Part shown: piece after piece, positions 1 through 55,935 of the stretch
Layout of the letters: every line of letters begins with the position of its first letter
Numbering within the stretch: the first letter of the stretch is position 1
Origin: an uncultured Bdellovibrionales bacterium
GTDB lineage: Bacteria > Patescibacteriota > Minisyncoccia > Moranbacterales > DUUL01
Reading direction: 5' to 3'
Length of the DNA stretch: 55,935 bases
Assembly (NCBI GenBank): GCA_964556685.1
Contig: CAZKWX010000005.1
Location: 1 to 55,935 of the forward strand
Program-made: the position numbers and the translations under genes
Notes under the pieces: generated by a model
What the model saw: the letters and a program-made list of their open reading frames with translations, nothing else
Databases searched by the model: none
What the model was told of the DNA's origin: nothing

Positions 1-88
1 CTCGAATAAAAAAGCGGCCTTTCCGCTGTTTTTTTATCTATAGAGTTATCTCTAGAGATATCTCTATAGATGATTTTTTCTTTTATTC

Positions 89-117
89 TTGCCAAAAATG
101 TGGGATAATGATATAGT
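89..117 (+). promoter_or_regulatory. sigma70-type promoter for tRNA-Glu
   Basis: TTGCCA-17 bp-TATAGT with TG extension upstream of the tRNA. Confidence 0.55.
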
Positions 118-172
118 ATTCTTTGTAATTTAAACCATTTGGCCTGCCCTACGAAGCCTTTGGCGAAGTATG

Positions 173-244
173 GGCCCCATCGTCTAGTGGTTAGGACATC
201 AGGTTTTCATCCTGGAAACAGGGGTTCGATTCCCCTTGGGGCTA
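173..244 (+). tRNA. tRNA-Glu(TTC)
   Basis: Cloverleaf GGCCCCA...TGGGGCT-A, anticodon loop TT-TTC-AT, GGTTCGATTCC T-arm; CCA not encoded. Confidence 0.96.
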
Positions 245-297
245 CAGATTGCAAAAACATTATCGGTTCATCCGATGATGTTTTTGTATTTATGTAT

Positions 298-640
298 CAA
301 GGGGAATCGAACGGGTGCGAGAGTCTCGCAGAGCGAGACGGTGCGCAGCACCCCGGAACCGAGTCGGAGCGAGGTCGATTCCCCACCAATTCATCGCCAC
401 CCTGGACAAGGAGTCCCGAGAATTCGGGACGACGCGAAATTCCCTTTGGGGCTACAACCGAAAGAAGAACTACTCATTTTGAGTGGTTTTTCTTTTGGTT
501 TATATCCAGAGAATTGAACGGGTAACAACGAATCCCGCAATCACAGGATGAGTGCCAATGAATTCGAGCTAGCGAGGATTCGGCGCTACCCTGGACAACG
601 AATCTTTTCGAAGAAAAGATGAGGCGACATTCCCCTTGGA
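298..640. repeat. two tandem hairpin-rich units bounded by tRNA-Glu T-arm/3'-end copies
   Basis: CAAGGGGAATCGAAC (298-312) is the reverse complement of tRNA 224-238; ATTCCCTTTGGGGCTACA at 439-456 and ATTCCCCTTGG at 629-639; shared GAATYGAACGGGT and CGCYACCCTGGACAA. Confidence 0.7.
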
Positions 641-724
641 TCTAGAAAGAAAAAGCCCGCTGATCTTTTTACTAAAGATCGGGACTTTTAAAACAGCAAG
701 ACTGATTTAGACTGCTATTTATAA

Positions 725-1387
725 CTATTGTAGAGCAATCGGAACACAAGAAGGAAGTCTGAAAACCTTTCGGCGTGGTGGCGAACCCTTTAAATCATCA
801 ATGTATATCTCAGTCCAACCAATTCCATATGTATCAAAGGAATTTGAACCGTGATATACGTGATGACCAGTCACTAGAGCATCACCTTCCACCAGGTCAA
901 TTGGAAACTTGAAATGCTCATTACCAAAAAGAGCAACTGGAATCACGATTGGCACTTCGACCCAGCCTAATCTAAACAAATGAATTAGAATTGTTCGATT
1001 ATGCCCTTTGCGAGGATCTTCCGACACTCCTTCACCAGAAACCAGAATATCCTCTGCCTGGATTGCTCTTGGTTGAGCAAAGTATTCTGTTCGCAGCATT
1101 TGCCAATTCCATTTCCCGCTTTTGCCGAAATGCTGCTCCAAGCCATAGGGCTTTTTGTGGTTAGACAGGACGAGAACTGAACCCGGTTTTTCGAGTGGGA
1201 ACAGGTGCCCCCTTAGAACTTGCGTATGTAATTCCTGCTCACCTGGATTCAAAGCAGGGGATATTACACGCAACGTCTTACCTCCCTGATTAAGCCTCAA
1301 AAGTTCAAATTCTCTGTTTTTGTGCTCACCATCATTGCCACCAGAAACATCAATATACCAGATGTTTTTTGGATTATAAAAAGTCAT
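725..1387 (-). CDS. hypothetical protein (220 aa)
   Basis: Long ORF, AAGGAG SD upstream of ATG, no recognised motif. Confidence 0.7.
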   Translation of the reverse strand: MTFYNPKNIWYIDVSGGNDGEHKNREFELLRLNQGGKTLRVISPALNPGEQELHTQVLRGHLFPLEKPGSVLVLSNHKKPYGLEQHFGKSGKWNWQMLRTEYFAQPRAIQAEDILVSGEGVSEDPRKGHNRTILIHLFRLGWVEVPIVIPVALFGNEHFKFPIDLVEGDALVTGHHVYHGSNSFDTYGIGWTEIYIDDLKGSPPRRKVFRLPSCVPIALQ

Positions 1388-1639
1388 GTTTTTCTCCTTT
1401 GTTTAGAGTGGTTGACAATAAATGTTTCTTACTCAGGATATCCTATTTTTCAAAAAAACGGTCTTTGATTTAAGCACAATATCGTCAGTTTGGCAATGTG
1501 GAAAATTTTCTTGACAAGATTTTTCAGTTCTGTATGATTGGTAACGTTTTGAAAATTCGAGTGTGAAGGCTGTTTTTTATTCCTCCACATTCAACTCTGT
1601 GCTCATAGGAGCAAGAGAATAAACAATAAATCCCACTGA

Positions 1640-2452
1640 ATGAAACTTTCTGGGTCTGTCTTTTTAAGACTGACCGTAAGAATCTCTGGCTTTTCGGGGA
1701 AAGCTGTTTCAGCAAAAAACTTATCAAAAAAACAAATAGTTTTAGCGTTGGGGACCGCGATCACTTTGAGCGGCTTTTTTTATTCCTTTTTCCAGATGGT
1801 TCCTGTTGCTGGCATTTCAGACTCTGAATTTATCTCACCGGCTTTGGCTAAAGAAATTGAAGAGCAAAAACTAACCGACCAAGACTTCGCTGAGTTCATT
1901 TGCAATCAGTCGTTGGATGAGCTTTCCATCTCCAATCCTAATCTGGCGGTTTATAAGATTGAAAAGCTTTGTGGAGATTTTGAAACTATTGACAGCTTAA
2001 GTGACGAACCAAGCGAGCAAGAACTGCAACAAGAAAAACTTCGACAAGTCATTGCTGACATTCTTGAAGACACCTCCATGGAATCCATGATTGAACCAAT
2101 CAGTCAGCAGGAAAAAATCGTGGCGGCTTTTTTGGTGGGCATTGCTCTCAAGGAAAGTGGTCTGGGGAGACACGCTCCGGTGAAGTATGGTAGGGACTGT
2201 TTCAATTACTGGGGCTATAAAGGCGGCATCAATCCAACGGCTGGGGGCTACAGTTGTTTCAGCTCTCCCCAGCACGCTGTTGAGGTCGTGGGAAAGAGAA
2301 TTCATGAATTTTCCATCAACCAAAGTCGCAATACTCCAAGCAAAATGCTCGTCTGGAAATGTGGGTCTTCATGTTTTGGACATACAAAAAATGGGGTCCA
2401 AAAATGGGTCTCTGATGTGTCCATCTACTTCAATAAAATCAATAGGTCATAA
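1640..2452 (+). CDS. membrane-anchored lysozyme-like/glucosaminidase-like domain protein
   Basis: N-terminal TM helix; C-terminal FLVGIALKES...CFNYWGY...CFSSP motif resembling lysozyme-superfamily E-S motif; paralog of next gene. Confidence 0.6.
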   Translation: MKLSGSVFLRLTVRISGFSGKAVSAKNLSKKQIVLALGTAITLSGFFYSFFQMVPVAGISDSEFISPALAKEIEEQKLTDQDFAEFICNQSLDELSISNPNLAVYKIEKLCGDFETIDSLSDEPSEQELQQEKLRQVIADILEDTSMESMIEPISQQEKIVAAFLVGIALKESGLGRHAPVKYGRDCFNYWGYKGGINPTAGGYSCFSSPQHAVEVVGKRIHEFSINQSRNTPSKMLVWKCGSSCFGHTKNGVQKWVSDVSIYFNKINRS

Positions 2453-2594
2453 TTTGCTTTAGATAAAGTATATTTCAGGGGGTTATTGACACTTCCTGAG
2501 GTTCCCCTAAAATACTTAGTGTAGTCTATCTTTTGTGGAAGAGAAAAATTTGAGACCATTTTTTTCGGGGTGAAATTTTTCCATAAAACAAAAC

Positions 2595-3716
2595 ATGAAA
2601 ATAAAACGACAGCTTTATTGCTTAGTCGACAAAAACAACAAACCTGATTACAGATATCTTTTTGAGGATCCTCAAGATGCTTCTCGTAAGCTTCGTTATA
2701 TTAAGAATTCCACTCGAGGTGAAACTATATTTCTCTCCAAGGAAAAGAGGGATTTTTTTGTAGATGGAGTCAAAAGAGATTTTGTTAGTTCGGAAAAGAA
2801 GGTCCAAGTGCGTCGTGGCTGTTGGACATCTCTGAAAGTGAAAAAATTGTCCTTGATTGATGAAATTAAACCAGAAAAAACTACCTTCAAAAAAGTAGAG
2901 ACGGCTCAGGCTCATCAGTTGGACTTTTCCAAGCAGCGGGCTCACGGAGTTGAGTTTAGCAATCCAGATCTAAAACTGCCTTCGGTCATTCCTATTCCCA
3001 ATCCATTCTTGGGATTTGATTGGGAACAATCTTTCTTGAGAACCAAAACTTTCGCAGCGGTTTTTGCTACTCTCTGCTTAGTCACCATCACTTCAATTTT
3101 CTACATTCATAACCAGACTTCTGTCAAAGTTACCAACCAATTAGTCGAAGCTCAAATAGAAAGCACCGAAAAGACTGTGGCCAACCAAACCAAGGTGTTG
3201 GGAGCTAAAGATGAAAAACTGGCCAATCAATTCGATGAGGAGTTGGACAAGTTCGTTGTTGAAGCTCTACAGCAATTTGAAGGAATTAGAGCAGAAGAGC
3301 TTGAGCATGAGGTGAAAAAAATTGTTTCCGGCTCACCCATGGAACAGATGGCTCCGCTTATTGCCAAGCAAGACCGAACGGTGGCCGCTTTCTTGATTGG
3401 AATTGCCAAAAAAGAGAGCAACCTGGGACGGCGTGTGCCAGTGCTCAATGGCCAAGACTGCTTCAACTACTGGGGCTATCGAGCTGTTCGACAGCGCATG
3501 GGATCGGGAGGCCACACTTGCTTCAACAGTCCTGAAGATGCTATAGACACAGTGGCTGGCCGACTCAAAGACCTGGTTCAAGCCGATATCGACACACCCC
3601 AAGAAATGGTGCTTTGGAAATGCGGCTCAAATTGCTATAAGGATTCTGGAGCTTCAAAGTGGATTCGAGACGTGAATATGTTCTTTTCTGAAATAAACAA
3701 TAAAAACGAGGGATAA
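2595..3716 (+). CDS. membrane-anchored lysozyme-like domain protein (paralog of 1640..2452)
   Basis: TM helix ~aa153-172; FLIGIAKKES...CFNYWGY...CFNSP...WKCG shared with upstream gene. Confidence 0.6.
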   Translation: MKIKRQLYCLVDKNNKPDYRYLFEDPQDASRKLRYIKNSTRGETIFLSKEKRDFFVDGVKRDFVSSEKKVQVRRGCWTSLKVKKLSLIDEIKPEKTTFKKVETAQAHQLDFSKQRAHGVEFSNPDLKLPSVIPIPNPFLGFDWEQSFLRTKTFAAVFATLCLVTITSIFYIHNQTSVKVTNQLVEAQIESTEKTVANQTKVLGAKDEKLANQFDEELDKFVVEALQQFEGIRAEELEHEVKKIVSGSPMEQMAPLIAKQDRTVAAFLIGIAKKESNLGRRVPVLNGQDCFNYWGYRAVRQRMGSGGHTCFNSPEDAIDTVAGRLKDLVQADIDTPQEMVLWKCGSNCYKDSGASKWIRDVNMFFSEINNKNEG

Positions 3717-3806
3717 TTGTCCAGTTTCGGCTTTGTTTGCAGTTGTTTAACTATTGGCAAAGCCGAGACTTGTTAAAAATAGAAATAAATACAGAGCATC
3801 CCTTAA

Positions 3807-3842
3807 AGAAAACTTTCCCGCCTTGGCAGGAAAGTTTTCTTT
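3807..3842. terminator. bidirectional intrinsic terminator
   Basis: AAGAAAACTTTCC...GGAAAGTTTTCTT hairpin between convergent genes. Confidence 0.6.
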
Positions 3843-3924
3843 AATTAATAATTTAAGATATTAAAACTACCATTTAAATGGTAGTTTTAATGGTATATTT
3901 ATAGATCGTTGGTTTAAACATAGC

Positions 3925-4947
3925 TTATTCCCTCTTCGTCATCACCTTTTTTGCTACGTCCCACATTTCGTCTCTTTGTTTTACTTCCTTCAGCCAATAC
4001 CACCACTCTGATCCCCAGAGATAGCTTTCTTCAAAGCCGGTGGCCTGGGCATATTCGATAATCTCTTTGAACTTTTGCGGATTCATTGACTTGTATTGCT
4101 CTTCAACTGAAATGTGTGAAATCCAATCAGGCCCCCAGGGTTCAGCTTGAAGTTCAGAAATGATAATATTTTCTTGAGAGGCAAAGGTTTCAATCATCCA
4201 AGCTTTGATGCGGAAAAATCTGGGTCCGATGGGATATTTGATATAGCCATATGGTTCTTTGTAAATGATTCGATAGAGGGTGGTGCCAAAAATGTCTGCT
4301 CTTTTGGCTGCTTGATACCAAAGGCTCAATTCTCCACTGTCATTGACCATGATCGGCTTTGTGTCATTCAGCTTCTTTACCTGTTCAATCTCTCTGTCAA
4401 CCAATTCGCTATCGATTGCTCCTTCCGGACAGTTGCCAAACGGCAAAAAGGGCTCGTTTTCGACTTGCCAAATGATGATGTTTTCGTTGTGCTTATATCG
4501 ATTTACCAACTCTCCTTCATAGGCTATCAAAGATGCTTCTCTTCGTTTTTTGTCATTCATATAGAAAGCGGGAATGAAACATTCTGGCCAGCGAGGTGCC
4601 TTGATTCCAAAAGCCAAAACAATTTTTGTGTTGCGCTTGGTTGCTTCTTCGATCTGCCAATCCAAATCAGAAAAGTCATATTTCCCTTTTTCTTTTTCAA
4701 TTTCGGTCCAATAGGCGGCAATTCTGATTTTTTCTGGTTGCAATTCATCTAGAATTGTCTCATAGGTTTTTTTCCAATCCAATCCCAAGTCCCTGGCATA
4801 GACACTAGAAAAGGAAACGTGAAATGTCATGTCTTCGTTCTTATCCTTGACGGGCCAATTGAAAGCTAACAACAGCAAACCAACAATCATCAGAATGAAC
4901 AGGATGATTTTAAAAAGGATTTTGAAGATGAATTTAATTAGAGACAT
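3925..4947 (-). CDS. membrane-anchored clan GH-A glycoside hydrolase (beta-galactosidase/GH5/GH42-like)
   Basis: WQVENEP acid/base motif, SELQAEPW nucleophile region, YDFSDLDWQI; likely ATG start at 4947. Confidence 0.8.
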   Translation of the reverse strand: MSLIKFIFKILFKIILFILMIVGLLLLAFNWPVKDKNEDMTFHVSFSSVYARDLGLDWKKTYETILDELQPEKIRIAAYWTEIEKEKGKYDFSDLDWQIEEATKRNTKIVLAFGIKAPRWPECFIPAFYMNDKKRREASLIAYEGELVNRYKHNENIIIWQVENEPFLPFGNCPEGAIDSELVDREIEQVKKLNDTKPIMVNDSGELSLWYQAAKRADIFGTTLYRIIYKEPYGYIKYPIGPRFFRIKAWMIETFASQENIIISELQAEPWGPDWISHISVEEQYKSMNPQKFKEIIEYAQATGFEESYLWGSEWWYWLKEVKQRDEMWDVAKKVMTKRE

Positions 4948-5010
4948 GGATGGTATTTGTGATATATGATATATGATTTTAAATTTAATTAGCACAAACT
5001 CTTTGTCAAA

Positions 5011-5919
5011 CTAAATCATGACTAATATGATCCCGACTACTACTAATACGGCACCAATCGCTTTATAAAGGGTGTTTTTTCGCTCCAGATTCTCTTGGAA
5101 AGCTTCTTTGAAATAGAAACTTAGAATGATTGAGAGAATGAAAACGAAAAGGTATTGAACTGAAGAAAGTGCGTTGACAATGGCCACACTGCCAATGGCA
5201 ATACTATAGCTAATCATCACAGTCGCTACACCAGCCAAGGCTTTGACTATCATTGTCCAACCAAAATGTTTAGCATGTCTTTTGTTATCTCTTTTTTTGA
5301 GCAGATCAACGACCCTCTCACGATAGCTAGCAAACAGCAGCAGGAAGAGTGTCATGCCAACAATTCCAATGCGGGAATAAATATAGACACTAACGAAATT
5401 ATGTCCCGAAAATTGATCGAAGGAATATTTCATCAGCACCAGAGAAACTGCCATCAAAATTCCAGCCAAGGCCACTTTCTTCCAACCACGAAAAAATCTT
5501 CCTTTGTAATATTTGAATGAAATGAAAAAACCTCCCATGATCAAGAGCATGATTCCCCAGATGTCCTGGGTGGTGAACTCTTCTCCCAGAAAAAGCGCCG
5601 AAAGAATTAGCGTGGTTAAGGTCGAGGTGGCACCGACCAGCACAAAGACTCTCGAAGCTCCCCACTTTTTCAAGCACATGAACAAAAGAGCCAGGTAGCC
5701 GAAAAAAACCACTCCCGAAATCACTGCGATCCAAAAAATTCCATAGCCTGGCCAAGCCAATCCGAAAGGAGCCAGCACCCAAGCAAAAAGCGAAAGAATT
5801 CCAATATAGAAAAGGTAAAGCTTCCAGCTCTTCACTTTGCCAGAAATCAAAAACTTGTTGGCCACTGACTCAATGGCCAAGAGAAAATAGGCTAAAATTG
5901 ATACGCTTATCCACTCCAA
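5011..5919 (-). CDS. EamA/DMT family transporter
   Basis: 10 TM helices in two repeats, LFLGEEF motif. Confidence 0.8.
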   Translation of the reverse strand: MEWISVSILAYFLLAIESVANKFLISGKVKSWKLYLFYIGILSLFAWVLAPFGLAWPGYGIFWIAVISGVVFFGYLALLFMCLKKWGASRVFVLVGATSTLTTLILSALFLGEEFTTQDIWGIMLLIMGGFFISFKYYKGRFFRGWKKVALAGILMAVSLVLMKYSFDQFSGHNFVSVYIYSRIGIVGMTLFLLLFASYRERVVDLLKKRDNKRHAKHFGWTMIVKALAGVATVMISYSIAIGSVAIVNALSSVQYLFVFILSIILSFYFKEAFQENLERKNTLYKAIGAVLVVVGIILVMI

Positions 5920-6000
5920 ACTAGAAGAATTAAGATTTATGGTTTGTTTTTATTCGGGACATGATTGGCTTATTTCTTCTCTGCCAATGCCTTGGATCTT

Positions 6001-6055
6001 TCCCCTCCTTAGAAAGGAGGTGCTGAATTTACCTGAGGTGAATTCAGGGGTGGTT
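6001..6055. repeat. palindromic element, family A (CCCCTCCTT..AAGGAGG..GGGGTGGTT)
   Basis: Hairpin immediately downstream of DUF559 gene. Confidence 0.75.
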
Positions 6056-6058
6056 GAT

Positions 6059-6442
6059 TCATCCACTCCTCAATTTTTCTATTGTCATATATAAGTCGTC
6101 GACTACTCCCCCTAAATTAGTAACGACTTCACTGTTTGTATAACGCTTAATCTCTATACCCTGCTTTTTAATAAAATTCCCTCTTCTCTTGTCTCTTTCT
6201 TCGGCTGTCTCGTTTAAAAAATGACTATCCCCATCAATTTCAACGGCTAAATTCAACTCGGGACAATAAAAATCAACTATATAGTTTCCGATTCCGTGTT
6301 GTCTTCTAAATTTACAACCCGTTTGTTTTCCTTTCAATTTTGACCACAGAATAACTTCGGCTTTTGTCAAATTGTTCCTAAGTTTCTTTCTAATCTTTTT
6401 TTGTTTTTCAAGGTTGTGGATTCTTGGTTTATGTTTTATCAT
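6059..6442 (-). CDS. DUF559 / Vsr-like endonuclease domain protein
   Basis: LRNNLTKAEVILWSKL, KFRRQHGIGNYIVDFYCPELNLAVEIDGDSH, RDKRR motifs. Confidence 0.9.
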   Translation of the reverse strand: MIKHKPRIHNLEKQKKIRKKLRNNLTKAEVILWSKLKGKQTGCKFRRQHGIGNYIVDFYCPELNLAVEIDGDSHFLNETAEERDKRRGNFIKKQGIEIKRYTNSEVVTNLGGVVDDLYMTIEKLRSG

Positions 6443-6471
6443 TTTTTTAGTCTTCTTTCAGGAAACCTTTC

Positions 6472-6556
6472 AACCCCTCCTACGCCTCCCCTTTCTGAGG
6501 GGAGGATTTATTGTGTTGCTTTCCCCTCCTTGGAAAGGAGGGGCGAAGGGGTGGTT
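6472..6556. repeat. two palindromic elements, family A
   Basis: AACCCCTCC..CTCCCCTTTCTGAGGGGAG and TCCCCTCCTTGGAAAGGAGGGG..GGGGTGGTT upstream of DUF559 gene. Confidence 0.75.
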
Positions 6557-6567
6557 GATTTCGAATT

Positions 6568-7755
6568 TCAACTTTCTAAACCATTCTCTCTGATTATTTT
6601 CTGATAATAGTAGTAGCTTGGTCGTGGTTTACGTTCCATTGTTCGATAGTCCATTTCACAAAGACCAAATTTATAATCATATCCATGATGCCATTCAAAG
6701 TTGTCAATCAAAGACCAATGAAAATATCCATTGATCTGCGCTCCACCATCGATTGCTTTTTTTAGTGACCTTAGGTGATTTTCAATAAATTCTTTTCTAA
6801 AAGCATCTTTTTTATCAGCCAATCCGTTTTCTGAAATATAAACTGGTTTTTGGTAATCTTTCCAGGCCTTCATGACTATTTCATATAAGCCTCTGGGATA
6901 AATACCCCAATCTAAATCAGATATTTCTTCTCCCTCTCTAAAAGTCAATGCAAATGGTTTTTTAAGCTGAAAAGATATCCTGAAATAATAATCTATGCCA
7001 ATAAAATCCTGAAAATCATTTATGTCACTGAAAAAATTCCAAATGTACCATTTTTCTAGTCTCTTAGCTATTCGATTCAAAAACCCCTTGCCTTTAATTG
7101 ATTCATATATTAATGACAATTGAGTTATCCCCACGGGAACATCTTGATACTTTTTGATCGTCTCATAACATGCCTTATGGGCCGCGACCATATTTTTTCT
7201 TGCCCTTTTATATTTTATAAAACTTCTATATCCAGGAGGTCGATATTTTCTTATATACCCTGAAGTCAAATACATCTGAGGTTCGTTCATTGTGACTATC
7301 AAATCAATCTCTTCGCCTAGCTCCTTTGTCACCTTTTCACAATAACGCGCAAAAAACTCTACCGACTCTTTTTTGTGCCAACCATAGTTTTCACTAAACC
7401 ATTTTGGATTGGTCCAATGCCAAAGAGTCACCACTCGCTTCATATTTCTTCTTTTCAAATCTTGCAAAACTTTTCGATAGTGTTCAATCGCCTCAGATGA
7501 AAAATGGCCTTCGCTTGGTTCGATGCGAGACCATTCAAGAGACAAACGGAAAGCATTACAGCCAAGATTTTGGGCCAATTCATGATCAAGGGGATAGCGA
7601 TTCCAGCTGTCGCAGGCCCAGCCAGATTTATCTTTTGTTTTCCCCTGCTGTTCCCACTCCCACCAATCATTGTTTTTATTGTTGCCTTCCACTTGGTGAG
7701 AAGAATAGGCCACCCCCCAAAGAAACTTGTCTGGAAATTTAAGTAGTTTGGACAT
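6568..7755 (-). CDS. glycoside hydrolase family 1 (beta-glucosidase)
   Basis: FPDKFLWGVAYSSHQVEG, TMNEP, ISENG, WSLIDNFEW motifs. Confidence 0.93.
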   Translation of the reverse strand: MSKLLKFPDKFLWGVAYSSHQVEGNNKNNDWWEWEQQGKTKDKSGWACDSWNRYPLDHELAQNLGCNAFRLSLEWSRIEPSEGHFSSEAIEHYRKVLQDLKRRNMKRVVTLWHWTNPKWFSENYGWHKKESVEFFARYCEKVTKELGEEIDLIVTMNEPQMYLTSGYIRKYRPPGYRSFIKYKRARKNMVAAHKACYETIKKYQDVPVGITQLSLIYESIKGKGFLNRIAKRLEKWYIWNFFSDINDFQDFIGIDYYFRISFQLKKPFALTFREGEEISDLDWGIYPRGLYEIVMKAWKDYQKPVYISENGLADKKDAFRKEFIENHLRSLKKAIDGGAQINGYFHWSLIDNFEWHHGYDYKFGLCEMDYRTMERKPRPSYYYYQKIIRENGLES

Positions 7756-8308
7756 AAGCCAGAAGAATAATCAACGAAATTATAAAACCAATGAATTCAA
7801 CTATTGCTATTGGATGCCCCTTGAAATAGATATTTTTTACCCAATTGGGATCACCATGCTTCCTTACGCATCTTTTTTGTTCCTCGTCATCAAAAGAAAA
7901 AATTAATTTCCGCAATCCTTTTTTCCTTCTTCTAGAGTATAAATAAAAAAAGGCATAATTCTTTTTCGAAAAAGGGTAAAGCCATTTGATACCCCAACCA
8001 ATTCCGATGCTGTCGTGGATGAAATGAAAAAGAGAAGATAGAAAAAAAGCAACTGCCCAGACTGATCCAAAAAATATAAAAGTGATAAGTACTCCTAACG
8101 GCAAATACAGTAGAGGGTAATGGATAAAATTGCGATGTATGTGATCATATTTTGTATCCTCTCTTTTCGGATAGAAATACAAAAAATCAACATCAGGCAA
8201 AACTGCCACTAATACTGAAAAAATCAATAGTCCGATTGTTAAATCGACTGAGAAAATAATACAAGAAATTATTGCGGCTAAAATTCCTAGGCCAAAATCT
8301 AAAAACAT
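7739..8308 (-). CDS. inner-membrane metal-dependent hydrolase (YbcI/LexA-binding family)
   Basis: LPDVD, HRNFIHYP, HFIHD motifs with TM helices. Confidence 0.75.
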   Translation of the reverse strand: MFLDFGLGILAAIISCIIFSVDLTIGLLIFSVLVAVLPDVDFLYFYPKREDTKYDHIHRNFIHYPLLYLPLGVLITFIFFGSVWAVAFFLSSLFHFIHDSIGIGWGIKWLYPFSKKNYAFFYLYSRRRKKGLRKLIFSFDDEEQKRCVRKHGDPNWVKNIYFKGHPIAIVEFIGFIISLIILLAYVQTT

Positions 8309-8380
8309 CTTCTCGAATCAATTTATTATCTTAACTCTTCCTTTGTATCTTTTCACTTTTATATTTGATTTTTAATTTTG

Positions 8381-8893
8381 TTAAACTATAGCTTCAATGC
8401 TTCGTAATGCTTCCTCAAAAACACCCAGCACCCGCTTGGCTTCTTCAAGAGAAAGCTCGTAGTTTTCGTCTTGAACAATTTGATTTTTAACTTTATTGGC
8501 TTCTTTAATTCCTTCAAGATTATCCATGTGAGCTGGTAAAATGCTATCCAACTTTTCACCTAATGTGTCGCCGTCATAGCCGGCAACGTCAAGAATTCCA
8601 TTGAGCATGCTGGCAGCTTCCAAAATTGCCGCTTTCCACTTGTTGGGATCGTCTGATGCGGCCAGAGCTTTAATTCCGTCCCATCTTTTTTGAGCTTTTC
8701 CTCTGATTTGGGGTCGATCAAGACCAACTGTAAACACCAGCAAATATTTCAACTTTATAAACCGATAGACCAATAGGATCAACGCAGCCACCATTAAAAA
8801 CAAATAAAAGCCCATCAAAAATCTCAATCCCACGAAAATGTTAGATTGTTCAAGAGTGGCTATAATATTATCAAAAAATTCTAAAATTCCCAT
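8381..8893 (-). CDS. hypothetical membrane protein
   Basis: One TM helix plus helical domain; co-oriented with the operon. Confidence 0.7.
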   Translation of the reverse strand: MGILEFFDNIIATLEQSNIFVGLRFLMGFYLFLMVAALILLVYRFIKLKYLLVFTVGLDRPQIRGKAQKRWDGIKALAASDDPNKWKAAILEAASMLNGILDVAGYDGDTLGEKLDSILPAHMDNLEGIKEANKVKNQIVQDENYELSLEEAKRVLGVFEEALRSIEAIV

Positions 8894-8989
8894 TTTAGAG
8901 ACTGGTTAATAAATAAACCTTCTTTGCTCTATTTTACTATAGAGTTGTCTTTCTCACAATCTAGTTTTCGTTTATCTCCCGTTTTGTTT

Positions 8990-11095
8990 TTATTTCTTCA
9001 GTAGTACTTTTTTGAGCTTGATGATTTCATCTCTGACCAAGGCAGCTTTTTCAAATTCCAGTTTTTTGGCTGCTTCTTTCATTTCTTTTTCTCGAAAAGT
9101 AATATATTTCTTGATTTCTTCTTGCGATTCAAACTGCATCACGGGATCTTTGGGCAGAAGATCTTCTGCCCCTACAGTTTCAAAATCAACAATTGACTTG
9201 ATCTTCTTTCTAATTGTCTGGGGAGTGATATCATGTTTCTTGTTGTATTCAATTTGTAGTTTTCTTCTTCTCTCGGTCTCATCGATGGCTCGTTTTATTG
9301 AACCGGTGATTTGATCGGCATAGAGAATCACTCGACCACTAATATTTCTCGCTGCTCGCCCAATGGTTTGAATTAACGATGTTTCTGAGCGCAAGAACCC
9401 TTCTTTGTCAGCATCCAAAATGGCCACCAATGAGACTTCAGGAAGGTCCAATCCTTCTCGAAGAAGATTGACTCCCACCAAAACATCAATCTTCCCCTTG
9501 CGCAAATTTTCCAAGATTTTAATTCGATCCAACGTGCCTACTTCACTGTGAAGATATTCTGTTTTGACTCCCGTCTCTTCTTTGAGATATTCTGAAAGAT
9601 CCTCAGCCATTTTTTTGGTCAAAGTAGTGATCAAAACTCGCTCTTTTTTGGCCACAATTTTTTCAATCTCACTGATCACATCTTTGACCTGGCTTTCACA
9701 AGGTCGAATGTTAATTTCTGGATCGACCAAGCCAGTGGGGCGAACAATTTGTTCGACAACACTGGATTCAAATCCCCCTGAAAAATTGGACTCGCTAGCT
9801 CGTCTCGATTTTTCTTCCCCCTTTTCCAAAGGGGGAAATTCATTTGACTTACTCTTTTCAACTTCCAGTTTCCGGATTCCGGATTCCGATATTTTTAATT
9901 CATATTCAGATGGTGTGGCTGACATATAGATAGCCTGGTTGATTTTTCCCTCAAATTCAGCAAATTTCAGCGGTCGATTGTCAAAAGCACTCGGCAATCT
10001 AAAGCCATAGCCCACCAAGTTTTCTTTGCGAGAATAATCTCCACCAAACATGGCTCCTAGCTGCGGAATAGTAACATGAGACTCATCAATCACCGTCAAA
10101 AAATCATCTGGGAAATAGTCAATTAATGTGTAGGGCGGTTCACCTGGCTTTCGACCGCTCAGATACAACGAATAATTCTCAATCCCGCTGACATAGCCGA
10201 TCTCCTTCATCATTTCCAAGTCATGTTTGGTTCGGCGTTGGATTCTTTCTGCTTCAACAATTTTATTTTCTTTCTTAAAAAATCTCACTTGTTTTTTCAT
10301 TTCAGCCTCGATTTGTTCAAGAGAATTTTCCATGATTGGTTCTGGCACTACGAAATGCTTGGCTGGAAAGATGGAAACTTTTTCCAAATCTTCTGAGGTC
10401 ACCTCTCCAGTCAGATGTTCATATTCATAAATCTTCTTGATCACTCCGCTTTCCATCTGCACTCGAATCACGATTTCCCGATCTGGTCGCATGATTTCAA
10501 AAGTTTCGCCTTTGGCTCGAAACTTGGCTCGCATCAAAACATCGGAGCGAGAATATTGAAGCCGGACCAATTCAGTAATCAATTCATCCCGATCAATTTT
10601 CTGTCCTTTTTCCAAATTAAACATAATGCTTTCATAGAACTCGGGAGAACCCAGACCATAGATGCAAGAAACACTAGCCACCACAATGACATCCTGACGA
10701 TCCATCAATGCCGCCGTGGCCGCATGACGTAACCGATCAATTTCTTCGTTGATTTCCAAATCTTTTTCAATGTAGACATCAGTCGAAGGCAAATAGGCTT
10801 CTGGTTGATAGTAGTCATAATAGGAAACGAAGTATTCCACTTTGTTTTTGGGGAAAAATTGACGAAATTCACTGGCCAGTTGAGCCGCCAAGGTTTTGTT
10901 ATGAGCAATCACCAGAGTTGGCTTCTGCACTTTTTCAATCATACTGGCAATGGTGAATGTCTTTCCCGATCCAGTCACACCCAAAAGCGTCTGGTGCTGT
11001 TTTCCAGATTTAATGTTATCAGCCAGCGCTCTGATCGCCTTGGGCTGATCTCCGGCTGGTTTAAATTTTGAGATAAGTTCAAATTCTTGGTTCAT
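8990..11095 (-). CDS. uvrB: excinuclease ABC subunit B
   Basis: GDQPKAI, GVTGSGKT, SYYDYYQPEAY, DESH, NLLREGLD, C-terminal UVR domain. Confidence 0.98.
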   Translation of the reverse strand: MNQEFELISKFKPAGDQPKAIRALADNIKSGKQHQTLLGVTGSGKTFTIASMIEKVQKPTLVIAHNKTLAAQLASEFRQFFPKNKVEYFVSYYDYYQPEAYLPSTDVYIEKDLEINEEIDRLRHAATAALMDRQDVIVVASVSCIYGLGSPEFYESIMFNLEKGQKIDRDELITELVRLQYSRSDVLMRAKFRAKGETFEIMRPDREIVIRVQMESGVIKKIYEYEHLTGEVTSEDLEKVSIFPAKHFVVPEPIMENSLEQIEAEMKKQVRFFKKENKIVEAERIQRRTKHDLEMMKEIGYVSGIENYSLYLSGRKPGEPPYTLIDYFPDDFLTVIDESHVTIPQLGAMFGGDYSRKENLVGYGFRLPSAFDNRPLKFAEFEGKINQAIYMSATPSEYELKISESGIRKLEVEKSKSNEFPPLEKGEEKSRRASESNFSGGFESSVVEQIVRPTGLVDPEINIRPCESQVKDVISEIEKIVAKKERVLITTLTKKMAEDLSEYLKEETGVKTEYLHSEVGTLDRIKILENLRKGKIDVLVGVNLLREGLDLPEVSLVAILDADKEGFLRSETSLIQTIGRAARNISGRVILYADQITGSIKRAIDETERRRKLQIEYNKKHDITPQTIRKKIKSIVDFETVGAEDLLPKDPVMQFESQEEIKKYITFREKEMKEAAKKLEFEKAALVRDEIIKLKKVLLKK

Positions 11096-11195
11096 AGCTT
11101 ACTTTATGTTAGAAAGAATAATCATGATAAGCAATATATATGTTCCTGCTATAATAAGCAATAAAATCTAAATATTCGAACGAAAGGAGGACATA

Positions 11196-11582
11196 ATGGA
11201 AGAAGCTAAAAATATTTGGGTGCCTGAACCAGATGATCTAGTTGCCAGATTGATTATCGGCACGTCCATATTTCGTGCAGATCTATGCTATAGAGTCAGT
11301 CCCGATAATGATCTGACTTTCAGGTGCATAGCTTCAATTGTCAGTGGAGTTGCTGGACCTGTCTCTCAAACTTTTGTTGAGACGACGTATACAATGATTA
11401 GCCGAACTACAAAAGGATTCGTCTACAGATTCGTTGCCGGCAAAGAAATGCTTACCATTTTTAAACATCTATGGGGCAATAAAAATCAGTTGTCTTGGGA
11501 TGATTGGTTTAAGAAACTGCTCAGTTCTCCTGACGAGGAAGTCCCTGCACCCATAAAACAGACAATAAGCAGCTTGATCTAA
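11196..11582 (+). CDS. hypothetical protein
   Basis: AAGGAGG SD; followed by a hairpin and T-run. Confidence 0.65.
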   Translation: MEEAKNIWVPEPDDLVARLIIGTSIFRADLCYRVSPDNDLTFRCIASIVSGVAGPVSQTFVETTYTMISRTTKGFVYRFVAGKEMLTIFKHLWGNKNQLSWDDWFKKLLSSPDEEVPAPIKQTISSLI

Positions 11583-11688
11583 GCTCAACGAGACAATATT
11601 CTTACAGTCTACGTCCTGCTTGTTCACTATCAATGTGTCAACGAGCAGGGCGTTATTTTTTTCACTTATATTATTTTAAAGAGTATCT

Positions 11689-11853
11689 TTATTTCCTCTT
11701 CCAATCCCGAATCTCAACGGCTCCCTGTCCCTTGTCTTTGACAGTCAGCTTTTGATGCTCTTTCCAACCATACTTTTCAATCATCCACTTGGGAAGAATC
11801 ACGCAGTAGCTATAGCGTGACATTCTTTGCAGTTTTCGCACACTTGGCTTCAT
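11689..11853 (-). CDS. small AbrB/MazE/SpoVT-type DNA-binding protein (54 aa, not in ORF track)
   Basis: Manual translation MKPSVRKLQRMSRYSYCVILPKWMIEKYGWKEHQKLTVKDKGQGAVEIRDWKRK fits the swapped-hairpin pattern. Confidence 0.7.
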   Translation of the reverse strand: MKPSVRKLQRMSRYSYCVILPKWMIEKYGWKEHQKLTVKDKGQGAVEIRDWKRK

Positions 11854-11864
11854 GTTTTTTTGAT

Positions 11865-11971
11865 GTCATTTCGACCGAATCCCGCTTTAGCGGGAGAAGT
11901 GGAGAAATCTCGTGCCCTGTTATAGTTCGTGAGATCTCTCGAATCCCGGGTACTCGGGATTCGAGATGACA
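11865..11971. repeat. TGTCAT...ATGACA REPIN-like element, family B
   Basis: Terminal inverted repeats with nested hairpins. Confidence 0.75.
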
Positions 11972-12096
11972 TATTTTAATGATTTAGTGGTATATACTTT
12001 AGTATATATTAAAGTATATACTATTTTCTTTCACCCTCAAATTGACCCTAAGCTCGATTTTTGCTATATTTCAGATAATTAACCAAAACAAAAAAA

Positions 12097-12456
12097 ATGA
12101 AGTTTCTTTTAAAGGTCGTGATCTTCATCGGCGGAAACGCCTTAGCTCTTTGGGTGGCAACTCGGCTGGTGGATGGTTTTGTCTTCACTGAACCGACTTT
12201 GATCAATTTCCTTAAAGTCGGCCTGGTTTTAGGGTTGGTCAATGCCATTATTAAACCCCTCATTAATCTGATCGCCCTACCATTGCGAGTCTTGACTTTG
12301 GGACTGTTTACTGTCATCATCAACATTGGATTCCTTTATTTGGTTTCCTTTTTCTTTGACTTTTTTGTCATTGAAGGGCTTTTTGCCGCTTTCTGGGCAA
12401 TCATCGTGATGAGCTTGGTCAACTTCCTAATTTCCCTATTTTTCAAGGAGGATTAG
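12097..12456 (+). CDS. phage holin family (YvlD-like, 4 TMS) membrane protein
   Basis: GLVNAIIKP..LIALP..LTLGLF..IIN motif. Confidence 0.88.
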   Translation: MKFLLKVVIFIGGNALALWVATRLVDGFVFTEPTLINFLKVGLVLGLVNAIIKPLINLIALPLRVLTLGLFTVIINIGFLYLVSFFFDFFVIEGLFAAFWAIIVMSLVNFLISLFFKED

Positions 12457-12518
12457 CCTCCTAAAGCCGCAAACTCAACTTAATTAGAATATTTCCTTGC
12501 TAGCCTCGTAATAAATTT

Positions 12519-12737
12519 ATGAACGAAATTCTTTTATATATCCAGGTTGTGCTTTCTATTCTGCTGGTTATTAGTGTTCTTCTGCAGCAACGCGGAAGCG
12601 GCCTTTCGTCTGCCTTTGGCGGTGACTTGGCTGGTTTTCACACCAAAAGAGGAATAGAAAAATTTCTAACCATCGCCTCTGCAATTCTGGGAGCGTTTTT
12701 TATTATTAATGCCTTCGTTATAATTGTCTTGTTCTAA
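12519..12737 (+). CDS. secG: preprotein translocase subunit SecG
   Basis: VLLQQRGSGLSSAFGG...RGIEKFL. Confidence 0.93.
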   Translation: MNEILLYIQVVLSILLVISVLLQQRGSGLSSAFGGDLAGFHTKRGIEKFLTIASAILGAFFIINAFVIIVLF

Positions 12738-12845
12738 AAACGATAGAGAAATGCAAATTATTGAAAGCTTGCATTTTTTTGTCAGTTTGTATTATACTGC
12801 TCACTGCTCAATCAAAATTACTTTGAATTATAAAATACTTAATTA

Positions 12846-12967
12846 TCCCTCCCCTTCGAAAGGGGTGGCTAGGAGGGGTTCGTCAGAATGTCAGGAGTCG
12901 CCAGCCATTTTGACTAACTCCCCGAGCAAAGCTCATCCGCTTCGCTCCACTCTTACCAAGAGGGGGA
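12846..12967. repeat. family A doublet
   Basis: CCCTCCCCTTCGAAAGGGG..GGAGGGGTT ... AACTCCCCGAGCAAAGCTC..CTCTTACCAAGAGGGGG; right half nearly identical to 35451-35502. Confidence 0.8.
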
Positions 12968-13013
12968 AAAGAAATGAATTTTATAATTCAAAAAAATACA
13001 TTATACACCTCTC

Positions 13014-14735
13014 ATGTCCAAACAACTTAAAATGTCTTTTTCTTCTTCTCCTTCGAAATTCAAGCACATCGGCAAGGTGCTCACCAGAAAAGAAAAGTTT
13101 TTTCTCTATTTGGCTGTTTTCGTATTTCTTGGCTCACTGATTGCTTGGGCATTTTATTTCTATTTTTCTTCCACTCAGCAAGCACCCGATTTCGGTGGTG
13201 AATACACCGAAGGCTTGGTCGGCCAACCGCTCTATGTCAATCCAATCTTGGCTCAATCTAATGAAACTGACTCAATTTTGTCGCATTTGATTTTCTCCTC
13301 TCTCATGACCTATGATCATGAAGGAAATTTGGTGGAAGACTTGACTGAAAAATATGAAATTCAAGATGAAGGAAAGCGTTATAAGTTCAAAATAAAGGAG
13401 GGGGCCAAATGGCATGACAAAACTGAATTGACTGCCAATGACATTCTGTTCACTGTCAAACTAATCCAGGACCCAGCTTTCAAAAGTCCCCTGCGTGGAG
13501 ATTGGCAGAACATTCAAGTCTCGCTGGAAGATGATTATACCGTCGCATTCGATTTGGCCGAATCTCATGCACCTTTTCTGAACAAGTTGACCTTTGGAAT
13601 TCTCCCCCAACACATCTATGAAGAAATTCCAGCCGAAAAATTTCTTTTGACTAAACTCAATCTCGAGCCAGTTGGTTCTGGCCCCTTTGAATATTCTGAG
13701 TCGAAAAAAGATTCGGAAGACAACTTGATCTCCTATCAGCTTTTGGCTAATCCGGAATATTATGATCGTCCTGCCTATTTGGAAAAAATCACGCTTAATT
13801 TCTATTCCAGTGAAGATGAACTTTTTGATGCTTATAGCAAGAAGAAGATTAATGGATTCGGCGTGCATTCCTATGAAAAGGCCAATGATTTGAGCGCCCG
13901 AAGAGACACTCGGGTTCATGCGATGCAACTTTCTCGCTATTTCGCAATATTTTTCAACCAAACTAAGTCCGTTCCACTGGCCAAAAAAGATGTTCGAGAA
14001 GCCCTTAGATATGGAACGAATCGAGAAGAAATTTTAGAGCAAGTTTTTCAAGGTTATGCTTCAGAAGAAGTTTCTCCCATGCTCAGCTCTTTTGGTCAGT
14101 TTGAATCAAAACTGACTAGAGATGACTATCCCTATGACCCAGGGAAAGCTGAAGAAATGCTTGATCAAGCTGGTTGGAAAAAGAGCGATGATGGAATCAG
14201 AAAAAAAGATGGCGAAGTTCTTGAAGTGGCTGTGGTGACCACCAAGTGGTCAGCTCTGACCAAGACAGCTGAGCTTTTGAAAAAGCAATGGGAACAAGTT
14301 GGGGTGAGACTCAACATCACCACTCTGGAACCAGTCAACTTCCAGCAGAATTTCATCAAGCCCCGGGAATATCAATCAGTTTTGTTTGGCCAAGAATATT
14401 TTGGCAATGATCCTGACCCATATTACTTTTGGCACTCGGAACACAAAAAAGATCCTGGTCGGAACATTGCTCTCTATGACAACACTGAAGTTGACAAACT
14501 CTTGGTTGATGCCCGCAAAGAACAAGACTTGGAAAAGCGCAAAGAAAAATATGCCGAGTTTGAAAAAAAGGTCACTGCTGATGCGCCCGCTATTTTTCTC
14601 TATCGACCTTATTATGTCTTCATCACTAATGCTAAAATCAAAGGCATCGACATGATTGCTGTGGTCAGCCCCGCTCATCGCTTTGCCACCGCCAAAGATT
14701 GGTTTGTAAAAACCACTCGAGTGAAAAAAGACTAG
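13014..14735 (+). CDS. peptide ABC transporter substrate-binding protein (family 5)
   Basis: GGEYTEG, WHDK..TANDILFT, PVGSGPF, LDQAGW motifs. Confidence 0.9.
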   Translation: MSKQLKMSFSSSPSKFKHIGKVLTRKEKFFLYLAVFVFLGSLIAWAFYFYFSSTQQAPDFGGEYTEGLVGQPLYVNPILAQSNETDSILSHLIFSSLMTYDHEGNLVEDLTEKYEIQDEGKRYKFKIKEGAKWHDKTELTANDILFTVKLIQDPAFKSPLRGDWQNIQVSLEDDYTVAFDLAESHAPFLNKLTFGILPQHIYEEIPAEKFLLTKLNLEPVGSGPFEYSESKKDSEDNLISYQLLANPEYYDRPAYLEKITLNFYSSEDELFDAYSKKKINGFGVHSYEKANDLSARRDTRVHAMQLSRYFAIFFNQTKSVPLAKKDVREALRYGTNREEILEQVFQGYASEEVSPMLSSFGQFESKLTRDDYPYDPGKAEEMLDQAGWKKSDDGIRKKDGEVLEVAVVTTKWSALTKTAELLKKQWEQVGVRLNITTLEPVNFQQNFIKPREYQSVLFGQEYFGNDPDPYYFWHSEHKKDPGRNIALYDNTEVDKLLVDARKEQDLEKRKEKYAEFEKKVTADAPAIFLYRPYYVFITNAKIKGIDMIAVVSPAHRFATAKDWFVKTTRVKKD

Positions 14736-14737
14736 AA

Positions 14738-14851
14738 TTTACAGATTACAGATATGTACAAATATACAGATCGAGCCATAACAAAAATTTCGAAAGTGAA
14801 TATTTGATTTTTTGAAATATCTGTATATTTGTACATATCTGTAATCTGTAA
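14738..14851. repeat. long inverted repeat of TACAGAT-type units
   Basis: TTTACAGATTACAGATATGTACAAATATACAGAT ... ATCTGTATATTTGTACATATCTGTAATCTGTAAA; related copy at ~50722-50817. Confidence 0.75.
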
Positions 14852-14861
14852 AACATAACAA

Positions 14862-15866
14862 ATGAATAATGACTTTTCTTTTGACAAGTCCAACCTCCGG
14901 GAGGTAATTTTAAAGTATCCCAACCAAACACATCTGGGACAAGGATTTGCCAAAGATATTGAAGTTCCCAAAAGAGATTATACTGAATTGATAATCTGTG
15001 GAATGGGAGGCTCTGCTGTTCCAGCCAGTGTCTTGGTTGATTTTCTCATCAATGAGGAAGGGCAATCATTTTCTTTGCCAATTTATATCTCTCGAGGATA
15101 TTCTTTGCCTCGTGCTGCTAGCAAAAATTCGCTTGTCTTTATCTCTTCCTATTCGGGTGGCACGGAAGAACCAATCGCTTGCTTTGAAGAAGCATTGAAA
15201 AAAGAAGCTGTTATTGTGGCTTTTTCTGCTGGTGGAAAAGTTGAAGAAATGGCTAAAGAAAAAGAAGTTCCTCATGTGAAATATGAAATCACTGAATATG
15301 CTAATTTTCAGCCTCGTTATGCTACAAATTACGCTTTTGCCGCTATGCATCAAGTGTTGACAAATGCTGGACTTTGTGCTAAGGTTGACCAATTCCCTAC
15401 CTTTTCACCCGAAAAACTAGAAGAAAAAGGCAAAGAACTAGCCGGAAAAATAAAAGGCAAAACACCCATTTTTTATGCTTCTGATCGCTATAAATCACTA
15501 GCGAAATTTCTTAAGATTAAAGTTAACGAAAATACAAAAACTCCTGCCTTTTGGAATTACTATCCCGAGCTTAACCACAATGAAATGGTAGGGTTCACTC
15601 TTCCTCAAGCTGACTTTTTTGTGTTAATGATGAAAGATGGATCTGAGCACCCTCAAGTAGCAAAAAGATTTGATGCTACTTCTGCTCTCTATCAGCGAAA
15701 AGGAATTGAGACAGAAATCTTTGAACTAGAGGGAAAAACTTATTTTGAAAGACTGGTTAACGGATGCATTTTAGGAGATTGGATTTCATATTATCTGGCT
15801 AAAGAATACGATCAAGATCCAACACCAGTTGACATGGTGGAGGATTTAAAAAAGCGACTGGCTTAA
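14862..15866 (+). CDS. bifunctional phosphoglucose/phosphomannose isomerase
   Basis: GMGGS, SYSGGTEE, ENTK, PELNHNE, DPTPV motifs. Confidence 0.9.
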   Translation: MNNDFSFDKSNLREVILKYPNQTHLGQGFAKDIEVPKRDYTELIICGMGGSAVPASVLVDFLINEEGQSFSLPIYISRGYSLPRAASKNSLVFISSYSGGTEEPIACFEEALKKEAVIVAFSAGGKVEEMAKEKEVPHVKYEITEYANFQPRYATNYAFAAMHQVLTNAGLCAKVDQFPTFSPEKLEEKGKELAGKIKGKTPIFYASDRYKSLAKFLKIKVNENTKTPAFWNYYPELNHNEMVGFTLPQADFFVLMMKDGSEHPQVAKRFDATSALYQRKGIETEIFELEGKTYFERLVNGCILGDWISYYLAKEYDQDPTPVDMVEDLKKRLA

Positions 15867-15947
15867 CTTCAATAATTTTTAACAAGTCTTCATCCTCCTT
15901 CGTCTCGCTTAGCGAAACTACGGAGGACAAGTTGGTAAATCAATATA

Positions 15948-16031
15948 GGGCGAGTGGTGAAATTGGTAGACACGCATGGTTCAGGGCCGTGTTCCGCTTG
16001 CGGAATGGAGGTTCAAGTCCTCTCTCGCCCA
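15948..16031 (+). tRNA. tRNA-Leu(CAG)
   Basis: GGGCGAG...CTCGCCC-A; loop TT-CAG-GG; long variable arm. Confidence 0.95.
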
Positions 16032-16254
16032 CAAGTAGGAATAGGGAGTTTTGGTTTTTGTCCCCGCCTTGGCGGGGCAACGAAAAGCAACCCCGCACTC
16101 TCGCGTAGCGAGAAGTTTGCGGGGCGAGTCTCCCCGTTCCCACAAAGATTTATTCTTTAAACTTAATAGTAAAACTGAATAATTCTTCATAATAATTATT
16201 TAATGAGTTCGAATTCGTATATTCGTATACATTTCGTAATTCGTAAAGTAAAAA

Positions 16255-17970
16255 GTGACACCAAAAAAGAAAATTAGTATTGGCGGACGTCGCACTCCAA
16301 TTAAAAAATCTCTCAGGATCATTCCTTTGGGAGGATTGGAAGAGATCGGCCGCAATATGACTGTGCTGGAATATGGCAACGACATCATCGTTGTTGATTG
16401 TGGTTTGATGTTTCCTGAAGAGGAAATGATGGGCATCGACTACATCATTCCCAACACAGAATATCTTGAGAAAAACAAGAAAAAGATCCGTGGCGTGATC
16501 ATCACTCATGGACACTTTGACCACATCGGGGCCATTCCTCACATCATTCCTCGAATTGGCAACCCACCCATCTACACCACTGAACTCACTCGAGCGATGA
16601 TCCTGAAAAGACAAGAGGATTATAAGGATCAGGCTCCTCTGAAAGTGAAGACTGTTCGAAAGATCGATCGGATTGTTTTGGGCAGCTTTAAGGTTGAGTT
16701 TTTTCATGTTAATCACTCAATCCCTGATGCCGTTGGATTGGCCATTCACACCCCAGTGGGAACTGTGCTTCACACGGGTGATTTCAAATTCGACCACTCT
16801 CCAGTGGGAGACGCTCCAGCGGACATTTCCAAAATTGCCCGTCTGGGAACTGATGGGGTTTTGGCGTTGATGTCTGACAGCACCGGCGCTGACGAAGAGG
16901 GCTATAGCATTTCCGAATCTACCATTCAGGAAAACATTGAGCAGATTTTCCTCAATGCTAAAGGAAGGATCATCACGGCCACTTTCGCCTCACTGGTGAG
17001 TCGAATTCAGCAAATTGCAGAATTGGCAGAAAAACATGGCAGGAAACTAGTGGTCGATGGCTATTCCATGAAAAATAATGTCGAGATTGCTCGTGAACTT
17101 GGTTACATCAACGCAAAAAAATCAACTTTTATTGATGTTCGCCAAGTAAACAACTATCCTGACAACAAAATAGCCGTCTTGTGCACTGGTGCTCAAGGCG
17201 AAGGCAATGCTGTGCTGATGAGAATTGTCAATGACGAGCACCGGAACATCAAAATTCACCAGGGCGACACAATTGTTTTCTCATCTTCGGTCATTCCAGG
17301 AAATGAACGTACCGTTCAAGGCCTGAAGGACACGCTCTATCGCAAGGGCGCAGAAGTCATTCACTATAAGATGATGGACATCCATGCTGGAGGTCATGGA
17401 CGAGCGGAAGATCTCAAGATGATGATCAATTTGACCCGACCAAAATTCCTCCTTCCCATTCACGGAACCTATTACATGAGAAAAATTCATGCCAAATTGG
17501 GTGAAAGTGTGGGAGTGAAAGAAAACAACATCATTATTGGCGAGAATGGCCGAGTGATTGAGTTTGACTATCGCGGTGGCGGCAAAATGATCAGCGAAAA
17601 AGTGCCCAGCTCATATGTGATGGTTGACGGTTTGGGCGTGGGAGACGTTGGCAATGTGGTTTTGCGTGACCGTCAGATGTTGGCCAAGGATGGAATGTAT
17701 ACCATTGTGGCCATCATTGACCGAAAAACAAAAAAAGTGGTCGGGGAACCACAAGTTACTTCCCGAGGCTTCATCTATGTGAAGGAAAACTTTGATCTGG
17801 TGAATGCCACTAAGAAGCGATTGAAGAAAGTTGTGGCTAAGTCGACAGGGAAAGATGCCGAGCCAAATTGGGATCATGTCAGAAACGCTATTCGCGATGA
17901 CATTGGACAATTTTTGTTCCAAAAAAGCGGTCGGAGACCAATGGTCTTACCGGTGATTATTGAGGTTTAA
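16255..17970 (+). CDS. rnj: ribonuclease J
   Basis: PLGGLEEIGRNM, THGHFDHIG, HTGDFK, HAGGH, RRPMVLPVI. Confidence 0.96.
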   Translation: MTPKKKISIGGRRTPIKKSLRIIPLGGLEEIGRNMTVLEYGNDIIVVDCGLMFPEEEMMGIDYIIPNTEYLEKNKKKIRGVIITHGHFDHIGAIPHIIPRIGNPPIYTTELTRAMILKRQEDYKDQAPLKVKTVRKIDRIVLGSFKVEFFHVNHSIPDAVGLAIHTPVGTVLHTGDFKFDHSPVGDAPADISKIARLGTDGVLALMSDSTGADEEGYSISESTIQENIEQIFLNAKGRIITATFASLVSRIQQIAELAEKHGRKLVVDGYSMKNNVEIARELGYINAKKSTFIDVRQVNNYPDNKIAVLCTGAQGEGNAVLMRIVNDEHRNIKIHQGDTIVFSSSVIPGNERTVQGLKDTLYRKGAEVIHYKMMDIHAGGHGRAEDLKMMINLTRPKFLLPIHGTYYMRKIHAKLGESVGVKENNIIIGENGRVIEFDYRGGGKMISEKVPSSYVMVDGLGVGDVGNVVLRDRQMLAKDGMYTIVAIIDRKTKKVVGEPQVTSRGFIYVKENFDLVNATKKRLKKVVAKSTGKDAEPNWDHVRNAIRDDIGQFLFQKSGRRPMVLPVIIEV

Positions 17971-17991
17971 TCTTCTTATAGCTTGTAATCC

Positions 17992-18022
17992 AAAAAAAAC
18001 AGAGCACCCTGCTCTGTTTTTT
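17992..18022 (+). terminator. intrinsic terminator
   Basis: AAAAAAACAGAGC-accct-GCTCTGTTTTTT. Confidence 0.75.
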
Positions 18023-18135
18023 GATTTGCTATCTCCTAAGGCTGTTAAACTAAAAACATATTTACTTTTCTAAGTATTGTGGTAATCTTTTTTTTAAGTA
18101 CTTATAAGGCGCTTATGGACGGAAAGGAGGCCGTT

Positions 18136-18261
18136 ATGGCCAAAAAGATGAGTCTTCATGGGAAACCGAAAAGCTGTGATAACCAGCCTAATTCAAGGGC
18201 CTGTAAAAAAATGAAAAAGAAGAACAGTAGCACTTGTCGAAACTGCAGATTTGCGAATTAA
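18136..18261 (+). CDS. small basic Cys-rich protein (41 aa)
   Basis: AAGGAGG SD; four Cys including CRNC. Confidence 0.45.
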   Translation: MAKKMSLHGKPKSCDNQPNSRACKKMKKKNSSTCRNCRFAN

Positions 18262-18414
18262 AAAGTTTTCTAAGCGCCTTTTTAAAAACAGAAGTGGGTC
18301 CGACCAAATTAGTGTCGGACCGCTTTTATTTAAAAGAAGTGCGTCTTCATAAAAAATACCGTAAAAAAATAGTATATACCATGGTATATACTACCGTACG
18401 TACGTAAAATGAAA

Positions 18415-20688
18415 CTAAATCTTCTTGAGTGGCGCTATGCCTTTAGCCAGCTTTTTCACCCCGTGCTTGGGAAAAGCCACTGAAACAGTGGCGTCATCTT
18501 GAGCCACCACAATCCCCTCTCCAAAATCTGCATGGGAAACTCGATCGCCGTCACTGAAATTGACCTTAGAAGCAGCGGGACTGGTCCCTCTCTTAGGAAA
18601 AGAGGGGTTGGGGGAGATTTTTTGTTTATTCTTAAAATCCCCCCGTTCCGACAAGTCGGAACGACCCCCTTTTTCTAAGGGGGTAGAACCTTCCTCCTTA
18701 TCCTCGATCCAGTCACCAAACTCCTGCTCGGTGTAAATTTCTTCAAATAGTTCGTTGTCAACTTCGTCAATGAAACGAGAACGAACTGAAACTTGGGTGG
18801 AGCCATAGATGTTGCGAGCGCTGGTGTAGATCAAATGCGCTTTTTGTTTAGCTCGAGTGATACCCACATAGCAAAGCCGGCGTTCTTCTTCCATTTCTTT
18901 CTCATTGAGTGTGGCTCTTGAATGTGGAAACAACCCTTCCTCCATCCCCACCAGAAAAACCACATCATATTCCAATCCTTTGGCTGAATGCAAGGTCATC
19001 AGAGGAACCATTTCTTTTTCCTCCAAATCTCGATCGACTTGAGAAACCAGAGCAACTTCTTCAAGAAACAGCTGCAAGCCATTCTTTTCATCATCAAACT
19101 TGTTGGCTACGGTCAAAAGCTCCAGAACATTTTCCGCTCGCACTGCTCCTTCTTCACTCATCTTGTCAAGCATCTCTTTATAGCCGCTGCGCTGAAAAAC
19201 TTCTTCTATTATTTTTGAAGGTCTGTTTTTCTTGGCATATTCTTGCAGTCTACTGATGATTTTGGCAAAGTCATGTAGGGCTTTGATCTTGCTTGCTTGT
19301 AGTGAACACCCATGGGTGTTCACTACATCGCCATCAAGATTCTCAATAGTCTTCAGGACATCTCCGGCAAATTTTTCACTGGCCTTCAAGACCTTAGCCA
19401 CTGTTTTTTCGCCCAAACCTCGAGCTGGAATGTTGATGATCCGTTCAAAGCTAACTTTGTCTCGAGGATTAATTAAAAAATATAGATAAGCCAGAATGTC
19501 TTTGATTTCTTTACGTTGATAGAATTTGATTCCACCGATGATCTTGTAGGGCACACCAAATTTCAAGAAAATTTCTTCCAAAGCTCGTGATTGAGCATTG
19601 GTTCGATAGAGCACAGCAAAATCATCCAGTTTGTTTTTCAATTCACTCTGCAATTTGTTGATTTGAGCTACCACAAATTGAGCTTCATCCTTTTCATCAA
19701 AAGCTTCATAGAGCGTCAAAAGATTGCCCGCATCATTATCAGTCCAAAGTTTTTTCTTTTTTTGATTTACATTTTTTTCTATGACGTTTTGAGCTGCATT
19801 GAGAATGTTCTTTGTACTTCTATAATTCTGTTCAAGTAGCACGACTTTTGCCTCTGGATAATCTTTTTCAAAATCTAAGATGTTATTTATATCTGCGCCT
19901 CTCCACATATACACACTTTGAAAATCGTCCCCCACCACGCAAATGTTTTTGTATTTTGTAGCCAATAGTTTCAAAAACATATATTGAGCATGGTTGGTGT
20001 CTTGATATTCATCCACCATGATGTAGCGGAAAAGTTCCTGATAGCGATCCAGAACATCAGGATATTTTTGAAATAGTTGCACGGTGATCATGATCAAGTC
20101 ATCAAAATCCAAGGCATCAGCTTCTTTGAGGTTCTTGGCATATTGGTGGAAACATTTGGCCACCCTTTCTTCAAAAAAACTGCCCATCATTTCCTCATAT
20201 CCTTTGGCATCAATCAATTTGTTCTTGGCATCAGAAATGGCATTGAGAATGGCTTGAGGTTTGACGTCTTCTTGCGAAATGGAAAGCTCTTTCATCACTC
20301 TTTTCATCGCTGCTAGTTGGTCTTGGTCATCATAGATGACAAAATTCTTAGCATAGCCCATTTTTTCCACTTCCTTGCGCAAAATGCGCACGCAGATTGA
20401 GTGGAAGGTTCCAATGTGAGGAAGATATTGAGAATAGGGCGGAGTTTCTTTGGGCAGACCCAAGAGCTCTTTCACTCGATCCATCATTTCTCCGGCTGCT
20501 TTGTTGGTGAAAGTCACTGCTAAAATATTCTTCGGCGGCACTCTTTCTTCTTTGACTAAAAAAGCCACCCGAAAAGTCAGTGCGCGGGTTTTCCCACTTC
20601 CGGCTCCGGCAATAATCAAAACCGGCCCTTCGGTCTGAAGAACAGCCTCTTTTTGTTTTTTGTTCAGTTGATCAAGAAGTTTGGTCAT
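18415..20688 (-). CDS. pcrA: ATP-dependent DNA helicase PcrA/UvrD
   Basis: AGAGSGKT, TFTNKAA, DEYQD, LEQNYRST, TLHSAKGLE, EERRLCYVGITRA, Tudor-like C-terminus. Confidence 0.96.
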   Translation of the reverse strand: MTKLLDQLNKKQKEAVLQTEGPVLIIAGAGSGKTRALTFRVAFLVKEERVPPKNILAVTFTNKAAGEMMDRVKELLGLPKETPPYSQYLPHIGTFHSICVRILRKEVEKMGYAKNFVIYDDQDQLAAMKRVMKELSISQEDVKPQAILNAISDAKNKLIDAKGYEEMMGSFFEERVAKCFHQYAKNLKEADALDFDDLIMITVQLFQKYPDVLDRYQELFRYIMVDEYQDTNHAQYMFLKLLATKYKNICVVGDDFQSVYMWRGADINNILDFEKDYPEAKVVLLEQNYRSTKNILNAAQNVIEKNVNQKKKKLWTDNDAGNLLTLYEAFDEKDEAQFVVAQINKLQSELKNKLDDFAVLYRTNAQSRALEEIFLKFGVPYKIIGGIKFYQRKEIKDILAYLYFLINPRDKVSFERIINIPARGLGEKTVAKVLKASEKFAGDVLKTIENLDGDVVNTHGCSLQASKIKALHDFAKIISRLQEYAKKNRPSKIIEEVFQRSGYKEMLDKMSEEGAVRAENVLELLTVANKFDDEKNGLQLFLEEVALVSQVDRDLEEKEMVPLMTLHSAKGLEYDVVFLVGMEEGLFPHSRATLNEKEMEEERRLCYVGITRAKQKAHLIYTSARNIYGSTQVSVRSRFIDEVDNELFEEIYTEQEFGDWIEDKEEGSTPLEKGGRSDLSERGDFKNKQKISPNPSFPKRGTSPAASKVNFSDGDRVSHADFGEGIVVAQDDATVSVAFPKHGVKKLAKGIAPLKKI

Positions 20689-20712
20689 TTTAATTTATCA
20701 TCCCGGCTATGT

Positions 20713-20792
20713 TGTCATCCCCGCGCAGGCGGGGATCCATTCGTTAGGTTTTGTTATCCACCTAATAGATTCCCGCCTGCGCGGGAATGACA
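20713..20792. repeat. family B REPIN-like element
   Basis: TGTCATCCCCGCGCAGGCGGGGATCC...GATTCCCGCCTGCGCGGGAATGACA. Confidence 0.85.
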
Positions 20793-20964
20793 TTAAAATT
20801 ACTTACTAGTACATCCTATCCTATAATATATTTTTTGCCAAAAGAAAAAAGGCTCTGGTAATTTTACCAAAACCTTTAGCCTGAATGATTCAACCGTTCT
20901 TTGCAGTGAACCATTCCCGAGAGATTTTTTACGTGCTTTTCGGCAACACAGTTTTAGATCTAGT

Positions 20965-21837
20965 CTAAAGCTCGCTAAGTTTTTCGATGAGCTCTTTGCT
21001 GGTGCTAGCCGTTGTTAGCGGCTCATCTCCTTCTGGAAGCCAGATCTCAATCACGGCATCTTCTCCATCCTCAGAGTAATAGGCTGCCAGAACGAACTCT
21101 TTTTCGCCGAAACGAATATGAAAGCAATCACCCTGATAAAACAGAAACTCAAGATTCTCATGCCTAAATGCTTTTTCAAGCATCTCGACATGAGAACGGT
21201 CATCGCCCCATTCTTCCTGGATTATGTCTTCGGGAGGAAGATATGGGTAAACCAGCTCCATTTTGATGTCGTCAAAACTTAAACCGGTTTTCTCCTCGAT
21301 CACTTTTATAATTACAAGGTAACCGAGTCGTCGATAACCCGACATGTCGTCTTGTTCATTTAAGGTTGAGAAAACTTCTTTAAGGAAGTTTTCTCCCTCA
21401 TTGTTCTCGACCATCAGCCGAGACCAAACTCTAGAGAAAGAGAAAACGAAGCCATAGAAACTATTGAATCCGAATCCTTTGCCCCGTTTTCCGATGATTA
21501 GCTTGTTGAAATCCTCGTTGAAATAGATATCGACAAGTTGAGTTGAATGACAAAGATGAGCCTCACCACTGCCAAATATATCGATTGAGATATCAACAGT
21601 CAACGGAACTGGGGGTTGCTTATTCAACTCGTTCTCACTAAAAACCTCATCTTGTTTCTGCTGATATCCCTCCAGCGTGTAGGTTTTTTCAGGATCAAAC
21701 ACTGGAATCGCCACGTGATCTAGAGCGGTCCGAAGCTTACCTAGAAGTACCAAGAGAGCTCCTGGTACCTTGGCACCTTTCTCCCGTTCCCAAACTCCAT
21801 TTGCCTTTTTCAACTCTGGAATACTTATTTCAGTCAT
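20965..21837 (-). CDS. hypothetical acidic protein (290 aa)
   Basis: Long ORF, AAAGGA SD, long structured leader. Confidence 0.7.
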   Translation of the reverse strand: MTEISIPELKKANGVWEREKGAKVPGALLVLLGKLRTALDHVAIPVFDPEKTYTLEGYQQKQDEVFSENELNKQPPVPLTVDISIDIFGSGEAHLCHSTQLVDIYFNEDFNKLIIGKRGKGFGFNSFYGFVFSFSRVWSRLMVENNEGENFLKEVFSTLNEQDDMSGYRRLGYLVIIKVIEEKTGLSFDDIKMELVYPYLPPEDIIQEEWGDDRSHVEMLEKAFRHENLEFLFYQGDCFHIRFGEKEFVLAAYYSEDGEDAVIEIWLPEGDEPLTTASTSKELIEKLSEL

Positions 21838-21914
21838 TTTACACGTCCTTTCTCCCAGTCACGGGATGAAAAATTAAAATTTAGGCATAGTGCCCGAAAA
21901 ATAGAAAACAATAC

Positions 21915-22054
21915 GCAGGTACAAGCCCGTCATCCCGTTCATGCTTCGATGCAAAGCACCAAAGCGCCGGTCAAAAGAAACCATGAAATAACACATATTG
22001 CAGGAACAAGCCTGCTATCCCGTTCTCGCTATGATTTTCACCATAGCACCGGGC
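21915..22054 (-). ncRNA. candidate tandem structured cis-regulatory RNA (two copies)
   Basis: Two copies of CCGG-hairpin-GAACGGGAT-hairpin(GGCTTGTWCC) with covarying stems. Confidence 0.5.
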
Positions 22055-22090
22055 AATAATACACTAGATTGACAAAGTTCTAATCTTCTT

Positions 22091-22119
22091 ATCATAGCAT
22101 AATTTGATGATTTTGTCAA
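22091..22119 (-). promoter_or_regulatory. sigma70 promoter for 20965..21837
   Basis: TTGACA-17 bp-TATGAT with TG extension on the minus strand. Confidence 0.65.
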
Positions 22120-22245
22120 TATTTAGACATACCCTATTTCTCCCTTGCCGAAGGTATAATTTCATGCTATCTTTGATTCGTTAAGTTAATATTTGAAAAA
22201 CACGTTCTTGTGCGAGCAAAAGCACGGCAAGAAGGTGACACATCG

Positions 22246-22515
22246 ATGGCATTGACATCACGACAGAAGAAAAACACGATCAAGAATCATCAGCGACATG
22301 CGAAGGATTCTGGATCAGCGGAAGTTCAAATTGCACTGTTTTCCCGCAAGATTGATTCACTGGTGAAGCATCTCAGGAAGAGTCCCAAAGACAAACATTC
22401 TCGAAGAGGTCTGTTGGGAATGATTGCTCAAAGAAAAAAACTTTTGAAATATCTCAAAGCTGCAGATGAAAAGAAATATAAGAAGGTAACCAAGCAGTTG
22501 GGATTGAAGAGCTAG
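22246..22515 (+). CDS. rpsO: 30S ribosomal protein S15
   Basis: DSGSAEVQIA...HL..PKDKHSRRGL; ATG at 22246. Confidence 0.96.
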   Translation: MALTSRQKKNTIKNHQRHAKDSGSAEVQIALFSRKIDSLVKHLRKSPKDKHSRRGLLGMIAQRKKLLKYLKAADEKKYKKVTKQLGLKS

Positions 22516-22519
22516 ATTG

Positions 22520-22545
22520 AAAAACCCCGATGAGTCGGGGTTTTG
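22520..22545 (+). terminator. intrinsic terminator
   Basis: AAAACCCCGA-tgag-TCGGGGTTTT. Confidence 0.7.
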
Positions 22546-22563
22546 ACGTTTAAAAAATAAAGA

Positions 22564-22696
22564 TGTCATCCCGGCCTCCGAGCCGGGATCCAGTGAAAAA
22601 CATTTGATATGCTTCACTGGCATCAAAAATATAATAAACCTGTACTAGATCCCGCATCAAGCTTGTGCTCAACTTGATTGGGTATGCGGGATGACA
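22564..22696. repeat. family B element with nested insertion
   Basis: TGTCATCCCGGCCTCCGAGCCGGGATCC...GATCCCGCA..TGCGGGATGACA. Confidence 0.75.
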
Positions 22697-22716
22697 ATAA
22701 TAAATAACAAAAAATT

Positions 22717-23214
22717 ATGAGTAAATTTTCAGACCAAAGAGTGGGAGTGCTGGTGGACATTCAAAACATGTACTACAGCGCTCGCGTGCTCTACAACAAA
22801 AAAACCAATTTCAAAGAAATTCTCAAAGACGCAGTGGCTGGACGAAAATTGATCCGGGCCATTGCCTATGGCATCAAGACTGAGGAAGGAACGGAAGAAA
22901 AATTTTTCGAATCGCTGGAGAAAACTGGTTTCGAAGTCAAATCAAAAGATTTGCAGGTTTTCAAGGGCGGAATGAAAAAAGGCGATTGGGATGTGGGCAT
23001 CACCGTGGATGCCATCAAGTTGGCCAACAACCTGGACGTGATTGTTTTGGTCAGCGGTGACGGAGACTACATCCCCATGGTGAAATATCTGCAATTCAAC
23101 AAAGGCGTTCGGGTGGAAGTGATGGCTTTCCAAGAAAGCTGCTCCACCAAGCTCCTCGAAGAAGCCGATGATTTTGTCAATTTGAGCGAAAGTAAAAAGT
23201 TTTTGTTAAGATAG
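22717..23214 (+). CDS. NYN domain (LabA/DUF88) protein
   Basis: VDIQN, KGDWDVGITVD, SGDGDY motifs. Confidence 0.9.
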   Translation: MSKFSDQRVGVLVDIQNMYYSARVLYNKKTNFKEILKDAVAGRKLIRAIAYGIKTEEGTEEKFFESLEKTGFEVKSKDLQVFKGGMKKGDWDVGITVDAIKLANNLDVIVLVSGDGDYIPMVKYLQFNKGVRVEVMAFQESCSTKLLEEADDFVNLSESKKFLLR

Positions 23215-23253
23215 ATTGAACTGGTATTATGTATCAGGTATTAAGTATTTTGT

Positions 23254-23760
23254 ATGGGGAAAAGAAAAAAACGTTATTATAAAACAAGCTCTTTCGAATA
23301 TTTTTTTCAATCAATTCTAAAAGCGTTAGCAGCGCCCTTTAAACTAATACTATTCAAATTCGTCACTAAACTATCTCATCTTTTTCCACCCAAGATTGGA
23401 AAAGAAGTAACCACGCTTCGGGGTGAAAAAGTCAAAAGCGTAGCGGAAAAAAGAACCGCTGATTATCTTTTTCACAATAATGTTGAGTATGTATATGAAA
23501 AACGCTTTCCGGTTTGGTTTTTTAAAAGCATTCGTCCAGATTTTTATTTGCCCAAACAAAATTTATATATTGAATATTATGGGCTCCTCAACCATCCTTC
23601 TCGGGGGAAAAGATATCGAGAAGAAAGAGATTATAAAAGAAAGCAATTTGCTCGTCTGGGAGTGAGAGTTGTTGAGTTTGATCATCGACATTATAAAAAT
23701 CTCGAGTCACATTTAGATTCGAAATTGAGAGATTACTTGTACAAAAATGAAAGACCATAA
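23254..23760 (+). CDS. PD-(D/E)XK-like nuclease-domain protein
   Basis: VKSVAEKRTADYL..YVYE..RPDFYLP..YIEYYG. Confidence 0.6.
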   Translation: MGKRKKRYYKTSSFEYFFQSILKALAAPFKLILFKFVTKLSHLFPPKIGKEVTTLRGEKVKSVAEKRTADYLFHNNVEYVYEKRFPVWFFKSIRPDFYLPKQNLYIEYYGLLNHPSRGKRYREERDYKRKQFARLGVRVVEFDHRHYKNLESHLDSKLRDYLYKNERP

Positions 23761-24178
23761 GAAATTCATGAGGGAAGCAATTAAGGAAGCAGGAAAATCA
23801 CCAGAGCCAGTGAAGTGTGGTGTTGTAATTGTTAAAAATGAAAAAATCATTAGTAGAGCGTTTAATTCACAAAGAAAAGACTGCGACTCTTCTGCTCACG
23901 CAGAGATAAAAGCTATCCGTCAAGCTGGAAAGAAACTTAAAAATAAGAACTTGAAAGGATGTATAGCTTATTGCACCTGCGAACCCTGCATAATGTGTTT
24001 AGCAGCTTTAACTCATGCTAAAGTTGAAAGGTTATTCTTTGGAATCTCTCTTGCTGATGTATTATCTGAAAGCAACAGTGTGGATATAACCACAGATCAG
24101 TTTATAGAAAGATCTTCTCATAAAATAGAAATTCACAAAAACTTGTTTGAAGAGAAATGTTCTAAATTGATTCAATAA
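23747..24178 (+). CDS. nucleoside deaminase (TadA/guanine deaminase-like)
   Basis: HAE and EPCIMC zinc motifs. Confidence 0.85.
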   Translation: MKDHKKFMREAIKEAGKSPEPVKCGVVIVKNEKIISRAFNSQRKDCDSSAHAEIKAIRQAGKKLKNKNLKGCIAYCTCEPCIMCLAALTHAKVERLFFGISLADVLSESNSVDITTDQFIERSSHKIEIHKNLFEEKCSKLIQ

Positions 24179-24212
24179 GTAAGATATCTACCTTGAATTA
24201 CGGAACGCCTAT

Positions 24213-24319
24213 TCTCTTCTATCAGGGCAAGGGGAGATTAAGAGGGGTTAATTCAAATGGCAACAAGCACCAGCCGATTAACTTAACTCCCCTTAGTCCC
24301 CTCTTTCCAAAAGAGGGGA
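24213..24319. repeat. family A doublet
   Basis: AAGGGGAGATTAAGAGGGGTT...AACTCCCCTTAGTCCCCTCTTTCCAAAAGAGGGGA. Confidence 0.75.
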
Positions 24320-24357
24320 GAAAAACGAGTTTCGTAATTTATAAGGCATTCAACAAA

Positions 24358-24882
24358 ATGGAAACAAAAGACTGTATCAAAACTCGTCGTTCTAGAAGAC
24401 TTTTTTTGGACAAAGAAGTTCCTGATGAGTTGATTGATAAGCTGCTAGAAAGCGCTATCAATGCGCCCTCTTCCATGAATTGTCAACCATGGCATTTTGT
24501 GATAGTAAAAGATCAGGATCTCAAGCAGAAGTTGGGGGATTTGAAAGGAGAAAGAAATCAACAGCACATTTTCACAGCTCCAGTCTCAATCGTTGTTTGT
24601 ATTGACACCAACAAGTCCTCCACTCGCTACATTGAGGATGGCGTGACTGCCACTCAGAACATCTTGCTGACGGCTCATAATTTGGGATTGGGTAGTGTCT
24701 ATGTAACGGGTTGCAATCCTTCTGATCCAAAAGTAGCTGAGGAAATTAGAAATATTTTAAATATCCCTGATCACATCATGCCAATCACAATTTTGCCTGT
24801 CGGCTATCCGAATCAGAAAGAAAAATTAGAAGATAAAGATTTAGTTAATATAAAAGATATTGTTCATTACAATAGGTGGTGA
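24358..24882 (+). CDS. nitroreductase family protein
   Basis: IKTRRSRR, APSSMNCQPWHF, LGLGS, LPVGYP; true start at METKD. Confidence 0.9.
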   Translation: METKDCIKTRRSRRLFLDKEVPDELIDKLLESAINAPSSMNCQPWHFVIVKDQDLKQKLGDLKGERNQQHIFTAPVSIVVCIDTNKSSTRYIEDGVTATQNILLTAHNLGLGSVYVTGCNPSDPKVAEEIRNILNIPDHIMPITILPVGYPNQKEKLEDKDLVNIKDIVHYNRW

Positions 24883-24895
24883 AAGGAGGCGCCAG

Positions 24896-25111
24896 ATGTC
24901 AGGTGCTTTTAAGGGACTGTTGGAAGAAATTAGGGATATCAAAAAGGCAGCGGCGTTGAAATCAACGGGGAAAGAAATCAACATTCATGATATAAAAAAG
25001 ACTGGAAAAGCTGAGCCTAAAGCTCCAAAAGGCTTCATGGAAGACGCTAGAGATCTAGAACCCCTAATAGAAAATGGAGGTGGCCATGACATCATCAAAC
25101 ACAGCAAATGA
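24896..25111 (+). CDS. small hypothetical protein (71 aa)
   Basis: AAGGAGG SD before ATG 24896. Confidence 0.5.
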   Translation: MSGAFKGLLEEIRDIKKAAALKSTGKEINIHDIKKTGKAEPKAPKGFMEDARDLEPLIENGGGHDIIKHSK

Positions 25112-25265
25112 AACTCTGACTAAGGAAGATGTTCGAGAGCTCGTAGCTCCTATTGCACAGGGAATCCATGATGTTAAAAGTGTATTAGAAATTGCAACGA
25201 TGGAAGGGCAATTCGGAAGCGTACCAGAAATGGTTTTTGCTATCCGAATGGGCTATGTACAATAA
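25086..25265 (+). CDS. small hypothetical protein (59 aa)
   Basis: GGAGGT SD before ATG 25086. Confidence 0.5.
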   Translation: MTSSNTANETLTKEDVRELVAPIAQGIHDVKSVLEIATMEGQFGSVPEMVFAIRMGYVQ

Positions 25266-25410
25266 ATCGGATACACTATAGAGACGCAAGAAAGTATTCT
25301 TTATAAACCAGTTTCTTGACTATAAAAAGTTTGAATCCCGGATGCGGCGTGGCGCTCCCGGGATTCTTTGTTTTGTTGGACTGAGCTATCAGAATTCATT
25401 TTTACCTCCC

Positions 25411-25596
25411 TTATGCTGCGCGATTTTCTTTAATCTGCACTTCAGTTTCCAGGAAGTTAAAATCTTCATCACTCATTCCAAGGTTTTCGGCATAAATTCT
25501 AGCCACCTCTAGCATCTCATCGGATTTAGCGATTTTTGCTTTACAAATCAGCTCTCTTATTTCGTCTTTGAGTCTGTCCTGATAATCACCAGCCAT
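25411..25596 (-). CDS. small hypothetical protein (61 aa)
   Basis: GGGAGGTG SD before ATG 25596. Confidence 0.5.
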   Translation of the reverse strand: MAGDYQDRLKDEIRELICKAKIAKSDEMLEVARIYAENLGMSDEDFNFLETEVQIKENRAA

Positions 25597-25714
25597 CTTT
25601 TTCACCTCCCTTATCGGCCTTTTCTCTAAAATATACTATTTCTTAAATATTTACAAATTAATTAAGGAATGATAGGCTTTTATGGTATCATAATAATGCT
25701 GTTTTGAACAGTAT

Positions 25715-25801
25715 GGAGGCGTGGCAGAGTGGTCGAATGCACCAGTCTTGAAAACTGGAGTCTCGTTTACGGGACCAGAGGTTCGAATCCTCTCGCCTCC
25801 G
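25715..25801 (+). tRNA. tRNA-Ser(TGA)
   Basis: GGAGGCG...CGCCTCC-G; loop CT-TGA-AA; long variable arm. Confidence 0.95.
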
Positions 25802-25817
25802 CAGATTTATTAAAAAT

Positions 25818-25948
25818 TGGGTTCGCCTGCCTGCCGGCAGGCAGGAATCCCACCCTCTCCGCTCTTGTGCGGGGTCGCGAAAAACTGGAGTCTCGTTTAA
25901 GAGTACCGTAGGTTCGCCCTGTCATTCGACAGGGTAAAAATCCCTTCC
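25818..25948 (+). pseudogene. two degenerate tRNA-Ser-like fragments with palindromes inserted in the T-loop
   Basis: GGGTTCG[CCTGCCTGCCGGCAGGCAGG]AATCCCACCCTCTCCG; AAAACTGGAGTCTCGTTTA copy of 25751-25769 followed by GGTTCG[CCCTGTCATTCGACAGGG]. Confidence 0.55.
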
Positions 25949-25959
25949 ATTAAGATATT

Positions 25960-26043
25960 GCCGGGATGGCGAAATTGGTAGACGCACTAGCCTTAGGAGC
26001 TAGCGGACGCAAGTCCATGGAGGTTCGAGTCCTCTTCCCGGCA
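25960..26043 (+). tRNA. tRNA-Leu(TAG)
   Basis: GCCGGGA...TCCCGGC-A; loop CT-TAG-GA. Confidence 0.95.
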
Positions 26044-26046
26044 CCT

Positions 26047-27108
26047 ATGAAAATAATTAAGATTTCAAAATCTGCAGGTCAGAGAATTGATAAATTTCTG
26101 AGTGAAAAATACCGCGAGATTCCTCGTCGGTTTTTTCAAAGTGGGATCAAGGACGGAAAATTTTTGGTTAACGATAAAGAAGTAATGCCAAGTTATAAAT
26201 TAAAAGAAGATGATCAAATTAGCTTTGAAAAAAAGTATATACTAACGTATATACGTTCGTATATACGTGTCTCAAAAATCAAGCCAAATCCAAAAATTGA
26301 ATTCAAGGTTGTTTCTGAACACAAAGATTTTGTGATAATTGAGAAACCGGCTGGATTAAGTGTGCATCCAGAATATTCCGCAGGAACAAAGCATGCTTCG
26401 TTCGGGCAAAATTCGGGCAGGACATGTCCTGCCCCTACACTGGTAAATGGACTTTTGGCAAAATACCCTCAAATCAAAGACGTTGGCGATGATCCGATTC
26501 GACCTGGGATTGTCCATCGACTGGACAAAGACACTTCTGGTTTGATGATCGTTGCTCTCAATCAAAAAACTTTTGAGTTTTTCAAAGATCAATTTAAGAA
26601 AAGAAAAGTTGAAAAGAAGTACGTAGCTGTTGTTTGGGACTCCTTTTCTCTCCCCCTTAATAAGGGGGAGATACAGAGGGGGTGGCAAACTATCCAAACA
26701 CCTATTGGTAAATCAAAATCAGATCTAACAAAACAATCAACTAGTAAATACTCAACCAAGCTGATCAATCCGAAAAAGGCCATCACTCATTATCGAATCA
26801 TAAAGAAGCTTCAAATCCCCCTCTCCGACAAAGTCGGAGCACTCCCTTTGCTAAAGGGGGAAAGTGATGTGGTAACTCTTGTAGAAGTGAAAATTGACAC
26901 TGGACGCAAACACCAAATTCGAGTGCACATGCATTCAATCGGTCATCCAGTGGTGGGTGACAAAAAATATCAAACTAAATTAGTGCGAGAGAAAAATAAA
27001 AAATTTGCTCGACATCTCCTACATGCCTATAAGCTCAAATTTATATATTCTGACGGAGAAGAGTATAAATTTGAATCTAAGCTACCAAAAGATTTTATTC
27101 GGCTATAA
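26047..27108 (+). CDS. rluD: RluA/RluD family pseudouridine synthase with S4 domain
   Basis: RIDKFL S4 domain, KPAGL, HRLDKDTSG, TGRKHQIRVH, GHPVVGD, LHA. Confidence 0.88.
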   Translation: MKIIKISKSAGQRIDKFLSEKYREIPRRFFQSGIKDGKFLVNDKEVMPSYKLKEDDQISFEKKYILTYIRSYIRVSKIKPNPKIEFKVVSEHKDFVIIEKPAGLSVHPEYSAGTKHASFGQNSGRTCPAPTLVNGLLAKYPQIKDVGDDPIRPGIVHRLDKDTSGLMIVALNQKTFEFFKDQFKKRKVEKKYVAVVWDSFSLPLNKGEIQRGWQTIQTPIGKSKSDLTKQSTSKYSTKLINPKKAITHYRIIKKLQIPLSDKVGALPLLKGESDVVTLVEVKIDTGRKHQIRVHMHSIGHPVVGDKKYQTKLVREKNKKFARHLLHAYKLKFIYSDGEEYKFESKLPKDFIRL

Positions 27109-28093
27109 TTTCTAAACTGACTTTCTCTTTACCGACTCTCATTTTTGCTATTCCGCCAATGGGAAAAGTAAATTGGGGAGTTGTGTGACCAAAATCTGCA
27201 TTAGCAATAATTGGCAAGCCTTTGAGCTTGTTTTTTGTTTGAACAATTTTTTTTAATTTTTCCATTGTCATATTGCTCTTCTTTTGAAATCTTCCAAAAA
27301 CTATTCCTCTGATGGTATTAGCCCCTAACTGTTGTAGAAGAGATTGAAGATTTCTATCAAATTCTTCTGGAAAATATTCGGCTGCTAAATCATCGTCCTC
27401 AATAAACAGAACTGTATCTTTCAAAAATGGCATAAATTCTGTCCCTTGTAGTAAGTTTAGAGTGCAAAGATTCCCACCAATTATTCTCCCCGCACAACTG
27501 CCTTTCTGGATCATTTTATAACCACTATTCTTAATAAATTTTCTCTTTTTTTGATCATTATACCAACGGTCGTCGCTCCATTGTTTGGATGGTTTAACAG
27601 GCAAGGTCTTATTTTCTTCCATAACGCCTTTTATAAAATACTTCTCAGAATAGCTAAATCCTTTTTTCATTCCAAAGGCACTGAAATGTGGTCCATGATA
27701 AGTGACCAGACCTGTTTTTACAAAAATAGAGTTAAGTAAAATTGTAATGTCAGAAAATCCGCAAAATATTTTTGGATTTCTTTTAATCAGGTTGAAATTG
27801 ATTTGATCTAATAACTGATTTGAATTAAATCCTCCAATCACTGTCAAAACCATCTTGACATTTTTATCCGCAAATGCCTCGTGAAGATCTTCAATGCGTG
27901 ATTTAATTGATGACGATTTAAAAACGTCGCTCTCTTTGCAATTTTTTCCAAAAGTTACTTTCAAGCCCAAGTTTTCTAATCGATCGATTGCAATTTTTTT
28001 TGTTTCTTTTGAAACTAAGGTCAAACTCCGTGAAGGAGCAATGACTCTGATTTCATCTCTTTTTTTCAACTTTGGCGGGTAAATTTTTTTCAT
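27095..28093 (-). CDS. S66 peptidase family (LD-carboxypeptidase/MccF-like)
   Basis: VIAPS, IGG, GFSDIT, GGNL, FIEDD, DFGHT. Confidence 0.9.
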   Translation of the reverse strand: MKKIYPPKLKKRDEIRVIAPSRSLTLVSKETKKIAIDRLENLGLKVTFGKNCKESDVFKSSSIKSRIEDLHEAFADKNVKMVLTVIGGFNSNQLLDQINFNLIKRNPKIFCGFSDITILLNSIFVKTGLVTYHGPHFSAFGMKKGFSYSEKYFIKGVMEENKTLPVKPSKQWSDDRWYNDQKKRKFIKNSGYKMIQKGSCAGRIIGGNLCTLNLLQGTEFMPFLKDTVLFIEDDDLAAEYFPEEFDRNLQSLLQQLGANTIRGIVFGRFQKKSNMTMEKLKKIVQTKNKLKGLPIIANADFGHTTPQFTFPIGGIAKMRVGKEKVSLEIIAE

Positions 28094-28234
28094 GTTTTTC
28101 AAATTATAAAATTAATATGCTTACTTAAGAATAAATGATTTTATACTCATACTAATATTCTTGACAAAAAATAACAAATATAAGTTTTAATTCGAGGAGT
28201 GATCAAATTTAATCACTCCTCTAGCCTCTCAAAA

Positions 28235-28951
28235 TTATCTTTTTAATTCAATCACAGGGATTCTTTTATTTTGGCTGAAGGTACAATTTTGAATAATCGC
28301 GACTGAAGCAGACTCCACTCCTAATATCACCGGGTTAGGACCATATGCACCTTTTTCTAGTAAAATACCATCTAAAATATAGCTAGCCAGTATTTTATTA
28401 GCAATTGCCTGCTTTAAGGACTCCGGAACATTAGATGAGAATATCTGAGATAGAATTGTTCTCTCGATTTCGACAAACCTTGTTGGCACTTTTGAAAGGA
28501 ATTTTTCAGTCTTCCTACAAATATTCCAATACTCTTTCAAATTCTCCTCTCTTTCCCAAATATTACGATTTGAAATAATATCAAATCCTTCAACTTTTGG
28601 TGGTGCGGGAATTTTCATAAACGGAATAACGAAGCAAACATAAGAATCAGAGTCTGCCCACACCAGAACTATCCTTGAGCTTTCAATAAAGTTTTCACTC
28701 TCTTTTTGAAAATGATAAATTCGATCGATTCGAGAGATAGCGCCTTGACTAAGTCCAGCACTATACTTCGTTCTAACATCAACAATTTGCCCCTCTTTCC
28801 CTCGATGTGTCCTTTTCACTTGAAACGGTATCGTTCGATGAGGACAGAGAAACCCTACAAAAGTAAATCCTTCTTCTGGCTCTTCATCACGGTAAAAATT
28901 TGATACCTTTTCCACCGAAGATAGCGCCCTTAGTTTTTCAAAAAGATCCAT
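28235..28951 (-). CDS. hypothetical protein
   Basis: GGGAGG SD before ATG 28951 (MDLFEKL). Confidence 0.65.
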   Translation of the reverse strand: MDLFEKLRALSSVEKVSNFYRDEEPEEGFTFVGFLCPHRTIPFQVKRTHRGKEGQIVDVRTKYSAGLSQGAISRIDRIYHFQKESENFIESSRIVLVWADSDSYVCFVIPFMKIPAPPKVEGFDIISNRNIWEREENLKEYWNICRKTEKFLSKVPTRFVEIERTILSQIFSSNVPESLKQAIANKILASYILDGILLEKGAYGPNPVILGVESASVAIIQNCTFSQNKRIPVIELKR

Positions 28952-29038
28952 GAGTTCCCTCCCTTTTTCTAAATGAACAAACAAAAAACTCCTCCTCTGC
29001 CAAGAAAGAGTTTTTTGTTGAAATATATAAATAAATCG

Positions 29039-29350
29039 TTAGCTAAACCCTTTCTTGAAAGAGGAGGGATTGTGATGCATTCTGTTGATCATTTCTCGGT
29101 AACCGCCTTTGCCGTTTTTCAGCCATTTTGAAACTCGAGCTACCGTGGCGCTGCTCAAACCAGTTTCTTTTTCAATTTTAGTATATGGAATATCTCGAGA
29201 AAGCATTTTAGCTGCTTGCCATCGATTGCCAAATTCAACAATCTCTGCTGGAGTCAGCAAATCACGCAAAAACTTTTTGGCTTCTTTTCTGTTTTTTAAA
29301 GCCAGAATAACTTCGATTAGTTTTTCAGTTTCTCGGTTATCCCATTTCAT
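29039..29350 (-). CDS. YerC/YecD family TrpR-related protein
   Basis: FLRDLLTPAE..RWQAAKML..YTKIEKETGLSSATVARVSKWL..G.GGY. Confidence 0.9.
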   Translation of the reverse strand: MKWDNRETEKLIEVILALKNRKEAKKFLRDLLTPAEIVEFGNRWQAAKMLSRDIPYTKIEKETGLSSATVARVSKWLKNGKGGYREMINRMHHNPSSFKKGFS

Positions 29351-29357
29351 AATTATC

Positions 29358-29400
29358 ACTTTAGTTAACTAAAGTATAGCAAAGCTTAACTTTTTGTCAA
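29358..29400 (-). promoter_or_regulatory. promoter with overlapping 18-bp palindromic operator
   Basis: TTGACA-16 bp-TATACT; ACTTTAGTTAACTAAAGT perfect palindrome at 29358-29375. Confidence 0.6.
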
Positions 29401-29526
29401 GTTTTTAAGATTAATCACTTTTTCATAAATCTCTTGACTTAAGAGAAAAAATAGCTTATCCTAAACAAAGCGTTTTCGAATGCTTTTTATTTTATCTAAG
29501 CGATAATATCAGTTATAATAGTAGAT

Positions 29527-30054
29527 ATGGATCAAAAAGTTATTGAATTCAACAAATCGCAACGAGAAAGAAAAATGCCCGACATCAAACCGGGTGATAT
29601 TGTGCGTGTTCACCGAAGGATTAAAGAGGGCGGCAAAGAACGTGTTCAGGTTTTCAAAGGATTGGTGATTGCGGTAAAGGGAAAGCAAAGTTCTTCGCCC
29701 ACCATCACAGTGCGACGTGAATCTGGAGGTGTGGGAGTGGAGATGGTTTTTCCAATTTATCTCCCAACGATTGAAAAGATTGATCTGCTTCGGCACAGCG
29801 AAGTGCGCCGAGCCAAGCTTTATTATATGCGAAAACGATCTGGTCGAGCGGCCAAAATGAAAACTTCTGATCTTTCAGACGAGGAGAAGAAAGTGATGGA
29901 AGAAATTGGGGCTGAGTTAAAATCGAAGGAAGAGGAAAAAACTGAAGACAAAAAAGGCGACAAGAAAGAAGAAGAGAAAAAGCCAACTAAAGAAAAGTCA
30001 ACTTCTAATAAGAAAGAAGAAGAGAAATTGAAAGAAACCAAAGACAAAAAATAA
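29527..30054 (+). CDS. rplS: 50S ribosomal protein L19 with charged C-terminal extension
   Basis: PGDIVRVH..IKEGGKERVQVFKG, GVGVE, VRRAKLYYMR. Confidence 0.96.
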   Translation: MDQKVIEFNKSQRERKMPDIKPGDIVRVHRRIKEGGKERVQVFKGLVIAVKGKQSSSPTITVRRESGGVGVEMVFPIYLPTIEKIDLLRHSEVRRAKLYYMRKRSGRAAKMKTSDLSDEEKKVMEEIGAELKSKEEEKTEDKKGDKKEEEKKPTKEKSTSNKKEEEKLKETKDKK

Positions 30055-30080
30055 TTTCTTTATATAAAGTTGTTCCTCGA

Positions 30081-30163
30081 GCCCCGATGGTGGAATTGGT
30101 ATACACACACGCTTGAGGGGCGTGGCGCTTCGGCGCATGAGAGTTCAAATCTCTCTCGGGGCA
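30081..30163 (+). tRNA. tRNA-Leu(GAG)
   Basis: GCCCCGA...TCGGGGC-A; loop TT-GAG-GG. Confidence 0.95.
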
Positions 30164-30175
30164 CATAAATAAAAG

Positions 30176-30249
30176 GGGCGCTTAGCTCAGCTGGTTAGAG
30201 CATCTGGTTTACACCCAGAAGGCCGGGAGTTCGAATCTCTCAGCGCCCA
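30176..30249 (+). tRNA. tRNA-Val(TAC)
   Basis: GGGCGCT...AGCGCCC-A; loop TT-TAC-AC. Confidence 0.95.
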
Positions 30250-30252
30250 CAC

Positions 30253-30277
30253 AAAAAACGCACTTGATGCGTTTTTT
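30253..30277. terminator. bidirectional terminator
   Basis: AAAAAACGCA-cttga-TGCGTTTTTT. Confidence 0.75.
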
Positions 30278-30297
30278 AGATTTCAGATCTAATTTTT

Positions 30298-31287
30298 CTA
30301 TGCCCAGCCCAAAATTGCTCCGATATAGAAAAGATAAAATATTATTAAAAACGCTCCTTCCCAACGAGTGATTTCTTTATCTTGGGTGATGAAAAGATAC
30401 ATGATGGTGGCAATCAGCATAATGGGCAAACCAAAGAGAATGATACTGGAGGGAATGACCAGAGTCCCGAAAAGACCAGCTATGCCCATGACTCCCAGAG
30501 CATTGAAAATATTAGAGCCCAAAATGGTGCCGACAGCAATTTCTGCTTTGCCTTTTTTGGCCGCTGACAAACTCACCACTAACTCTGGAAGAGACGTTCC
30601 CAGAGCAATCATGGTGGCAGCGATAACAGCAGGAGCAATGTTAAAAATCTCTGCGATAGCGATGGTCGAATCAATGGTGAACTTGGCACCAATAAAAATA
30701 AAAAATCCACTGATCAACAGAACCACCAAACTGCCCACTGGAAAATCCGTTAGCTTAAGACCAAAAAATTTAAACTCTCTGCGTAAATCTTTTTCCAGCT
30801 TCTGCTCCCTTCTTTTTTCTTTCGGGCTCATCTTTTTCTGCATTTGAATAGCGCGCATGAAGTATACTCCTAGGCCTGCCAAGCATAAAAAAGCTTCAAA
30901 AAGAGTAAATTTTCCATCAATGATCATCATGGCCAACAAAAAAGCCGACCCCATGAGGATTGGCAAGTCAACATTGATGATTTCGTAGCCCAATTTGATT
31001 CTGATAGCCACAAAAGCAGCTAGACCAAGAACGAGAAAAATATTCGTGATGTTAGAACCGACTACGTTTCCAACAACTATTTCTGAAGTGCCCTGAAGCA
31101 CTGCAATGATGGAAGAGGTCAGTTCAGGCAGAGAAGTTCCAATGGCCACAATGGTCACTCCGATGATGAAAGCCGGCATCCTGAAGAAGACGCCAATTTT
31201 TTCTGCTGCATCGGTGAAATAATCCGAAGCTTTGACCAAGATGGCCAAGCTAGCAACAAATATTCCAATCCAAAAAAGTGTTCCCAT
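30298..31287 (-). CDS. calcium/sodium antiporter (YrbG family)
   Basis: Two GTSLPE...GSNI alpha repeats. Confidence 0.93.
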   Translation of the reverse strand: MGTLFWIGIFVASLAILVKASDYFTDAAEKIGVFFRMPAFIIGVTIVAIGTSLPELTSSIIAVLQGTSEIVVGNVVGSNITNIFLVLGLAAFVAIRIKLGYEIINVDLPILMGSAFLLAMMIIDGKFTLFEAFLCLAGLGVYFMRAIQMQKKMSPKEKRREQKLEKDLRREFKFFGLKLTDFPVGSLVVLLISGFFIFIGAKFTIDSTIAIAEIFNIAPAVIAATMIALGTSLPELVVSLSAAKKGKAEIAVGTILGSNIFNALGVMGIAGLFGTLVIPSSIILFGLPIMLIATIMYLFITQDKEITRWEGAFLIIFYLFYIGAILGWA

Positions 31288-31303
31288 TTTATTTTATGTT
31301 AAC

Positions 31304-32413
31304 TTAACTGCCTTCTGTCCCAAAGGCTGGTGCTTTTTTGACAATTTTTTCTTCTGCTTCTTCTTCGACTTTCTCTTCTGCTCTTTCTTCAACTTTTACT
31401 CCGCCCAGTTTTTTGGTCCACCAAACCCAAATGTCAGTTGACCAAAGAGCAAAGATTGATTTGACCAATAAAGAAGCTGCAATAAAAGCTAACAAGATTA
31501 TTCCGCCGATGAATACGGCGCTTGTTATTGCACCCGGTTGTTTCAGACCTTCGAATCCACCGGAGATAGCAATGAATGGCACTGCAATTATCAAAATAAT
31601 GATAATGAAAGATACGATTACGGCGAAAACCACCACCACGTGCAGAATTCCAACAAAAAACTTGAAAAGTAACAGTTTAAGAGCTTCTTTGATGTTTTTT
31701 GTTACCAAAGAATAACCTTTTTTGATTGAAGTAATGATTTTTTCATCGGATAGAACTATATATACCGTGGCTATGTTTTTGATATATGCTACTAACATTG
31801 AAACTAGTATCATGGCCAGCACAAATAGCAAAATTAGAATAACTCCCAGAGCAATAAGAGCGGGAGCCTGAGAAGCAAAGAGAGGAATCAGCGGCACAAT
31901 CAAAATCAGCACTGCTAAAAGTATGATCACGATTATAGTCAGATCCAGACCGATGATCCTTCCCATATTTTTCTTCCCTTTTTTCCAAACTTGTTTGAAG
32001 TCGAAACTGATTGGTTTTCCATGATCTTGGATTTCACTCAGTGCTTGAATCACTCCACTGCGAGCAATGGCCGAAAGAATCCAGAAGAGAATCATTAAAA
32101 GCAGAAATATTGCTATTCCCAGAGCGATCCAACCCCAGTTTTGTTGAAAAAACATCACCGCTTGATTTTCGATCATTTCTTGTTGAGGTATTTGTTCTTT
32201 TCCCCCTCCAAAATCACCGAAATTGTTAAAGCTCATTCCTCCACCAGCTGGCAGAAGAATACCCCAAAACCAAAGCCAGCGATATTTCCAAACCCGGAAA
32301 AAGGCGTCTTTGAAAGCATCACCATATTCAGAGAACCAAGATTCTTTTTTCTCTGAATCAGCACTGGCTGATTGAAGATTATTTTCCCCCATTTGATTGT
32401 TTTGTGTTTCCAT
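31304..32413 (-). CDS. hypothetical multi-pass membrane protein
   Basis: About 6 TM helices; WKYRWLWFWG motif. Confidence 0.75.
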   Translation of the reverse strand: METQNNQMGENNLQSASADSEKKESWFSEYGDAFKDAFFRVWKYRWLWFWGILLPAGGGMSFNNFGDFGGGKEQIPQQEMIENQAVMFFQQNWGWIALGIAIFLLLMILFWILSAIARSGVIQALSEIQDHGKPISFDFKQVWKKGKKNMGRIIGLDLTIIVIILLAVLILIVPLIPLFASQAPALIALGVILILLFVLAMILVSMLVAYIKNIATVYIVLSDEKIITSIKKGYSLVTKNIKEALKLLLFKFFVGILHVVVVFAVIVSFIIIILIIAVPFIAISGGFEGLKQPGAITSAVFIGGIILLAFIAASLLVKSIFALWSTDIWVWWTKKLGGVKVEERAEEKVEEEAEEKIVKKAPAFGTEGS

Positions 32414-32535
32414 TTTTGTTGGTTATTATTTGTCAGGACTATTTTATCATATTTTACCCAGCGGCGAAATGGTCAGTTTTTCATTTGCCAAGCCTTTTTT
32501 GATTGGGTATGATTAAAGTTAAGAATAATATTTAA

Positions 32536-32638
32536 TGTCATCCCGAGCGTAGTCCCGACGTGAAGTCGGGACGTAGTCGAGGGATCTCATTATTAATATG
32601 AGATTTCTCCACTTCGCTACGCTTCGGTCGAAATGACA
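32536..32638. repeat. family B element with nested palindrome
   Basis: TGTCATCCCGAGCGTAGT[CCCGACGTGAAGTCGGGA]..GAGGGATCTC...GAGATTTCTCC..GGTCGAAATGACA. Confidence 0.8.
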
Positions 32639-32646
32639 TTTACATT

Positions 32647-33642
32647 ATGAACAAAAAAACTATCTTTTCTGGCATTCAACCTTCGGGCAATCTCCATTTA
32701 GGAAATTATTTGGGCGCTATAGTTAATTGGGTAGCCATGCAAGAAGAATATGAAAATCCAATTTTTTGCGTGGTTGATTTGCATGCTGTGACGGTTCCTC
32801 AAGATCCAAAAGAACTGCGAGAGAAAACAATTGAAATTGCCAAGATCTATATGGCTGCTGGAATCGATCCGAAAAAATCAACTATTTTTGTTCAATCCGA
32901 TGTGCCGGCTCATGCTGAATTAATGTGGTGTTTGAATACCATTGCCAAAACGGGAGAATTATTTAAAATGACTCAATTTAAGGACAAAACCGGCATTAAG
33001 GAAAAGGCCAATGTTAGCATTGATGTAGGACTTTTGAATTACCCCATTCTAATGGCCGCCGATATTCTTTTGTATGACACTGATGTAGTCCCAGTGGGCG
33101 AAGACCAAAAACAGCATGTGGAATTGGCTCGCATATTGGCTCGCCGATTCAACGACCGGTTTGGAGAAACTTTCAAAGTACCTGAGGCTGTTCTCAAAAA
33201 AGAAACTATGCGCATTATGAGTTTAGATAATCCAGAAAAAAAGATGAGTAAGTCTGCAAAAAGCAAATACGATGGCATTGGACTACTCGATGCCCCAGAC
33301 ACCATTCGCGAAAAAATCAAGAAAGCTGTCACTGACAGCGGTAGTGAAGTCAAATATTCTGACAAAAAACCGGCTATTCAAAATTTACTTAATATTTTTT
33401 CCGCTGTAACTGCTCAGCAGCCAGATAAGATCGCAGCAAATTACGCTGGCAAGGGGTATGCGGAGCTCAAAAAAGATTTAGCTGAAGCCGTGGTTGAATT
33501 TCTGGCGCTTTTTCAAAAGAAGTTTCACGAAACTCCCGATTCCGATGTGAAGATAGCTTTGAAGCAAGGAAAAGAAAAACTTCTGCCTGTGGCGGAGAAA
33601 AAAATGAAGGAAGTGAAAGAAAAAATGGGACTGGGCATATAG
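32647..33642 (+). CDS. trpS: tryptophan--tRNA ligase
   Basis: SGIQPSG.LHLGNYLG, YPILMAADIL, VPVGEDQ, KMSKS. Confidence 0.97.
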   Translation: MNKKTIFSGIQPSGNLHLGNYLGAIVNWVAMQEEYENPIFCVVDLHAVTVPQDPKELREKTIEIAKIYMAAGIDPKKSTIFVQSDVPAHAELMWCLNTIAKTGELFKMTQFKDKTGIKEKANVSIDVGLLNYPILMAADILLYDTDVVPVGEDQKQHVELARILARRFNDRFGETFKVPEAVLKKETMRIMSLDNPEKKMSKSAKSKYDGIGLLDAPDTIREKIKKAVTDSGSEVKYSDKKPAIQNLLNIFSAVTAQQPDKIAANYAGKGYAELKKDLAEAVVEFLALFQKKFHETPDSDVKIALKQGKEKLLPVAEKKMKEVKEKMGLGI

Positions 33643-33737
33643 ATGCCAGTAGTACGCTCTGGCAGATCGCCCGCTATACGCCAGTGAATTATTTTATGAT
33701 TTTTGATTTACGATTTTTGATTTCAGATCGAATATGA

Positions 33738-33769
33738 AAGAAACCGGATTTCCAAGGAAATCCGGTTTC
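33738..33769. repeat. GAAACYGGATTTCC..GGAAATCCRGTTTC palindrome (second copy ~37994-38026)
   Basis: Two near-identical long palindromes downstream of trpS and gyrA. Confidence 0.7.
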
Positions 33770-33935
33770 GTCTTTCGGTTGATCTATGATTGATACTTTG
33801 AGATTTGGAAACAAAAACAATTCCGAATACTTGGAATTGTTTTTGTTTACTAAAAAAATAGGTATTAAAATAGGTATTTTAATATATATTTATCTACGCA
33901 TCTCAGTAGGAAGAATTATACGAATTTTCATAATG

Positions 33936-34006
33936 TCGGAGTGCTGGGAGTCGAACCCAAACTACATGCTCCCAAAGCATGCGTGCTACCGCTACACCAC
34001 ACTCCG
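33936..34006 (-). tRNA. tRNA-Pro(TGG)
   Basis: Reverse strand CGGAGTG...CACTCCG-A; loop TT-TGG-GA. Confidence 0.93.
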
Positions 34007-34204
34007 TTATAAACAGACTAATAGAACAACAAACTGGTTGGAAATTAATTTATTAAAAATTGAATAAAAATTGTAAATTATAAATTGAAAATTTGTCTTC
34101 AAAGCTCTTTTCATTCTACGTTTTTTTGATCAAAAGTCAATGGACAGAAATGGGTGAATATGATAGTATTATTAAGTAGAAAAACCGCTTAATTTAGACA
34201 AAAA

Positions 34205-34867
34205 ATGACTATATCTTGGTATGGACATTCGTGCTTCAAAATCCAGACTAAACCCAAAAGAGGAGCCGAAGACGTGGTGATAATTACTGATCCTTTTGAT
34301 AAATCTGTTGGTCTTAGGCCTCCTCAGGGCCAAGCCAATGTGGTTACCGTTTCACACGAACATTTTGATCACAACAACACCAAAGCACTCAAAGGAGAGC
34401 CTTTTGTGATTGATGCTCCAGGAGAATATTCTGTCAAAGGAGTTCACCTTCAAGGGATTGAATCTTTTCATGATCACAAAGATGGATCGGAACGAGGATT
34501 CAACAGCATGTTCGTCATTGAAAGCGAAGACATTCGAGTTTGTCATTTGGGAGACTTGGGCCACAAGTTGAGTGAGGGGCAAGTGGAGGAAATTGGCGAG
34601 GTTGATGTGTTAATGATTCCAGTGGGCGGTGTTTATACCATTGATGCAAAAGAAGCCAAAGAGGTGGTGGGTCAATTGGAACCTCGAATGATTATTCCGA
34701 TGCACTACAAAGTTTCTGGATTGAAAGTTGACATCACCGATGAAAAAGAATTCTTGAAATTGTTGGGACAAAAATCGAATGGCAAAGAACCAAAGCTGAC
34801 TATCAAGAAAAAAGACATTGCTGAAATGGAAAATCATCTAATCATGTTGGAGATGGTTAATAATTAA
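34205..34867 (+). CDS. MBL-fold metallo-hydrolase
   Basis: WYGHSCF, TDPF, SHEHFDHN, HLGD, IPMHY. Confidence 0.9.
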   Translation: MTISWYGHSCFKIQTKPKRGAEDVVIITDPFDKSVGLRPPQGQANVVTVSHEHFDHNNTKALKGEPFVIDAPGEYSVKGVHLQGIESFHDHKDGSERGFNSMFVIESEDIRVCHLGDLGHKLSEGQVEEIGEVDVLMIPVGGVYTIDAKEAKEVVGQLEPRMIIPMHYKVSGLKVDITDEKEFLKLLGQKSNGKEPKLTIKKKDIAEMENHLIMLEMVNN

Positions 34868-34894
34868 TTAGTCTAATAATTATATTTTACTCGC

Positions 34895-35251
34895 ATGATT
34901 AATAAATTACTCGAAAAGCCAGAATCTTATCGAAGAAAAGTAGCTTTCGTTGCCACTGGCGTGATTGGATTTGTTGTTATTGCTGTTTGGCTCACCATCA
35001 CCAACTACAACATGAAACAAGCTCTGGCGCCTGATGCTAGTGAGGTGAAAATAGCTGATAGCTTTCGACAGAATTTGCCTTCATTGAGACAAACCGAAAC
35101 AGTTCAAACTGAACTTTCCAAACAACAAGCAGCAAAATCTGGTGGAGTGGTTACTGGCGAGAAGGAACAAAAAGTTATCATCAATGAAGACGGGGAGGAA
35201 GTTTTAGTTGAAGAAAAAAAGTCATTTTGGGCGGTTTTGTTCGGAAAATAA
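34895..35251 (+). CDS. hypothetical membrane-anchored protein
   Basis: KPESYRRK followed by one TM helix. Confidence 0.65.
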   Translation: MINKLLEKPESYRRKVAFVATGVIGFVVIAVWLTITNYNMKQALAPDASEVKIADSFRQNLPSLRQTETVQTELSKQQAAKSGGVVTGEKEQKVIINEDGEEVLVEEKKSFWAVLFGK

Positions 35252-35341
35252 GGCTTTCTTATTATAAATTCTCGGCTTGACATATCCCGGGCTTGACCCG
35301 GGATGGCTCTTAAAAACTTTGAATTACGAAGCACTTATTTA

Positions 35342-35502
35342 TCCCTCCCCTTGTTAAGGGGCTGTGCTCGTTGAAGACGAGTGCAGGGAGGGGTTAGTTA
35401 AAATGGCCGGCGACTACTGACATTCTGGTTGGTTCGCCATCTGGCAAACCAACTCCCCGAGCAAAGCTCATTCGCTTCGCTCCACTCTTTGGAAGAGGGG
35501 GA
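35342..35502. repeat. family A doublet with nested hairpin
   Basis: Same architecture as 12846-12967. Confidence 0.8.
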
Positions 35503-35542
35503 AGAAAGGAGTTTCATAATTTAAAAAAGTTCAATCAGCAAA

Positions 35543-37972
35543 ATGGAAATCGGAAAAATAGAAAATCGACCAATTACAAAAGAAATGGAGGAGTCATATC
35601 TCTCATATGCAATGAGTGTGATTGTTGCGCGTGCTCTGCCTGATGTGCGTGATGGTCTCAAACCAGTGCAACGGAGAATTCTCTATGCTATGTGGAGGTT
35701 GGGACTGAAACACAATGCTAGATTTCGAAAATCCGCCACTGTGGTGGGTGAAGTGTTGGGAAAATATCACCCTCATGGAGACAGCGCTGTCTATGAAACC
35801 ATGGTGCGTATGGCTCAAGACTTTTCTTTGCGCGATCCATTGATCCATGGTCAAGGAAACTTTGGTTCCATGGATGGAGATGGCGCCGCCGCTATGCGTT
35901 ACACCGAAGCAAAACTTTCTGCCATTTCTGAAGAAATGCTTTTTGATATTGAAAAGAAAACAGTTGACTGGAGAGAAAATTATGATGGCACAAGAAAAGA
36001 ACCGGTCTTTCTTCCAGCTAAACTTCCCCAGCTCCTTTTGAATGGCACCATGGGAATCGCAGTGGGAATGGCCACCAACATCCCCCCTCACAATCTTTCC
36101 GAGTTGGTTGATGGAATTAGTCACTACATTGATAATCCAGACGTAACCATTGATGAGTTGGTGGAATTCATCAAAGGTCCTGATTTTCCCACCGGTGGAA
36201 TTATTTATAATCAAAAAGATCTTTTAGAAGCCTACAAAACTGGCAAAGGCGGCATTGTCACTCGAGCTAAAGCAGACATTGTTGAAACCAAACAGGGGCA
36301 ATTCCAAATCGTCATTAGTGAAATTACCTATCAAACAAACAAGGCTAACTTGATCATGAAAGTTGCTCAGTTAGTCAAAGACGGAAAGTTAGATGGAATC
36401 AAAGACATTCGAGACGAATCTGACAAAGACGGGGTGAGAATTGTCATCGAAATGAAAAAAGATGCCTTTCCAAAGAAAATCTTAAACAAGCTCTATTCGG
36501 CCACGGAACTTCAGAAAACTTTCCATTTTAATATGTTAGCATTGGTTGAAGGAATAGAGCCGCGCATTTTGAATCTCAAATCCATCATTGAATATTATGT
36601 CAAGCATCGTCAGAATGTTGTTACTCGCCGAACTAAATTTGAATTGAATCAAGCCAAAGACCGAGCTCACATCTTGAAAGGATTGAAAAAAGCTTTAGAT
36701 CAAATCAATCAAGTAATCGCAACAATCAAAAAATCCTCCACCAAAGAAACAGCTCACAAAAATCTAATGACGAAGTTTAAGCTTTCTGATAAACAAACTG
36801 AGGCAATTCTGGAAATGAAATTGCAAACTTTGGCTGGACTGGAAAGAAAGAAGATTGAAGATGAGTTAGAAGAAAAATCGAAATTGATCAAAAGACTTGA
36901 AGGAATTTTAAAAAGTCCTAAGAAGATTTTAGAAATTATTAAAAAAGAACTTTTAGAAGTAAAAGACAAATTCGGTTCGGAGAGAAAAACCAGAGCTATC
37001 AAGGGAGGCATCGGCGACTTCTCTCAAGAAGATCTAGTAGCCAATGAAGAAGCAATTATCAGTCTCACCGAAGATGGTTACATCAAAAGACTTCCTCCTT
37101 CAACCTTCCGCACTCAAAAGAGAGGCGGCAAAGGTGTCATCGGTGGCGCCATCAAGGAAGGTGACGCAGTGGACAAAGTCATGACCGTGATGACCCATGA
37201 TGACTTGTATTTTTTCACCAATACAGGAAAAGTGTTTTCTTTGAAAGCTTATGAAATTCCTGTTTCCACTCGAACTGCCAAAGGCCAAGCTATCGTAAAT
37301 TTTTTGCAAATAGGTCCGGAAGAAAATATCACCTCCATTTCAAAAGTTTCCAAAGATTCGGGAGCAAAGTACATGGTGATGCAAACGGTGCAAGGGAAAA
37401 TCAAAAAAACTAAGTTGGAAGACTTTGCTAATGTGAGACGATCGGGTCTGATTGCCATTGGATTGAGCAAAGACGATTCTCTGGGTTGGGTGCGAGTGAC
37501 TTCAGGAAGAGATGACATCGTCATTGCTACTGCTAATGGTCAAGCTATTCGCTTTGCCGAAAGTGGTGTGCGAGCTATGGGAAGAAATGCTGCTGGAGTC
37601 AAGGGAATCAATCTTAAAAAAGATGATTATGTGGTCAGTATGAATGTGGTTCAAAAGAAACTGAAAAAGCCCGAGCTATTAGTGATTAGTGAAAATGGCT
37701 GTGGGAAAAGAACCAGATTGAGTAAATATAAAAAGCAATCTCGTGGCGGCATGGGAATCAAGACTTTGAAAGTCACTGCTAAGACTGGAAAATTAATCTG
37801 TGCTCATGTGGTTGAATCAGAAGCCGAACTAGACTTGATTGCCAGCTCTGATAAAGGCCAGATTATCCGAACTGCTTTGATTGACATCTCCGTTTTGGGA
37901 CGAGCCACTCAAGGTGTTTGCATCATGAAGCTCAAGAGAGGTGAGAAAGTGGCGGCTACGACAGTTTTATAG
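35543..37972 (+). CDS. gyrA: DNA gyrase subunit A
   Basis: [28 protein letters not shown], GyrA-box QKRGGKG. Confidence 0.98.
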
Positions 37973-38185
37973 AGAAATGTTGATGAATATATGAAGAAAC
38001 TGGATTTCCTTGGAAATCCAGTTTCTTTTTAGCTTTGTAATCCGGAAATTCTGTATGACTTTCTAAGCATGGCTATAATTTCACAACAGTTATGTTTTTC
38101 TTTATTAAGACCAGTTATGATATAATATTTTTGGTTCCCAATTAACTCTTCGTCTCAAGTATCACCTACTCTCTGTTAAAAAAGA

Positions 38186-39805
38186 ATGAATTCCTCCAAG
38201 AAAAACTCTTTAAATAAACAAAAAAATAATCTGTATGTTTTAGGCTGGATACTCTTATATCTAGCAATTTTTTCGTTTTCCTTTTTCAATGCTTCAAGCA
38301 AACTTGACCCCGATTTTGGTTGGCATTTGAGAATAGGAGCTGACATTGCTCAATCAAATGATGTCCCTAGAATCGAGAAATATACCTATCCGACTCTGGG
38401 TCAAGAATGGGTTGATCATGAATGGTTAAGCAATCTGCTACTCTACAAGGCTTATACATTTTCACCTTATGGCTACTTGTTTTTAGCTGTTCTTTTTTCA
38501 TTATTTTTTGTGATCACTTTACATCTCGTAATCTCGGCAACAAGAAAGTATGTAGTTGCTGATTTAGAAGATAAATATTTTCTGTTTCTATCATCAATTA
38601 TTTCAATCCTTGCAGTTATAGTCATTTCCAGTTTTTTTGGTGTTCGGTTGCAAGTCATCTCTTGGTTTCTTATGATTTTCATGGGATGGCTTTTAACCAA
38701 AGTTTATTTTGAAAAAAAATTCAGTCTTCTTTCCTATGTTCCTTTTATTTTCATCCTCTGGACGAATCTACACGGGAGCTTTATTTTCGGAATAGGCCTC
38801 TTGAGCTTATTTATTCTTTTATTATTTTTGCATGATAAATTCAGCAAGAAGGATAAACTCCTTTCAATTATCATTCTTCTGGCCTGCATCCTGGTAACCC
38901 TAATTTCCCCTTATTGTATTGATCTTTGGAAATTAATTGGCGAAGAATACAGCACTAACAGATATTATCTAACAAATATCGACGAGTGGCTTCCTGTCTA
39001 TACTGCTCCATTTGTTATGTGGCAATTTTCTCTCTTGATTGCTCTTTACTTAGTGCTAATTATCTTTGGTTTCCTTTCAAAATCAATCCCTCTTAGGGTT
39101 TCTGCGTTGATCTATTTTGGATTTACTTTTTTTCTTTTAATTTTGTCTGTGTTGAGTCGTCGTTTTAGCCCCTTATTTATTATCTTTTCAATACCTCTTT
39201 TCCTTTTTTTACTTGATCGTTTATTTTTCACGGATTACTTAATAGAAAAGGAGCGAATTTTTAAGTTTATAATCGTTCCGCTCTTGGTTTTGGTTGTTTT
39301 TATTAAAATTTTTCATATACTTTCGGAACCGCACAAACCACTTATTGATCCTTTCGAAAAAAATTCGACTTTATCACCAACAAATGCTGTTAATTACCTA
39401 AAACAAGATCCCGTCCTATCAAATAAAAAACTCCTGAATTATTACGGATGGGGAGGCTTCCTACTCTGGACTTACCCAGAAAAAAAGATATTTATTGACG
39501 GGAGAATGCCTCAAAGACCTCTTGACCATGAGATTACCTACTTAGAGGAATACGATAGATTTTTCGATCAAGAGCATTTCGTCAATAAAATTAATCAATA
39601 CGAAATTGAAGTTGCTCTTTTCCCTACTAAAAAAGACTTTGTCTTTCCAAACACTTTTGAAAAACACTTGTACAAGATTGTTTTTTCATTAGATGAAAAA
39701 GATTTTCAACAGGAACATCACTTGTTAGATTATTTGGATCAAAACTGGATCAAATTATTTGAAGATGAAATTGCTGTCATCTATGTTCGTCCTGAGAATA
39801 ATTAG
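38186..39805 (+). CDS. GT-C-like integral membrane glycosyltransferase
   Basis: DPDFGWHLRIG and WVDHEWL in first loop, WTNLHGSF, many TMs, YGWGG..FIDGR. Confidence 0.65.
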   Translation: MNSSKKNSLNKQKNNLYVLGWILLYLAIFSFSFFNASSKLDPDFGWHLRIGADIAQSNDVPRIEKYTYPTLGQEWVDHEWLSNLLLYKAYTFSPYGYLFLAVLFSLFFVITLHLVISATRKYVVADLEDKYFLFLSSIISILAVIVISSFFGVRLQVISWFLMIFMGWLLTKVYFEKKFSLLSYVPFIFILWTNLHGSFIFGIGLLSLFILLLFLHDKFSKKDKLLSIIILLACILVTLISPYCIDLWKLIGEEYSTNRYYLTNIDEWLPVYTAPFVMWQFSLLIALYLVLIIFGFLSKSIPLRVSALIYFGFTFFLLILSVLSRRFSPLFIIFSIPLFLFLLDRLFFTDYLIEKERIFKFIIVPLLVLVVFIKIFHILSEPHKPLIDPFEKNSTLSPTNAVNYLKQDPVLSNKKLLNYYGWGGFLLWTYPEKKIFIDGRMPQRPLDHEITYLEEYDRFFDQEHFVNKINQYEIEVALFPTKKDFVFPNTFEKHLYKIVFSLDEKDFQQEHHLLDYLDQNWIKLFEDEIAVIYVRPENN

Positions 39806-39905
39806 TTTTTTGCAGCTCAAAATATAGAAGGGGAAGAAATATTTTGATTTATAGCGTTTTGTATTATAATATGTCTAAAGGAATAAGTCTTGAAATAAAA
39901 ACAAA

Positions 39906-41270
39906 ATGAAAAAAATTCTACCCGTCGGATTGGCTGTTATTGTCATCTTAGCGCTTTTTCTTTTTTCCGGGTGTTTAAAGAAAAAGAATTCAGTCCCCTA
40001 TCAAATAGAACTTGAGGTGTGGGGGGTTTTTGATGATTCAGATGTTTTTGCAAAAGTTAATAAACAATACCTAGATAATAATCCTCAGATTAAAAGAGTT
40101 AACTATAAAAAAATATCCTCCAGCGAGGCTGATTATGAAAAGGAAATTTTGGATGCATTAGCCAGTGGAAAAGGCCCAGACATTATCTATTTAAAAAACT
40201 CCTGGCTTCCTAAACATAAAAATAAGCTGGCTTTCCTTCCCGAATCAGAAAAATATCTGACTATTTTCAAGGAAAATTTTGTGGATGTTGCTTATGACGA
40301 TTTTGTTGAAGATGGTCAAATATATTCCATGCCTCTATATTGTGACACCTTAGCCCTTTATTATAATAAGAATTTGCTCAACCAAGTTGGCATCACAAAT
40401 CCTCCTCAGACTTGGGAAGAAGTCAAGAGCCAAACAAAACTGCTAACTAAAATTGATAAATTCGGAAACATTAATCAATCAGCCATTGCCTTGGGAAGAT
40501 CTTCAAGAGATCCAGGGGGGATAAACCGAGCGCCAGATCTCGTTTCGATTCTAATGATGCAAAATGGATCAGTAATGAATACTGATAATGGTCAGACTAC
40601 TTTTAACACATCTTCGAGCGAGATAGAATCTCCAGGAAACAAAGCCCTGGAAACCTATGTGAGTTTTTCAAAAGGCGGATCAGGGAATTATACTTGGAAT
40701 GCTAAAATGGACTATTCTGTTGACAGTTTCCGTTTTGAAGATACTGCCATGATGATAAATTATTCTTATCTTCATGATCGACTCAAAAAAAGCGATCCTA
40801 AACTAAAATTCGATATAGTTGCCCTTCCCCAAGTGAATCAAAATCAAAAAGTGAATTATCCCAATTATTGGGGACTGACTGTGGTTCAGAATGATCTAAC
40901 TAGAGGCAACAATTCTGGACAAAATTATACCAATGAAGATCGTGTCTACGAAGCTTGGAAATATATAAACTATGTCACTCGCAAACCTGTGCAAAACACA
41001 AGGTTTGATCCAGGGGAAATATATTTGGAAATGACGAGAAAACCAGCTGCTAGAAGAGATTTGATTGAAAAACAAAAGGATGATTCATTCTTGGGCGTTT
41101 TTGCCGAACAAGCTTTGACGGCCAAATCCTGGATTCAACCTGACAATAATGCTATTGATGAAATTTTTGATGACATGATTGATGAAATTGTTCTAGGCAG
41201 AGCCACTGTTCAAAGAGCTCTGAGCACGGCAGAATCTCGTATAAATACATTGATTGATATAAGAAACTGA
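39906..41270 (+). CDS. extracellular solute-binding lipoprotein (family 1)
   Basis: Lipobox FSGC, GKGPDI, LALYYNK, PPQTWEE. Confidence 0.88.
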   Translation: MKKILPVGLAVIVILALFLFSGCLKKKNSVPYQIELEVWGVFDDSDVFAKVNKQYLDNNPQIKRVNYKKISSSEADYEKEILDALASGKGPDIIYLKNSWLPKHKNKLAFLPESEKYLTIFKENFVDVAYDDFVEDGQIYSMPLYCDTLALYYNKNLLNQVGITNPPQTWEEVKSQTKLLTKIDKFGNINQSAIALGRSSRDPGGINRAPDLVSILMMQNGSVMNTDNGQTTFNTSSSEIESPGNKALETYVSFSKGGSGNYTWNAKMDYSVDSFRFEDTAMMINYSYLHDRLKKSDPKLKFDIVALPQVNQNQKVNYPNYWGLTVVQNDLTRGNNSGQNYTNEDRVYEAWKYINYVTRKPVQNTRFDPGEIYLEMTRKPAARRDLIEKQKDDSFLGVFAEQALTAKSWIQPDNNAIDEIFDDMIDEIVLGRATVQRALSTAESRINTLIDIRN

Positions 41271-41271
41271 G

Positions 41272-41898
41272 ATGAAGCATCAAATAAAAATTATTTCGCT
41301 ACTTTTGCTTGCATCTTTTTTGCTGAGCTTGTTTATCATTTCTCCAATCCAGGTCAAGGCCCAAGAACCAGAACCTTTTTGTCCAGAGGAGGGAGTGCAA
41401 GGAGTGGACTTTCTGTTTTTCCGCGGCCCTTTAGTTCCTTGCGGAAGACAAGCTGATTGCCCAGATAGTGAAGGCAATCAGCACGATGAAACTCAGGTTT
41501 GCACTCTCTGCCACTTGTTGATTTTGATCAAGAACGTTTTTGATTTAATATTATCTTTGTTAATTATTGTTTCTCTGGTCATGATCACTGCTGGCGGGGT
41601 CATCTACGTGGTTTCTTCTGGCAATGCCAACTTGAAAACTGTGGCAAAGAACTTAATTACCAAGACACTTGTGGGATTTGGCCTTTTTCTTCTGAGCTGG
41701 TTAATTGTTCTGACTGTTCTCCATTTTCTTTCAACCAACACTCAAATGCTGGGAGGTGGAAGCAACTGGTTCGAATTTGAATGTCAAACACAAAGTGCAT
41801 TTGAAGCTCCTGACAGTTCCGGTAATTCTTCCGATTCATCCAGCGATTCTAGTGAAGATGGTGAAGAGGGTGATGATACCGAGAATATTTTGCATTAG
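41272..41898 (+). CDS. VirB2/TrbC-like pilin with Cys-rich N-domain
   Basis: Signal peptide, GPLVPCG..CTLC, TM-GG.Y..S.G-AK-TM pattern. Confidence 0.75.
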   Translation: MKHQIKIISLLLLASFLLSLFIISPIQVKAQEPEPFCPEEGVQGVDFLFFRGPLVPCGRQADCPDSEGNQHDETQVCTLCHLLILIKNVFDLILSLLIIVSLVMITAGGVIYVVSSGNANLKTVAKNLITKTLVGFGLFLLSWLIVLTVLHFLSTNTQMLGGGSNWFEFECQTQSAFEAPDSSGNSSDSSSDSSEDGEEGDDTENILH

Positions 41899-42009
41899 TC
41901 ATACTTCCGTTACTTGAGAATTATTCTGAATCTCATATAACATCAGCATATTTTTACATATTCCTGTTAAGATACTAACTTGTCAAAAATTAATTATTCC
42001 CAGAATAAT

Positions 42010-42636
42010 ATGAAGTTGTGTAGGAAATTTAAAAAAACGTTCCCATTTTTTCTTTTTCTTGCTTTGTTAGGGATCACTCTCCTTTGTGCCACTACTGCTC
42101 AAGCTTGGTCCTATGAAAATCCAATAACACATTACAGTTTCACTGACTTAATTTTTGGCGTTCTGACTAGCATTCATTCCTATATTGCCTGGTTGGCGAT
42201 TTTGATGATTGTTATTGCTGGAGTGATGTATATGATTTCAGCCGGAAGTCCGGCTCGCATGGAACTAGCCAAGAAAATATTTATCTATGCTTTGATTGGT
42301 TTCACCATCGCAGTTGCGGCTCCATCGCTTTTGCGACAAATTGTGGAATTTATTCAAACAGAACCGGAAAGTGGATCGGACCTGATTGCAAATGCAACAA
42401 CAGTAAGCACAATCATAACCAATATGATGCAATTTCTGCTGACTATTATTGGAATCCTAGGAATCATCAGCTTTGTCATTGCTGGTATTCTCTATATTTC
42501 CGCTGGAGGAAATCAAGCCAATGCTGACAAGGCTAAAAAGGCAGTCTTTTATTCGATTTTAGCTGTGGCTGTTTCAGGAGCGTCTTTGATTGTTATTCAA
42601 CAAATTATTCATATTCTATCTACTGGTTCCACTTAA
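42010..42636 (+). CDS. two-domain VirB2/TrbC-like pilin
   Basis: AGVMYMISAG..AKK and AGILYISAGG..AKK repeats. Confidence 0.78.
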   Translation: MKLCRKFKKTFPFFLFLALLGITLLCATTAQAWSYENPITHYSFTDLIFGVLTSIHSYIAWLAILMIVIAGVMYMISAGSPARMELAKKIFIYALIGFTIAVAAPSLLRQIVEFIQTEPESGSDLIANATTVSTIITNMMQFLLTIIGILGIISFVIAGILYISAGGNQANADKAKKAVFYSILAVAVSGASLIVIQQIIHILSTGST

Positions 42637-42666
42637 GTTATTTTAAATTAGGAAATTCTTATATTT

Positions 42667-42791
42667 TCCCTCCCCTTACGAAGGGGAGGGCCAGGGAGGG
42701 GTTAATTTAATGACAGCAGACATCCATTAATTCACTTAACTCCCTGATATTCGAAACTAACGAATTCAGTCCCCTCTTTCCAAAAGAGGGG
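42667..42791. repeat. family A doublet
   Basis: CCCTCCCCTTACGAAGGGGAGGGCCAGGGAGGGGTT...AACTCCC..CCCCTCTTTCCAAAAGAGGGG. Confidence 0.85.
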
Positions 42792-42831
42792 AAGTAAATG
42801 ATCTTTGTAACTCAAAAACATTAAATAAATC

Positions 42832-43449
42832 ATGCGAAAAAAAACATTTTTATTTATCACTAGTCTTACTGTCTTACTATTCATCTTAATTGGTTTTAAG
42901 CTTGCTTTGGCAGCAACAATAACTTTCAATAACCCCGCCAGCCAACACGAATCGCTTTTAGATTTCATCATCGCCGTTTTTGACTATCTTCGAGCTACTG
43001 TTGCTATTTTAGCTATCACCGCTATTGTTTTGGCTGGAATCTTCTATATCATTTCTGGTTCAACCGGTAATGAAAAAATGAATGAAGTAGCTAAGAAAAC
43101 AGTGGTGGGAGCCATTCTTGGTTTTGCTCTGGTCATTGGCGCTCCATCTTTTCTGAGACAAATCAACGTTATTATTTATGAAAGTCCGATTGCCCCTATC
43201 AATCAAGACATCAGCACAGTTCCGACTCTTTTTGACATTGTTTCCAGGACTCTTGACTTTATGTTGTCAATCATTGGCATCCTTGGTATAATTGGGCTAA
43301 CTATAAGTGGGATCATGTATCTAATGGCTGCTGCTAGCAGCGGACAGGCAGAAAAAGCCAAGAAGGCTATGATTGCATCAATTGTTGGAATCGCCGTAGC
43401 AGGAGCCGGATTGATTATTATCACTCAAATTGCTCATTTCTTTCAATAA
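42832..43449 (+). CDS. two-domain VirB2/TrbC-like pilin
   Basis: AGIFYIISG..AKK and SGIMYLMAA..AKK; paralog of 42010..42636. Confidence 0.78.
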   Translation: MRKKTFLFITSLTVLLFILIGFKLALAATITFNNPASQHESLLDFIIAVFDYLRATVAILAITAIVLAGIFYIISGSTGNEKMNEVAKKTVVGAILGFALVIGAPSFLRQINVIIYESPIAPINQDISTVPTLFDIVSRTLDFMLSIIGILGIIGLTISGIMYLMAAASSGQAEKAKKAMIASIVGIAVAGAGLIIITQIAHFFQ

Positions 43450-43502
43450 AACAAAAATAAATATAAAGAACTAAAAAATAAACTAGAAAGAGAGGTGGAA
43501 AA

Positions 43503-43871
43503 ATGAAATTATCAAAAAAAAGAATTTTGCCGTTTGCCACTTGCTTAGCGCTAACTGCACTTTTCGTTGTACCAATGTTAGTCGGAGCACAAATTAATGT
43601 TAATGACCAAACTCTCATAAATACACAACTACCTAGACAAGGTGTTGGTGCAATTGTTATCAGCCTAATGAATTGGCTCTTGTGGGTTGTGTTGTTCATC
43701 GCAATTATTGGTTTTGTTATATCCGGAATTCTGTTCATTACCGCCGGAGGATCAGATCGAGCAGAAGGCGCCAGAAAATGGCTGATGAATTCAATCATTG
43801 GTGTTGTCGTAGCTCTAGTTGGATTAATTGCGATTTACTTTATTCATGACTTCTTGGTAGGAAATCTGTAA
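43503..43871 (+). CDS. VirB2/TrbC-like pilin (candidate major subunit)
   Basis: SGILFITAGG..ARKW..IIG; GAGGTG SD; terminator-like hairpin downstream. Confidence 0.8.
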   Translation: MKLSKKRILPFATCLALTALFVVPMLVGAQINVNDQTLINTQLPRQGVGAIVISLMNWLLWVVLFIAIIGFVISGILFITAGGSDRAEGARKWLMNSIIGVVVALVGLIAIYFIHDFLVGNL

Positions 43872-44012
43872 GCAGCTAATAAACTAGCGGACGTCGATAG
43901 TCACGCTTTATCTCAAATGTCTTTTTTCGATTTTATAAACAACAAGCTTTTTCAGCTTGTTGTTTTTTTCTTGTTTGATATAATAGTTCTAGACGTTTCA
44001 AAAGAAATCTCC

Positions 44013-44363
44013 ATGAAAACAAAAATTAAACAAGTTTTAGCTGTGTTTTTTTTGCTGATTTTTCCTCTTTTTCTGCATGCTCAGTTTGTTGAAGAAAGAC
44101 CAATAGATGAGCCATCACAAACCGCCACTGCAGGAGCGAGCACTTTTGATGGAATTGCTAATTTTATCACTGTTCTATTAGCTATCCTGTTCATTGCTTC
44201 TATTTTGGGATTCATTTCTGCCGGAGTGAAACTCTTAATCGCCGGTGGAAGTGAAGGAATGCTCGACAAAGGAAGAACCCTAGCCATCTATTCAGCCGTT
44301 GGTTTTTTTATATCCCTAATTGGATATATATTGTTAAATATTTTTAGATATTTCTTAGTTTAG
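44013..44363 (+). CDS. VirB2/TrbC-like pilin
   Basis: AGVKLLIAGG..KGR..AVG. Confidence 0.72.
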   Translation: MKTKIKQVLAVFFLLIFPLFLHAQFVEERPIDEPSQTATAGASTFDGIANFITVLLAILFIASILGFISAGVKLLIAGGSEGMLDKGRTLAIYSAVGFFISLIGYILLNIFRYFLV

Positions 44364-44378
44364 GATTAAATTTATAGT

Positions 44379-44876
44379 ATGAAAACAAAAATTACATTTT
44401 TCACTATCTCAATAGTTCTTCTGGGACTATTCGTTTATAGCGGTCAAGTAGAAGCCAATTGGAGCACCGGGTTAAGAATAGCTACTCAGGAATCAGGTCT
44501 TTCTGACAATAACGTTGAGGATGTTCTTGAATTTTTAATGCTCTGGACTCTTAGAATATTTCTCTTTTTAGCAATTATTTCTTTTGTGATCACCGGTATT
44601 ATGTTTATTCTTTCTGGTTCGAGCCCAGCTTTAGCAGAAAAAGCTAAAAAGGGTATTTGGCTTTCCATCATTGGCATAGTTGTAGGTTTATCTGCCTTAA
44701 TAATTCTTAACTTCTTTATTAATCTCTATTCCGGAACTGGAGAATTTAGTCCATCTGGAGGAAATTCAGGGACAACTACTCCATCTGGAGGAGGTTCGGG
44801 CGATGTTATCCCGCTTGAACCTGATACAAACCAACCCCCCCGGTTCACATCCTGGAATATAATTGTAAAAATTTAA
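44379..44876 (+). CDS. VirB2/TrbC-like pilin with Gly/Ser-rich tail
   Basis: TGIMFILSG..AKK..SIIG. Confidence 0.75.
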   Translation: MKTKITFFTISIVLLGLFVYSGQVEANWSTGLRIATQESGLSDNNVEDVLEFLMLWTLRIFLFLAIISFVITGIMFILSGSSPALAEKAKKGIWLSIIGIVVGLSALIILNFFINLYSGTGEFSPSGGNSGTTTPSGGGSGDVIPLEPDTNQPPRFTSWNIIVKI

Positions 44877-44877
44877 A

Positions 44878-45246
44878 ATGAAAAAAATATCTCTTTTAAT
44901 ATTAGTTGCTTCTCTTGTTATCCTGCCTTTTCTTGTAATAGCGCAATCTTCCGAAATAAGAATCCCTGAAAATACTGGACTTCCTTATCCAATTGAACCA
45001 ATCACGGCAGAGGAAGGTCCTGTGGTAGGTGTCCTAGTTTTTTTCATGAAATGGATTCTTACAGTATTTGCTATCTTAGCAGTTATCGCCTTTGTTATCA
45101 CTGGTATCATGTACTTTTTATCTATAGGCGGAGCTGATGCTGCTAATGCTAAAAAGGCTTTTCAATATTCCATTCTTGCTGTGGCAGTAACAGCTGGATC
45201 TCTTGTTATCATTTGGACAATTGACTACTTGCTTAAAGGTTTTTAG
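44878..45246 (+). CDS. VirB2/TrbC-like pilin
   Basis: TGIMYFLSIGG..AKKAFQYSI. Confidence 0.75.
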   Translation: MKKISLLILVASLVILPFLVIAQSSEIRIPENTGLPYPIEPITAEEGPVVGVLVFFMKWILTVFAILAVIAFVITGIMYFLSIGGADAANAKKAFQYSILAVAVTAGSLVIIWTIDYLLKGF

Positions 45247-45378
45247 CGCCGTTGATCACGACTTAATCATTTATTTCGACTTTTCATTTCCGTTTTATAT
45301 TGAATCTTTATGAGTTGAGTCGATAAAAAAGGCCCCACAACACTTCCGCATCGTGGGACACTTTTGGAGAATTGGTTC

Positions 45379-46344
45379 TTATCCTCCTTTCCTTCTTGCT
45401 GCTCTTTGAGCAGCTTTTTGCATTTTGTGCTCACAAACCCAAAAGTCATCTTTTACCCTTTTGAGTTCGCTTTCAAGCGCTTTTTTCTTGCTTGTTGCAG
45501 ACTGAGCAGCTTGTTTCGCGCTTTTAATTCCCAACTGAAGATCCTGGATTTTAGCATTCACCGTTGCCAGAGAAGACGCCAGATCTTTCGCCCTGGCTTC
45601 AGCAGCAGCCTTCTGAGCTTTTACCGTTTTAATAGCCCTGGCTTTTTCCTCATTCACTTTTTCAAGTTTTTCCTGAAGAGCAGCCAGTTTGCTCTTCAGA
45701 TCAGTGACATTGTCCTCGAGCTTAGTAGTCTTCTGTTTGGCCAATTCGAGCGCTTCTGCTTTTTCTATTCTCTTCAATTTAGAAATCGGAAAGAAAGCTT
45801 CTTTGCCACCGATAAAATCGCCTTGTTCGTTTGGCAACATAACTTTTACCAACTGTTCTCCATTACCAATTTTGCCCGATTCCTCAATCAGCAGACAAAT
45901 CCCTTCTTCATCCATTGTTACTGGATTTTCACCATTCTCATCATAATGGCTTGCTCCCTTAGGAATGTGATAATAGTCCTCTTTAGCCGAATTTTGACCC
46001 AGGCTAAATCGCCAAGATTTAACAGATTTTCCCATTCTCTCGAATAAGGCCTCCCTGTTATCAATCCCGGCCAGCGTAACTATCACGATTGATAGGGCCA
46101 CCACCCAGATCCAGCCACTTAATGGCAATCTGCTGTTAAAAACTTTTCGATAGCCAAAAGCATAAATCCATAAACCAAATAACACCATCAGTGACCAAGC
46201 AGCAACTCCATCGAAGAAAAAGAAGGAGGTCGCGATCACCACGATTGTCAATATTGCAACGTAGGGACTCCCGAAAATAATCTCCAGAAGAGACTTCAGG
46301 ATGTTCAATAACGCCGCGCTGAATTTTCTAATCACTTCTGTCAT
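45379..46344 (-). CDS. membrane protein with long C-terminal coiled coil
   Basis: About 3 TMs then an A/K/E-rich heptad region; AGGAGGT SD before ATG 46344. Confidence 0.7.
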   Translation of the reverse strand: MTEVIRKFSAALLNILKSLLEIIFGSPYVAILTIVVIATSFFFFDGVAAWSLMVLFGLWIYAFGYRKVFNSRLPLSGWIWVVALSIVIVTLAGIDNREALFERMGKSVKSWRFSLGQNSAKEDYYHIPKGASHYDENGENPVTMDEEGICLLIEESGKIGNGEQLVKVMLPNEQGDFIGGKEAFFPISKLKRIEKAEALELAKQKTTKLEDNVTDLKSKLAALQEKLEKVNEEKARAIKTVKAQKAAAEARAKDLASSLATVNAKIQDLQLGIKSAKQAAQSATSKKKALESELKRVKDDFWVCEHKMQKAAQRAARRKGG

Positions 46345-46357
46345 TTTCGACCTCCTC

Positions 46358-47101
46358 TTAACCACCAACAAGCATTGAGATTATAAGACCAATAGTTGGA
46401 ATTCCGAGAATAAAAAGCACAGTAGCTAGAACTACAATCGAGGCTATGACGAAAATTTTAAATCCCCGTCTGCCCACGTTTGCAGCTTCTTTCGCAACCA
46501 CTCCTCCAGCACTAACTGCTGTTTTTCCGGTGGTAACTGCCACTGGTTTGATTTTTTTTCGCCAAGCATCTCCAGCTACATCTGCGCCTCGATGTTTCCA
46601 GTCGCGAACTCTGCGATCAGTCCCAATCGTTAATAGATTGGCACGAATCATCTTCTTGTTTTTGTAGTCAGTTTTACTGCTATCGACTCCACGAAAGATC
46701 GCATAGGCAGCCTGCCTACCATAAAGATACTGTCCCTTGTTGGGACCACTCTCCTCTTTTTCTGACTGACCGATAGCAAGAAGAGCATCGTCCTTTTTGT
46801 ACTTTGATTCTCTGGCTTCCCAGAGATCCCTTTCGCTCCCCTCCCTTCGGATTACATATTTTCTGTAATCCTTTTCAATCTCAGAGCGTACTTTAGTGAG
46901 TAGGACTTTGAAGCGTTCATCAACGGCAAGCTCCGTTATGATTGCCTCCGAAATTACTTCATCATCCTTCCTTTTGCCAGTAAAGTCCTTGATAACCTGC
47001 CCAGCAACTTCACCGGCTGCATTTTTTAGAGCCTCTGTCCCAAAAATAGCTGCGACAACGCCAGCAAGCCAACTTCCTGTGCTTTTCAAAAACTTTTTCA
47101 T
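46358..47101 (-). CDS. hypothetical protein with C-terminal TM helix
   Basis: GGGAGG SD; operonic with 45379. Confidence 0.7.
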   Translation of the reverse strand: MKKFLKSTGSWLAGVVAAIFGTEALKNAAGEVAGQVIKDFTGKRKDDEVISEAIITELAVDERFKVLLTKVRSEIEKDYRKYVIRREGSERDLWEARESKYKKDDALLAIGQSEKEESGPNKGQYLYGRQAAYAIFRGVDSSKTDYKNKKMIRANLLTIGTDRRVRDWKHRGADVAGDAWRKKIKPVAVTTGKTAVSAGGVVAKEAANVGRRGFKIFVIASIVVLATVLFILGIPTIGLIISMLVGG

Positions 47102-47344
47102 AATAATCCTCCCTTCCTGAAAGTAGAAATTGACAATTGATATGTTTGGTTGTTTTTACACTTAATTGACAAGGTATCAGGCATTTCAAGCGGAAAACCC
47201 ACTTTCTATGCTAGCTTGTCATTATATCATCATAATACGTTCTTGTCAACTATTTCTTTCCTGGCATTTTTGGATTTATTTGACCAGTTTCTTTGTAAAA
47301 CCAAGTACACAAAAACAGCCTTTTTGGCTGTTTTTGCTTTGCAG

Positions 47345-47415
47345 CACGGACGGTAGGAATCGAACCTACAGTCCCGCTTTTGGAGAGCGGTGGTTTACCA
47401 TTAACCGACGTCCGC
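47345..47415 (-). tRNA. tRNA-Trp(CCA)
   Basis: GCGGACG...CGTCCGT-G; loop CT-CCA-AA. Confidence 0.94.
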
Positions 47416-48063
47416 AAATTTATTCTGAAATCTGTCTATAATTATAAAAATTTCATCTAGTATTCTTGAATCACCATATCTGATCGATATGCAGCCCATA
47501 TACCCATCTTTCTTTCTTATTCCCGAATTCTTCTTTTTATAAATAGATATTCGATTCTTGCTTATTTTCGTTAATTTCGACCAGTATCTTATCATCTCAT
47601 CTTTATCATGATATGAATGTAGATGCAAAACAGCTCTGAAAAGATCCTCATTTAGTTTATAAGCTTTCCTGAAAATACCTAGGTACGTGCATATCAATAC
47701 TGGGTCAGAATTCATAAAAACAATCCTTCTTCCAGTCTTTGCCCCTTCACCCCAATACAAGAGAGCCAGAAAAACTTTTAAATCCTGCTTATTATAATTC
47801 TTTCCTTCTTTTAGAGCTTTGCATCTATCAGAGATTATTCTTAAATGTTCAACTCTTCTCTTTCTTAATATCAATTTTGCTTTTCCCCTGCCCTGTTCTG
47901 AAAGCATGTCTAATCTCCTTAGTCCCTTCTTCGAAATTGATATGTTTTTCAACCAAAGAGAGGCCGTACTCTTTGAAATACTTAATTTTTCACTAATTTC
48001 TCTCAAGGAGTGTCCATTTCTGCGAAGTTTTCTCGCACTGCTAAAAAGTTTCTCTTTCTTCAT
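47401..48063 (-). CDS. HTH plus LAGLIDADG-like domain protein
   Basis: N-terminal GHSLREISEKLSISKSTASLW HTH; LALLYWGEG..FMNSDP LAGLIDADG-like helix; stop codon inside tRNA-Trp. Confidence 0.7.
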   Translation of the reverse strand: MKKEKLFSSARKLRRNGHSLREISEKLSISKSTASLWLKNISISKKGLRRLDMLSEQGRGKAKLILRKRRVEHLRIISDRCKALKEGKNYNKQDLKVFLALLYWGEGAKTGRRIVFMNSDPVLICTYLGIFRKAYKLNEDLFRAVLHLHSYHDKDEMIRYWSKLTKISKNRISIYKKKNSGIRKKDGYMGCISIRYGDSRILDEIFIIIDRFQNKFADVG

Positions 48064-48203
48064 TCGAACTATATAAATAGGTTATGTAACTATTATATAC
48101 AATTCTTTTTATCCAATCAACCCTGTTTGGAAGACTATTTAACTAATCCCGCATAACCCCCTCTGTATCTCCCCCTTGGTAAGGAGAAGAAAGATTGGAT
48201 TTT

Positions 48204-48371
48204 CTATTTTTTAACCTTCCCTTCTTTATGCAAGGTATGCTTCTTGCACTTCGGACAATACTTCTTCAGCTCCAGTTTGTGCTGCTGGAGTTTTCTTTTA
48301 TTTTTATAGGTGTAATAGTTGCGAGTGTTGCAATCGGCACATTTAAGCGTAAGTAAGTTGTCTTGGCTCAT
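48204..48371 (-). CDS. rpmG: 50S ribosomal protein L33 (zinc-binding form; not in ORF track)
   Basis: Manual translation [55 protein letters not shown]. Confidence 0.95.
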
Positions 48372-48495
48372 GTTTATAATAGGTTATTGGTAAAAAGGGT
48401 TTAGACAGTAAGACTAGTTGTAGGTCTTTAGTTATAGGATTTTTTTCTTACGACCTATAACTAATGCCTTGACCTACTGCTAATGCCCTGTGTTC

Positions 48496-49170
48496 CTAAC
48501 AACTAATCCGTACTCCCGGACTCATTGTTGACGAAAGAGTTGCGCTCTTTATCAACTTTCCTTTCACAGCAGCTGGCTTGTTTTTATTCAGATGATTCAA
48601 GAAAGCTTCAACATTTTCTTTCAGCTGCTCTTTTTTGAATGATTTTTTTCCAACAACTTGATGAATGTTGCCCCCATTGTCTGTTTTAAAACTAGCTCGT
48701 CCTTCTTTCAGTCCTTCGATCATAGGAGCAATCTTTGGACCAACTGTTTGAGACTTTGGGTTAGGCATCAAACCTTTTGGTCCAAGCACCTTGGCCACCT
48801 TGCCTAACTTGGGCATCATTTCTGGAGTGGCTACAGCAATCTCGAAATCAATTTTTCCTTTAGCAATTTTTTCAATCAAATCTTCTCCACCAATCAGATC
48901 AGCTCCAGCCTTCTTGGCTTCCTTTGTTTGAGTTTCTGTAAAAGCAGCAATTTTCTTTGATTTTCCTGTTCCGTGAGGAAGATCGGCTGCTCCTCTCATT
49001 TGCTGATCAGATTTGGATGGATCAATGTTGAGCTTCACTGCCAGTTCAACTGTTTCGTCAAATTTGGCTTTGGGAAATTTTTCCATCATTTCCAGAGCTT
49101 CATCGATGCCATAAGTCTTTCCTTTTTCAATCCCTTCTTGAGACTGACTGTAATTTTTTGATCTTTTCAT
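48496..49170 (-). CDS. rplA: 50S ribosomal protein L1
   Basis: KFDETVE, LPHGTGK, LGPKGLMPNPK, STMSP. Confidence 0.97.
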   Translation of the reverse strand: MKRSKNYSQSQEGIEKGKTYGIDEALEMMEKFPKAKFDETVELAVKLNIDPSKSDQQMRGAADLPHGTGKSKKIAAFTETQTKEAKKAGADLIGGEDLIEKIAKGKIDFEIAVATPEMMPKLGKVAKVLGPKGLMPNPKSQTVGPKIAPMIEGLKEGRASFKTDNGGNIHQVVGKKSFKKEQLKENVEAFLNHLNKNKPAAVKGKLIKSATLSSTMSPGVRISC

Positions 49171-49173
49171 GTC

Positions 49174-49219
49174 GTGGTTTTGGCGAATAGTTAACTACCA
49201 ACAGCAACTATCCTCCCAC
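49174..49219 (-). promoter_or_regulatory. putative L1-binding mRNA leader
   Basis: Sense GUGGGAGG-hairpin-CGCCAAAACCAC just before the rplA start, matching L1 autoregulatory site architecture. Confidence 0.55.
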
Positions 49220-49323
49220 AGTTAACTTATTATTTCGAGTATAAGCTAGTGCAACGCCAGTCAGTACGCTAGTAGAACGCAGAAGCGTATTACTGGCGAT
49301 ATCCTAAGGCGTCCAACTGGCAT

Positions 49324-49770
49324 CTATTTAATCTTAATCCCCATTGATCGGGCAGTCCCTTCGATGATCTTCATCGCTTCTTCCACATCATTGGCATTGA
49401 GATCTTCCATTTTCCGCTCTGCAATTTCTTTGACCTGATCTTTGGTGACTGTTCCAACCTTGTCAGTCAAGGGATTTCCAGCGCCTTTTTTCACTCCAGC
49501 TGCTTTTTTCAAAAGCTCTGAAGCTGGAGGCGATTTCAAAATGAAACTAAAGCTTCGATCTTCATTCACAGTAATCTCAACTGGCACCAAGTCTCCGCCC
49601 ATCTCCTTGGTGGCTTCGTTGAATTGAGTGCAAAAATCTTGAATGTTGATTCCGTGTTGACCCAAGGCCGGTCCCACTGGAGGAGCAGGATTAGCAGCTC
49701 CACCCTTGATTTGGAGTTTGATGATTGTTTTTCCTCCTCCGTTTTGTTGATTGTTATTATTATCTGTCAT
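49324..49770 (-). CDS. rplK: 50S ribosomal protein L11
   Basis: [22 protein letters not shown]. Confidence 0.97.
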
Positions 49771-49876
49771 TATTGTTGCAATACCAATCTGCGAATCTCA
49801 TGCTAATCTACAAATATGCTAATAATTAATTCGCATATTAGCGGCATTCGCATTTATTCGTGGATTAGTATTATAT

Positions 49877-50422
49877 TTACACTTTTTTAATTTGCAAGAA
49901 ATCTAATTCAACTGGAGTTTCTCGACCAAAGATGCTCACCAAAACAGTGATCTTTCCTTTTTGGTTGTCCACTTCCTCCACCTTTCCTTCGAAATTCTTA
50001 AAAGGTCCGTCAACAATCTTGACTGGCTCTCCCTTGGAAATGTCCAGTTTGTATTTCGGCTCTTGAACACCCATGCGTTTCTTCACACCCATAATCTCAT
50101 CTGGATCAACCGGAGTGGGAGTGGTTCCGATGCCAATGAAACCAGTCACGTTGGGAGTGTTTCGCACCACATACCAACTTTCGTCGGTCACGATCATGTT
50201 CACCAGGACATAACCCGGAAAAATCCTCTCTTCCACAGTGAAACGTTTCCCGTTTTTGATCTTGATTCTTTTTTCTTTCGGCACTATCACATCAAAAATC
50301 TTATCCTGCATGCCCATGGACTCTATTCTTTGTCTGAGATTGCGCATCACATTGTCTTCATAGCCGCTGTAGGTGTGAAGCACATACCAAGAGCGACCGT
50401 GATGTTGAGTTTGTTTAGCCAT
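49877..50422 (-). CDS. nusG: transcription termination/antitermination factor NusG
   Basis: WYVLHTYSGYE, FPGYVLV, KOW motif, FGRETPVEL. Confidence 0.97.
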   Translation of the reverse strand: MAKQTQHHGRSWYVLHTYSGYEDNVMRNLRQRIESMGMQDKIFDVIVPKEKRIKIKNGKRFTVEERIFPGYVLVNMIVTDESWYVVRNTPNVTGFIGIGTTPTPVDPDEIMGVKKRMGVQEPKYKLDISKGEPVKIVDGPFKNFEGKVEEVDNQKGKITVLVSIFGRETPVELDFLQIKKV

Positions 50423-50427
50423 CTGTT

Positions 50428-50532
50428 TGGAATTTAGAATTTAGAAATTTGAATTGTGAATTTGAGTTTGCTTTCCTGAGTTCATGAATTTAGATTCTTA
50501 TTCTAAATTCTCAATTCGTAATTCACAATTCC
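50428..50532. repeat. heptamer-periodic inverted repeat
   Basis: (TTAGAAT)n-like left arm, (ATTCTAA)n-like right arm. Confidence 0.65.
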
Positions 50533-50537
50533 GCTGT

Positions 50538-50720
50538 TTAAATTATAAATTGTTCAATAAACGAAGAAAAAATCATATCCAACACTCCCAAAAAAATTGC
50601 CACGGCCAAGCTGGCAGCAATCACCACTGCAGTGTAGTTGATTGTTTGCTGCTTGGTGGGCCAATTGACCTTTTTCAATTCCTCATATGATTCTTTGACA
50701 AACGAAATTGCTTTATTCAT
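50538..50720 (-). CDS. secE: preprotein translocase subunit SecE
   Basis: ELKKVNWPT motif plus TM; upstream of nusG. Confidence 0.95.
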   Translation of the reverse strand: MNKAISFVKESYEELKKVNWPTKQQTINYTAVVIAASLAVAIFLGVLDMIFSSFIEQFII

Positions 50721-50913
50721 TTTTTACAGATTACAGATAAAATCACAGATATACGGATGACAGAAAAAGTATTTCAGTATTCTAGCATCATCTGTATATC
50801 TGTACTCATCTGTAATCCATAGAATTTATTAAAAAACAGCCTCGGGGGCGGTTCTTTATTTCTGATTTTATTATACTCAAAAAGTTTTTTCTGTCAACTC
50901 ATCAGTCTCCTTT

Positions 50914-51711
50914 TTAATCTTTTGGATCTCCATGAATCCGGATGTAATTTTCTGAATCAAATATATTCGTCTCAGCCTCAACGTCGATTCTTTCAACTGA
51001 TCCAGAAAATTTCTCAGAAAAGCCGATAGAATAATCTCGATGCTCTCCTGCTCGAACAGTGTTCATCACTTGAGAATTGACTGCCAAGAGATTTCCTTCC
51101 CCGCCTCTGAGGATGACTTTGACATTTATCGTCTCAAAATCTGTGTCGCTTCTATTCACCAGCGTTCCCATCGCTCTTCCAAAACCAGTTTCTCCGCCTG
51201 AGGCTGCCTCAAAACGAGAATTTTTAATTGCTAGGTTCGGCTCACGATAACTCACAAATTTTTTCCAAACAATACCGTCTTGGTCAATGGCAACATCAAT
51301 GCTTGAAAGATCGCTAACAGAATCAACGTTATAGATAACTATACTTTTCGTTTCGGCAGGAAGAATGTAGTCTTCTTTTTCCAATTTCGTTTCCGAATTC
51401 AATGTCACCACAAAATCATACCTTTTTGCTCCGTATAAATCATTGGGATTCTTGATTTTCATGACCAAGTCAAATGTCCCATCGTTGTTTTTGACCCACT
51501 CTTCGGAAACAACTTCCAACTTTTCCAAGGGAATCACTTGCGAACAAGGTGCACAAGGACCTCCACAGTCGACTTGCTCCTCTCCTTGATTCTTGGCTCC
51601 ATCAAAACAAGTCGGATCGGGCTTTGCCATAAAATAGACAACCGTTCCCAGTAAAAAGAAAACGATTAGATAGAAGATGATAATCACAAACCTCTTAACA
51701 CCTCGAGACAT
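50914..51711 (-). CDS. membrane-anchored Cys-rich protein with Ig-like/FxLYD-like domains
   Basis: TM, CFDGAKNQGEEQVDCGGPC motif, beta-rich repeats. Confidence 0.65.
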   Translation of the reverse strand: MSRGVKRFVIIIFYLIVFFLLGTVVYFMAKPDPTCFDGAKNQGEEQVDCGGPCAPCSQVIPLEKLEVVSEEWVKNNDGTFDLVMKIKNPNDLYGAKRYDFVVTLNSETKLEKEDYILPAETKSIVIYNVDSVSDLSSIDVAIDQDGIVWKKFVSYREPNLAIKNSRFEAASGGETGFGRAMGTLVNRSDTDFETINVKVILRGGEGNLLAVNSQVMNTVRAGEHRDYSIGFSEKFSGSVERIDVEAETNIFDSENYIRIHGDPKD

Positions 51712-51823
51712 AATTACTTTTCTTTAATGTGTTCTATGTTTGACAGTATAACACCAAAAAACCCTCAAATCAAACAAAAAACCAACCAGAAAGGTTGGCA
51801 TTTTTGACTTTAAATTCACTATT

Positions 51824-52241
51824 CTTGGCACTGGCCTACTCTCCCCATCGGCGCTGAAAGAGGCTCTTTATCCGCCTCTGGCGGAAACGACTGAGTTCGC
51901 CTCAGCACCATTTCCGTCCATAATCTTTGGCATCGACCTACTCTCACCCGCCCAAATTTTTCGATTTTCTTTTCGTCATTTCTAGTTAAATTTCATTAAC
52001 TGCTTTTTCACGAAAATTTTTATTCCTGTTTTTTAATCGAAAAACTTGGGCGGGCTACCATCGGCGCTGACAGGCTTAACGACTGAGTTCGGGATGGAAT
52101 CAGGTGTGACCCTGTCGCTAAAGACACCAAAGACAATAAAAAGAAATAAAAGGTGCGGGGCAAGGGAAGCCTGTCCGCCCACCTGCCTTCGGCAGGTGTT
52201 GGTGGAGGATCAGGTGTGGCCCTATCGCTAAAAGCACCAAG
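51824..52241 (-). pseudogene. degenerate 5S rRNA split in two halves (51824-51899 and ~52207-52241)
   Basis: CCTACTCTCC, CCATCGGCGCTG, AACGACTGAGTTCG on one side and ATCAGGTGTG..TCGCTAAA..CACCAAG on the other. Confidence 0.65.
51925..52132 (-). rRNA. rrf: 5S rRNA with ~90-nt expansion in helix IV
   Basis: Sense CUUUGGUGUC..CACACCUGAUUCCAUCCCGAACUCAG..GCGCCGAUGGUAG[expansion]GAGAGUAGGUCGAUGCCAAAG. Confidence 0.88.
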
Positions 52242-52499
52242 AATGGTGAATTTAAAGCGTAATATCAGTGCAGAATCAAACTCTGCTAACTGCTAGTCAT
52301 ACGAAGAAGCAATACTAAAGATCATTAGTACTCCTTGGCTGAGCCCCGCGTCTATCGACTTACTAAATTTTACTAGCGCTTTGCTATTGATATTAATAAA
52401 TCGAATAACACGGAGCTGTGCACCCCTTGCGGGGCTTACACCTGGAGCCTATCAACCTGGTCGTCTACCAGGAGATCTAAGCTGCCTTATCTTGAGTTT

Positions 52500-52532
<33 letters not shown>

Positions 52533-52756
52533 GAAACGAACATAGCTACTCGGCGGTGCACTTGGCAGTGACAGCCGATAGACCAGAGGTTCGCTCTTAG
52601 AGGTCCTCTCGTACTATCTAAGAATCCTCTCAAGCAGCGACGCCTACGGCAGATAGAGACCAACCTGTCTCACGACGGTTTGAACCCAGCTCGCGTACCT
52701 CTTTAATTGGCGAACAGCCAAACCCTTGGGAGTTGCTTCGCCCCCAGGATGAGATG

Positions 52757-53623
52757 CATATTACTCCATTATTACTAATGGTATAGACTATATCCTCACC
52801 CCGCTCTTTCACAGAAAGGGCGGGGGCTGGCGTATGATAGAAGTTTAAACTCTGAATATCAGATACCTTCTATCTTATCCCGTCTTATTGGGATTCAGTC
52901 GTTACGGGGTCAAGTTAATCTTGTATTCCATCGAAGGAACAATAAATGGCTTGATCAAAAAACAAAACTTTTTTGCTTCCTTTTGAGGAATGTAAATGTT
53001 CCAATTTTTTGTCTTCCGATGTAATTTTGCAACAATCTTAAAATTATTTTCCAAACACTTTATCAATTTCTGTTGATCTTGATAACTGAAGGAATCAGTT
53101 CCAATTCTCAAGGCATTACAATCATTCCTTTTGTATCCATCATCCATGAACCAAATAGCTAAACTTATTGGTTTAATTAGAATGTTTTCGATCTCCTTTG
53201 GAATTACTTTTTTTCTGTCCTTATAAAACTGAAAATAAAAGTGATTTAAGCATTCCAAAGAAAAAGTCGATAAATGGACCCTTTCATAGAATTTTCCATT
53301 CTTTGAGTGTTTAGCAGAAACAATTCTTGGTTTTTGGGGAGAAATATTTTTGAACTCTTCATAGAGCCATCTGAGGTATTCGGTTTGAGCTAGCCCATGT
53401 TCCACTCTCAAACGAACATTTTTCCCATTTTTTTCTAGACATCCGTCGCCTAGAATCAAACCAATTAAAATTGCTTCCTGTCTTTTTGATAGTTGCATTC
53501 TGAAAAGATTAACCGACTTCCCACGGTATTGCCCTGTAATCTTGGGTTCATTTTACAGGGTTCCACCGTTATTAGCCAGTGTACTGATTCCACCTTGCGG
53601 TGGAATTCGACCCTAAAAATTTG
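52757..53623 (-). mobile_element. group I intron with homing endonuclease (after ~U2511)
   Basis: Exons GGCU|CAUC; P1 with U.G, P7 ACGACUG/UAGUCU, terminal G. Confidence 0.88.
52902..53498 (-). CDS. LAGLIDADG homing endonuclease (two-motif type)
   Basis: LIGLILGDG and LAIWFMDDG motifs; inside the intron. Confidence 0.9.
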   Translation of the reverse strand: MQLSKRQEAILIGLILGDGCLEKNGKNVRLRVEHGLAQTEYLRWLYEEFKNISPQKPRIVSAKHSKNGKFYERVHLSTFSLECLNHFYFQFYKDRKKVIPKEIENILIKPISLAIWFMDDGYKRNDCNALRIGTDSFSYQDQQKLIKCLENNFKIVAKLHRKTKNWNIYIPQKEAKKFCFLIKPFIVPSMEYKINLTP

Positions 53624-53874
53624 AGCCGACATCGAGGTGCCAAACAGCGCCGTCTATGTGAACTATTGGGCGCTATTAGCCTGTTATCCCCGGGGTAACT
53701 TTTATCTGCTGATCTTCCGCGCATCTATATGCCACGGTCGGTTCACTAAATCCTGCTTTCGCAACTGCTCGACATACCCGTCTTGCAGTAAAGCTGGCTT
53801 GTGGTTTTGTCCTATCGCTCCGATTTCCATCCGGAGCTAGCCAACCTTTGTGAGCGCCTCCGTTACATTTTGGG

Positions 53875-54215
53875 CACTTTGTTACTGCTTATTTATTTTT
53901 AAAATAAGCGGTGTGGTCATTTCTGCCACACTCTCTGTGTCGCCACAGAGTTCAGACTATATCTTCACCCGCCAAAATTTCGAAGAAACTTAGGCGGGGC
54001 TTGGCGTCTAGTCGTTGAGGGCCACATTAAAATGTTCCCTGCTGATTGTCCGCACCAATCACTTTTTTACCATATAACATTATATGGTAGTGTTGGATAC
54101 TCGGAGTTTCCAGCATATAAGCCAAGTTTTTTTATTTTTTTTCGCATTGCGACGATCTTCATTGCCATGTTGCCATGACAACTCCCCACAAAAATCACGG
54201 AGGTGATTTTTCTTA
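53875..54215 (-). mobile_element. group I intron without ORF (after ~U2262)
   Basis: Exons GCCU|CCCAAAA; P4 UGCUGG/UCAGCA, P7 ACGACUA/UAGUCU, terminal G. Confidence 0.85.
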
Positions 54216-54575
54216 AGGCGACCGCCCCAGTCAAACTACCCACCAGGCACTGTTCCCGTCCGCGAAAAATTTTTCAAATTAATTTGAAAAATTTTCAGCG
54301 GACAGGGTTAGCATTTAAAAGCATATAGGGTGGTATTCCACTGATGACTCCATTCCAGCCGGAACTGGAACTTCAAAGTCTCCCACCTATGCTCGGCAAT
54401 ATAATCTCAAACGCAATGCCAAGTTGTAGTAAAGCTCCACGGGGTCTTTTCGTCTTGCCGTAGGTAGAGGGCATCTTTACCCCCATTGCAATTTCACCGG
54501 GTCCCTTGTTGAGACAGTTGCCAAGTCGTTACGCCTTTAATGCGGGTCGGTATTTAGCCGACAAGGAATTTCGCT

Positions 54576-54927
54576 AATCGTCTTGCTCGATATATTTTTC
54601 TTTATATCTCACCCACTCTCCGAGTGGCTGCATGTCGCCATGCAGATGGAACTCTATCTTCTCCAATTCATTTGGAGTCTGACGTTTGGTTTCTGAGGAT
54701 TTCCCGTTTGAGCGGGATCTTTCCTGCTGATTGTCCGCACCAATCACTTTTTTACCATATAACATTATATGGTAGTGTTGGATACTCGGAGTTTCCAGCA
54801 TATAGTCAGATTTTTAGGACATTCCGATTTCTCGGAACAAGCAGTTACTTTTCCTTTTATAACTTTAAAACTCGACTTTTCTACAATTGTTCTAGTCCTT
54901 GAAACTGCCTAAAATAAGACAATCTCA
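54576..54927 (-). mobile_element. atypical group I-like intron (after ~U1931)
   Basis: Exons AAGGU|AGCGAAA; P3 UCUGAC/GUCAGA, P4, J8/7 GAAGAUA; non-canonical P7 and terminal U. Confidence 0.8.
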
Positions 54928-55935
54928 ACCTTAGAACAATTATAGTTATTGCTGACGTTCACTGGCGCTTCGGAGCGCGGCTTGCACCTTGCTCGTTAAC
55001 GTTCCAGCACTGGTCAGGCGTCAGCCCCTATACATCCCCTTACGGGTTAGCAGAGACCTGTGTTTTTGATAAACAGTCGCCAGGCATCTTTTGTTGCAGC
55101 CGACGCTCCGCGTCGGTTCGCTGATTCATGCTGATTTCACGCTGATCAATGCTGATAGAAATTCCATCCGCATTAATCTGCGTTTCATCTGCGTTTATCC
55201 GCGTCCCGGTGCGAAGCATCGGCAGACCATATCCCTAAGTTACGGTCGCTGTTTTGCCGAGTTCCTTAACAAGGGTTCTCCCGTTCACCTTGGGCTACTC
55301 GCCCTGTCTACCTGTGTCGGTTTGCGGTACGGATACTGTAAAACAATCTTAGAAGTTTTTCCTGGCACTCTGCTCATCCTTGTTCCCCCGACTCAACGTC
55401 GGGGTTCCAGGAATACCTTGAGCTGATGCTGGCGGATTTACCAATCCAGCACCCTCAGCATTCCCACCAGAATCCAATAACTGGCAAGGACTACTAGAAT
55501 GCGTCACTCCATCGATATATGTTTTACAGTAGGGCAGGAATATTAACCTGCTGTCCATCGACTACCCCCCAGCGCTCGATTCTCGAGCTTAATTTCTAAT
55601 TTACAATTTATAATTTCTAAACAATCTCTAACTTTCTAATTCCTAATTTATAATTGAAGAATTTAGTTATTGAAAATTGATTAAAAATTTAAAATTGCAA
55701 ATTGCAAATTGAAGCTTGCTCGAAGAGCAAGCGCCAGGGACTCGCCTTAGGACCGCCTAACCCTGGGATGACTATCATCGCCCAGGAAACCTTAGACTTT
55801 CGGTGTACGTGAGTCTCACACGTATTGTGGTTACTTATGCCAACATTCTCACTTCCTGCCGCTCCATTCCACCTCACGGTGTAAACTTCACTGCTGACAG
55901 GAACGCTTCTCTACCAACGCTCGCATCTCGCTTCG

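Follow-up and report, generated by a model that had tools for sequence, protein, structure and literature searches.

A DUF559 gene between inverted triplex-motif repeats as a candidate selfish cassette with gene-less derivatives

In the 55,935 nt stretch of DNA analysed here (the window, which is the entire contig C5 of a 994 kb genome in 23 contigs with 40% G+C), a DUF559 gene lies among short hairpins of a kind that recurs elsewhere in the same contig. This locus raises the question of whether gene and hairpins belong together and, if they do, what they form. A preliminary description had proposed an autonomous/non-autonomous pair built on a Vsr-like nuclease. The DUF559 domain itself is very common and has, to our knowledge, no assigned role. 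The hairpins turn out to resemble the BoxC, PIT and triplex-motif (TM) repeats, which have been known for 30 years and are unexplained. Hundreds of bacterial genomes contain TM repeats, which have been associated with genome instability, and we know of no enzyme that acts on them or other means by which they spread. The class-matched pairing of gene and repeat described below joins these two open questions, the spread of TM repeats and the role of DUF559.

The gene at 6059–6442 on the minus strand encodes a 127 aa protein that matches PF04480, the DUF559 family of Vsr-like PD-(D/E)xK nucleases, with an E-value of 2.5e-27 (95.3 bits; curated cut-off 20.6). Downstream, a repeat unit at 6002–6055 (+) abuts the DUF559 stop codon. 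It consists of a pyrimidine arm CCCCTCCTT, the loop AGA, the purine arm AAGGAGG, a 26 nt linker hairpin and a third segment GGGGTGGTT(GA). Upstream of the gene, a second unit at 6466–6505 (−) reads CCTCCCCT-CAGAA-AGGGGAGG-CGTA-GGAGGGGTTGA on the minus strand. These two units, of the classes named B and B2 below, face inward and form the two ends of a putative cassette. An extra solo class B unit, CCCCTCCTT-GGA-AAGGAGGGG-CGAA-GGGGTGGTT, is found at 6523–6556 (+), 12 nt past the stop codon of a GH1 beta-glucosidase gene (6568–7755, −). The window contains three matches of the hairpin pattern (0.00 expected) and two copies of GGGGTGGTT (0.17 expected), both at this locus. The gene is bracketed on both sides, as had been described, by the unit at 6002–6055 on one side and those at 6466–6505 and 6523–6556 on the other. 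The units at 6002–6055 and 6523–6556 both lie on the plus strand and form a direct repeat; the true inverted partner of 6002–6055 is the unit at 6466–6505, which had not been separated from its neighbour.

The units have three parts: a pyrimidine arm, a purine arm and a third segment of G, A and T that mirrors the purine arm. This third segment is the mirror image of the purine arm and not its complement, with A either staying A or becoming T. A genome-wide count, which had been suggested as a check, returned, by script, 151 hairpins whose 5′ arm consists of pyrimidines only, against 1–7 in five Markov shuffles of the genome. An exact mirror copy of the purine arm, with A read as A or T, follows within 55 nt in 91/151 of them, whereas a direct copy is found in 20/151 and the mirror pattern at random places in 47/3020. 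The mirror relation is kept across approximately 10 differing stem sequences; examples of purine arm and third segment are AAGGAGGGG/GGGGTGGTT, AAGAGGGGG/GGGGGAGTT, AAGGGGAGG/GGAGGGGTT and AAAGGAGGG/GGGAGGATTT. In most units the linker between the two is 3–5 nt (TTA, CTA or TCA), and in many others it is a 17–42 nt hairpin that pairs with itself. As the linker is either very short or a self-contained hairpin, the third segment always ends up next to the purine arm. We rejected Watson–Crick pairing between third segment and pyrimidine arm, in which two of every eight positions mismatch by eye, and also a G-quadruplex, because each unit has only two G-runs on one strand. Rfam at gathering thresholds returned no match at the units; its matches in the genome were confined to tRNAs, rRNAs and two group I introns.

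A class II triplex motif has been defined as a 5′ pyrimidine domain, a complementary purine domain and a 3′ third domain that lies antiparallel to the purine domain and forms C-G*G, T-A*A and T-A*T triads (Holder 2015, PMC4666352, available text). By sequence the units agree with this definition, given the exact mirror at 91/151 hairpins in approximately 10 stem variants, and we assign them on this ground to the known class of purine-motif intrastrand-triplex repeats that includes BoxC, PIT and TM. The preliminary description had the hairpin right, and had missed both the third mirror segment and the membership in this family. The order of parts is that of BoxC/PIT/TM, and the short second loop is often TTA or CTA here and T-T-A in type A of the Escherichia coli repeat, TMECO. 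As reported for TMECO, there are many dispersed copies, and TMECO inverted pairs are likewise always made of two different types (PMC4666352, available text). The stems differ (CCCCTCCTT, CCCCCTCTT, TCCCCCTTT and others here), as do the many units with a 17–42 nt hairpin in the second loop, a variant that the published ITxF search, with loops of 1–6 nt, would miss (PMC4666352, available text). The TMECO pattern, given there as CCCTCNCCC-N3-6-GGGNGAGGG-N3-GGGNGAGGG, does not occur in the units of the window, and is found in cassette ends of relatives (L004 and L046), in other phyla and in a unit beside ycjD. TMECO is described as always intergenic, unlike the units found here, and as forming a stable triplex in single-stranded oligonucleotides in vitro only, the double-stranded form being a duplex, with no DMS protection in vivo; the available text names no partner protein and states that BLAST did not connect the repeat to mobile elements (PMC4666352).

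The tail that follows the third segment was used to divide the units into classes. Genome-wide there are 26 units of class E (tail ..GATTTTAAG or ..CAG), 25 of class A (..GAGTTAG), 24 of class C (..GATTTGA) and 19 of class F (..GGGGTTAG). Class B (GGGGTGGTTGA) has seven units plus that at 6002, where the script misplaced the third segment; class D has three and class B2 two. A further 28 hairpins lie outside the tail classes, and some of them are chance hairpins.

Units of like architecture were present at all nine further sites in the window that had been noted as recurrences, and their classes differ from the GGGGTGGTTGA class that flanks the DUF559 gene. Five of these sites (12846–12967, 18585–18684, 24213–24319, 35342–35502 and 42667–42791) are inverted doublets, as the sites had usually been said to be; the other four (9771–9838, 26648–26684, 26814–26861 and 48155–48188) are single units. 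With unit boundaries drawn, gene-less doublets lie at 12848–12967 (class F and a class A-like unit with a linker hairpin, with the outer motif AATTAYRARR), 24213–24319 (F and A, with outer AATTACGAAA ends), 35342–35502 (linker hairpins in both units; read by eye, the stems being too imperfect for the strict script) and 42668–42792 (F and A-like, from the unit script). That at 18586–18683 is of class E and sits in frame in a pcrA/uvrD helicase gene (18418–20694, −), between the UvrD_C and tudor domains. A class C unit with a 34 nt linker hairpin (9773–9837, −) is in frame in uvrB (8996–11092, −), within an insert at approximately 9767–9889. One rluD-like open frame holds two units, a class D-like one with the third segment AGAGGGGGTGG (26647–26684, +) and one with a linker hairpin and a class C tail (26814–26861, −) that was seen by eye and not called by the strict script. 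The unit at 48155–48188 (−), also read by eye, is degenerate. The earlier view of these sites as dispersed repeats stands, while the in-frame placement in uvrB, pcrA/uvrD and the rluD-like gene had gone unnoticed.

The preliminary description had made its proposal depend on an enrichment of flanking copies at DUF559 genes over background, and such an enrichment is present. A Pfam profile search found five PF04480 genes in the genome. All five have inward-facing units within 120 nt on both sides, compared with 1 of approximately 960 other called genes (Fisher p 8.7e-13; 2/5 DUF559 genes were placed by Pfam coordinates as the ORF caller had merged them). The arrangement is the same each time, with a forward unit upstream, a reversed unit downstream and the third segments toward the gene. 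Conversely, seven pairs of units face inward at an inner distance of 200–1000 nt; five have DUF559 between them, one a prephenate-dehydratase-like gene and one the 3′ part of miaA. The two ends are of class A and A in the cassette on contig C1, E and E in two copies on C8, C and C on C13, and B2 and B in the window. No cassette of class F (19 units) or class D (three units) is present in the assembly, and F pairs with A in doublets.

The association extends beyond this genome. PF04480 was found in 12/40 relatives, one of which has it solely fused to a helicase. The script placed inward units on both sides of 11 of the 16 stand-alone or in-frame DUF559 genes of the relatives, and on one side of three more; the other two (L006 and L011) have none by script and degenerate units by eye. 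In several of the 3.3 kb loci from relatives, the flanking pair comprises the only two units present. The cassette of a relative in another family (G026) has B2 upstream and B downstream, as in the window. In 80 DUF559 loci from species-representative GTDB genomes of many phyla, units were found by script on both sides in 41, on one side in 16 and on neither in 23. Over these loci, 156 units fall in the 28.3 kb beside the gene and 33 in the 193 kb farther off, a 32-fold difference in density. The sample is biased toward one DUF559 lineage, since the query was a six-sequence alignment of that lineage. Many of the cross-phyla units have the E. coli-type core CCCTCTCCC/GGGTGAGGG. Co-occurrence across genomes, which had been proposed as a test, thus holds at 11/16 loci in relatives and 41/80 across phyla, counting those flanked on both sides.

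These counts bear directly on whether the hairpins might be ordinary terminator or regulatory stem-loops that lie beside DUF559 by chance. A unit does lie within 120 nt of one end of 113/965 called genes, which would fit such a role. The enrichment tests already contradict it, both in the inward pairs of this genome and in the local density across phyla. A terminator reading was in addition rejected because the hairpins have no T-run on their 3′ side, and 29 of them lie inside open frames. Earlier work cited by Holder 2015 found neither promoter nor terminator activity (PMC4666352, available text). We consider this explanation extremely improbable.

Pairing is specific to class. A quick maximum-likelihood tree was built from 18 DUF559 proteins, taken from this genome and from 11 relatives, with four of the tail-class labels read by eye. 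Tail class changes four times on this tree, compared with a mean of 9.3 when labels are shuffled, and 0/2000 shuffles gave a value as low. Every lineage of the nuclease retains a repeat class of its own. The protein tree is at odds with the genome groups, and the cassettes occupy different genomic sites in every genome. Two copies in G026 (L019 and L021) lie in frame within other genes, a DNA methylase gene in one case and a type I specificity gene in the other.

What the protein does can be approached through its relatives. A profile made from the 18 DUF559 sequences matched PDB entries 3HRL (‘endonuclease-like protein’; E 8e-33) and 3R3P (‘mobile intron protein’; E 8.6e-5), a chain of an intron homing endonuclease. 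Sixteen columns are invariant in the 18 sequences, including D57, E68, G71, H74, D84 and R100, and D70 is nearly so. The acidic and histidine residues among these presumably correspond to the Vsr active site. A survey of the PD-(D/E)xK superfamily places VSR, DUF559, 3hrl and 3r3p in one clade, which includes a group I intron homing endonuclease and in which the characterised relative Vsr is a repair enzyme (PMC3424549, available text). We infer that DUF559 is a nuclease, that the flanking units are its probable target and that it may drive their spread.

A repair enzyme in the same clade invites a different explanation, namely that DUF559 is a housekeeping nuclease that deals with hairpins or triplexes that stall replication, and that units lie near its gene for autoregulation or where they are tolerated. 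The conserved catalytic-type residues would suit this, and in several cassettes the third segment lies 5–12 nt before the ATG and resembles a ribosome-binding site. A host function is difficult to reconcile with the patchy distribution (12/40 relatives), with several divergent paralogues in one 1 Mb genome that each have their own unit class, with genomic sites that differ in every genome, with the in-frame copies inside restriction-modification genes and with a protein tree that departs from the genome groups. On balance we judge it improbable.

The two class E cassettes on contig C8 show where the cassette ends. The sequence common to both copies (DUF559 branch lengths 0.045 and 0.064) begins and stops exactly at the outermost bases of the two hairpins, their flanks are unrelated, and no target-site duplication is visible at either copy. 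Units and DUF559 might instead be cargo of an unrelated transposase with ends further out, with DUF559 having no part in mobility. A candidate for such an outer end is the motif AATTAYRARR, which lies 10–25 nt outside the hairpin and points inward at 12 class A and F units. It is limited to that one group, and nothing is common outside the hairpins of the C8 cassettes; DUF559 as a mere passenger is, in our estimation, very improbable.

Gene-less inverted doublets of 85–173 nt number 17, each composed of two different units. They align with both ends of the C1 cassette, together with 20–25 nt adjoining each unit, at local alignment scores of 46–85 compared with shuffle maxima of 33–38. As the alignments take in both ends of the cassette, we conclude that the gene-less doublets are two cassette ends joined without the gene. 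Of the features used to define MITEs, the doublets have ends and subterminal sequence in common with a gene-carrying cassette, and no duplication is visible at the two C8 copies.

Comparison of orthologous sites revealed that both cassette and units are insertions. The order of the GH1 gene and a DMT transporter gene, between which the window cassette lies, is kept in 20 of the 22 family relatives with a GH1 gene. The two genes are 651 nt apart in the window and 14–68 nt apart in 11/20 relatives; in the other nine the gap is 108–669 nt and contains other repeats or a small unrelated gene. The preliminary description had called for such a comparison of empty and filled sites. Because protein identity to the relatives is only 38–63%, the exact insertion point is not readable. 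In uvrB, residues approximately 402–442 (window approximately 9767–9889) are absent from 11 relatives, in which the two matched pieces abut. The insert of approximately 39 aa is missing in 4/5 aligned relatives, and the fifth has a different insert there. No cassette-free allele was seen when metagenome contigs, which are short and broken at the repeats, were compared over window positions 4501–24500; they came from two studies with four runs in all. One 1461 nt metagenome contig covers 5520–6980 unchanged, and the joints that were seen connect repeat copies at other loci.

Insertion in frame is common. The 29 hairpins mentioned above lie in frames open for at least 150 nt on both sides, although at least three (on C9, C10 and C15) look like chance. 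Hosts include leuS, dnaE, uvrA, uvrB, pcrA, pheT, ligA, miaA, rarA, rsmI, rluD, tilS and argS, among others, and no strand bias relative to the coding strand was evident (nine antisense and seven sense, by eye). Rickettsia palindromic elements (RPE) are also inserted in frame in protein genes. The units share with RPE the tolerance of short palindromic repeats as in-frame peptide inserts in conserved genes such as uvrB, pcrA, leuS, dnaE, uvrA and ligA; they belong to another sequence family, and a candidate enzyme gene is carried between repeats here.

Taken with the class-matched ends, these insertions lead us to regard 6002–6505 as probably, if with modest confidence, a selfish cassette with non-autonomous derivatives that is built on a Vsr-like nuclease. 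The cassette would comprise a TM unit, the DUF559 gene and an inverted TM unit, and approximately 130 gene-less units, solo or in the doublets of 85–173 nt, would be its non-autonomous relatives. In the mechanism we envisage, the G-rich strand of a unit would fold into hairpin plus third strand when the DNA becomes single-stranded or strained. The Vsr-like nuclease would recognise its cognate unit, probably by the class-specific tail beside the third strand, and nick or cut alongside. Repair by copying from another unit-bearing locus could then place the gene in gene-less doublets and bring units to further sites, in-frame positions among them.

The nearest parallel is with REP/REPIN repeats and their RAYT. 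RAYT, or TnpA-REP, is an HUH Y1 transposase whose gene is flanked by inverted copies of its own REP class. In both systems an enzyme gene lies between inverted cognate repeats, gene-less singlets and doublets lie elsewhere, and one genome holds several lineages that each have their own class. The differences are a PF04480 Vsr-like PD-(D/E)xK hydrolase in place of the HUH tyrosine transposase, the third mirror segment, and units that are often in frame in genes. By this analogy the DUF559/TM system would work like REP-RAYT, and it is not a member of it. Against a selfish cassette stand the 23/80 cross-phyla DUF559 loci at which the script found no unit, the absence of a visible duplication at the C8 copies, the classes F and D without a matching cassette, the negative in vivo and mobile-element results reported for TMECO, and the fact that a hydrolytic Vsr-like nuclease alone cannot do strand transfer.

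The distribution of repeats among genomes speaks on both sides. In favour, the 11 relatives that have a stand-alone DUF559 show a median of 11 TM-pattern matches, and the 29 others a median of 1 (Mann–Whitney p 0.005, with kin not independent). Against, a stand-alone DUF559 was not found in six repeat-rich relatives that are 88–100% complete, namely G015 (96 matches), G004 (64; 95% complete), G009 (36), G017 (25), G021 (16) and G029 (11); G015 has only a helicase-fused DUF559-like domain. For the autonomous/non-autonomous pair proposed in the preliminary description, the pairing above background, the recurrence, the doublets as joined ends and the lineage-specific classes speak in favour, and these repeat-rich relatives speak against. 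E. coli K-12 has 23 TMECO units and one ycjD, annotated as DUF559, with degenerate flanks. There, ycjD lies between fabI and sapF, with one full TMECO unit approximately 170 nt downstream, unit remnants at the stop codon and a duplicated 3′ fragment of the gene. In some phylogroups ycjD replaces the eefRABCD operon (PMC12817139, available text).

Such genomes are more readily accommodated if the gene only homes. A free-standing homing-type DUF559 gene would then invade pre-existing inverted doublets, with the units serving as homology arms; the empty doublet would be cut and the gene copied in, and the units would spread by another route, such as replication or repair errors or another enzyme. 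The sequence relation to 3R3P, which we take to be the Vsr-like (EDxHD) homing endonuclease I-Bth0305I, favours homing, as do the constant central position of DUF559 in a doublet-like frame, the repeat-rich genomes in which DUF559 was not found, the predominance of solo units and the 23 units to one ycjD in E. coli K-12. With I-Bth0305I the window protein shares a related catalytic domain and would share a selfish, site-invading lifestyle, but its gene is free-standing, outside any intron or intein, with structured repeat ends instead. Rfam found no intron at the cassette site, the two group I introns of the genome being only in the 23S rRNA gene. Unit class co-diverges with protein lineage across families, and this points to a common history of the gene and both its ends, which counts against homing alone. 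As homing alone and a selfish cassette predict an identical static architecture, the computed data do not separate the two cleanly; we regard homing alone as rather unlikely.

The repeat family is known, and what is new is the suggestion of DUF559 as a candidate partner enzyme of BoxC/PIT/TM repeats. No published link between DUF559 and triplex repeats was found in a search of openly available main texts. More broadly, BoxC, PIT and triplex repeats might be the ends and non-autonomous offspring of a widespread DUF559-driven selfish element, whose nuclease would read folded three-stranded DNA, whose lineages would each have their own class and which would colonise essential genes in frame. We offer this wider proposal tentatively and do not hold it to be the probable one. 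If true, it would add to the REP-RAYT type a second repeat–enzyme partnership, of a hydrolytic Vsr-like nuclease with non-B DNA, and would explain peptide inserts in housekeeping proteins of small-genome bacteria. ‘DUF559 domain-containing protein’ is enriched (odds ratio 14) among predicted targets of programmed inversion, beside Eco57I-type and N-6 methylases (PMC9881135, available text), and this enrichment fits cassettes with inverted ends inside such methylase genes.

Of the five DUF559 proteins in this genome, that of the window scores lowest against Pfam (95 compared with 111–116 bits), and it has the longest end branch (1.29) in the tree of 18 proteins. Given these values and the few copies of its repeat class, it may be an old or decaying copy.

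The triplex-motif units, each made of a pyrimidine arm, a purine arm and a third mirror segment, are classified by the tail that follows the third segment. In twelve units of classes A and F, an inward-pointing motif, AATTAYRARR, lies 10-25 nt outside the hairpin; it was found at 12826 and 24330 in the window and in ten other places in the genome. Inverted pairs of A/F units are thus elements of roughly 150 nt with additional terminal inverted repeats.

Two units lie in frame within leuS, a 1064 aa open frame on the minus strand of contig C1 (133242-136436; positions 43-3237 of extracted locus L153). Internal to this frame, and adjoining one of the units, is a Ser_hydrolase domain (PF06821, residues 496-643, E 1.1e-12), which is a cargo other than DUF559 within an essential gene. 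Two in-frame units (21784-21888) were also seen in miaA (C7:21549-22646; locus L154), where they separate the P-loop region from the remainder of the protein.

On contig C13, the frame of a DUF559 gene continues across its downstream unit, translated as SNPPVSPFAKGG, into a cysteine-rich protein with an RNHCP motif, forming a single open frame of 255 aa (C13:17362-18129; L020:1480-2247). Upstream of the DUF559 cassette at C8:33696 is a small gene (about 34120-34350) for a GIY-YIG-like nuclease, judged by eye from its translation, and its end directly precedes the upstream unit of the cassette.

The spacer between the GH1 beta-glucosidase and DMT-transporter genes looks like an insertion hotspot. 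In the closest relative, G017 (locus L024), the place of the window's DUF559 cassette is taken by a different small gene, set among A-rich tandem repeats, whose product by eye resembles a four-helix bundle. In relatives L034, L043 and L044, the spacer is filled by copies of GGATTCCCGCCTTCGCGGGAATGACA, which is similar to a second hairpin repeat family in the window, a TGTCATCCCCGCGCAGGCGGGGATCC-like inverted repeat at 20713-20792. Also in the window, TTTACAGATTACAGATATGTACAAATATACAGAT forms a perfect 34-nt inverted repeat across a 47-nt spacer (14738-14852), a related 16-nt inverted repeat lies at 50745-50803, and the 23S rRNA gene contains two group I introns (53933-54202 and 54628-54878; Rfam, 79.5 and 62.3 bits, respectively).

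Follow-up and report, generated by a model that had tools for sequence, protein, structure and literature searches.

A 5S rRNA gene nested within a split 5S rRNA gene in a patescibacterial rRNA operon

Can one 5S rRNA gene lie inside another, and if so, which of the two serves the ribosome and how did the inner one come to be there? These questions are raised by a region beside the 23S rRNA gene of a 55,935-nucleotide stretch of DNA (the window). The window corresponds to contig C5 in a genome of 0.99 Mb (G000; 23 contigs, 39.6% G+C, a metagenome-style assembly) whose relatives have genomes of 0.6-1.4 Mb. An earlier note on this DNA had described the halves of an outer 5S gene flanking an inner 5S gene, and every element that it listed proved to be in place. 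We find that the locus is a true gene within a gene. The nested arrangement is real, recurs in other genomes and is apparently unpublished; standard rRNA annotation sees the inner gene only, so that the 5S genes of these bacteria are misdescribed.

Anatomy and setting of the composite locus

The rRNA genes of the window lie on the minus strand, with the composite 5S region 3' of the 23S gene. From the 23S gene onward, the features are as follows.

52270-55935 of the window, minus strand: 23S rRNA gene with inserts
53933-54202 and 54628-54878: group I introns in the 23S gene, at least two (Rfam)
52902-53498: LAGLIDADG ORF in the 23S gene
52237-52257, minus strand: closing stem, 5' arm; overlaps the start of outer helix I and is paired in the MFE fold
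52207-52241, minus strand: outer 5S 5' half, with the 5' strands of helices I, II and III (nhmmer positions 2-35)
52180-52206, minus strand: degenerate outer loop C plus a mini-palindrome hairpin at 52198-52180 (from reading and fold)
52152-52179, minus strand: conserved 27-mer of the insert, placed at 52153-52179; its last 10 nt are the left clamp arm
52161-52152, minus strand: GC clamp, left arm, GGTGCGGGGC
52134-52151, minus strand: stalk, AT-rich left arm, paired in the fold
51925-52133, minus strand: inner complete 5S rRNA gene, about 209 nt including a helix IV insert
51947-52054, minus strand: hairpin element in the inner helix IV tip, 108 nt, with 20-nt arms and a 68-nt AT-rich core
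51910-51924, minus strand: stalk, AT-rich right arm (from the fold)
51899-51909, minus strand: GC clamp, right arm, GCCTCAGCACC, which pairs with 52161-52152 in the fold
51824-51899, minus strand: outer 5S 3' half, starting at CGAAC of loop C (nhmmer positions 41-108)
51871-51885, minus strand: mini-palindrome of 15 nt in the outer 3' half, inserted behind GTT of loop B
51808-51828, minus strand: closing stem, 3' arm; 21 nt, 95% complementary to 52237-52257
51781-51799, minus strand: terminator-like hairpin and T-run, just 3' of the closing stem of the composite
51773-51745: promoter-like site for the next gene
50914-51711: next gene after the 5S region, encoding a membrane-type protein

The earlier note had reported a long closing stem, an imperfect inverted repeat (51899-51909 with 52152-52161), a complete 5S gene in the loop of that repeat, and an outer copy that lacks helix IV and carries extra palindromes, and each of these observations held. 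The closing arms are those listed above (51808-51828 with 52237-52257). Read directly as RNA, the clamp forms nine pairs with one mismatch and one bulge, and the stalk arms make an inverted repeat of 21 nt that is 71% complementary with 51910-51930. The gene in the loop matches RF00001 with 52.7 bits and has paired helices I-III, and the outer copy shows a gap in its profile match and two mini-palindromes that are repeated elsewhere in the genome. A 466-nt RNA fold reached -184.3 kcal/mol (z = -10.3, with 0 of 100 shuffles as stable), and its predicted shape is the nested architecture.

The inner gene is the sole Rfam 5S match in the window and in the whole genome. The match runs from 52131 to 52045 on the minus strand, well above the cut-off of 38 bits, and the model skips helix IV; the 3' end of the gene resumes at 51951-51925, beyond the 108-nt insert. 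With the lineage profile, nhmmer aligned positions 2-83 and 84-107. Helices I, II and III pair at 8/8, 7/7 and 4/4 positions, and loop C reads CCATCCCGAAC. The inner gene has neither the ordinary length nor a short helix IV and loop D; instead, it carries the 108-nt hairpin element at the helix IV tip. The arms of this element (52054-52035 and 51966-51947) recur as identical 20-nt arms in the 16S gene (G000:C10:33313-33420), in the same RNA-sense orientation and around a diverged 68-nt core. Related arms occur at two sites on contig C6 (G000:C6:3856-3928 and 4595-4903), and one longer C6 copy encloses an 84-aa GIY-YIG nuclease ORF (E 1.3e-12). With four sites in the genome, the helix IV element therefore passes as a palindromic repeat family with a nuclease-bearing copy; the loop C clamp, found at just two loci and with 0 ORFs, does not match that pattern. 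Both inserts have the form of rRNA intervening sequences: each is a hairpin that sits at an rRNA helix tip and has complementary ends, formed by the clamp and arms in loop C and by the 20-nt arms in helix IV. This genome is not alone in having 5S inserts of about 100 nt, since the single 5S gene of another genome of the order (G036, locus L034) has a helix IV expansion of about 105 nt; that of another (G037, L033) has one of about 40 nt, and both expansions have complementary ends.

A profile built from the 5S genes of 44 relatives found both outer halves in a 2.8-kb nhmmer search, to which the following E values refer: the 5' half at 52240-52207 (profile positions 2-35, E 2.5e-07) and the 3' half at 51899-51824 (positions 41-108, helix IV absent, E 9e-06). 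Infernal with RF00001, which the earlier note had proposed for both copies, recognised the inner gene with the score given above and left the outer halves unmatched even at E<=10, so that they are seen by the lineage profile only. Outer loop C reads CTCCACC, is interrupted and has lost the consensus, and in the outer 3' half GATGG passes straight into GGAGAGTAGG, without helix IV. The outer strands still pair at 8/8 positions in helix I, 6/7 in helix II and 4/4 in helix III (approximate values, because hmmalign misplaced part of the 3' half), and in G000 the cross-combinations of inner and outer strands pair equally well. The loop B palindrome has exact 17-nt copies at G000:C2:124123 and 124644, and the hairpin beside outer loop C has related CCTGCC/GGCAGG palindromes elsewhere in the genome, which holds 11 CCGCC-N(3-6)-GGCGG hairpins. 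A separate family of hairpin repeats, starting GTCATTCCCGCACC, has at least six copies (G000 C1:70308, C1:120726, C3:112275, C8:18495, C9:23824 and C13:27064); five of them end near GGCATAAACTCCGGCGGGAATC, and the C8 copy does not.

The composite occupies the native position of the 5S gene in the operon, as indicated by the 23S gene upstream and by the similarity of the downstream gene to that of relatives. A Pfam search with the downstream gene (50914-51711) gave no match, and reading of the flanks placed genes that resemble it after the 5S gene of three relatives (G005, G036 and G053) as well. The terminator-like hairpin (51799-51781) probably ends the rRNA transcription unit. A search for sigma-70-like sites within the composite found none, and an Rfam search of 51700-52400 for group I and group II introns (E<=10) gave no intron match. 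Nor does 51808-52257 contain an ORF of at least 100 aa, and hence no gene for a transposase, integrase, nuclease or recombinase. A tRNA-like processing signal was considered and dropped, as 0 tRNAs were predicted in 50653-53679. Within the 23S gene, the Rfam alignment stops at 53571, yet 23S-like sequence runs on to about 52400-52600, which makes a further 23S insert likely.

Could the locus be an assembly chimera that joins variants from different strains? The genome was assembled in metagenome style into 23 contigs, and the records available for checking were Logan contigs and not raw reads. A search for sequencing runs that contain the stretch gave 14, from 5 studies, and none of these is recorded as RNA. 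We aligned Logan contigs from four of four runs, in four studies, to 51600-52500. One record (X5 record 1; X5 may be the source sample) covered this interval whole with 1 difference, and another (X6 record 4) covered 51675-52500 with 0 differences. In the other two runs (X7 records 9 and 11; X9 records 12 and 14), both outer/inner junctions were covered, and the contigs broke only at 51926-51975 and 51990-52054, at the arms of the 108-nt element, which is repeated elsewhere. The direct repeats between inner and outer copies are 32 nt (88% identical; the outer 5' half against the inner copy), 22 nt (82%), 16 nt (94%) and 14 nt (100%); the longest exact repeat, 14 nt, is too short to mislead an assembler. 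The same layout was moreover found in five other genomes. Since the junctions are carried by contigs from four runs in four studies, with 0-1 differences, we conclude that the locus is not an assembly chimera, and we give that explanation next to no credence.

Composites in other genomes

RF00001 matched in 48 of 61 genomes searched (G000 included), and nearly all of the matches were 107-119 nt long. We scanned 48 loci around such matches, from 47 genomes, with the lineage profile (18 of the loci with 200-nt flanks only). The order 5' half, full copy, 3' part was found in three genomes, G005, G028 and G039; two others, G003 and G047, have downstream 5S fragments only. The ordinary 5S gene of G003 is followed, 650-1400 nt downstream, by three partial copies (L008, 2254-2909; profile positions 72-108, 19-108 and 19-56). 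A BLAST search of the composite against 27 family genomes matched ordinary 5S genes in 17 of them and gave no sign of nesting; that of G005 was recognised only by reading of the flanks, not by BLAST.

Together with two genomes outside the order of G000, G061 and its relative G331, this gives five further composites, three of them (G005, G028 and G039) within the order. G005 contains a three-level stack, in which 5' halves ending at positions 35 and 33 precede a full copy, followed by 3' parts that start at 39 and 70. The cleanest case is G028: its outer 5S keeps all helices and is split between CCATTC and CCGTAC, and within the insert a full 5S lies between two AT arms, with CCCGCACC before them and GGCGCGGGG after them. 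G039 follows the same plan with a clamp that is different yet complementary, and with an outer 3' part reduced to positions 84-108. Clamp arms corresponding to the right arm at 51899-51909 occur in G028, G039 and G061. In G061 (L098), the unit of 5' half plus spacer is present twice, exactly; after it come a full copy and, beyond a spacer, a 3' half that starts from CGAAC. The inner and outer 5' halves are identical. The exact tandem duplication of outer 5' half and spacer measures 120 nt (minus strand, L098 at about 1020-780), and a metagenome contig, L147, ends inside this repeat, so that the copy number may be an assembly estimate. RF00001 finds only the innermost copy in all five other composites, and the 23S 3' end lies upstream in 4/4 composites with enough upstream sequence, the L098 locus being too short there.

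The insert itself is conserved over some distance. The 27-mer of the window (52179-52153) has 25 of 27 bases in common with the G061 spacer, and the more decayed array of G331 contains it with one mismatch. When up to three mismatches are allowed, G000 is the only one of 319 genomes of the order to contain it; among 41 genomes around G061, two do. GyrA of G000 and G061 is 62% and 50% identical in two pieces, as against 68-78% among order-mates, which makes G061 more distant from G000 than the order-mates are. The composite appears old or mobile enough to be common to other Patescibacteria.

Searches beyond these genomes yielded mainly single genes. A collection scan for the pattern 'GAGTARG, short gap, CGAAC...' returned 67 loci; the pattern cannot match G000 itself, and the scan therefore gives no rate. 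Most of the loci are single 5S genes with a chance upstream match, and nesting was found only in L117 (which is G005) and L098. A full copy with a 5'-truncated second copy occurs in 8/67 loci (L068, L075, L078, L085, L090, L098, L111 and L131), and L123 and L126 hold only small extra 5S fragments. In seven of the eight, which come from Nocardioides (L068, L075, L090), Bacillus/Ectobacillus (L085, L111, L131) and Sporolactobacillus (L078), the truncated copy follows within about 10 nt and spans profile positions 12-31 to 108; the tandem partial 5S genes of these bacteria are a kind distinct from nesting. A metagenome scan for the spacer motif gave 25 loci, of which 24 were chance matches in GC-rich coding DNA with no 5S nearby and one (L147) duplicates L098.

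Could the nesting be apparent only, produced by three tandem 5S copies, the first now without its 3' part and the third without its 5' part? Not every break lies in loop C, as copy 2 of G331 passes it and reaches position 54 before decay, and by reading of the sequence short stretches of the spacer behind the outer 5' half could pair with that half in the manner of a reduced 3' half. The latter idea was rejected: with nhmmer at E<=100, no 5S remnant was detected in the spacers. In contrast to what tandem decay would leave, the break points are complementary in four cases, with positions 35/41 in G000, 36/40 in G061, 33/39 in level 2 of G005 and 54/63 in copy 2 of G331. Furthermore, the outer halves pair in matched helices that are distinct from those of the inner copy. 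In level 2 of G005, the outer halves pair with each other at 7/8, 7/7 and 4/4 positions of helices I, II and III, and helix II formed with the inner copy has just 5/7 and 4/7. In G028, helices I and II of the outer copy pair at 8/8 and 7/7, as against 6/8 and 5/7 for the inner 5' strand with the outer 3' strand (approximate figures, owing to hmmalign misplacement in the outer 3' half). On the strength of the complementary breaks and the matched outer halves, we accept true nesting and consider tandem decay very unlikely.

The outer copies and the working gene

In every composite, the innermost copy is canonical. The outer copies have suffered losses: helix IV and the loop C consensus in G000, positions 42-83 in G039 and positions 36-69 in level 1 of G005. 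The outer copy of G028 reads CCGTAC where the consensus is CCGAAC, and the loop B palindrome of G000 is present at the same site in the outer copy of G028 and in copy 2 of G331. The outer copies resemble displaced genes that are decaying slowly. All of them retain their closing stems, which would fit a role as a processing stem of the precursor.

The reading that we hold to be probable makes the inner copy the working gene and the outer copy a shell, displaced and in decay; the inner gene would be co-transcribed with the shell and excised at long stems. On this model, an older resident 5S gene, in its native place after the 23S gene, would have been split in loop C by a hairpin-shaped insert composed of the GC clamp and the AT-rich arms, with an entire 5S gene at its tip. 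It is likely that the composite as a whole is co-transcribed with the rRNA operon, given that there is no internal promoter-like site and that a terminator follows the composite. Two long double-stranded stems, an outer one of about 29 bp and the stalk made up of clamp, arms and inner helix I, may then serve as the processing sites that free the inner pre-5S, and the inner copy would be the ribosomal 5S. Its 108-nt insert and its score of just 52.7 bits are a caveat to that assignment. The outer shell would decay slowly, through loss of helix IV and of the loop C consensus and through invasion by small palindromes, with the caveat that its helices I-III still pair in G000. It may be maintained in part by gene conversion with the inner copy, and its ends may be kept as the processing stem of the operon. 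Gene conversion between copies is suggested, on sequence identity, by the identical 5' halves of G061 and by 28/32 matching positions within G000.

An alternative is that both copies work, or that the composite acts as one greatly expanded 5S rRNA, with the outer copy used in ribosomes or as a scaffold for 5S-binding proteins and the insert either kept or excised to leave a fragmented rRNA. The paired outer helices I-III of G000, G028 and level 2 of G005 are consistent with such a function, as is helix I of the outer copy, which has changed on both strands between G000 and G028 with pairing kept. Loops C and B are among the least obstructed sites for 5S expansions according to the available portion of one survey (PMC7812874), and helix IV can be lost in Parcubacteria, as stated in the accessible part of another (PMC9297842). 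Dual function is, however, difficult to reconcile with the large parts missing from the outer copies of G039 and level 1 of G005, with the altered loop C consensus of G000 and G028, and with the lack of an RF00001 match to the outer copy in 6/6 composites. We therefore regard dual function as improbable and retain the inner copy as the probable working gene. If it does work, the cell must cut a 5S out of another 5S-like fold, and the locus offers a natural test case for rRNA processing with few ribosome-biogenesis factors.

Origin of the insert and comparison with known systems

How did the inner gene enter the outer one? The earlier note had suggested that a palindromic element delivered a replacement 5S into the resident gene. 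The anatomy agrees with this suggestion: a hairpin insert with complementary GC-rich ends splits a 5S at the resident position in loop C and holds a complete 5S at its tip. The comparative evidence backs it in part, and delivery by a mobile palindromic element may be the origin; speaking against it, or leaving the matter undecided, are the absence of an enzyme gene from the insert and the finding that the inner and outer copies of G000 are each other's closest relatives. An integrative element with a duplicated target end would bring a recombinase, and none is found here.

Import is favoured by the distribution of the insert, which is patchy yet conserved across orders (the 27-mer in 1/319 genomes of the order, with 25/27 bases in G061). 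It is also favoured by the divergence of copies in two relatives. Inner and outer copies are about 75% identical in both G005 and G028, and the split middle copy of G005 (level 2) matches the 5S type of genus g13 and the family at 80/90 positions, as against 68/89 for its own inner copy. A further clue is a tRNA-Arg(GCG) gene at G000:C3:84147-84293, flanked by an inverted repeat whose left arm with T-run matches the clamp exactly over 14 nt and whose right arm is similar. Directly behind this gene lies a diverged, displaced tRNA 3' half, from the anticodon to CCA; the upstream side shows a promoter-like TTGACC/TAAAAC pair and no 5' half. Among G005, G028, G039, G061 and G331, the clamp motif CCCCGCACNTTT matched in G061 only, both times inside the composite, so that the tRNA association is so far specific to G000. 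GC hairpins of the CCCCGCAC type are common in the genome, and the similarity of the clamps may for that reason be generic in part.

The inner and outer copies of G000 match at 28/32 positions of the 5' half and both read CAGTCGTT in loop B; among 47 relatives, only G058 has TCGTT. The earlier note had also proposed a phylogeny of inner versus outer copies. The alignments, of about 32 and 21 columns, offer too few sites for a tree, and identity matrices took its place; they showed no grouping of inner with inner or outer with outer copies across genomes. Import and an internal duplication with later gene conversion cannot be told apart by comparisons of identity.

The composites may accordingly have arisen with no mobile element at all, through template switching at the tip of a 5S hairpin or serial slippage, followed by vertical inheritance, many losses via direct repeats, and gene conversion. 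The mutual closeness of the G000 copies and their common loop B signature are in line with this alternative, as is an insert that lacks an enzyme gene. Slippage at the locus is documented by the exact 120-nt tandem duplication in G061, and full plus truncated tandem 5S copies occur in unrelated bacteria (8/67 loci). Replication error accounts poorly for a 27-mer that is conserved at 25/27 bases in the distant G061 yet present in 1/319 genomes of the order, for inner and outer copies of only about 75% identity in G005 and G028, with the outer copy of G005 nearer the family type, and for the same clamp beside a tRNA gene. We consider such an origin conceivable but doubtful.

The joint reading of these observations that we put forward, tentatively, is that a mobile hairpin cassette lands in the apical loop of 5S and tRNA genes together with its own working copy of the gene. 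The composite of G000 would then have originated by insertion of a 5S-carrying hairpin cassette. The host would survive the break and come to depend on the incoming copy, and the cassette would spread between orders as a break-and-rescue selfish element. Repeated hits on the innermost intact copy would build Russian-doll stacks such as that of G005. If a cassette with a replacement gene does exist, it would represent a new route for the exchange of an essential RNA gene between lineages, and the value of such RNA genes as vertical markers would be undermined.

There are integrated elements that push aside the end of the tRNA gene they enter and supply a copy of that end themselves. As at such elements, a working gene here is followed by a fragment displaced from the apical loop, and the tRNA-Arg locus of G000 resembles them. 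The 5S composite differs in that both the 5' and the 3' displaced halves remain, that the insert of about 300 nt has no integrase, and that a whole gene is supplied. Palindromic repeats of the REP, RPE and MITE-like types are small hairpins in many copies, and the genome of G000 likewise has small GC-rich hairpins in several copies, inserted into genes that include the outer 5S. To our knowledge, REP, RPE and MITE elements carry no structured-RNA gene as cargo; the 5S insert, unlike them, does.

Our literature search found no 5S nested in a 5S and no nested tRNA genes in these bacteria, and the supplements of the Tsurumaki papers may list individual 5S genes. In the parts of Stepanov & Fox 2021 available to us (PMC7812874), loop C and the helix III bulge are named as the least obstructed insertion sites, and 5S sequences with an internal duplication were discarded as invalid. 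The composites resemble the 5S expansions of that study in keeping the core fold around inserts in loops B and C and in helix IV, and in the 5S remnants beside working genes; the inserts described in those parts are plain structured modules, and no 5S inside a 5S is among them (PMC7812874). Helix IV and loop D are often lost in Parcubacteria, according to the accessible text of Tsurumaki et al. 2022 (PMC9297842), and the accessible text of Tsurumaki et al. 2024 reports no insert of at least 100 bp in 645 CPR 5S genes (PMC11270868). The rRNA inserts of the latter study, as far as its available text describes them, lie at the tips or bases of stem-loops, many being short and without an ORF and some carrying GIY-YIG genes (PMC11270868). 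The 108-nt element, present both in helix IV of the 5S gene and in the 16S gene, fits this class, as does the loop C insert in its hairpin shape. What sets the loop C insert apart from the insert classes in that text is its cargo, since none of them carries a second copy of the gene that it interrupts (PMC11270868).

What the first reader, a model, noticed from the sequence alone, without database searches (positions are those of the whole stretch)
54576..54945. Group I-like intron with a re-coded guanosine-binding site, terminal U and no U.G splice-site wobble
Seen: P3, P4, P6, P8 and J8/7 are intact, but P7 reads GAAACCA (54687-54693) / GAGUUC (54649-54654), versus ACGACUA/UAGUCU in the neighbouring intron. 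The universal G264-C311 pair is thus compensatorily changed to A-U, with two distal mismatches. The intron ends ...GACGAUU|AGCG (U in either register, not omega-G), U1931 pairs with A, and 54881-54894 forms a 14-bp duplex with the H69 exon. Knowledge: G264-C311 binds exogenous G and omega-G, an A-U swap changes nucleoside specificity, and an unspliced 352-nt insert here should be incompatible with ribosome function. Inference: a natural variant ribozyme using another cofactor or terminal nucleotide (for example a U.A-U triple), or one removed by a different mechanism.
Basis: partly seen in the sequence, partly recalled or inferred. Interest (0 to 1): 0.85.

Follow-up and report, generated by a model that had tools for sequence, protein, structure and literature searches.

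The report
Group I intron without guanosine site
This insert in the 23S rRNA gene of a tiny marine bacterium is a well-folded group I intron belonging to a large natural class in which the supposedly universal guanosine-binding base pair and the intron's last base have changed together, which suggests a self-splicing RNA that no longer works with guanosine.

Summary
The core observation holds. The 352-nt insert (window 54576-54927, minus strand, after E. coli U1931) scores as a group I intron. Its P7 "G-binding" pair is A-U, not G-C, and it ends in U, not G. An independent marine metagenome gives the identical sequence, so this is not an assembly error.

It is not a one-off. Across fetched loci I found 63 distinct L1931 introns with A-U, and all 63 end in U. 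Another 20 have U-A, of which 18 end in C and 2 in U. Of 32 with G-C, 30 end in G. The fold covaries (87% paired versus 74% shuffled). 28 of 44 full-length A-U introns carry long ORFs; the four tested are LAGLIDADG endonucleases. The genome holds one 23S gene.

A conserved guide sequence (GCUGCCU; ACUGCUU here) pairs with both exon ends and gives a U1931.G wobble. The two "distal mismatches" and the 14-bp H69 duplex also occur in G-C relatives.

Best reading (about 0.6): a self-splicing group I variant whose nucleotide pocket now reads a terminal pyrimidine. Splicing and the first-step nucleophile are untested; RNA data gave no verdict.

The parts
54576..54927 (-). The intron: 352 nt, inserted after 23S U1931 (E. 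coli numbering)
   Evidence: The LSU model shows a ~352-nt insertion. Intron-less relatives read CUAAGGUAGCG. RF00028 scores 62.3 bits.
54928..54945 (-). End of the 5' exon: helix 69 3' half plus AAGGU. 54932-54945 pairs with the 14-nt intron segment; 54928-54931 pairs with the guide sequence (P1).
54900..54927 (-). Hairpin at the intron's 5' end, inside the P1 loop: UGAGAUUGUCU / AGGCAGUUUCA
   Evidence: Helix 3: 86.5% of cells paired; 9 of 11 pairs changed on both sides.
54881..54894 (-). 14-nt segment UAGAACAAUUGUAG that pairs with exon helix 69 (positions 1914-1927)
   Evidence: Helix 1: 96.8% of cells paired. The window's exon AAUUG is matched by intron CAAUU; relatives have AAUCG matched by CGAUU.
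54839..54844 (-). Internal guide sequence CUGCUU. GCUU (54842-54839) pairs with exon AGGU and gives G54842.U1931 (P1). CU (54844-54843) can pair with 3' exon AG (P10).
   Evidence: The consensus GCUGCCU is the complement of the ligated junction AGGU|AGC. It is exact in 42 of 70 family members. P1 is 100% paired and U.G in 17 of 18.
54822..54837 (-). P2 hairpin UUCCGA GAAA UCGGAA
   Evidence: Read from the sequence. Poorly aligned by MAFFT (47% paired), so tentative.
54805..54810 (-). P3 5' strand UCUGAC; partner is 54678-54683
   Evidence: 93.5% paired; 5 of 6 pairs changed on both sides.
54717..54804 (-). P4-P5 block, 98% identical over 88 nt to the neighbouring intron (54032-54119)
54687..54693 (-). 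P7 5' strand GAAACCA. A54691 sits where G264 of the guanosine site normally sits.
   Evidence: Rfam alignment; alignment A2.
54678..54683 (-). P3 3' strand GUCAGA
54661..54677 (-). P8 hairpin
54655..54660 (-). J8/7 AAGAUA, the conserved core joiner
   Evidence: It was part of my metagenome search pattern, so its invariance among those hits is by construction.
54649..54654 (-). P7 3' strand GAGUUC. U54650 sits where C311 normally sits.
54628..54645 (-). P9 hairpin CUGCAU GGCGAC AUGCAG
   Evidence: 100% paired where present.
54577..54627 (-). 3' tail with two further hairpins (CCACUC..GAGUGG; GAUAUA..UAUAUC), ending ...GACGAU
   Evidence: Read from the sequence. The same tail architecture groups the window with 17 other A-U introns.
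54576..54576 (-). Last intron base (omega position): U instead of G
54564..54575 (-). Start of the 3' exon, AGCGAAAUUCCU

Best explanation
The insert is a structurally intact group I-type ribozyme intron at 23S position L1931. It belongs to a widespread lineage in very small (about 1 Mb) genomes; one same-family record is titled Patescibacteria group bacterium.

Proposed mechanism, by step:
- The 5' exon is held by a 14-bp helix with helix 69 (shown by covariation).
- A short canonical P1 follows (AGGU with GCUU, giving a U1931.G wobble), and the same guide sequence aligns the 3' exon through P10 (shown by conservation).
- The base pair in P7 that normally binds guanosine has changed from G-C to A-U, and the intron's last base has changed from G to U (shown).
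- I infer that the A-U pair now docks the terminal U, for example as a U.A-U major-groove triple, for exon ligation.
- By the one-site logic of group I splicing, I further infer that the attacking nucleoside of the first step is no longer guanosine: uridine by symmetry, or adenosine by the precedent of the engineered Tetrahymena mutant.
For: (1) Anatomy. RF00028 scores 62.3 bits. P3, P4, P5, P6, P7, P8 and P9 are all present.

(2) Sequence is real. An independent DNA run is identical over 54429-55079.

(3) Three-way covariation among 117 distinct L1931 introns parsed from all fetched loci:
- A-U with terminal U: 63 of 63 (43 clusters at 80% identity).
- U-A: terminal C in 18, terminal U in 2.
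- G-C: terminal G in 30, terminal A in 2.

(4) Few changes separate the types. G-C relatives with the same P7 flanks (L155-157, GACCA/GAGUCC) and the same tail (..UUAACA..G|) differ from A-U introns mainly at 264, 311 and the last base.

(5) The fold is selected. On 18 ORF-less introns (7 A-U, 8 U-A, 3 G-C):
- 87.2% of cells are paired, against 74.1% in shuffles (0 of 500 shuffles reach the observed value) and 37-45% for slid controls.
- The 264-311 pair is paired in 18 of 18 (UA 8, AU 7, GC 3).
- J3/4-P4 (AUAUGCUGG) and P4' (CAGCAGG-AAG) are invariant or nearly invariant (90% or more), and these were not part of any search pattern.

(6) The splice junction is fixed by RNA pairing. The guide sequence GCUGCCU complements AGGU|AGC, so the last intron base is the base just before A1932.

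(7) The elements look active. 28 of 44 full-length A-U introns carry ORFs of 163-235 aa. The 4 A-U ORFs tested, 1 U-A ORF and 1 G-C ORF all match Pfam LAGLIDADG_1.

(8) Only one 23S gene is detected in the 91%-complete genome.

(9) Known chemistry. Guanosine is read by N2-N7, N1-O6 and O6-N4 hydrogen bonds to the G-C pair (passages of PMC2588497).
Against: - No RNA evidence of splicing. The RNA runs laid held no contig of this organism across the intron or the ligated junction.
- For A-U introns the terminal U is ambiguous with exon U1931. In the register shifted by one base, its conservation would be trivial. Only the P1/P10 pairing and the unambiguous U-A/C class argue for the stated register.
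- The classes are related by descent, so the number of independent co-changes is small. The core tree rests on 86 columns and is poorly resolved.
- The pairing rule is not strict. Two U-A introns end in U, and two G-C introns of the other L1931 family end in A.
- In the engineered Tetrahymena A-U mutant the matching nucleoside was adenosine or 2-aminopurine, not uridine. This is recalled; only the 1991 paper's title was seen.
- My search patterns required CCUCAGA and AAGAUA, so sampling is biased towards introns with an intact core.
Confidence: 0.6

Rival explanations
1. The intron self-splices, but the last base is not read by the P7 pair. The 3' splice site would be chosen by P10 and the tail alone. 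The first step would use hydrolysis, or a guanosine bound elsewhere, for example at the invariant G262-C312 pair next door.
For: - G262-C312 is G-C in 18 of 18 aligned introns.
- Two G-C introns end in A (L313, L346) and two U-A introns end in U, so the last base is not strictly dictated by the pair.
- A Coxiella 23S intron 'lacks the canonical omegaG' (title seen in the reference list).
Against: - It does not explain why 63 of 63 A-U introns end in U and 18 of 20 U-A introns end in C, while the bases just before are variable.
- It does not explain why the 264-311 pair stays Watson-Crick through a double transversion.
Confidence: 0.17
2. The insert no longer self-splices. It would either be kept in the mature 23S rRNA as a folded expansion, or be removed by host nucleases (for example RNase III acting on the 14-bp helix), leaving a fragmented rRNA. 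On this view the guanosine site and the terminal G were lost because they were no longer needed, or because half-reactions were harmful.
For: - An unspliced L1931 intron is reported for Simkania (title only).
- rRNA intervening sequences cut by RNase III are known, and some CPR 23S insertions are thought to be of that kind (passage of PMC11270868).
- An RNA-library contig of a relative spans the 5' exon-intron junction. It could equally be a precursor or carried-over DNA.
Against: - Under neglect the last base and the pair should drift; instead both are fixed and paired.
- The guide sequence complementary to both exon ends is conserved.
- Core joiners that were not in my search patterns are invariant.
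- Homing endonuclease ORFs are intact in 28 of 44 A-U introns. This implies continuing invasion of single-copy rRNA genes.
Confidence: 0.18
3. The feature is a sequencing or assembly error, or a decaying intron in a dead rRNA gene copy.
For: None found. The window's intron has no endonuclease ORF (352 nt).
Against: - An independent study's contigs match with 0 differences.
- The same P7 and last base occur in 62 other distinct sequences.
- Only one 23S gene is detected in the genome.
- The gene matches the LSU model at 893.8 bits.
Confidence: 0.02

Closest known systems
Canonical group I introns at 23S L1931 (Simkania, Thermotoga, Synechococcus, organelles), described as IC1-like without P2, with a LAGLIDADG ORF running from P6 into the core (PMC1995217, passages read)
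   Same: Same insertion site. Same core sequence motifs (CCUCAGAGACUA / AAGAUAUAGUC). The LAGLIDADG_1 ORF in P6 ends inside J6/7-P7. The guide sequence is complementary to CUAAGGU.
   Different: This lineage has about 90 nt added in the P1 loop (a hairpin and a 14-nt helix-69-binding segment) and a P2 hairpin. The window's class also has A-U instead of G-C in P7 and U instead of G as the last base.
Engineered Tetrahymena ribozyme G264A:C311U (Michel et al. [quoted passage not shown] Content recalled; the title and hydrogen-bond scheme were seen in PMC2588497.
   Same: The same base pair is changed to A-U. The idea is the same: one pocket serves both steps, so its pair and the last intron base must match.
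   Different: That was a laboratory mutant that preferred 2-aminopurine or adenosine and needed a terminal A. Here the change is natural, widespread, and goes with a terminal U (or with C for U-A).
Coxiella burnetii 23S intron that 'lacks the canonical omegaG' (Raghavan et al. 2007; only the title was seen; paper not held)
   Same: A natural bacterial 23S group I intron whose last base is not G.
   Different: From recall, it ends in A, keeps a normal G-C site and splices less well. It is a single case, not a class with a matching change in P7. L313 and L346 found here (G-C, terminal A) resemble it more.
Survey of rRNA insertions in CPR bacteria (Tsurumaki et al. 2024, PMC11270868; passages read)
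   Same: Reports many group I introns with LAGLIDADG_1 genes at 23S position 1931 in these bacteria.
   Different: The word 'guanosine' does not occur in its main text. The P7 pair and the last base are not discussed in the passages I saw.

Membership tests
Group I intron (Rfam RF00028) | Covariance-model score above the curated threshold | tested here: met
   62.3 bits against a gathering score of 50, full model 1-253.
Group I intron | Core helices P3-P9, including the P3/P7 pseudoknot, supported by covariation | tested here: met
   P3 93.5%, P4 100%, P5 95.8%, P6 100%, P7 100%, P9 100% of cells paired. 0 of 500 shuffles reach the observed scores.
Group I intron | P1: the 5' exon ends in U, paired with G of an internal guide sequence | tested here: met
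   G54842.U54928. The pair is U.G in 17 of 18 aligned introns and P1 is 100% paired. An exon variant AAAGU goes with guide GCUU (L215).
Group I intron | P10: the guide sequence also pairs with the start of the 3' exon | tested here: met
   The consensus GCU, placed 5' of the wobble G, pairs with AGC. It is exact in 42 of 70 family members. The window has 2 of the 3 pairs (ACU).
Group I intron | G-C pair in P7 that binds guanosine (G264-C311 in Tetrahymena) | tested here: not met
   A54691-U54650. The same holds in 62 other distinct introns.
Group I intron | The last intron base is G (omega G) | tested here: not met
   The last base is U54576 in either register. No G is conserved within the last 12 nt of the class.
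Group I intron | Self-splicing started by an exogenous guanosine | not testable with these tools
   RNA contigs gave no verdict. This needs an in vitro assay.
rRNA intervening sequence removed by RNase III without ligation | A simple extended stem at the insertion point, no ribozyme core, and a site known for such elements | tested here: not met
   A full group I core is present. The site is a classical group I homing site with LAGLIDADG genes in relatives.

The most novel reading that the evidence does not exclude
Nature has re-programmed the group I nucleotide pocket. In this reading, introns with A-U in P7 use a uridine, and those with U-A use a cytidine, both as the last intron base and as the attacking nucleoside. 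They would be the first natural group I ribozymes that do not depend on guanosine. rRNA maturation in these nucleotide-scavenging bacteria would then be coupled to pyrimidine pools rather than to GTP.
Probability: 0.4. Interest if true: 0.95.

Novelty: new variant of a known kind. Interest (0 to 1): 0.86.

Why it matters
The G-C pair in P7 and the terminal G are treated as universal features of group I introns, and they underlie the guanosine-dependent mechanism. A large natural class in which both have changed together, with the rest of the ribozyme and its homing endonuclease kept, would show that the cofactor pocket can evolve in nature. It would give a natural test of the one-site model for both splicing steps. 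It would also supply ribozymes with different nucleotide specificities that could be used side by side in engineering.

The claim is directly testable with a 400-nt transcript and the four nucleotides. It also matters for annotation: tools that look for a terminal G will misplace the ends of these introns in rRNA genes of this bacterial group.

Tried and rejected
- Genome-contig scan with a 15-mer from the exon-intron junction. It gave almost only chance hits; 3 were real, and all 3 were already known from the family search.
- Phylum scan with a 15-nt degenerate motif. 8 of 10 hits were protein-coding DNA. In the class scan, ten non-G hits were likewise coding DNA: G985, G799, G837, G809 and G953, G962, G790, G748, G939, G1005.
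- RNA evidence. The RNA runs held only small shares. No contig of the window's own organism crossed the intron or the ligated junction. One RNA contig of a relative (10 differences, 2 gaps) spans the 5' junction. One joint, 54576 to 55007, has a 23-nt side and most likely comes from an intron-less organism. No verdict on splicing.
- An alternative P1 between GUCUUA (54915-54920) and exon UAAGGU. Rejected because that segment is not conserved in relatives.
- A P7 register restoring G-C, or splicing at a nearby G. No register works (three A's). No G is conserved near the 3' end of the class.
- A closing helix AGGAC (54895-54899) / GUCCU (54816-54820) and the P2 hairpin. They look plausible by eye and show some covariation (AAGAC/GUCU in L007 and L008). 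They were only 49% and 47% paired on the MAFFT alignment. Left open.
- A fourth state, C-G with terminal A (L311, G769). It is a single case from the other L1931 family, and its register is ambiguous by 2 nt (terminal G is possible). Not counted.
- Ten apparent G-C introns that did not end in G. Eight were artefacts of my parser: six were upstream-site introns followed by exon ...AAGGU or ...AAAGU, and two were twin introns. Two are real (L313, L346).
- Trees. The endonuclease tree and the core tree (86 columns; trait columns masked) place A-U introns in at least 2-3 places and U-A introns in at least 2. Both trees are poorly resolved, and endonuclease genes can move between introns. I do not claim a number of origins.
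- Literature. Five full-text searches found no report of natural group I introns with a changed guanosine pair. Raghavan 2007, Hicks 2011, Everett 1999 and Nesbo 2003 are not held. Supplementary tables of PMC11270868 were closed and may list these introns.
Full report
WHAT IS THERE

The right end of the window carries one 23S rRNA gene on the minus strand. It matches Rfam LSU_rRNA_bacteria at 893.8 bits and runs off the window end.
- Rfam finds two group I introns in it above threshold: 53933-54202 (79.5 bits) and 54628-54878 (62.3 bits; gathering score 50).
- A third group I hit in the genome lies next to the 16S gene on another contig.
- The LSU model places an insertion of about 352 nt between ...CUAAGGU and AGCGAAAUUCC.
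- 14 genomes of the same family read CUAAGGUAGCG without an insert.
- The intron is therefore 54927..54576 on the minus strand (352 nt), after E. coli U1931.
- Because it starts and ends with U, the borders can slide by one base.

Aligned to the Rfam consensus (aAGACUA ... UAGUCu), the P7 strands read GAAACCA (54693-54687) and GAGUUC (54654-54649).
- The pair equivalent to Tetrahymena G264-C311 is A54691-U54650.
- The flanking pairs G262-C312, A265-U310 and C266-G309 are kept. C267.A308 and A268.G307 are mismatches.
- With three consecutive A's, any choice of the bulged base still gives A-U.
- The intron ends ...GACGAUU|AGCG.
- The 14-nt segment 54894-54881 pairs with exon 54945-54932 (helix 69).
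- Contigs from a marine metagenome of another study (X3) cover 54429-54752 and 54723-55079 with no differences. The bases are real.

IT IS A CLASS, NOT A ONE-OFF

Genome searches:
- In the same family, 4 of 26 genomes have an intron at this site. All four have the normal CAGAGACUA/UAGUCC and end in G.
- At order level (319 genomes) more turned up. All were normal except L163, with CAGAUACCA/UGGUAC (U-A) and a terminal C.
- A second such intron (L172) lies in another family. It differs from L163 by compensatory changes in P5, P6 and P8.

Metagenome scan:
- I scanned for J6/7-P7 with any base but G at position 264, followed by J8/7.
- After requiring the 3' exon and removing duplicates, 79 distinct introns remained.
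- 60 had A-U and all 60 ended in U. 19 had U-A, of which 17 ended in C and 2 in U.

All fetched loci parsed together, 117 distinct L1931 introns:
- A-U with terminal U: 63. These form 43 clusters at 80% identity, all ending in U.
- U-A with terminal C: 18.
- U-A with terminal U: 2.
- G-C with terminal G: 30.
- G-C with terminal A: 2.
- C-G with terminal A: 1, with an ambiguous register.
- One parser artefact (L298).

Class-level sample of 401 species genomes:
- The motif hit 57 genomes, against 5 control hits.
- After inspection, A-U introns lie in 4 genomes of 4 families (G000, G885, G868, G758).
- A U-A intron lies in 1 genome (G215), and the C-G case in 1 (G769).

TWO FAMILIES AT L1931, AND THE SPLICE-SITE HELIX

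The introns fall into two architectures.
- Family B resembles the published L1931 introns. It has a short P1 loop and the guide sequence GCCUUAG.
- Family W, to which the window belongs, has a long P1 loop. The loop holds a hairpin that starts at intron base +1, then AGGAC, then the 14-nt helix-69-binding segment. After the loop come a conserved GCUGCCU, a P2 hairpin and GUCC.
- GCUGCCU is the complement of the ligated junction AGGU|AGC. GCCU pairs with the exon end and gives a U1931.G wobble (P1). GCU pairs with the first three bases of the 3' exon (P10).
- The motif is exact in 42 of 70 family W introns, and variants occur in most others.
- In the window it reads ACUGCUU: G54842.U54928, C54841-G54929, U54840.G54930, U54839-A54931, then U54843-A54575 and C54844-G54574.

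This guide sequence also fixes the register: the last intron base is the one just before A1932.

THE FOLD IS UNDER SELECTION

I aligned 18 ORF-less family W introns (7 A-U, 8 U-A, 3 G-C). I then counted pairs for a structure derived from the window.
- 87.2% of cells are paired, against 74.1% in shuffles; 0 of 500 shuffles reach the observed value. Slid controls give 37-45%.
- 44 pairs show changes on both sides.
- Per helix, percentage of cells paired: 14-bp exon helix 96.8; P1 100 (U.G in 17 of 18); P3 93.5 (5 of 6 pairs changed on both sides); P4 100; P5 95.8; P6 100; P7 100; P9 100.
- The 264-311 pair is paired in all 18 (UA 8, AU 7, GC 3).
- J3/4-P4 and P4'-J are invariant or nearly invariant (90% or more), although they were not in any search pattern.
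- Two helices near P2 aligned badly, and I leave them open.

THE ELEMENTS LOOK ACTIVE

- 28 of 44 full-length A-U introns carry ORFs of 163-235 aa in P6.
- Four A-U ORFs, one U-A ORF and one G-C ORF all match Pfam LAGLIDADG_1 at 72-80 bits.
- The ORF ends inside J6/7-P7. In one reading frame the changes G264A and U267C are synonymous (..ESSETK..).
- The endonucleases of A-U introns fall into at least two lineages.
- The genome (91% complete) shows a single 23S gene.

An element that keeps invading single-copy rRNA genes must be removed, or at least tolerated.

HOW THE STATES RELATE

- G-C introns L155-157 share the window class's P7 flanks (GACCA/GAGUCC) and its tail (..UUAACA....G|). They differ from A-U introns mainly at 264, 311 and the last base.
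- G-C introns L317 and L321 (GACCA/UGGUCC) are the counterpart of the U-A class.
- In the short-tail clade, L272 (A-U, terminal U) and L247 (U-A, terminal U) sit at the base of the U-A/C introns.
- In another lineage, L213 (U-A, terminal U) is nearest to L201 (U-A, terminal C).
- This fits a path from A-U/U to U-A/U to U-A/C taken twice. The tree rests on 86 columns, so I offer this as a hint only.

MECHANISM

Shown:
- the fold;
- the guide pairing with both exons;
- the changed pair and the changed last base;
- their joint conservation.

Known: guanosine is read through N2-N7, N1-O6 and O6-N4 hydrogen bonds to the G-C pair, and one site serves both steps (PMC2588497, passages).

Inferred:
- The A-U pair docks the terminal U, which can donate N3-H to N7 and accept N6-H of A264 (a Hoogsteen-type triple).
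- In U-A introns a C can pair in the same way with the Hoogsteen edge of A311.
- The first-step nucleoside should then differ from guanosine.
- I cannot tell which nucleoside it is. Symmetry suggests U; the engineered Tetrahymena A-U mutant (recalled) preferred adenosine or 2-aminopurine.

RIVALS

- Splicing without read-out of the last base: 0.17.
- Loss of self-splicing, with retention or nuclease removal: 0.18. The Simkania title shows that an unspliced L1931 intron can be tolerated.
- Error or decay: 0.02.

The fixed last base, the maintained Watson-Crick pair through a double transversion, the conserved guide sequence and the intact endonuclease genes weigh against the second rival. They do not exclude it.

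COMPARISON AND NOVELTY

- By homology this is a group I intron of the L1931 homing family. It fails two defining features of the guanosine mechanism, so I file it as a new variant of a known kind.
- Five full-text searches found no report of natural variants of the guanosine pair.
- The survey of these bacteria's rRNA insertions does not use the word 'guanosine' in its main text.
- The only natural non-G terminal base I know of in print is the Coxiella case (title only).

LIMITS

- There is no RNA evidence.
- Sampling is biased by my patterns.
- The register is ambiguous by one base for A-U introns.
- The sequences are related by descent.
- The trees are poorly resolved.
- Key older papers are not held.

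Noticed in passing
window 54717-54804 and 54032-54119 (minus strand): The two group I introns of this 23S gene share an 88-nt block (P4-P5 with its extension) at 98% identity, while the rest of the introns is far more diverged. This looks like recent gene conversion between introns at different sites.
   Followed up: partly
window 52765-53570 (minus strand): A third insertion of about 800 nt in the 23S gene, after ...GAUGUCGGCUCA. It holds a 198-aa ORF (52902-53498, minus strand) that starts MQLSKRQEAILIGLILGDG, which looks like a LAGLIDADG endonuclease. Group I score is only 25.3 bits (E 4e-4), below Rfam's threshold.
   Followed up: partly
L313 (G666) and L346 (G860), whole intron: Two L1931 introns of the canonical short-P1 family keep the G-C pair but end in A, by the register that their P1 and P10 set. 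Both carry ORFs of 162-171 aa. This resembles the published Coxiella case.
   Followed up: partly
L311 (G769:C16), whole intron: An L1931 intron with C-G at the guanosine-pair position (CAGACACUA / GAGUGC). It ends ..GUCAUA before AGCG. The register is ambiguous by 2 nt, so the last base may be A or G. It could be a fourth state of the pocket.
   Followed up: partly
window 52099-52130 and 52209-52240: A 32-nt direct repeat (88% identity) copies part of the 5S rRNA. The 5S hit itself (52045-52131, minus strand) is short: 87 nt for a 120-position model, with 36 model positions replaced by 2 nt.
   Followed up: partly
L003:1501-1878 (G000:C10): A third group I intron (52.8 bits) lies about 110 nt downstream of the end of the 16S rRNA match. 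The 16S match covers all 1533 model positions in only 1260 nt. I did not work out what gene the intron interrupts.
   Followed up: no
window 55106-55200 and 55560-55720 (minus strand): Two further insertions in the 23S gene (100 nt and 169 nt in the Rfam alignment) with no ribozyme hit. One is built of repeated GCUGAU-like units; the other is very A+U-rich.
   Followed up: no
L160 (G065) and L161 (G112): Twin arrangement: a group I intron inside helix 69 (after AACUAUAA) is followed, about 20 nt of exon later, by a second intron at L1931.
   Followed up: no
L253 (metagenome contig), around the CCUCAGAAACUA motif: A very A+U-rich group I-like core with A at position 264 but C at 311 (an A.C mismatch). 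It is not at L1931. It may be a decaying or otherwise different intron.
   Followed up: no
L042, L119, L121 (genome contigs records): Records holding introns identical to those of two same-family genomes are titled 'uncultured Bdellovibrionales bacterium'. A third is titled 'Patescibacteria group bacterium'. The submitters' labels disagree for one family.
   Followed up: no
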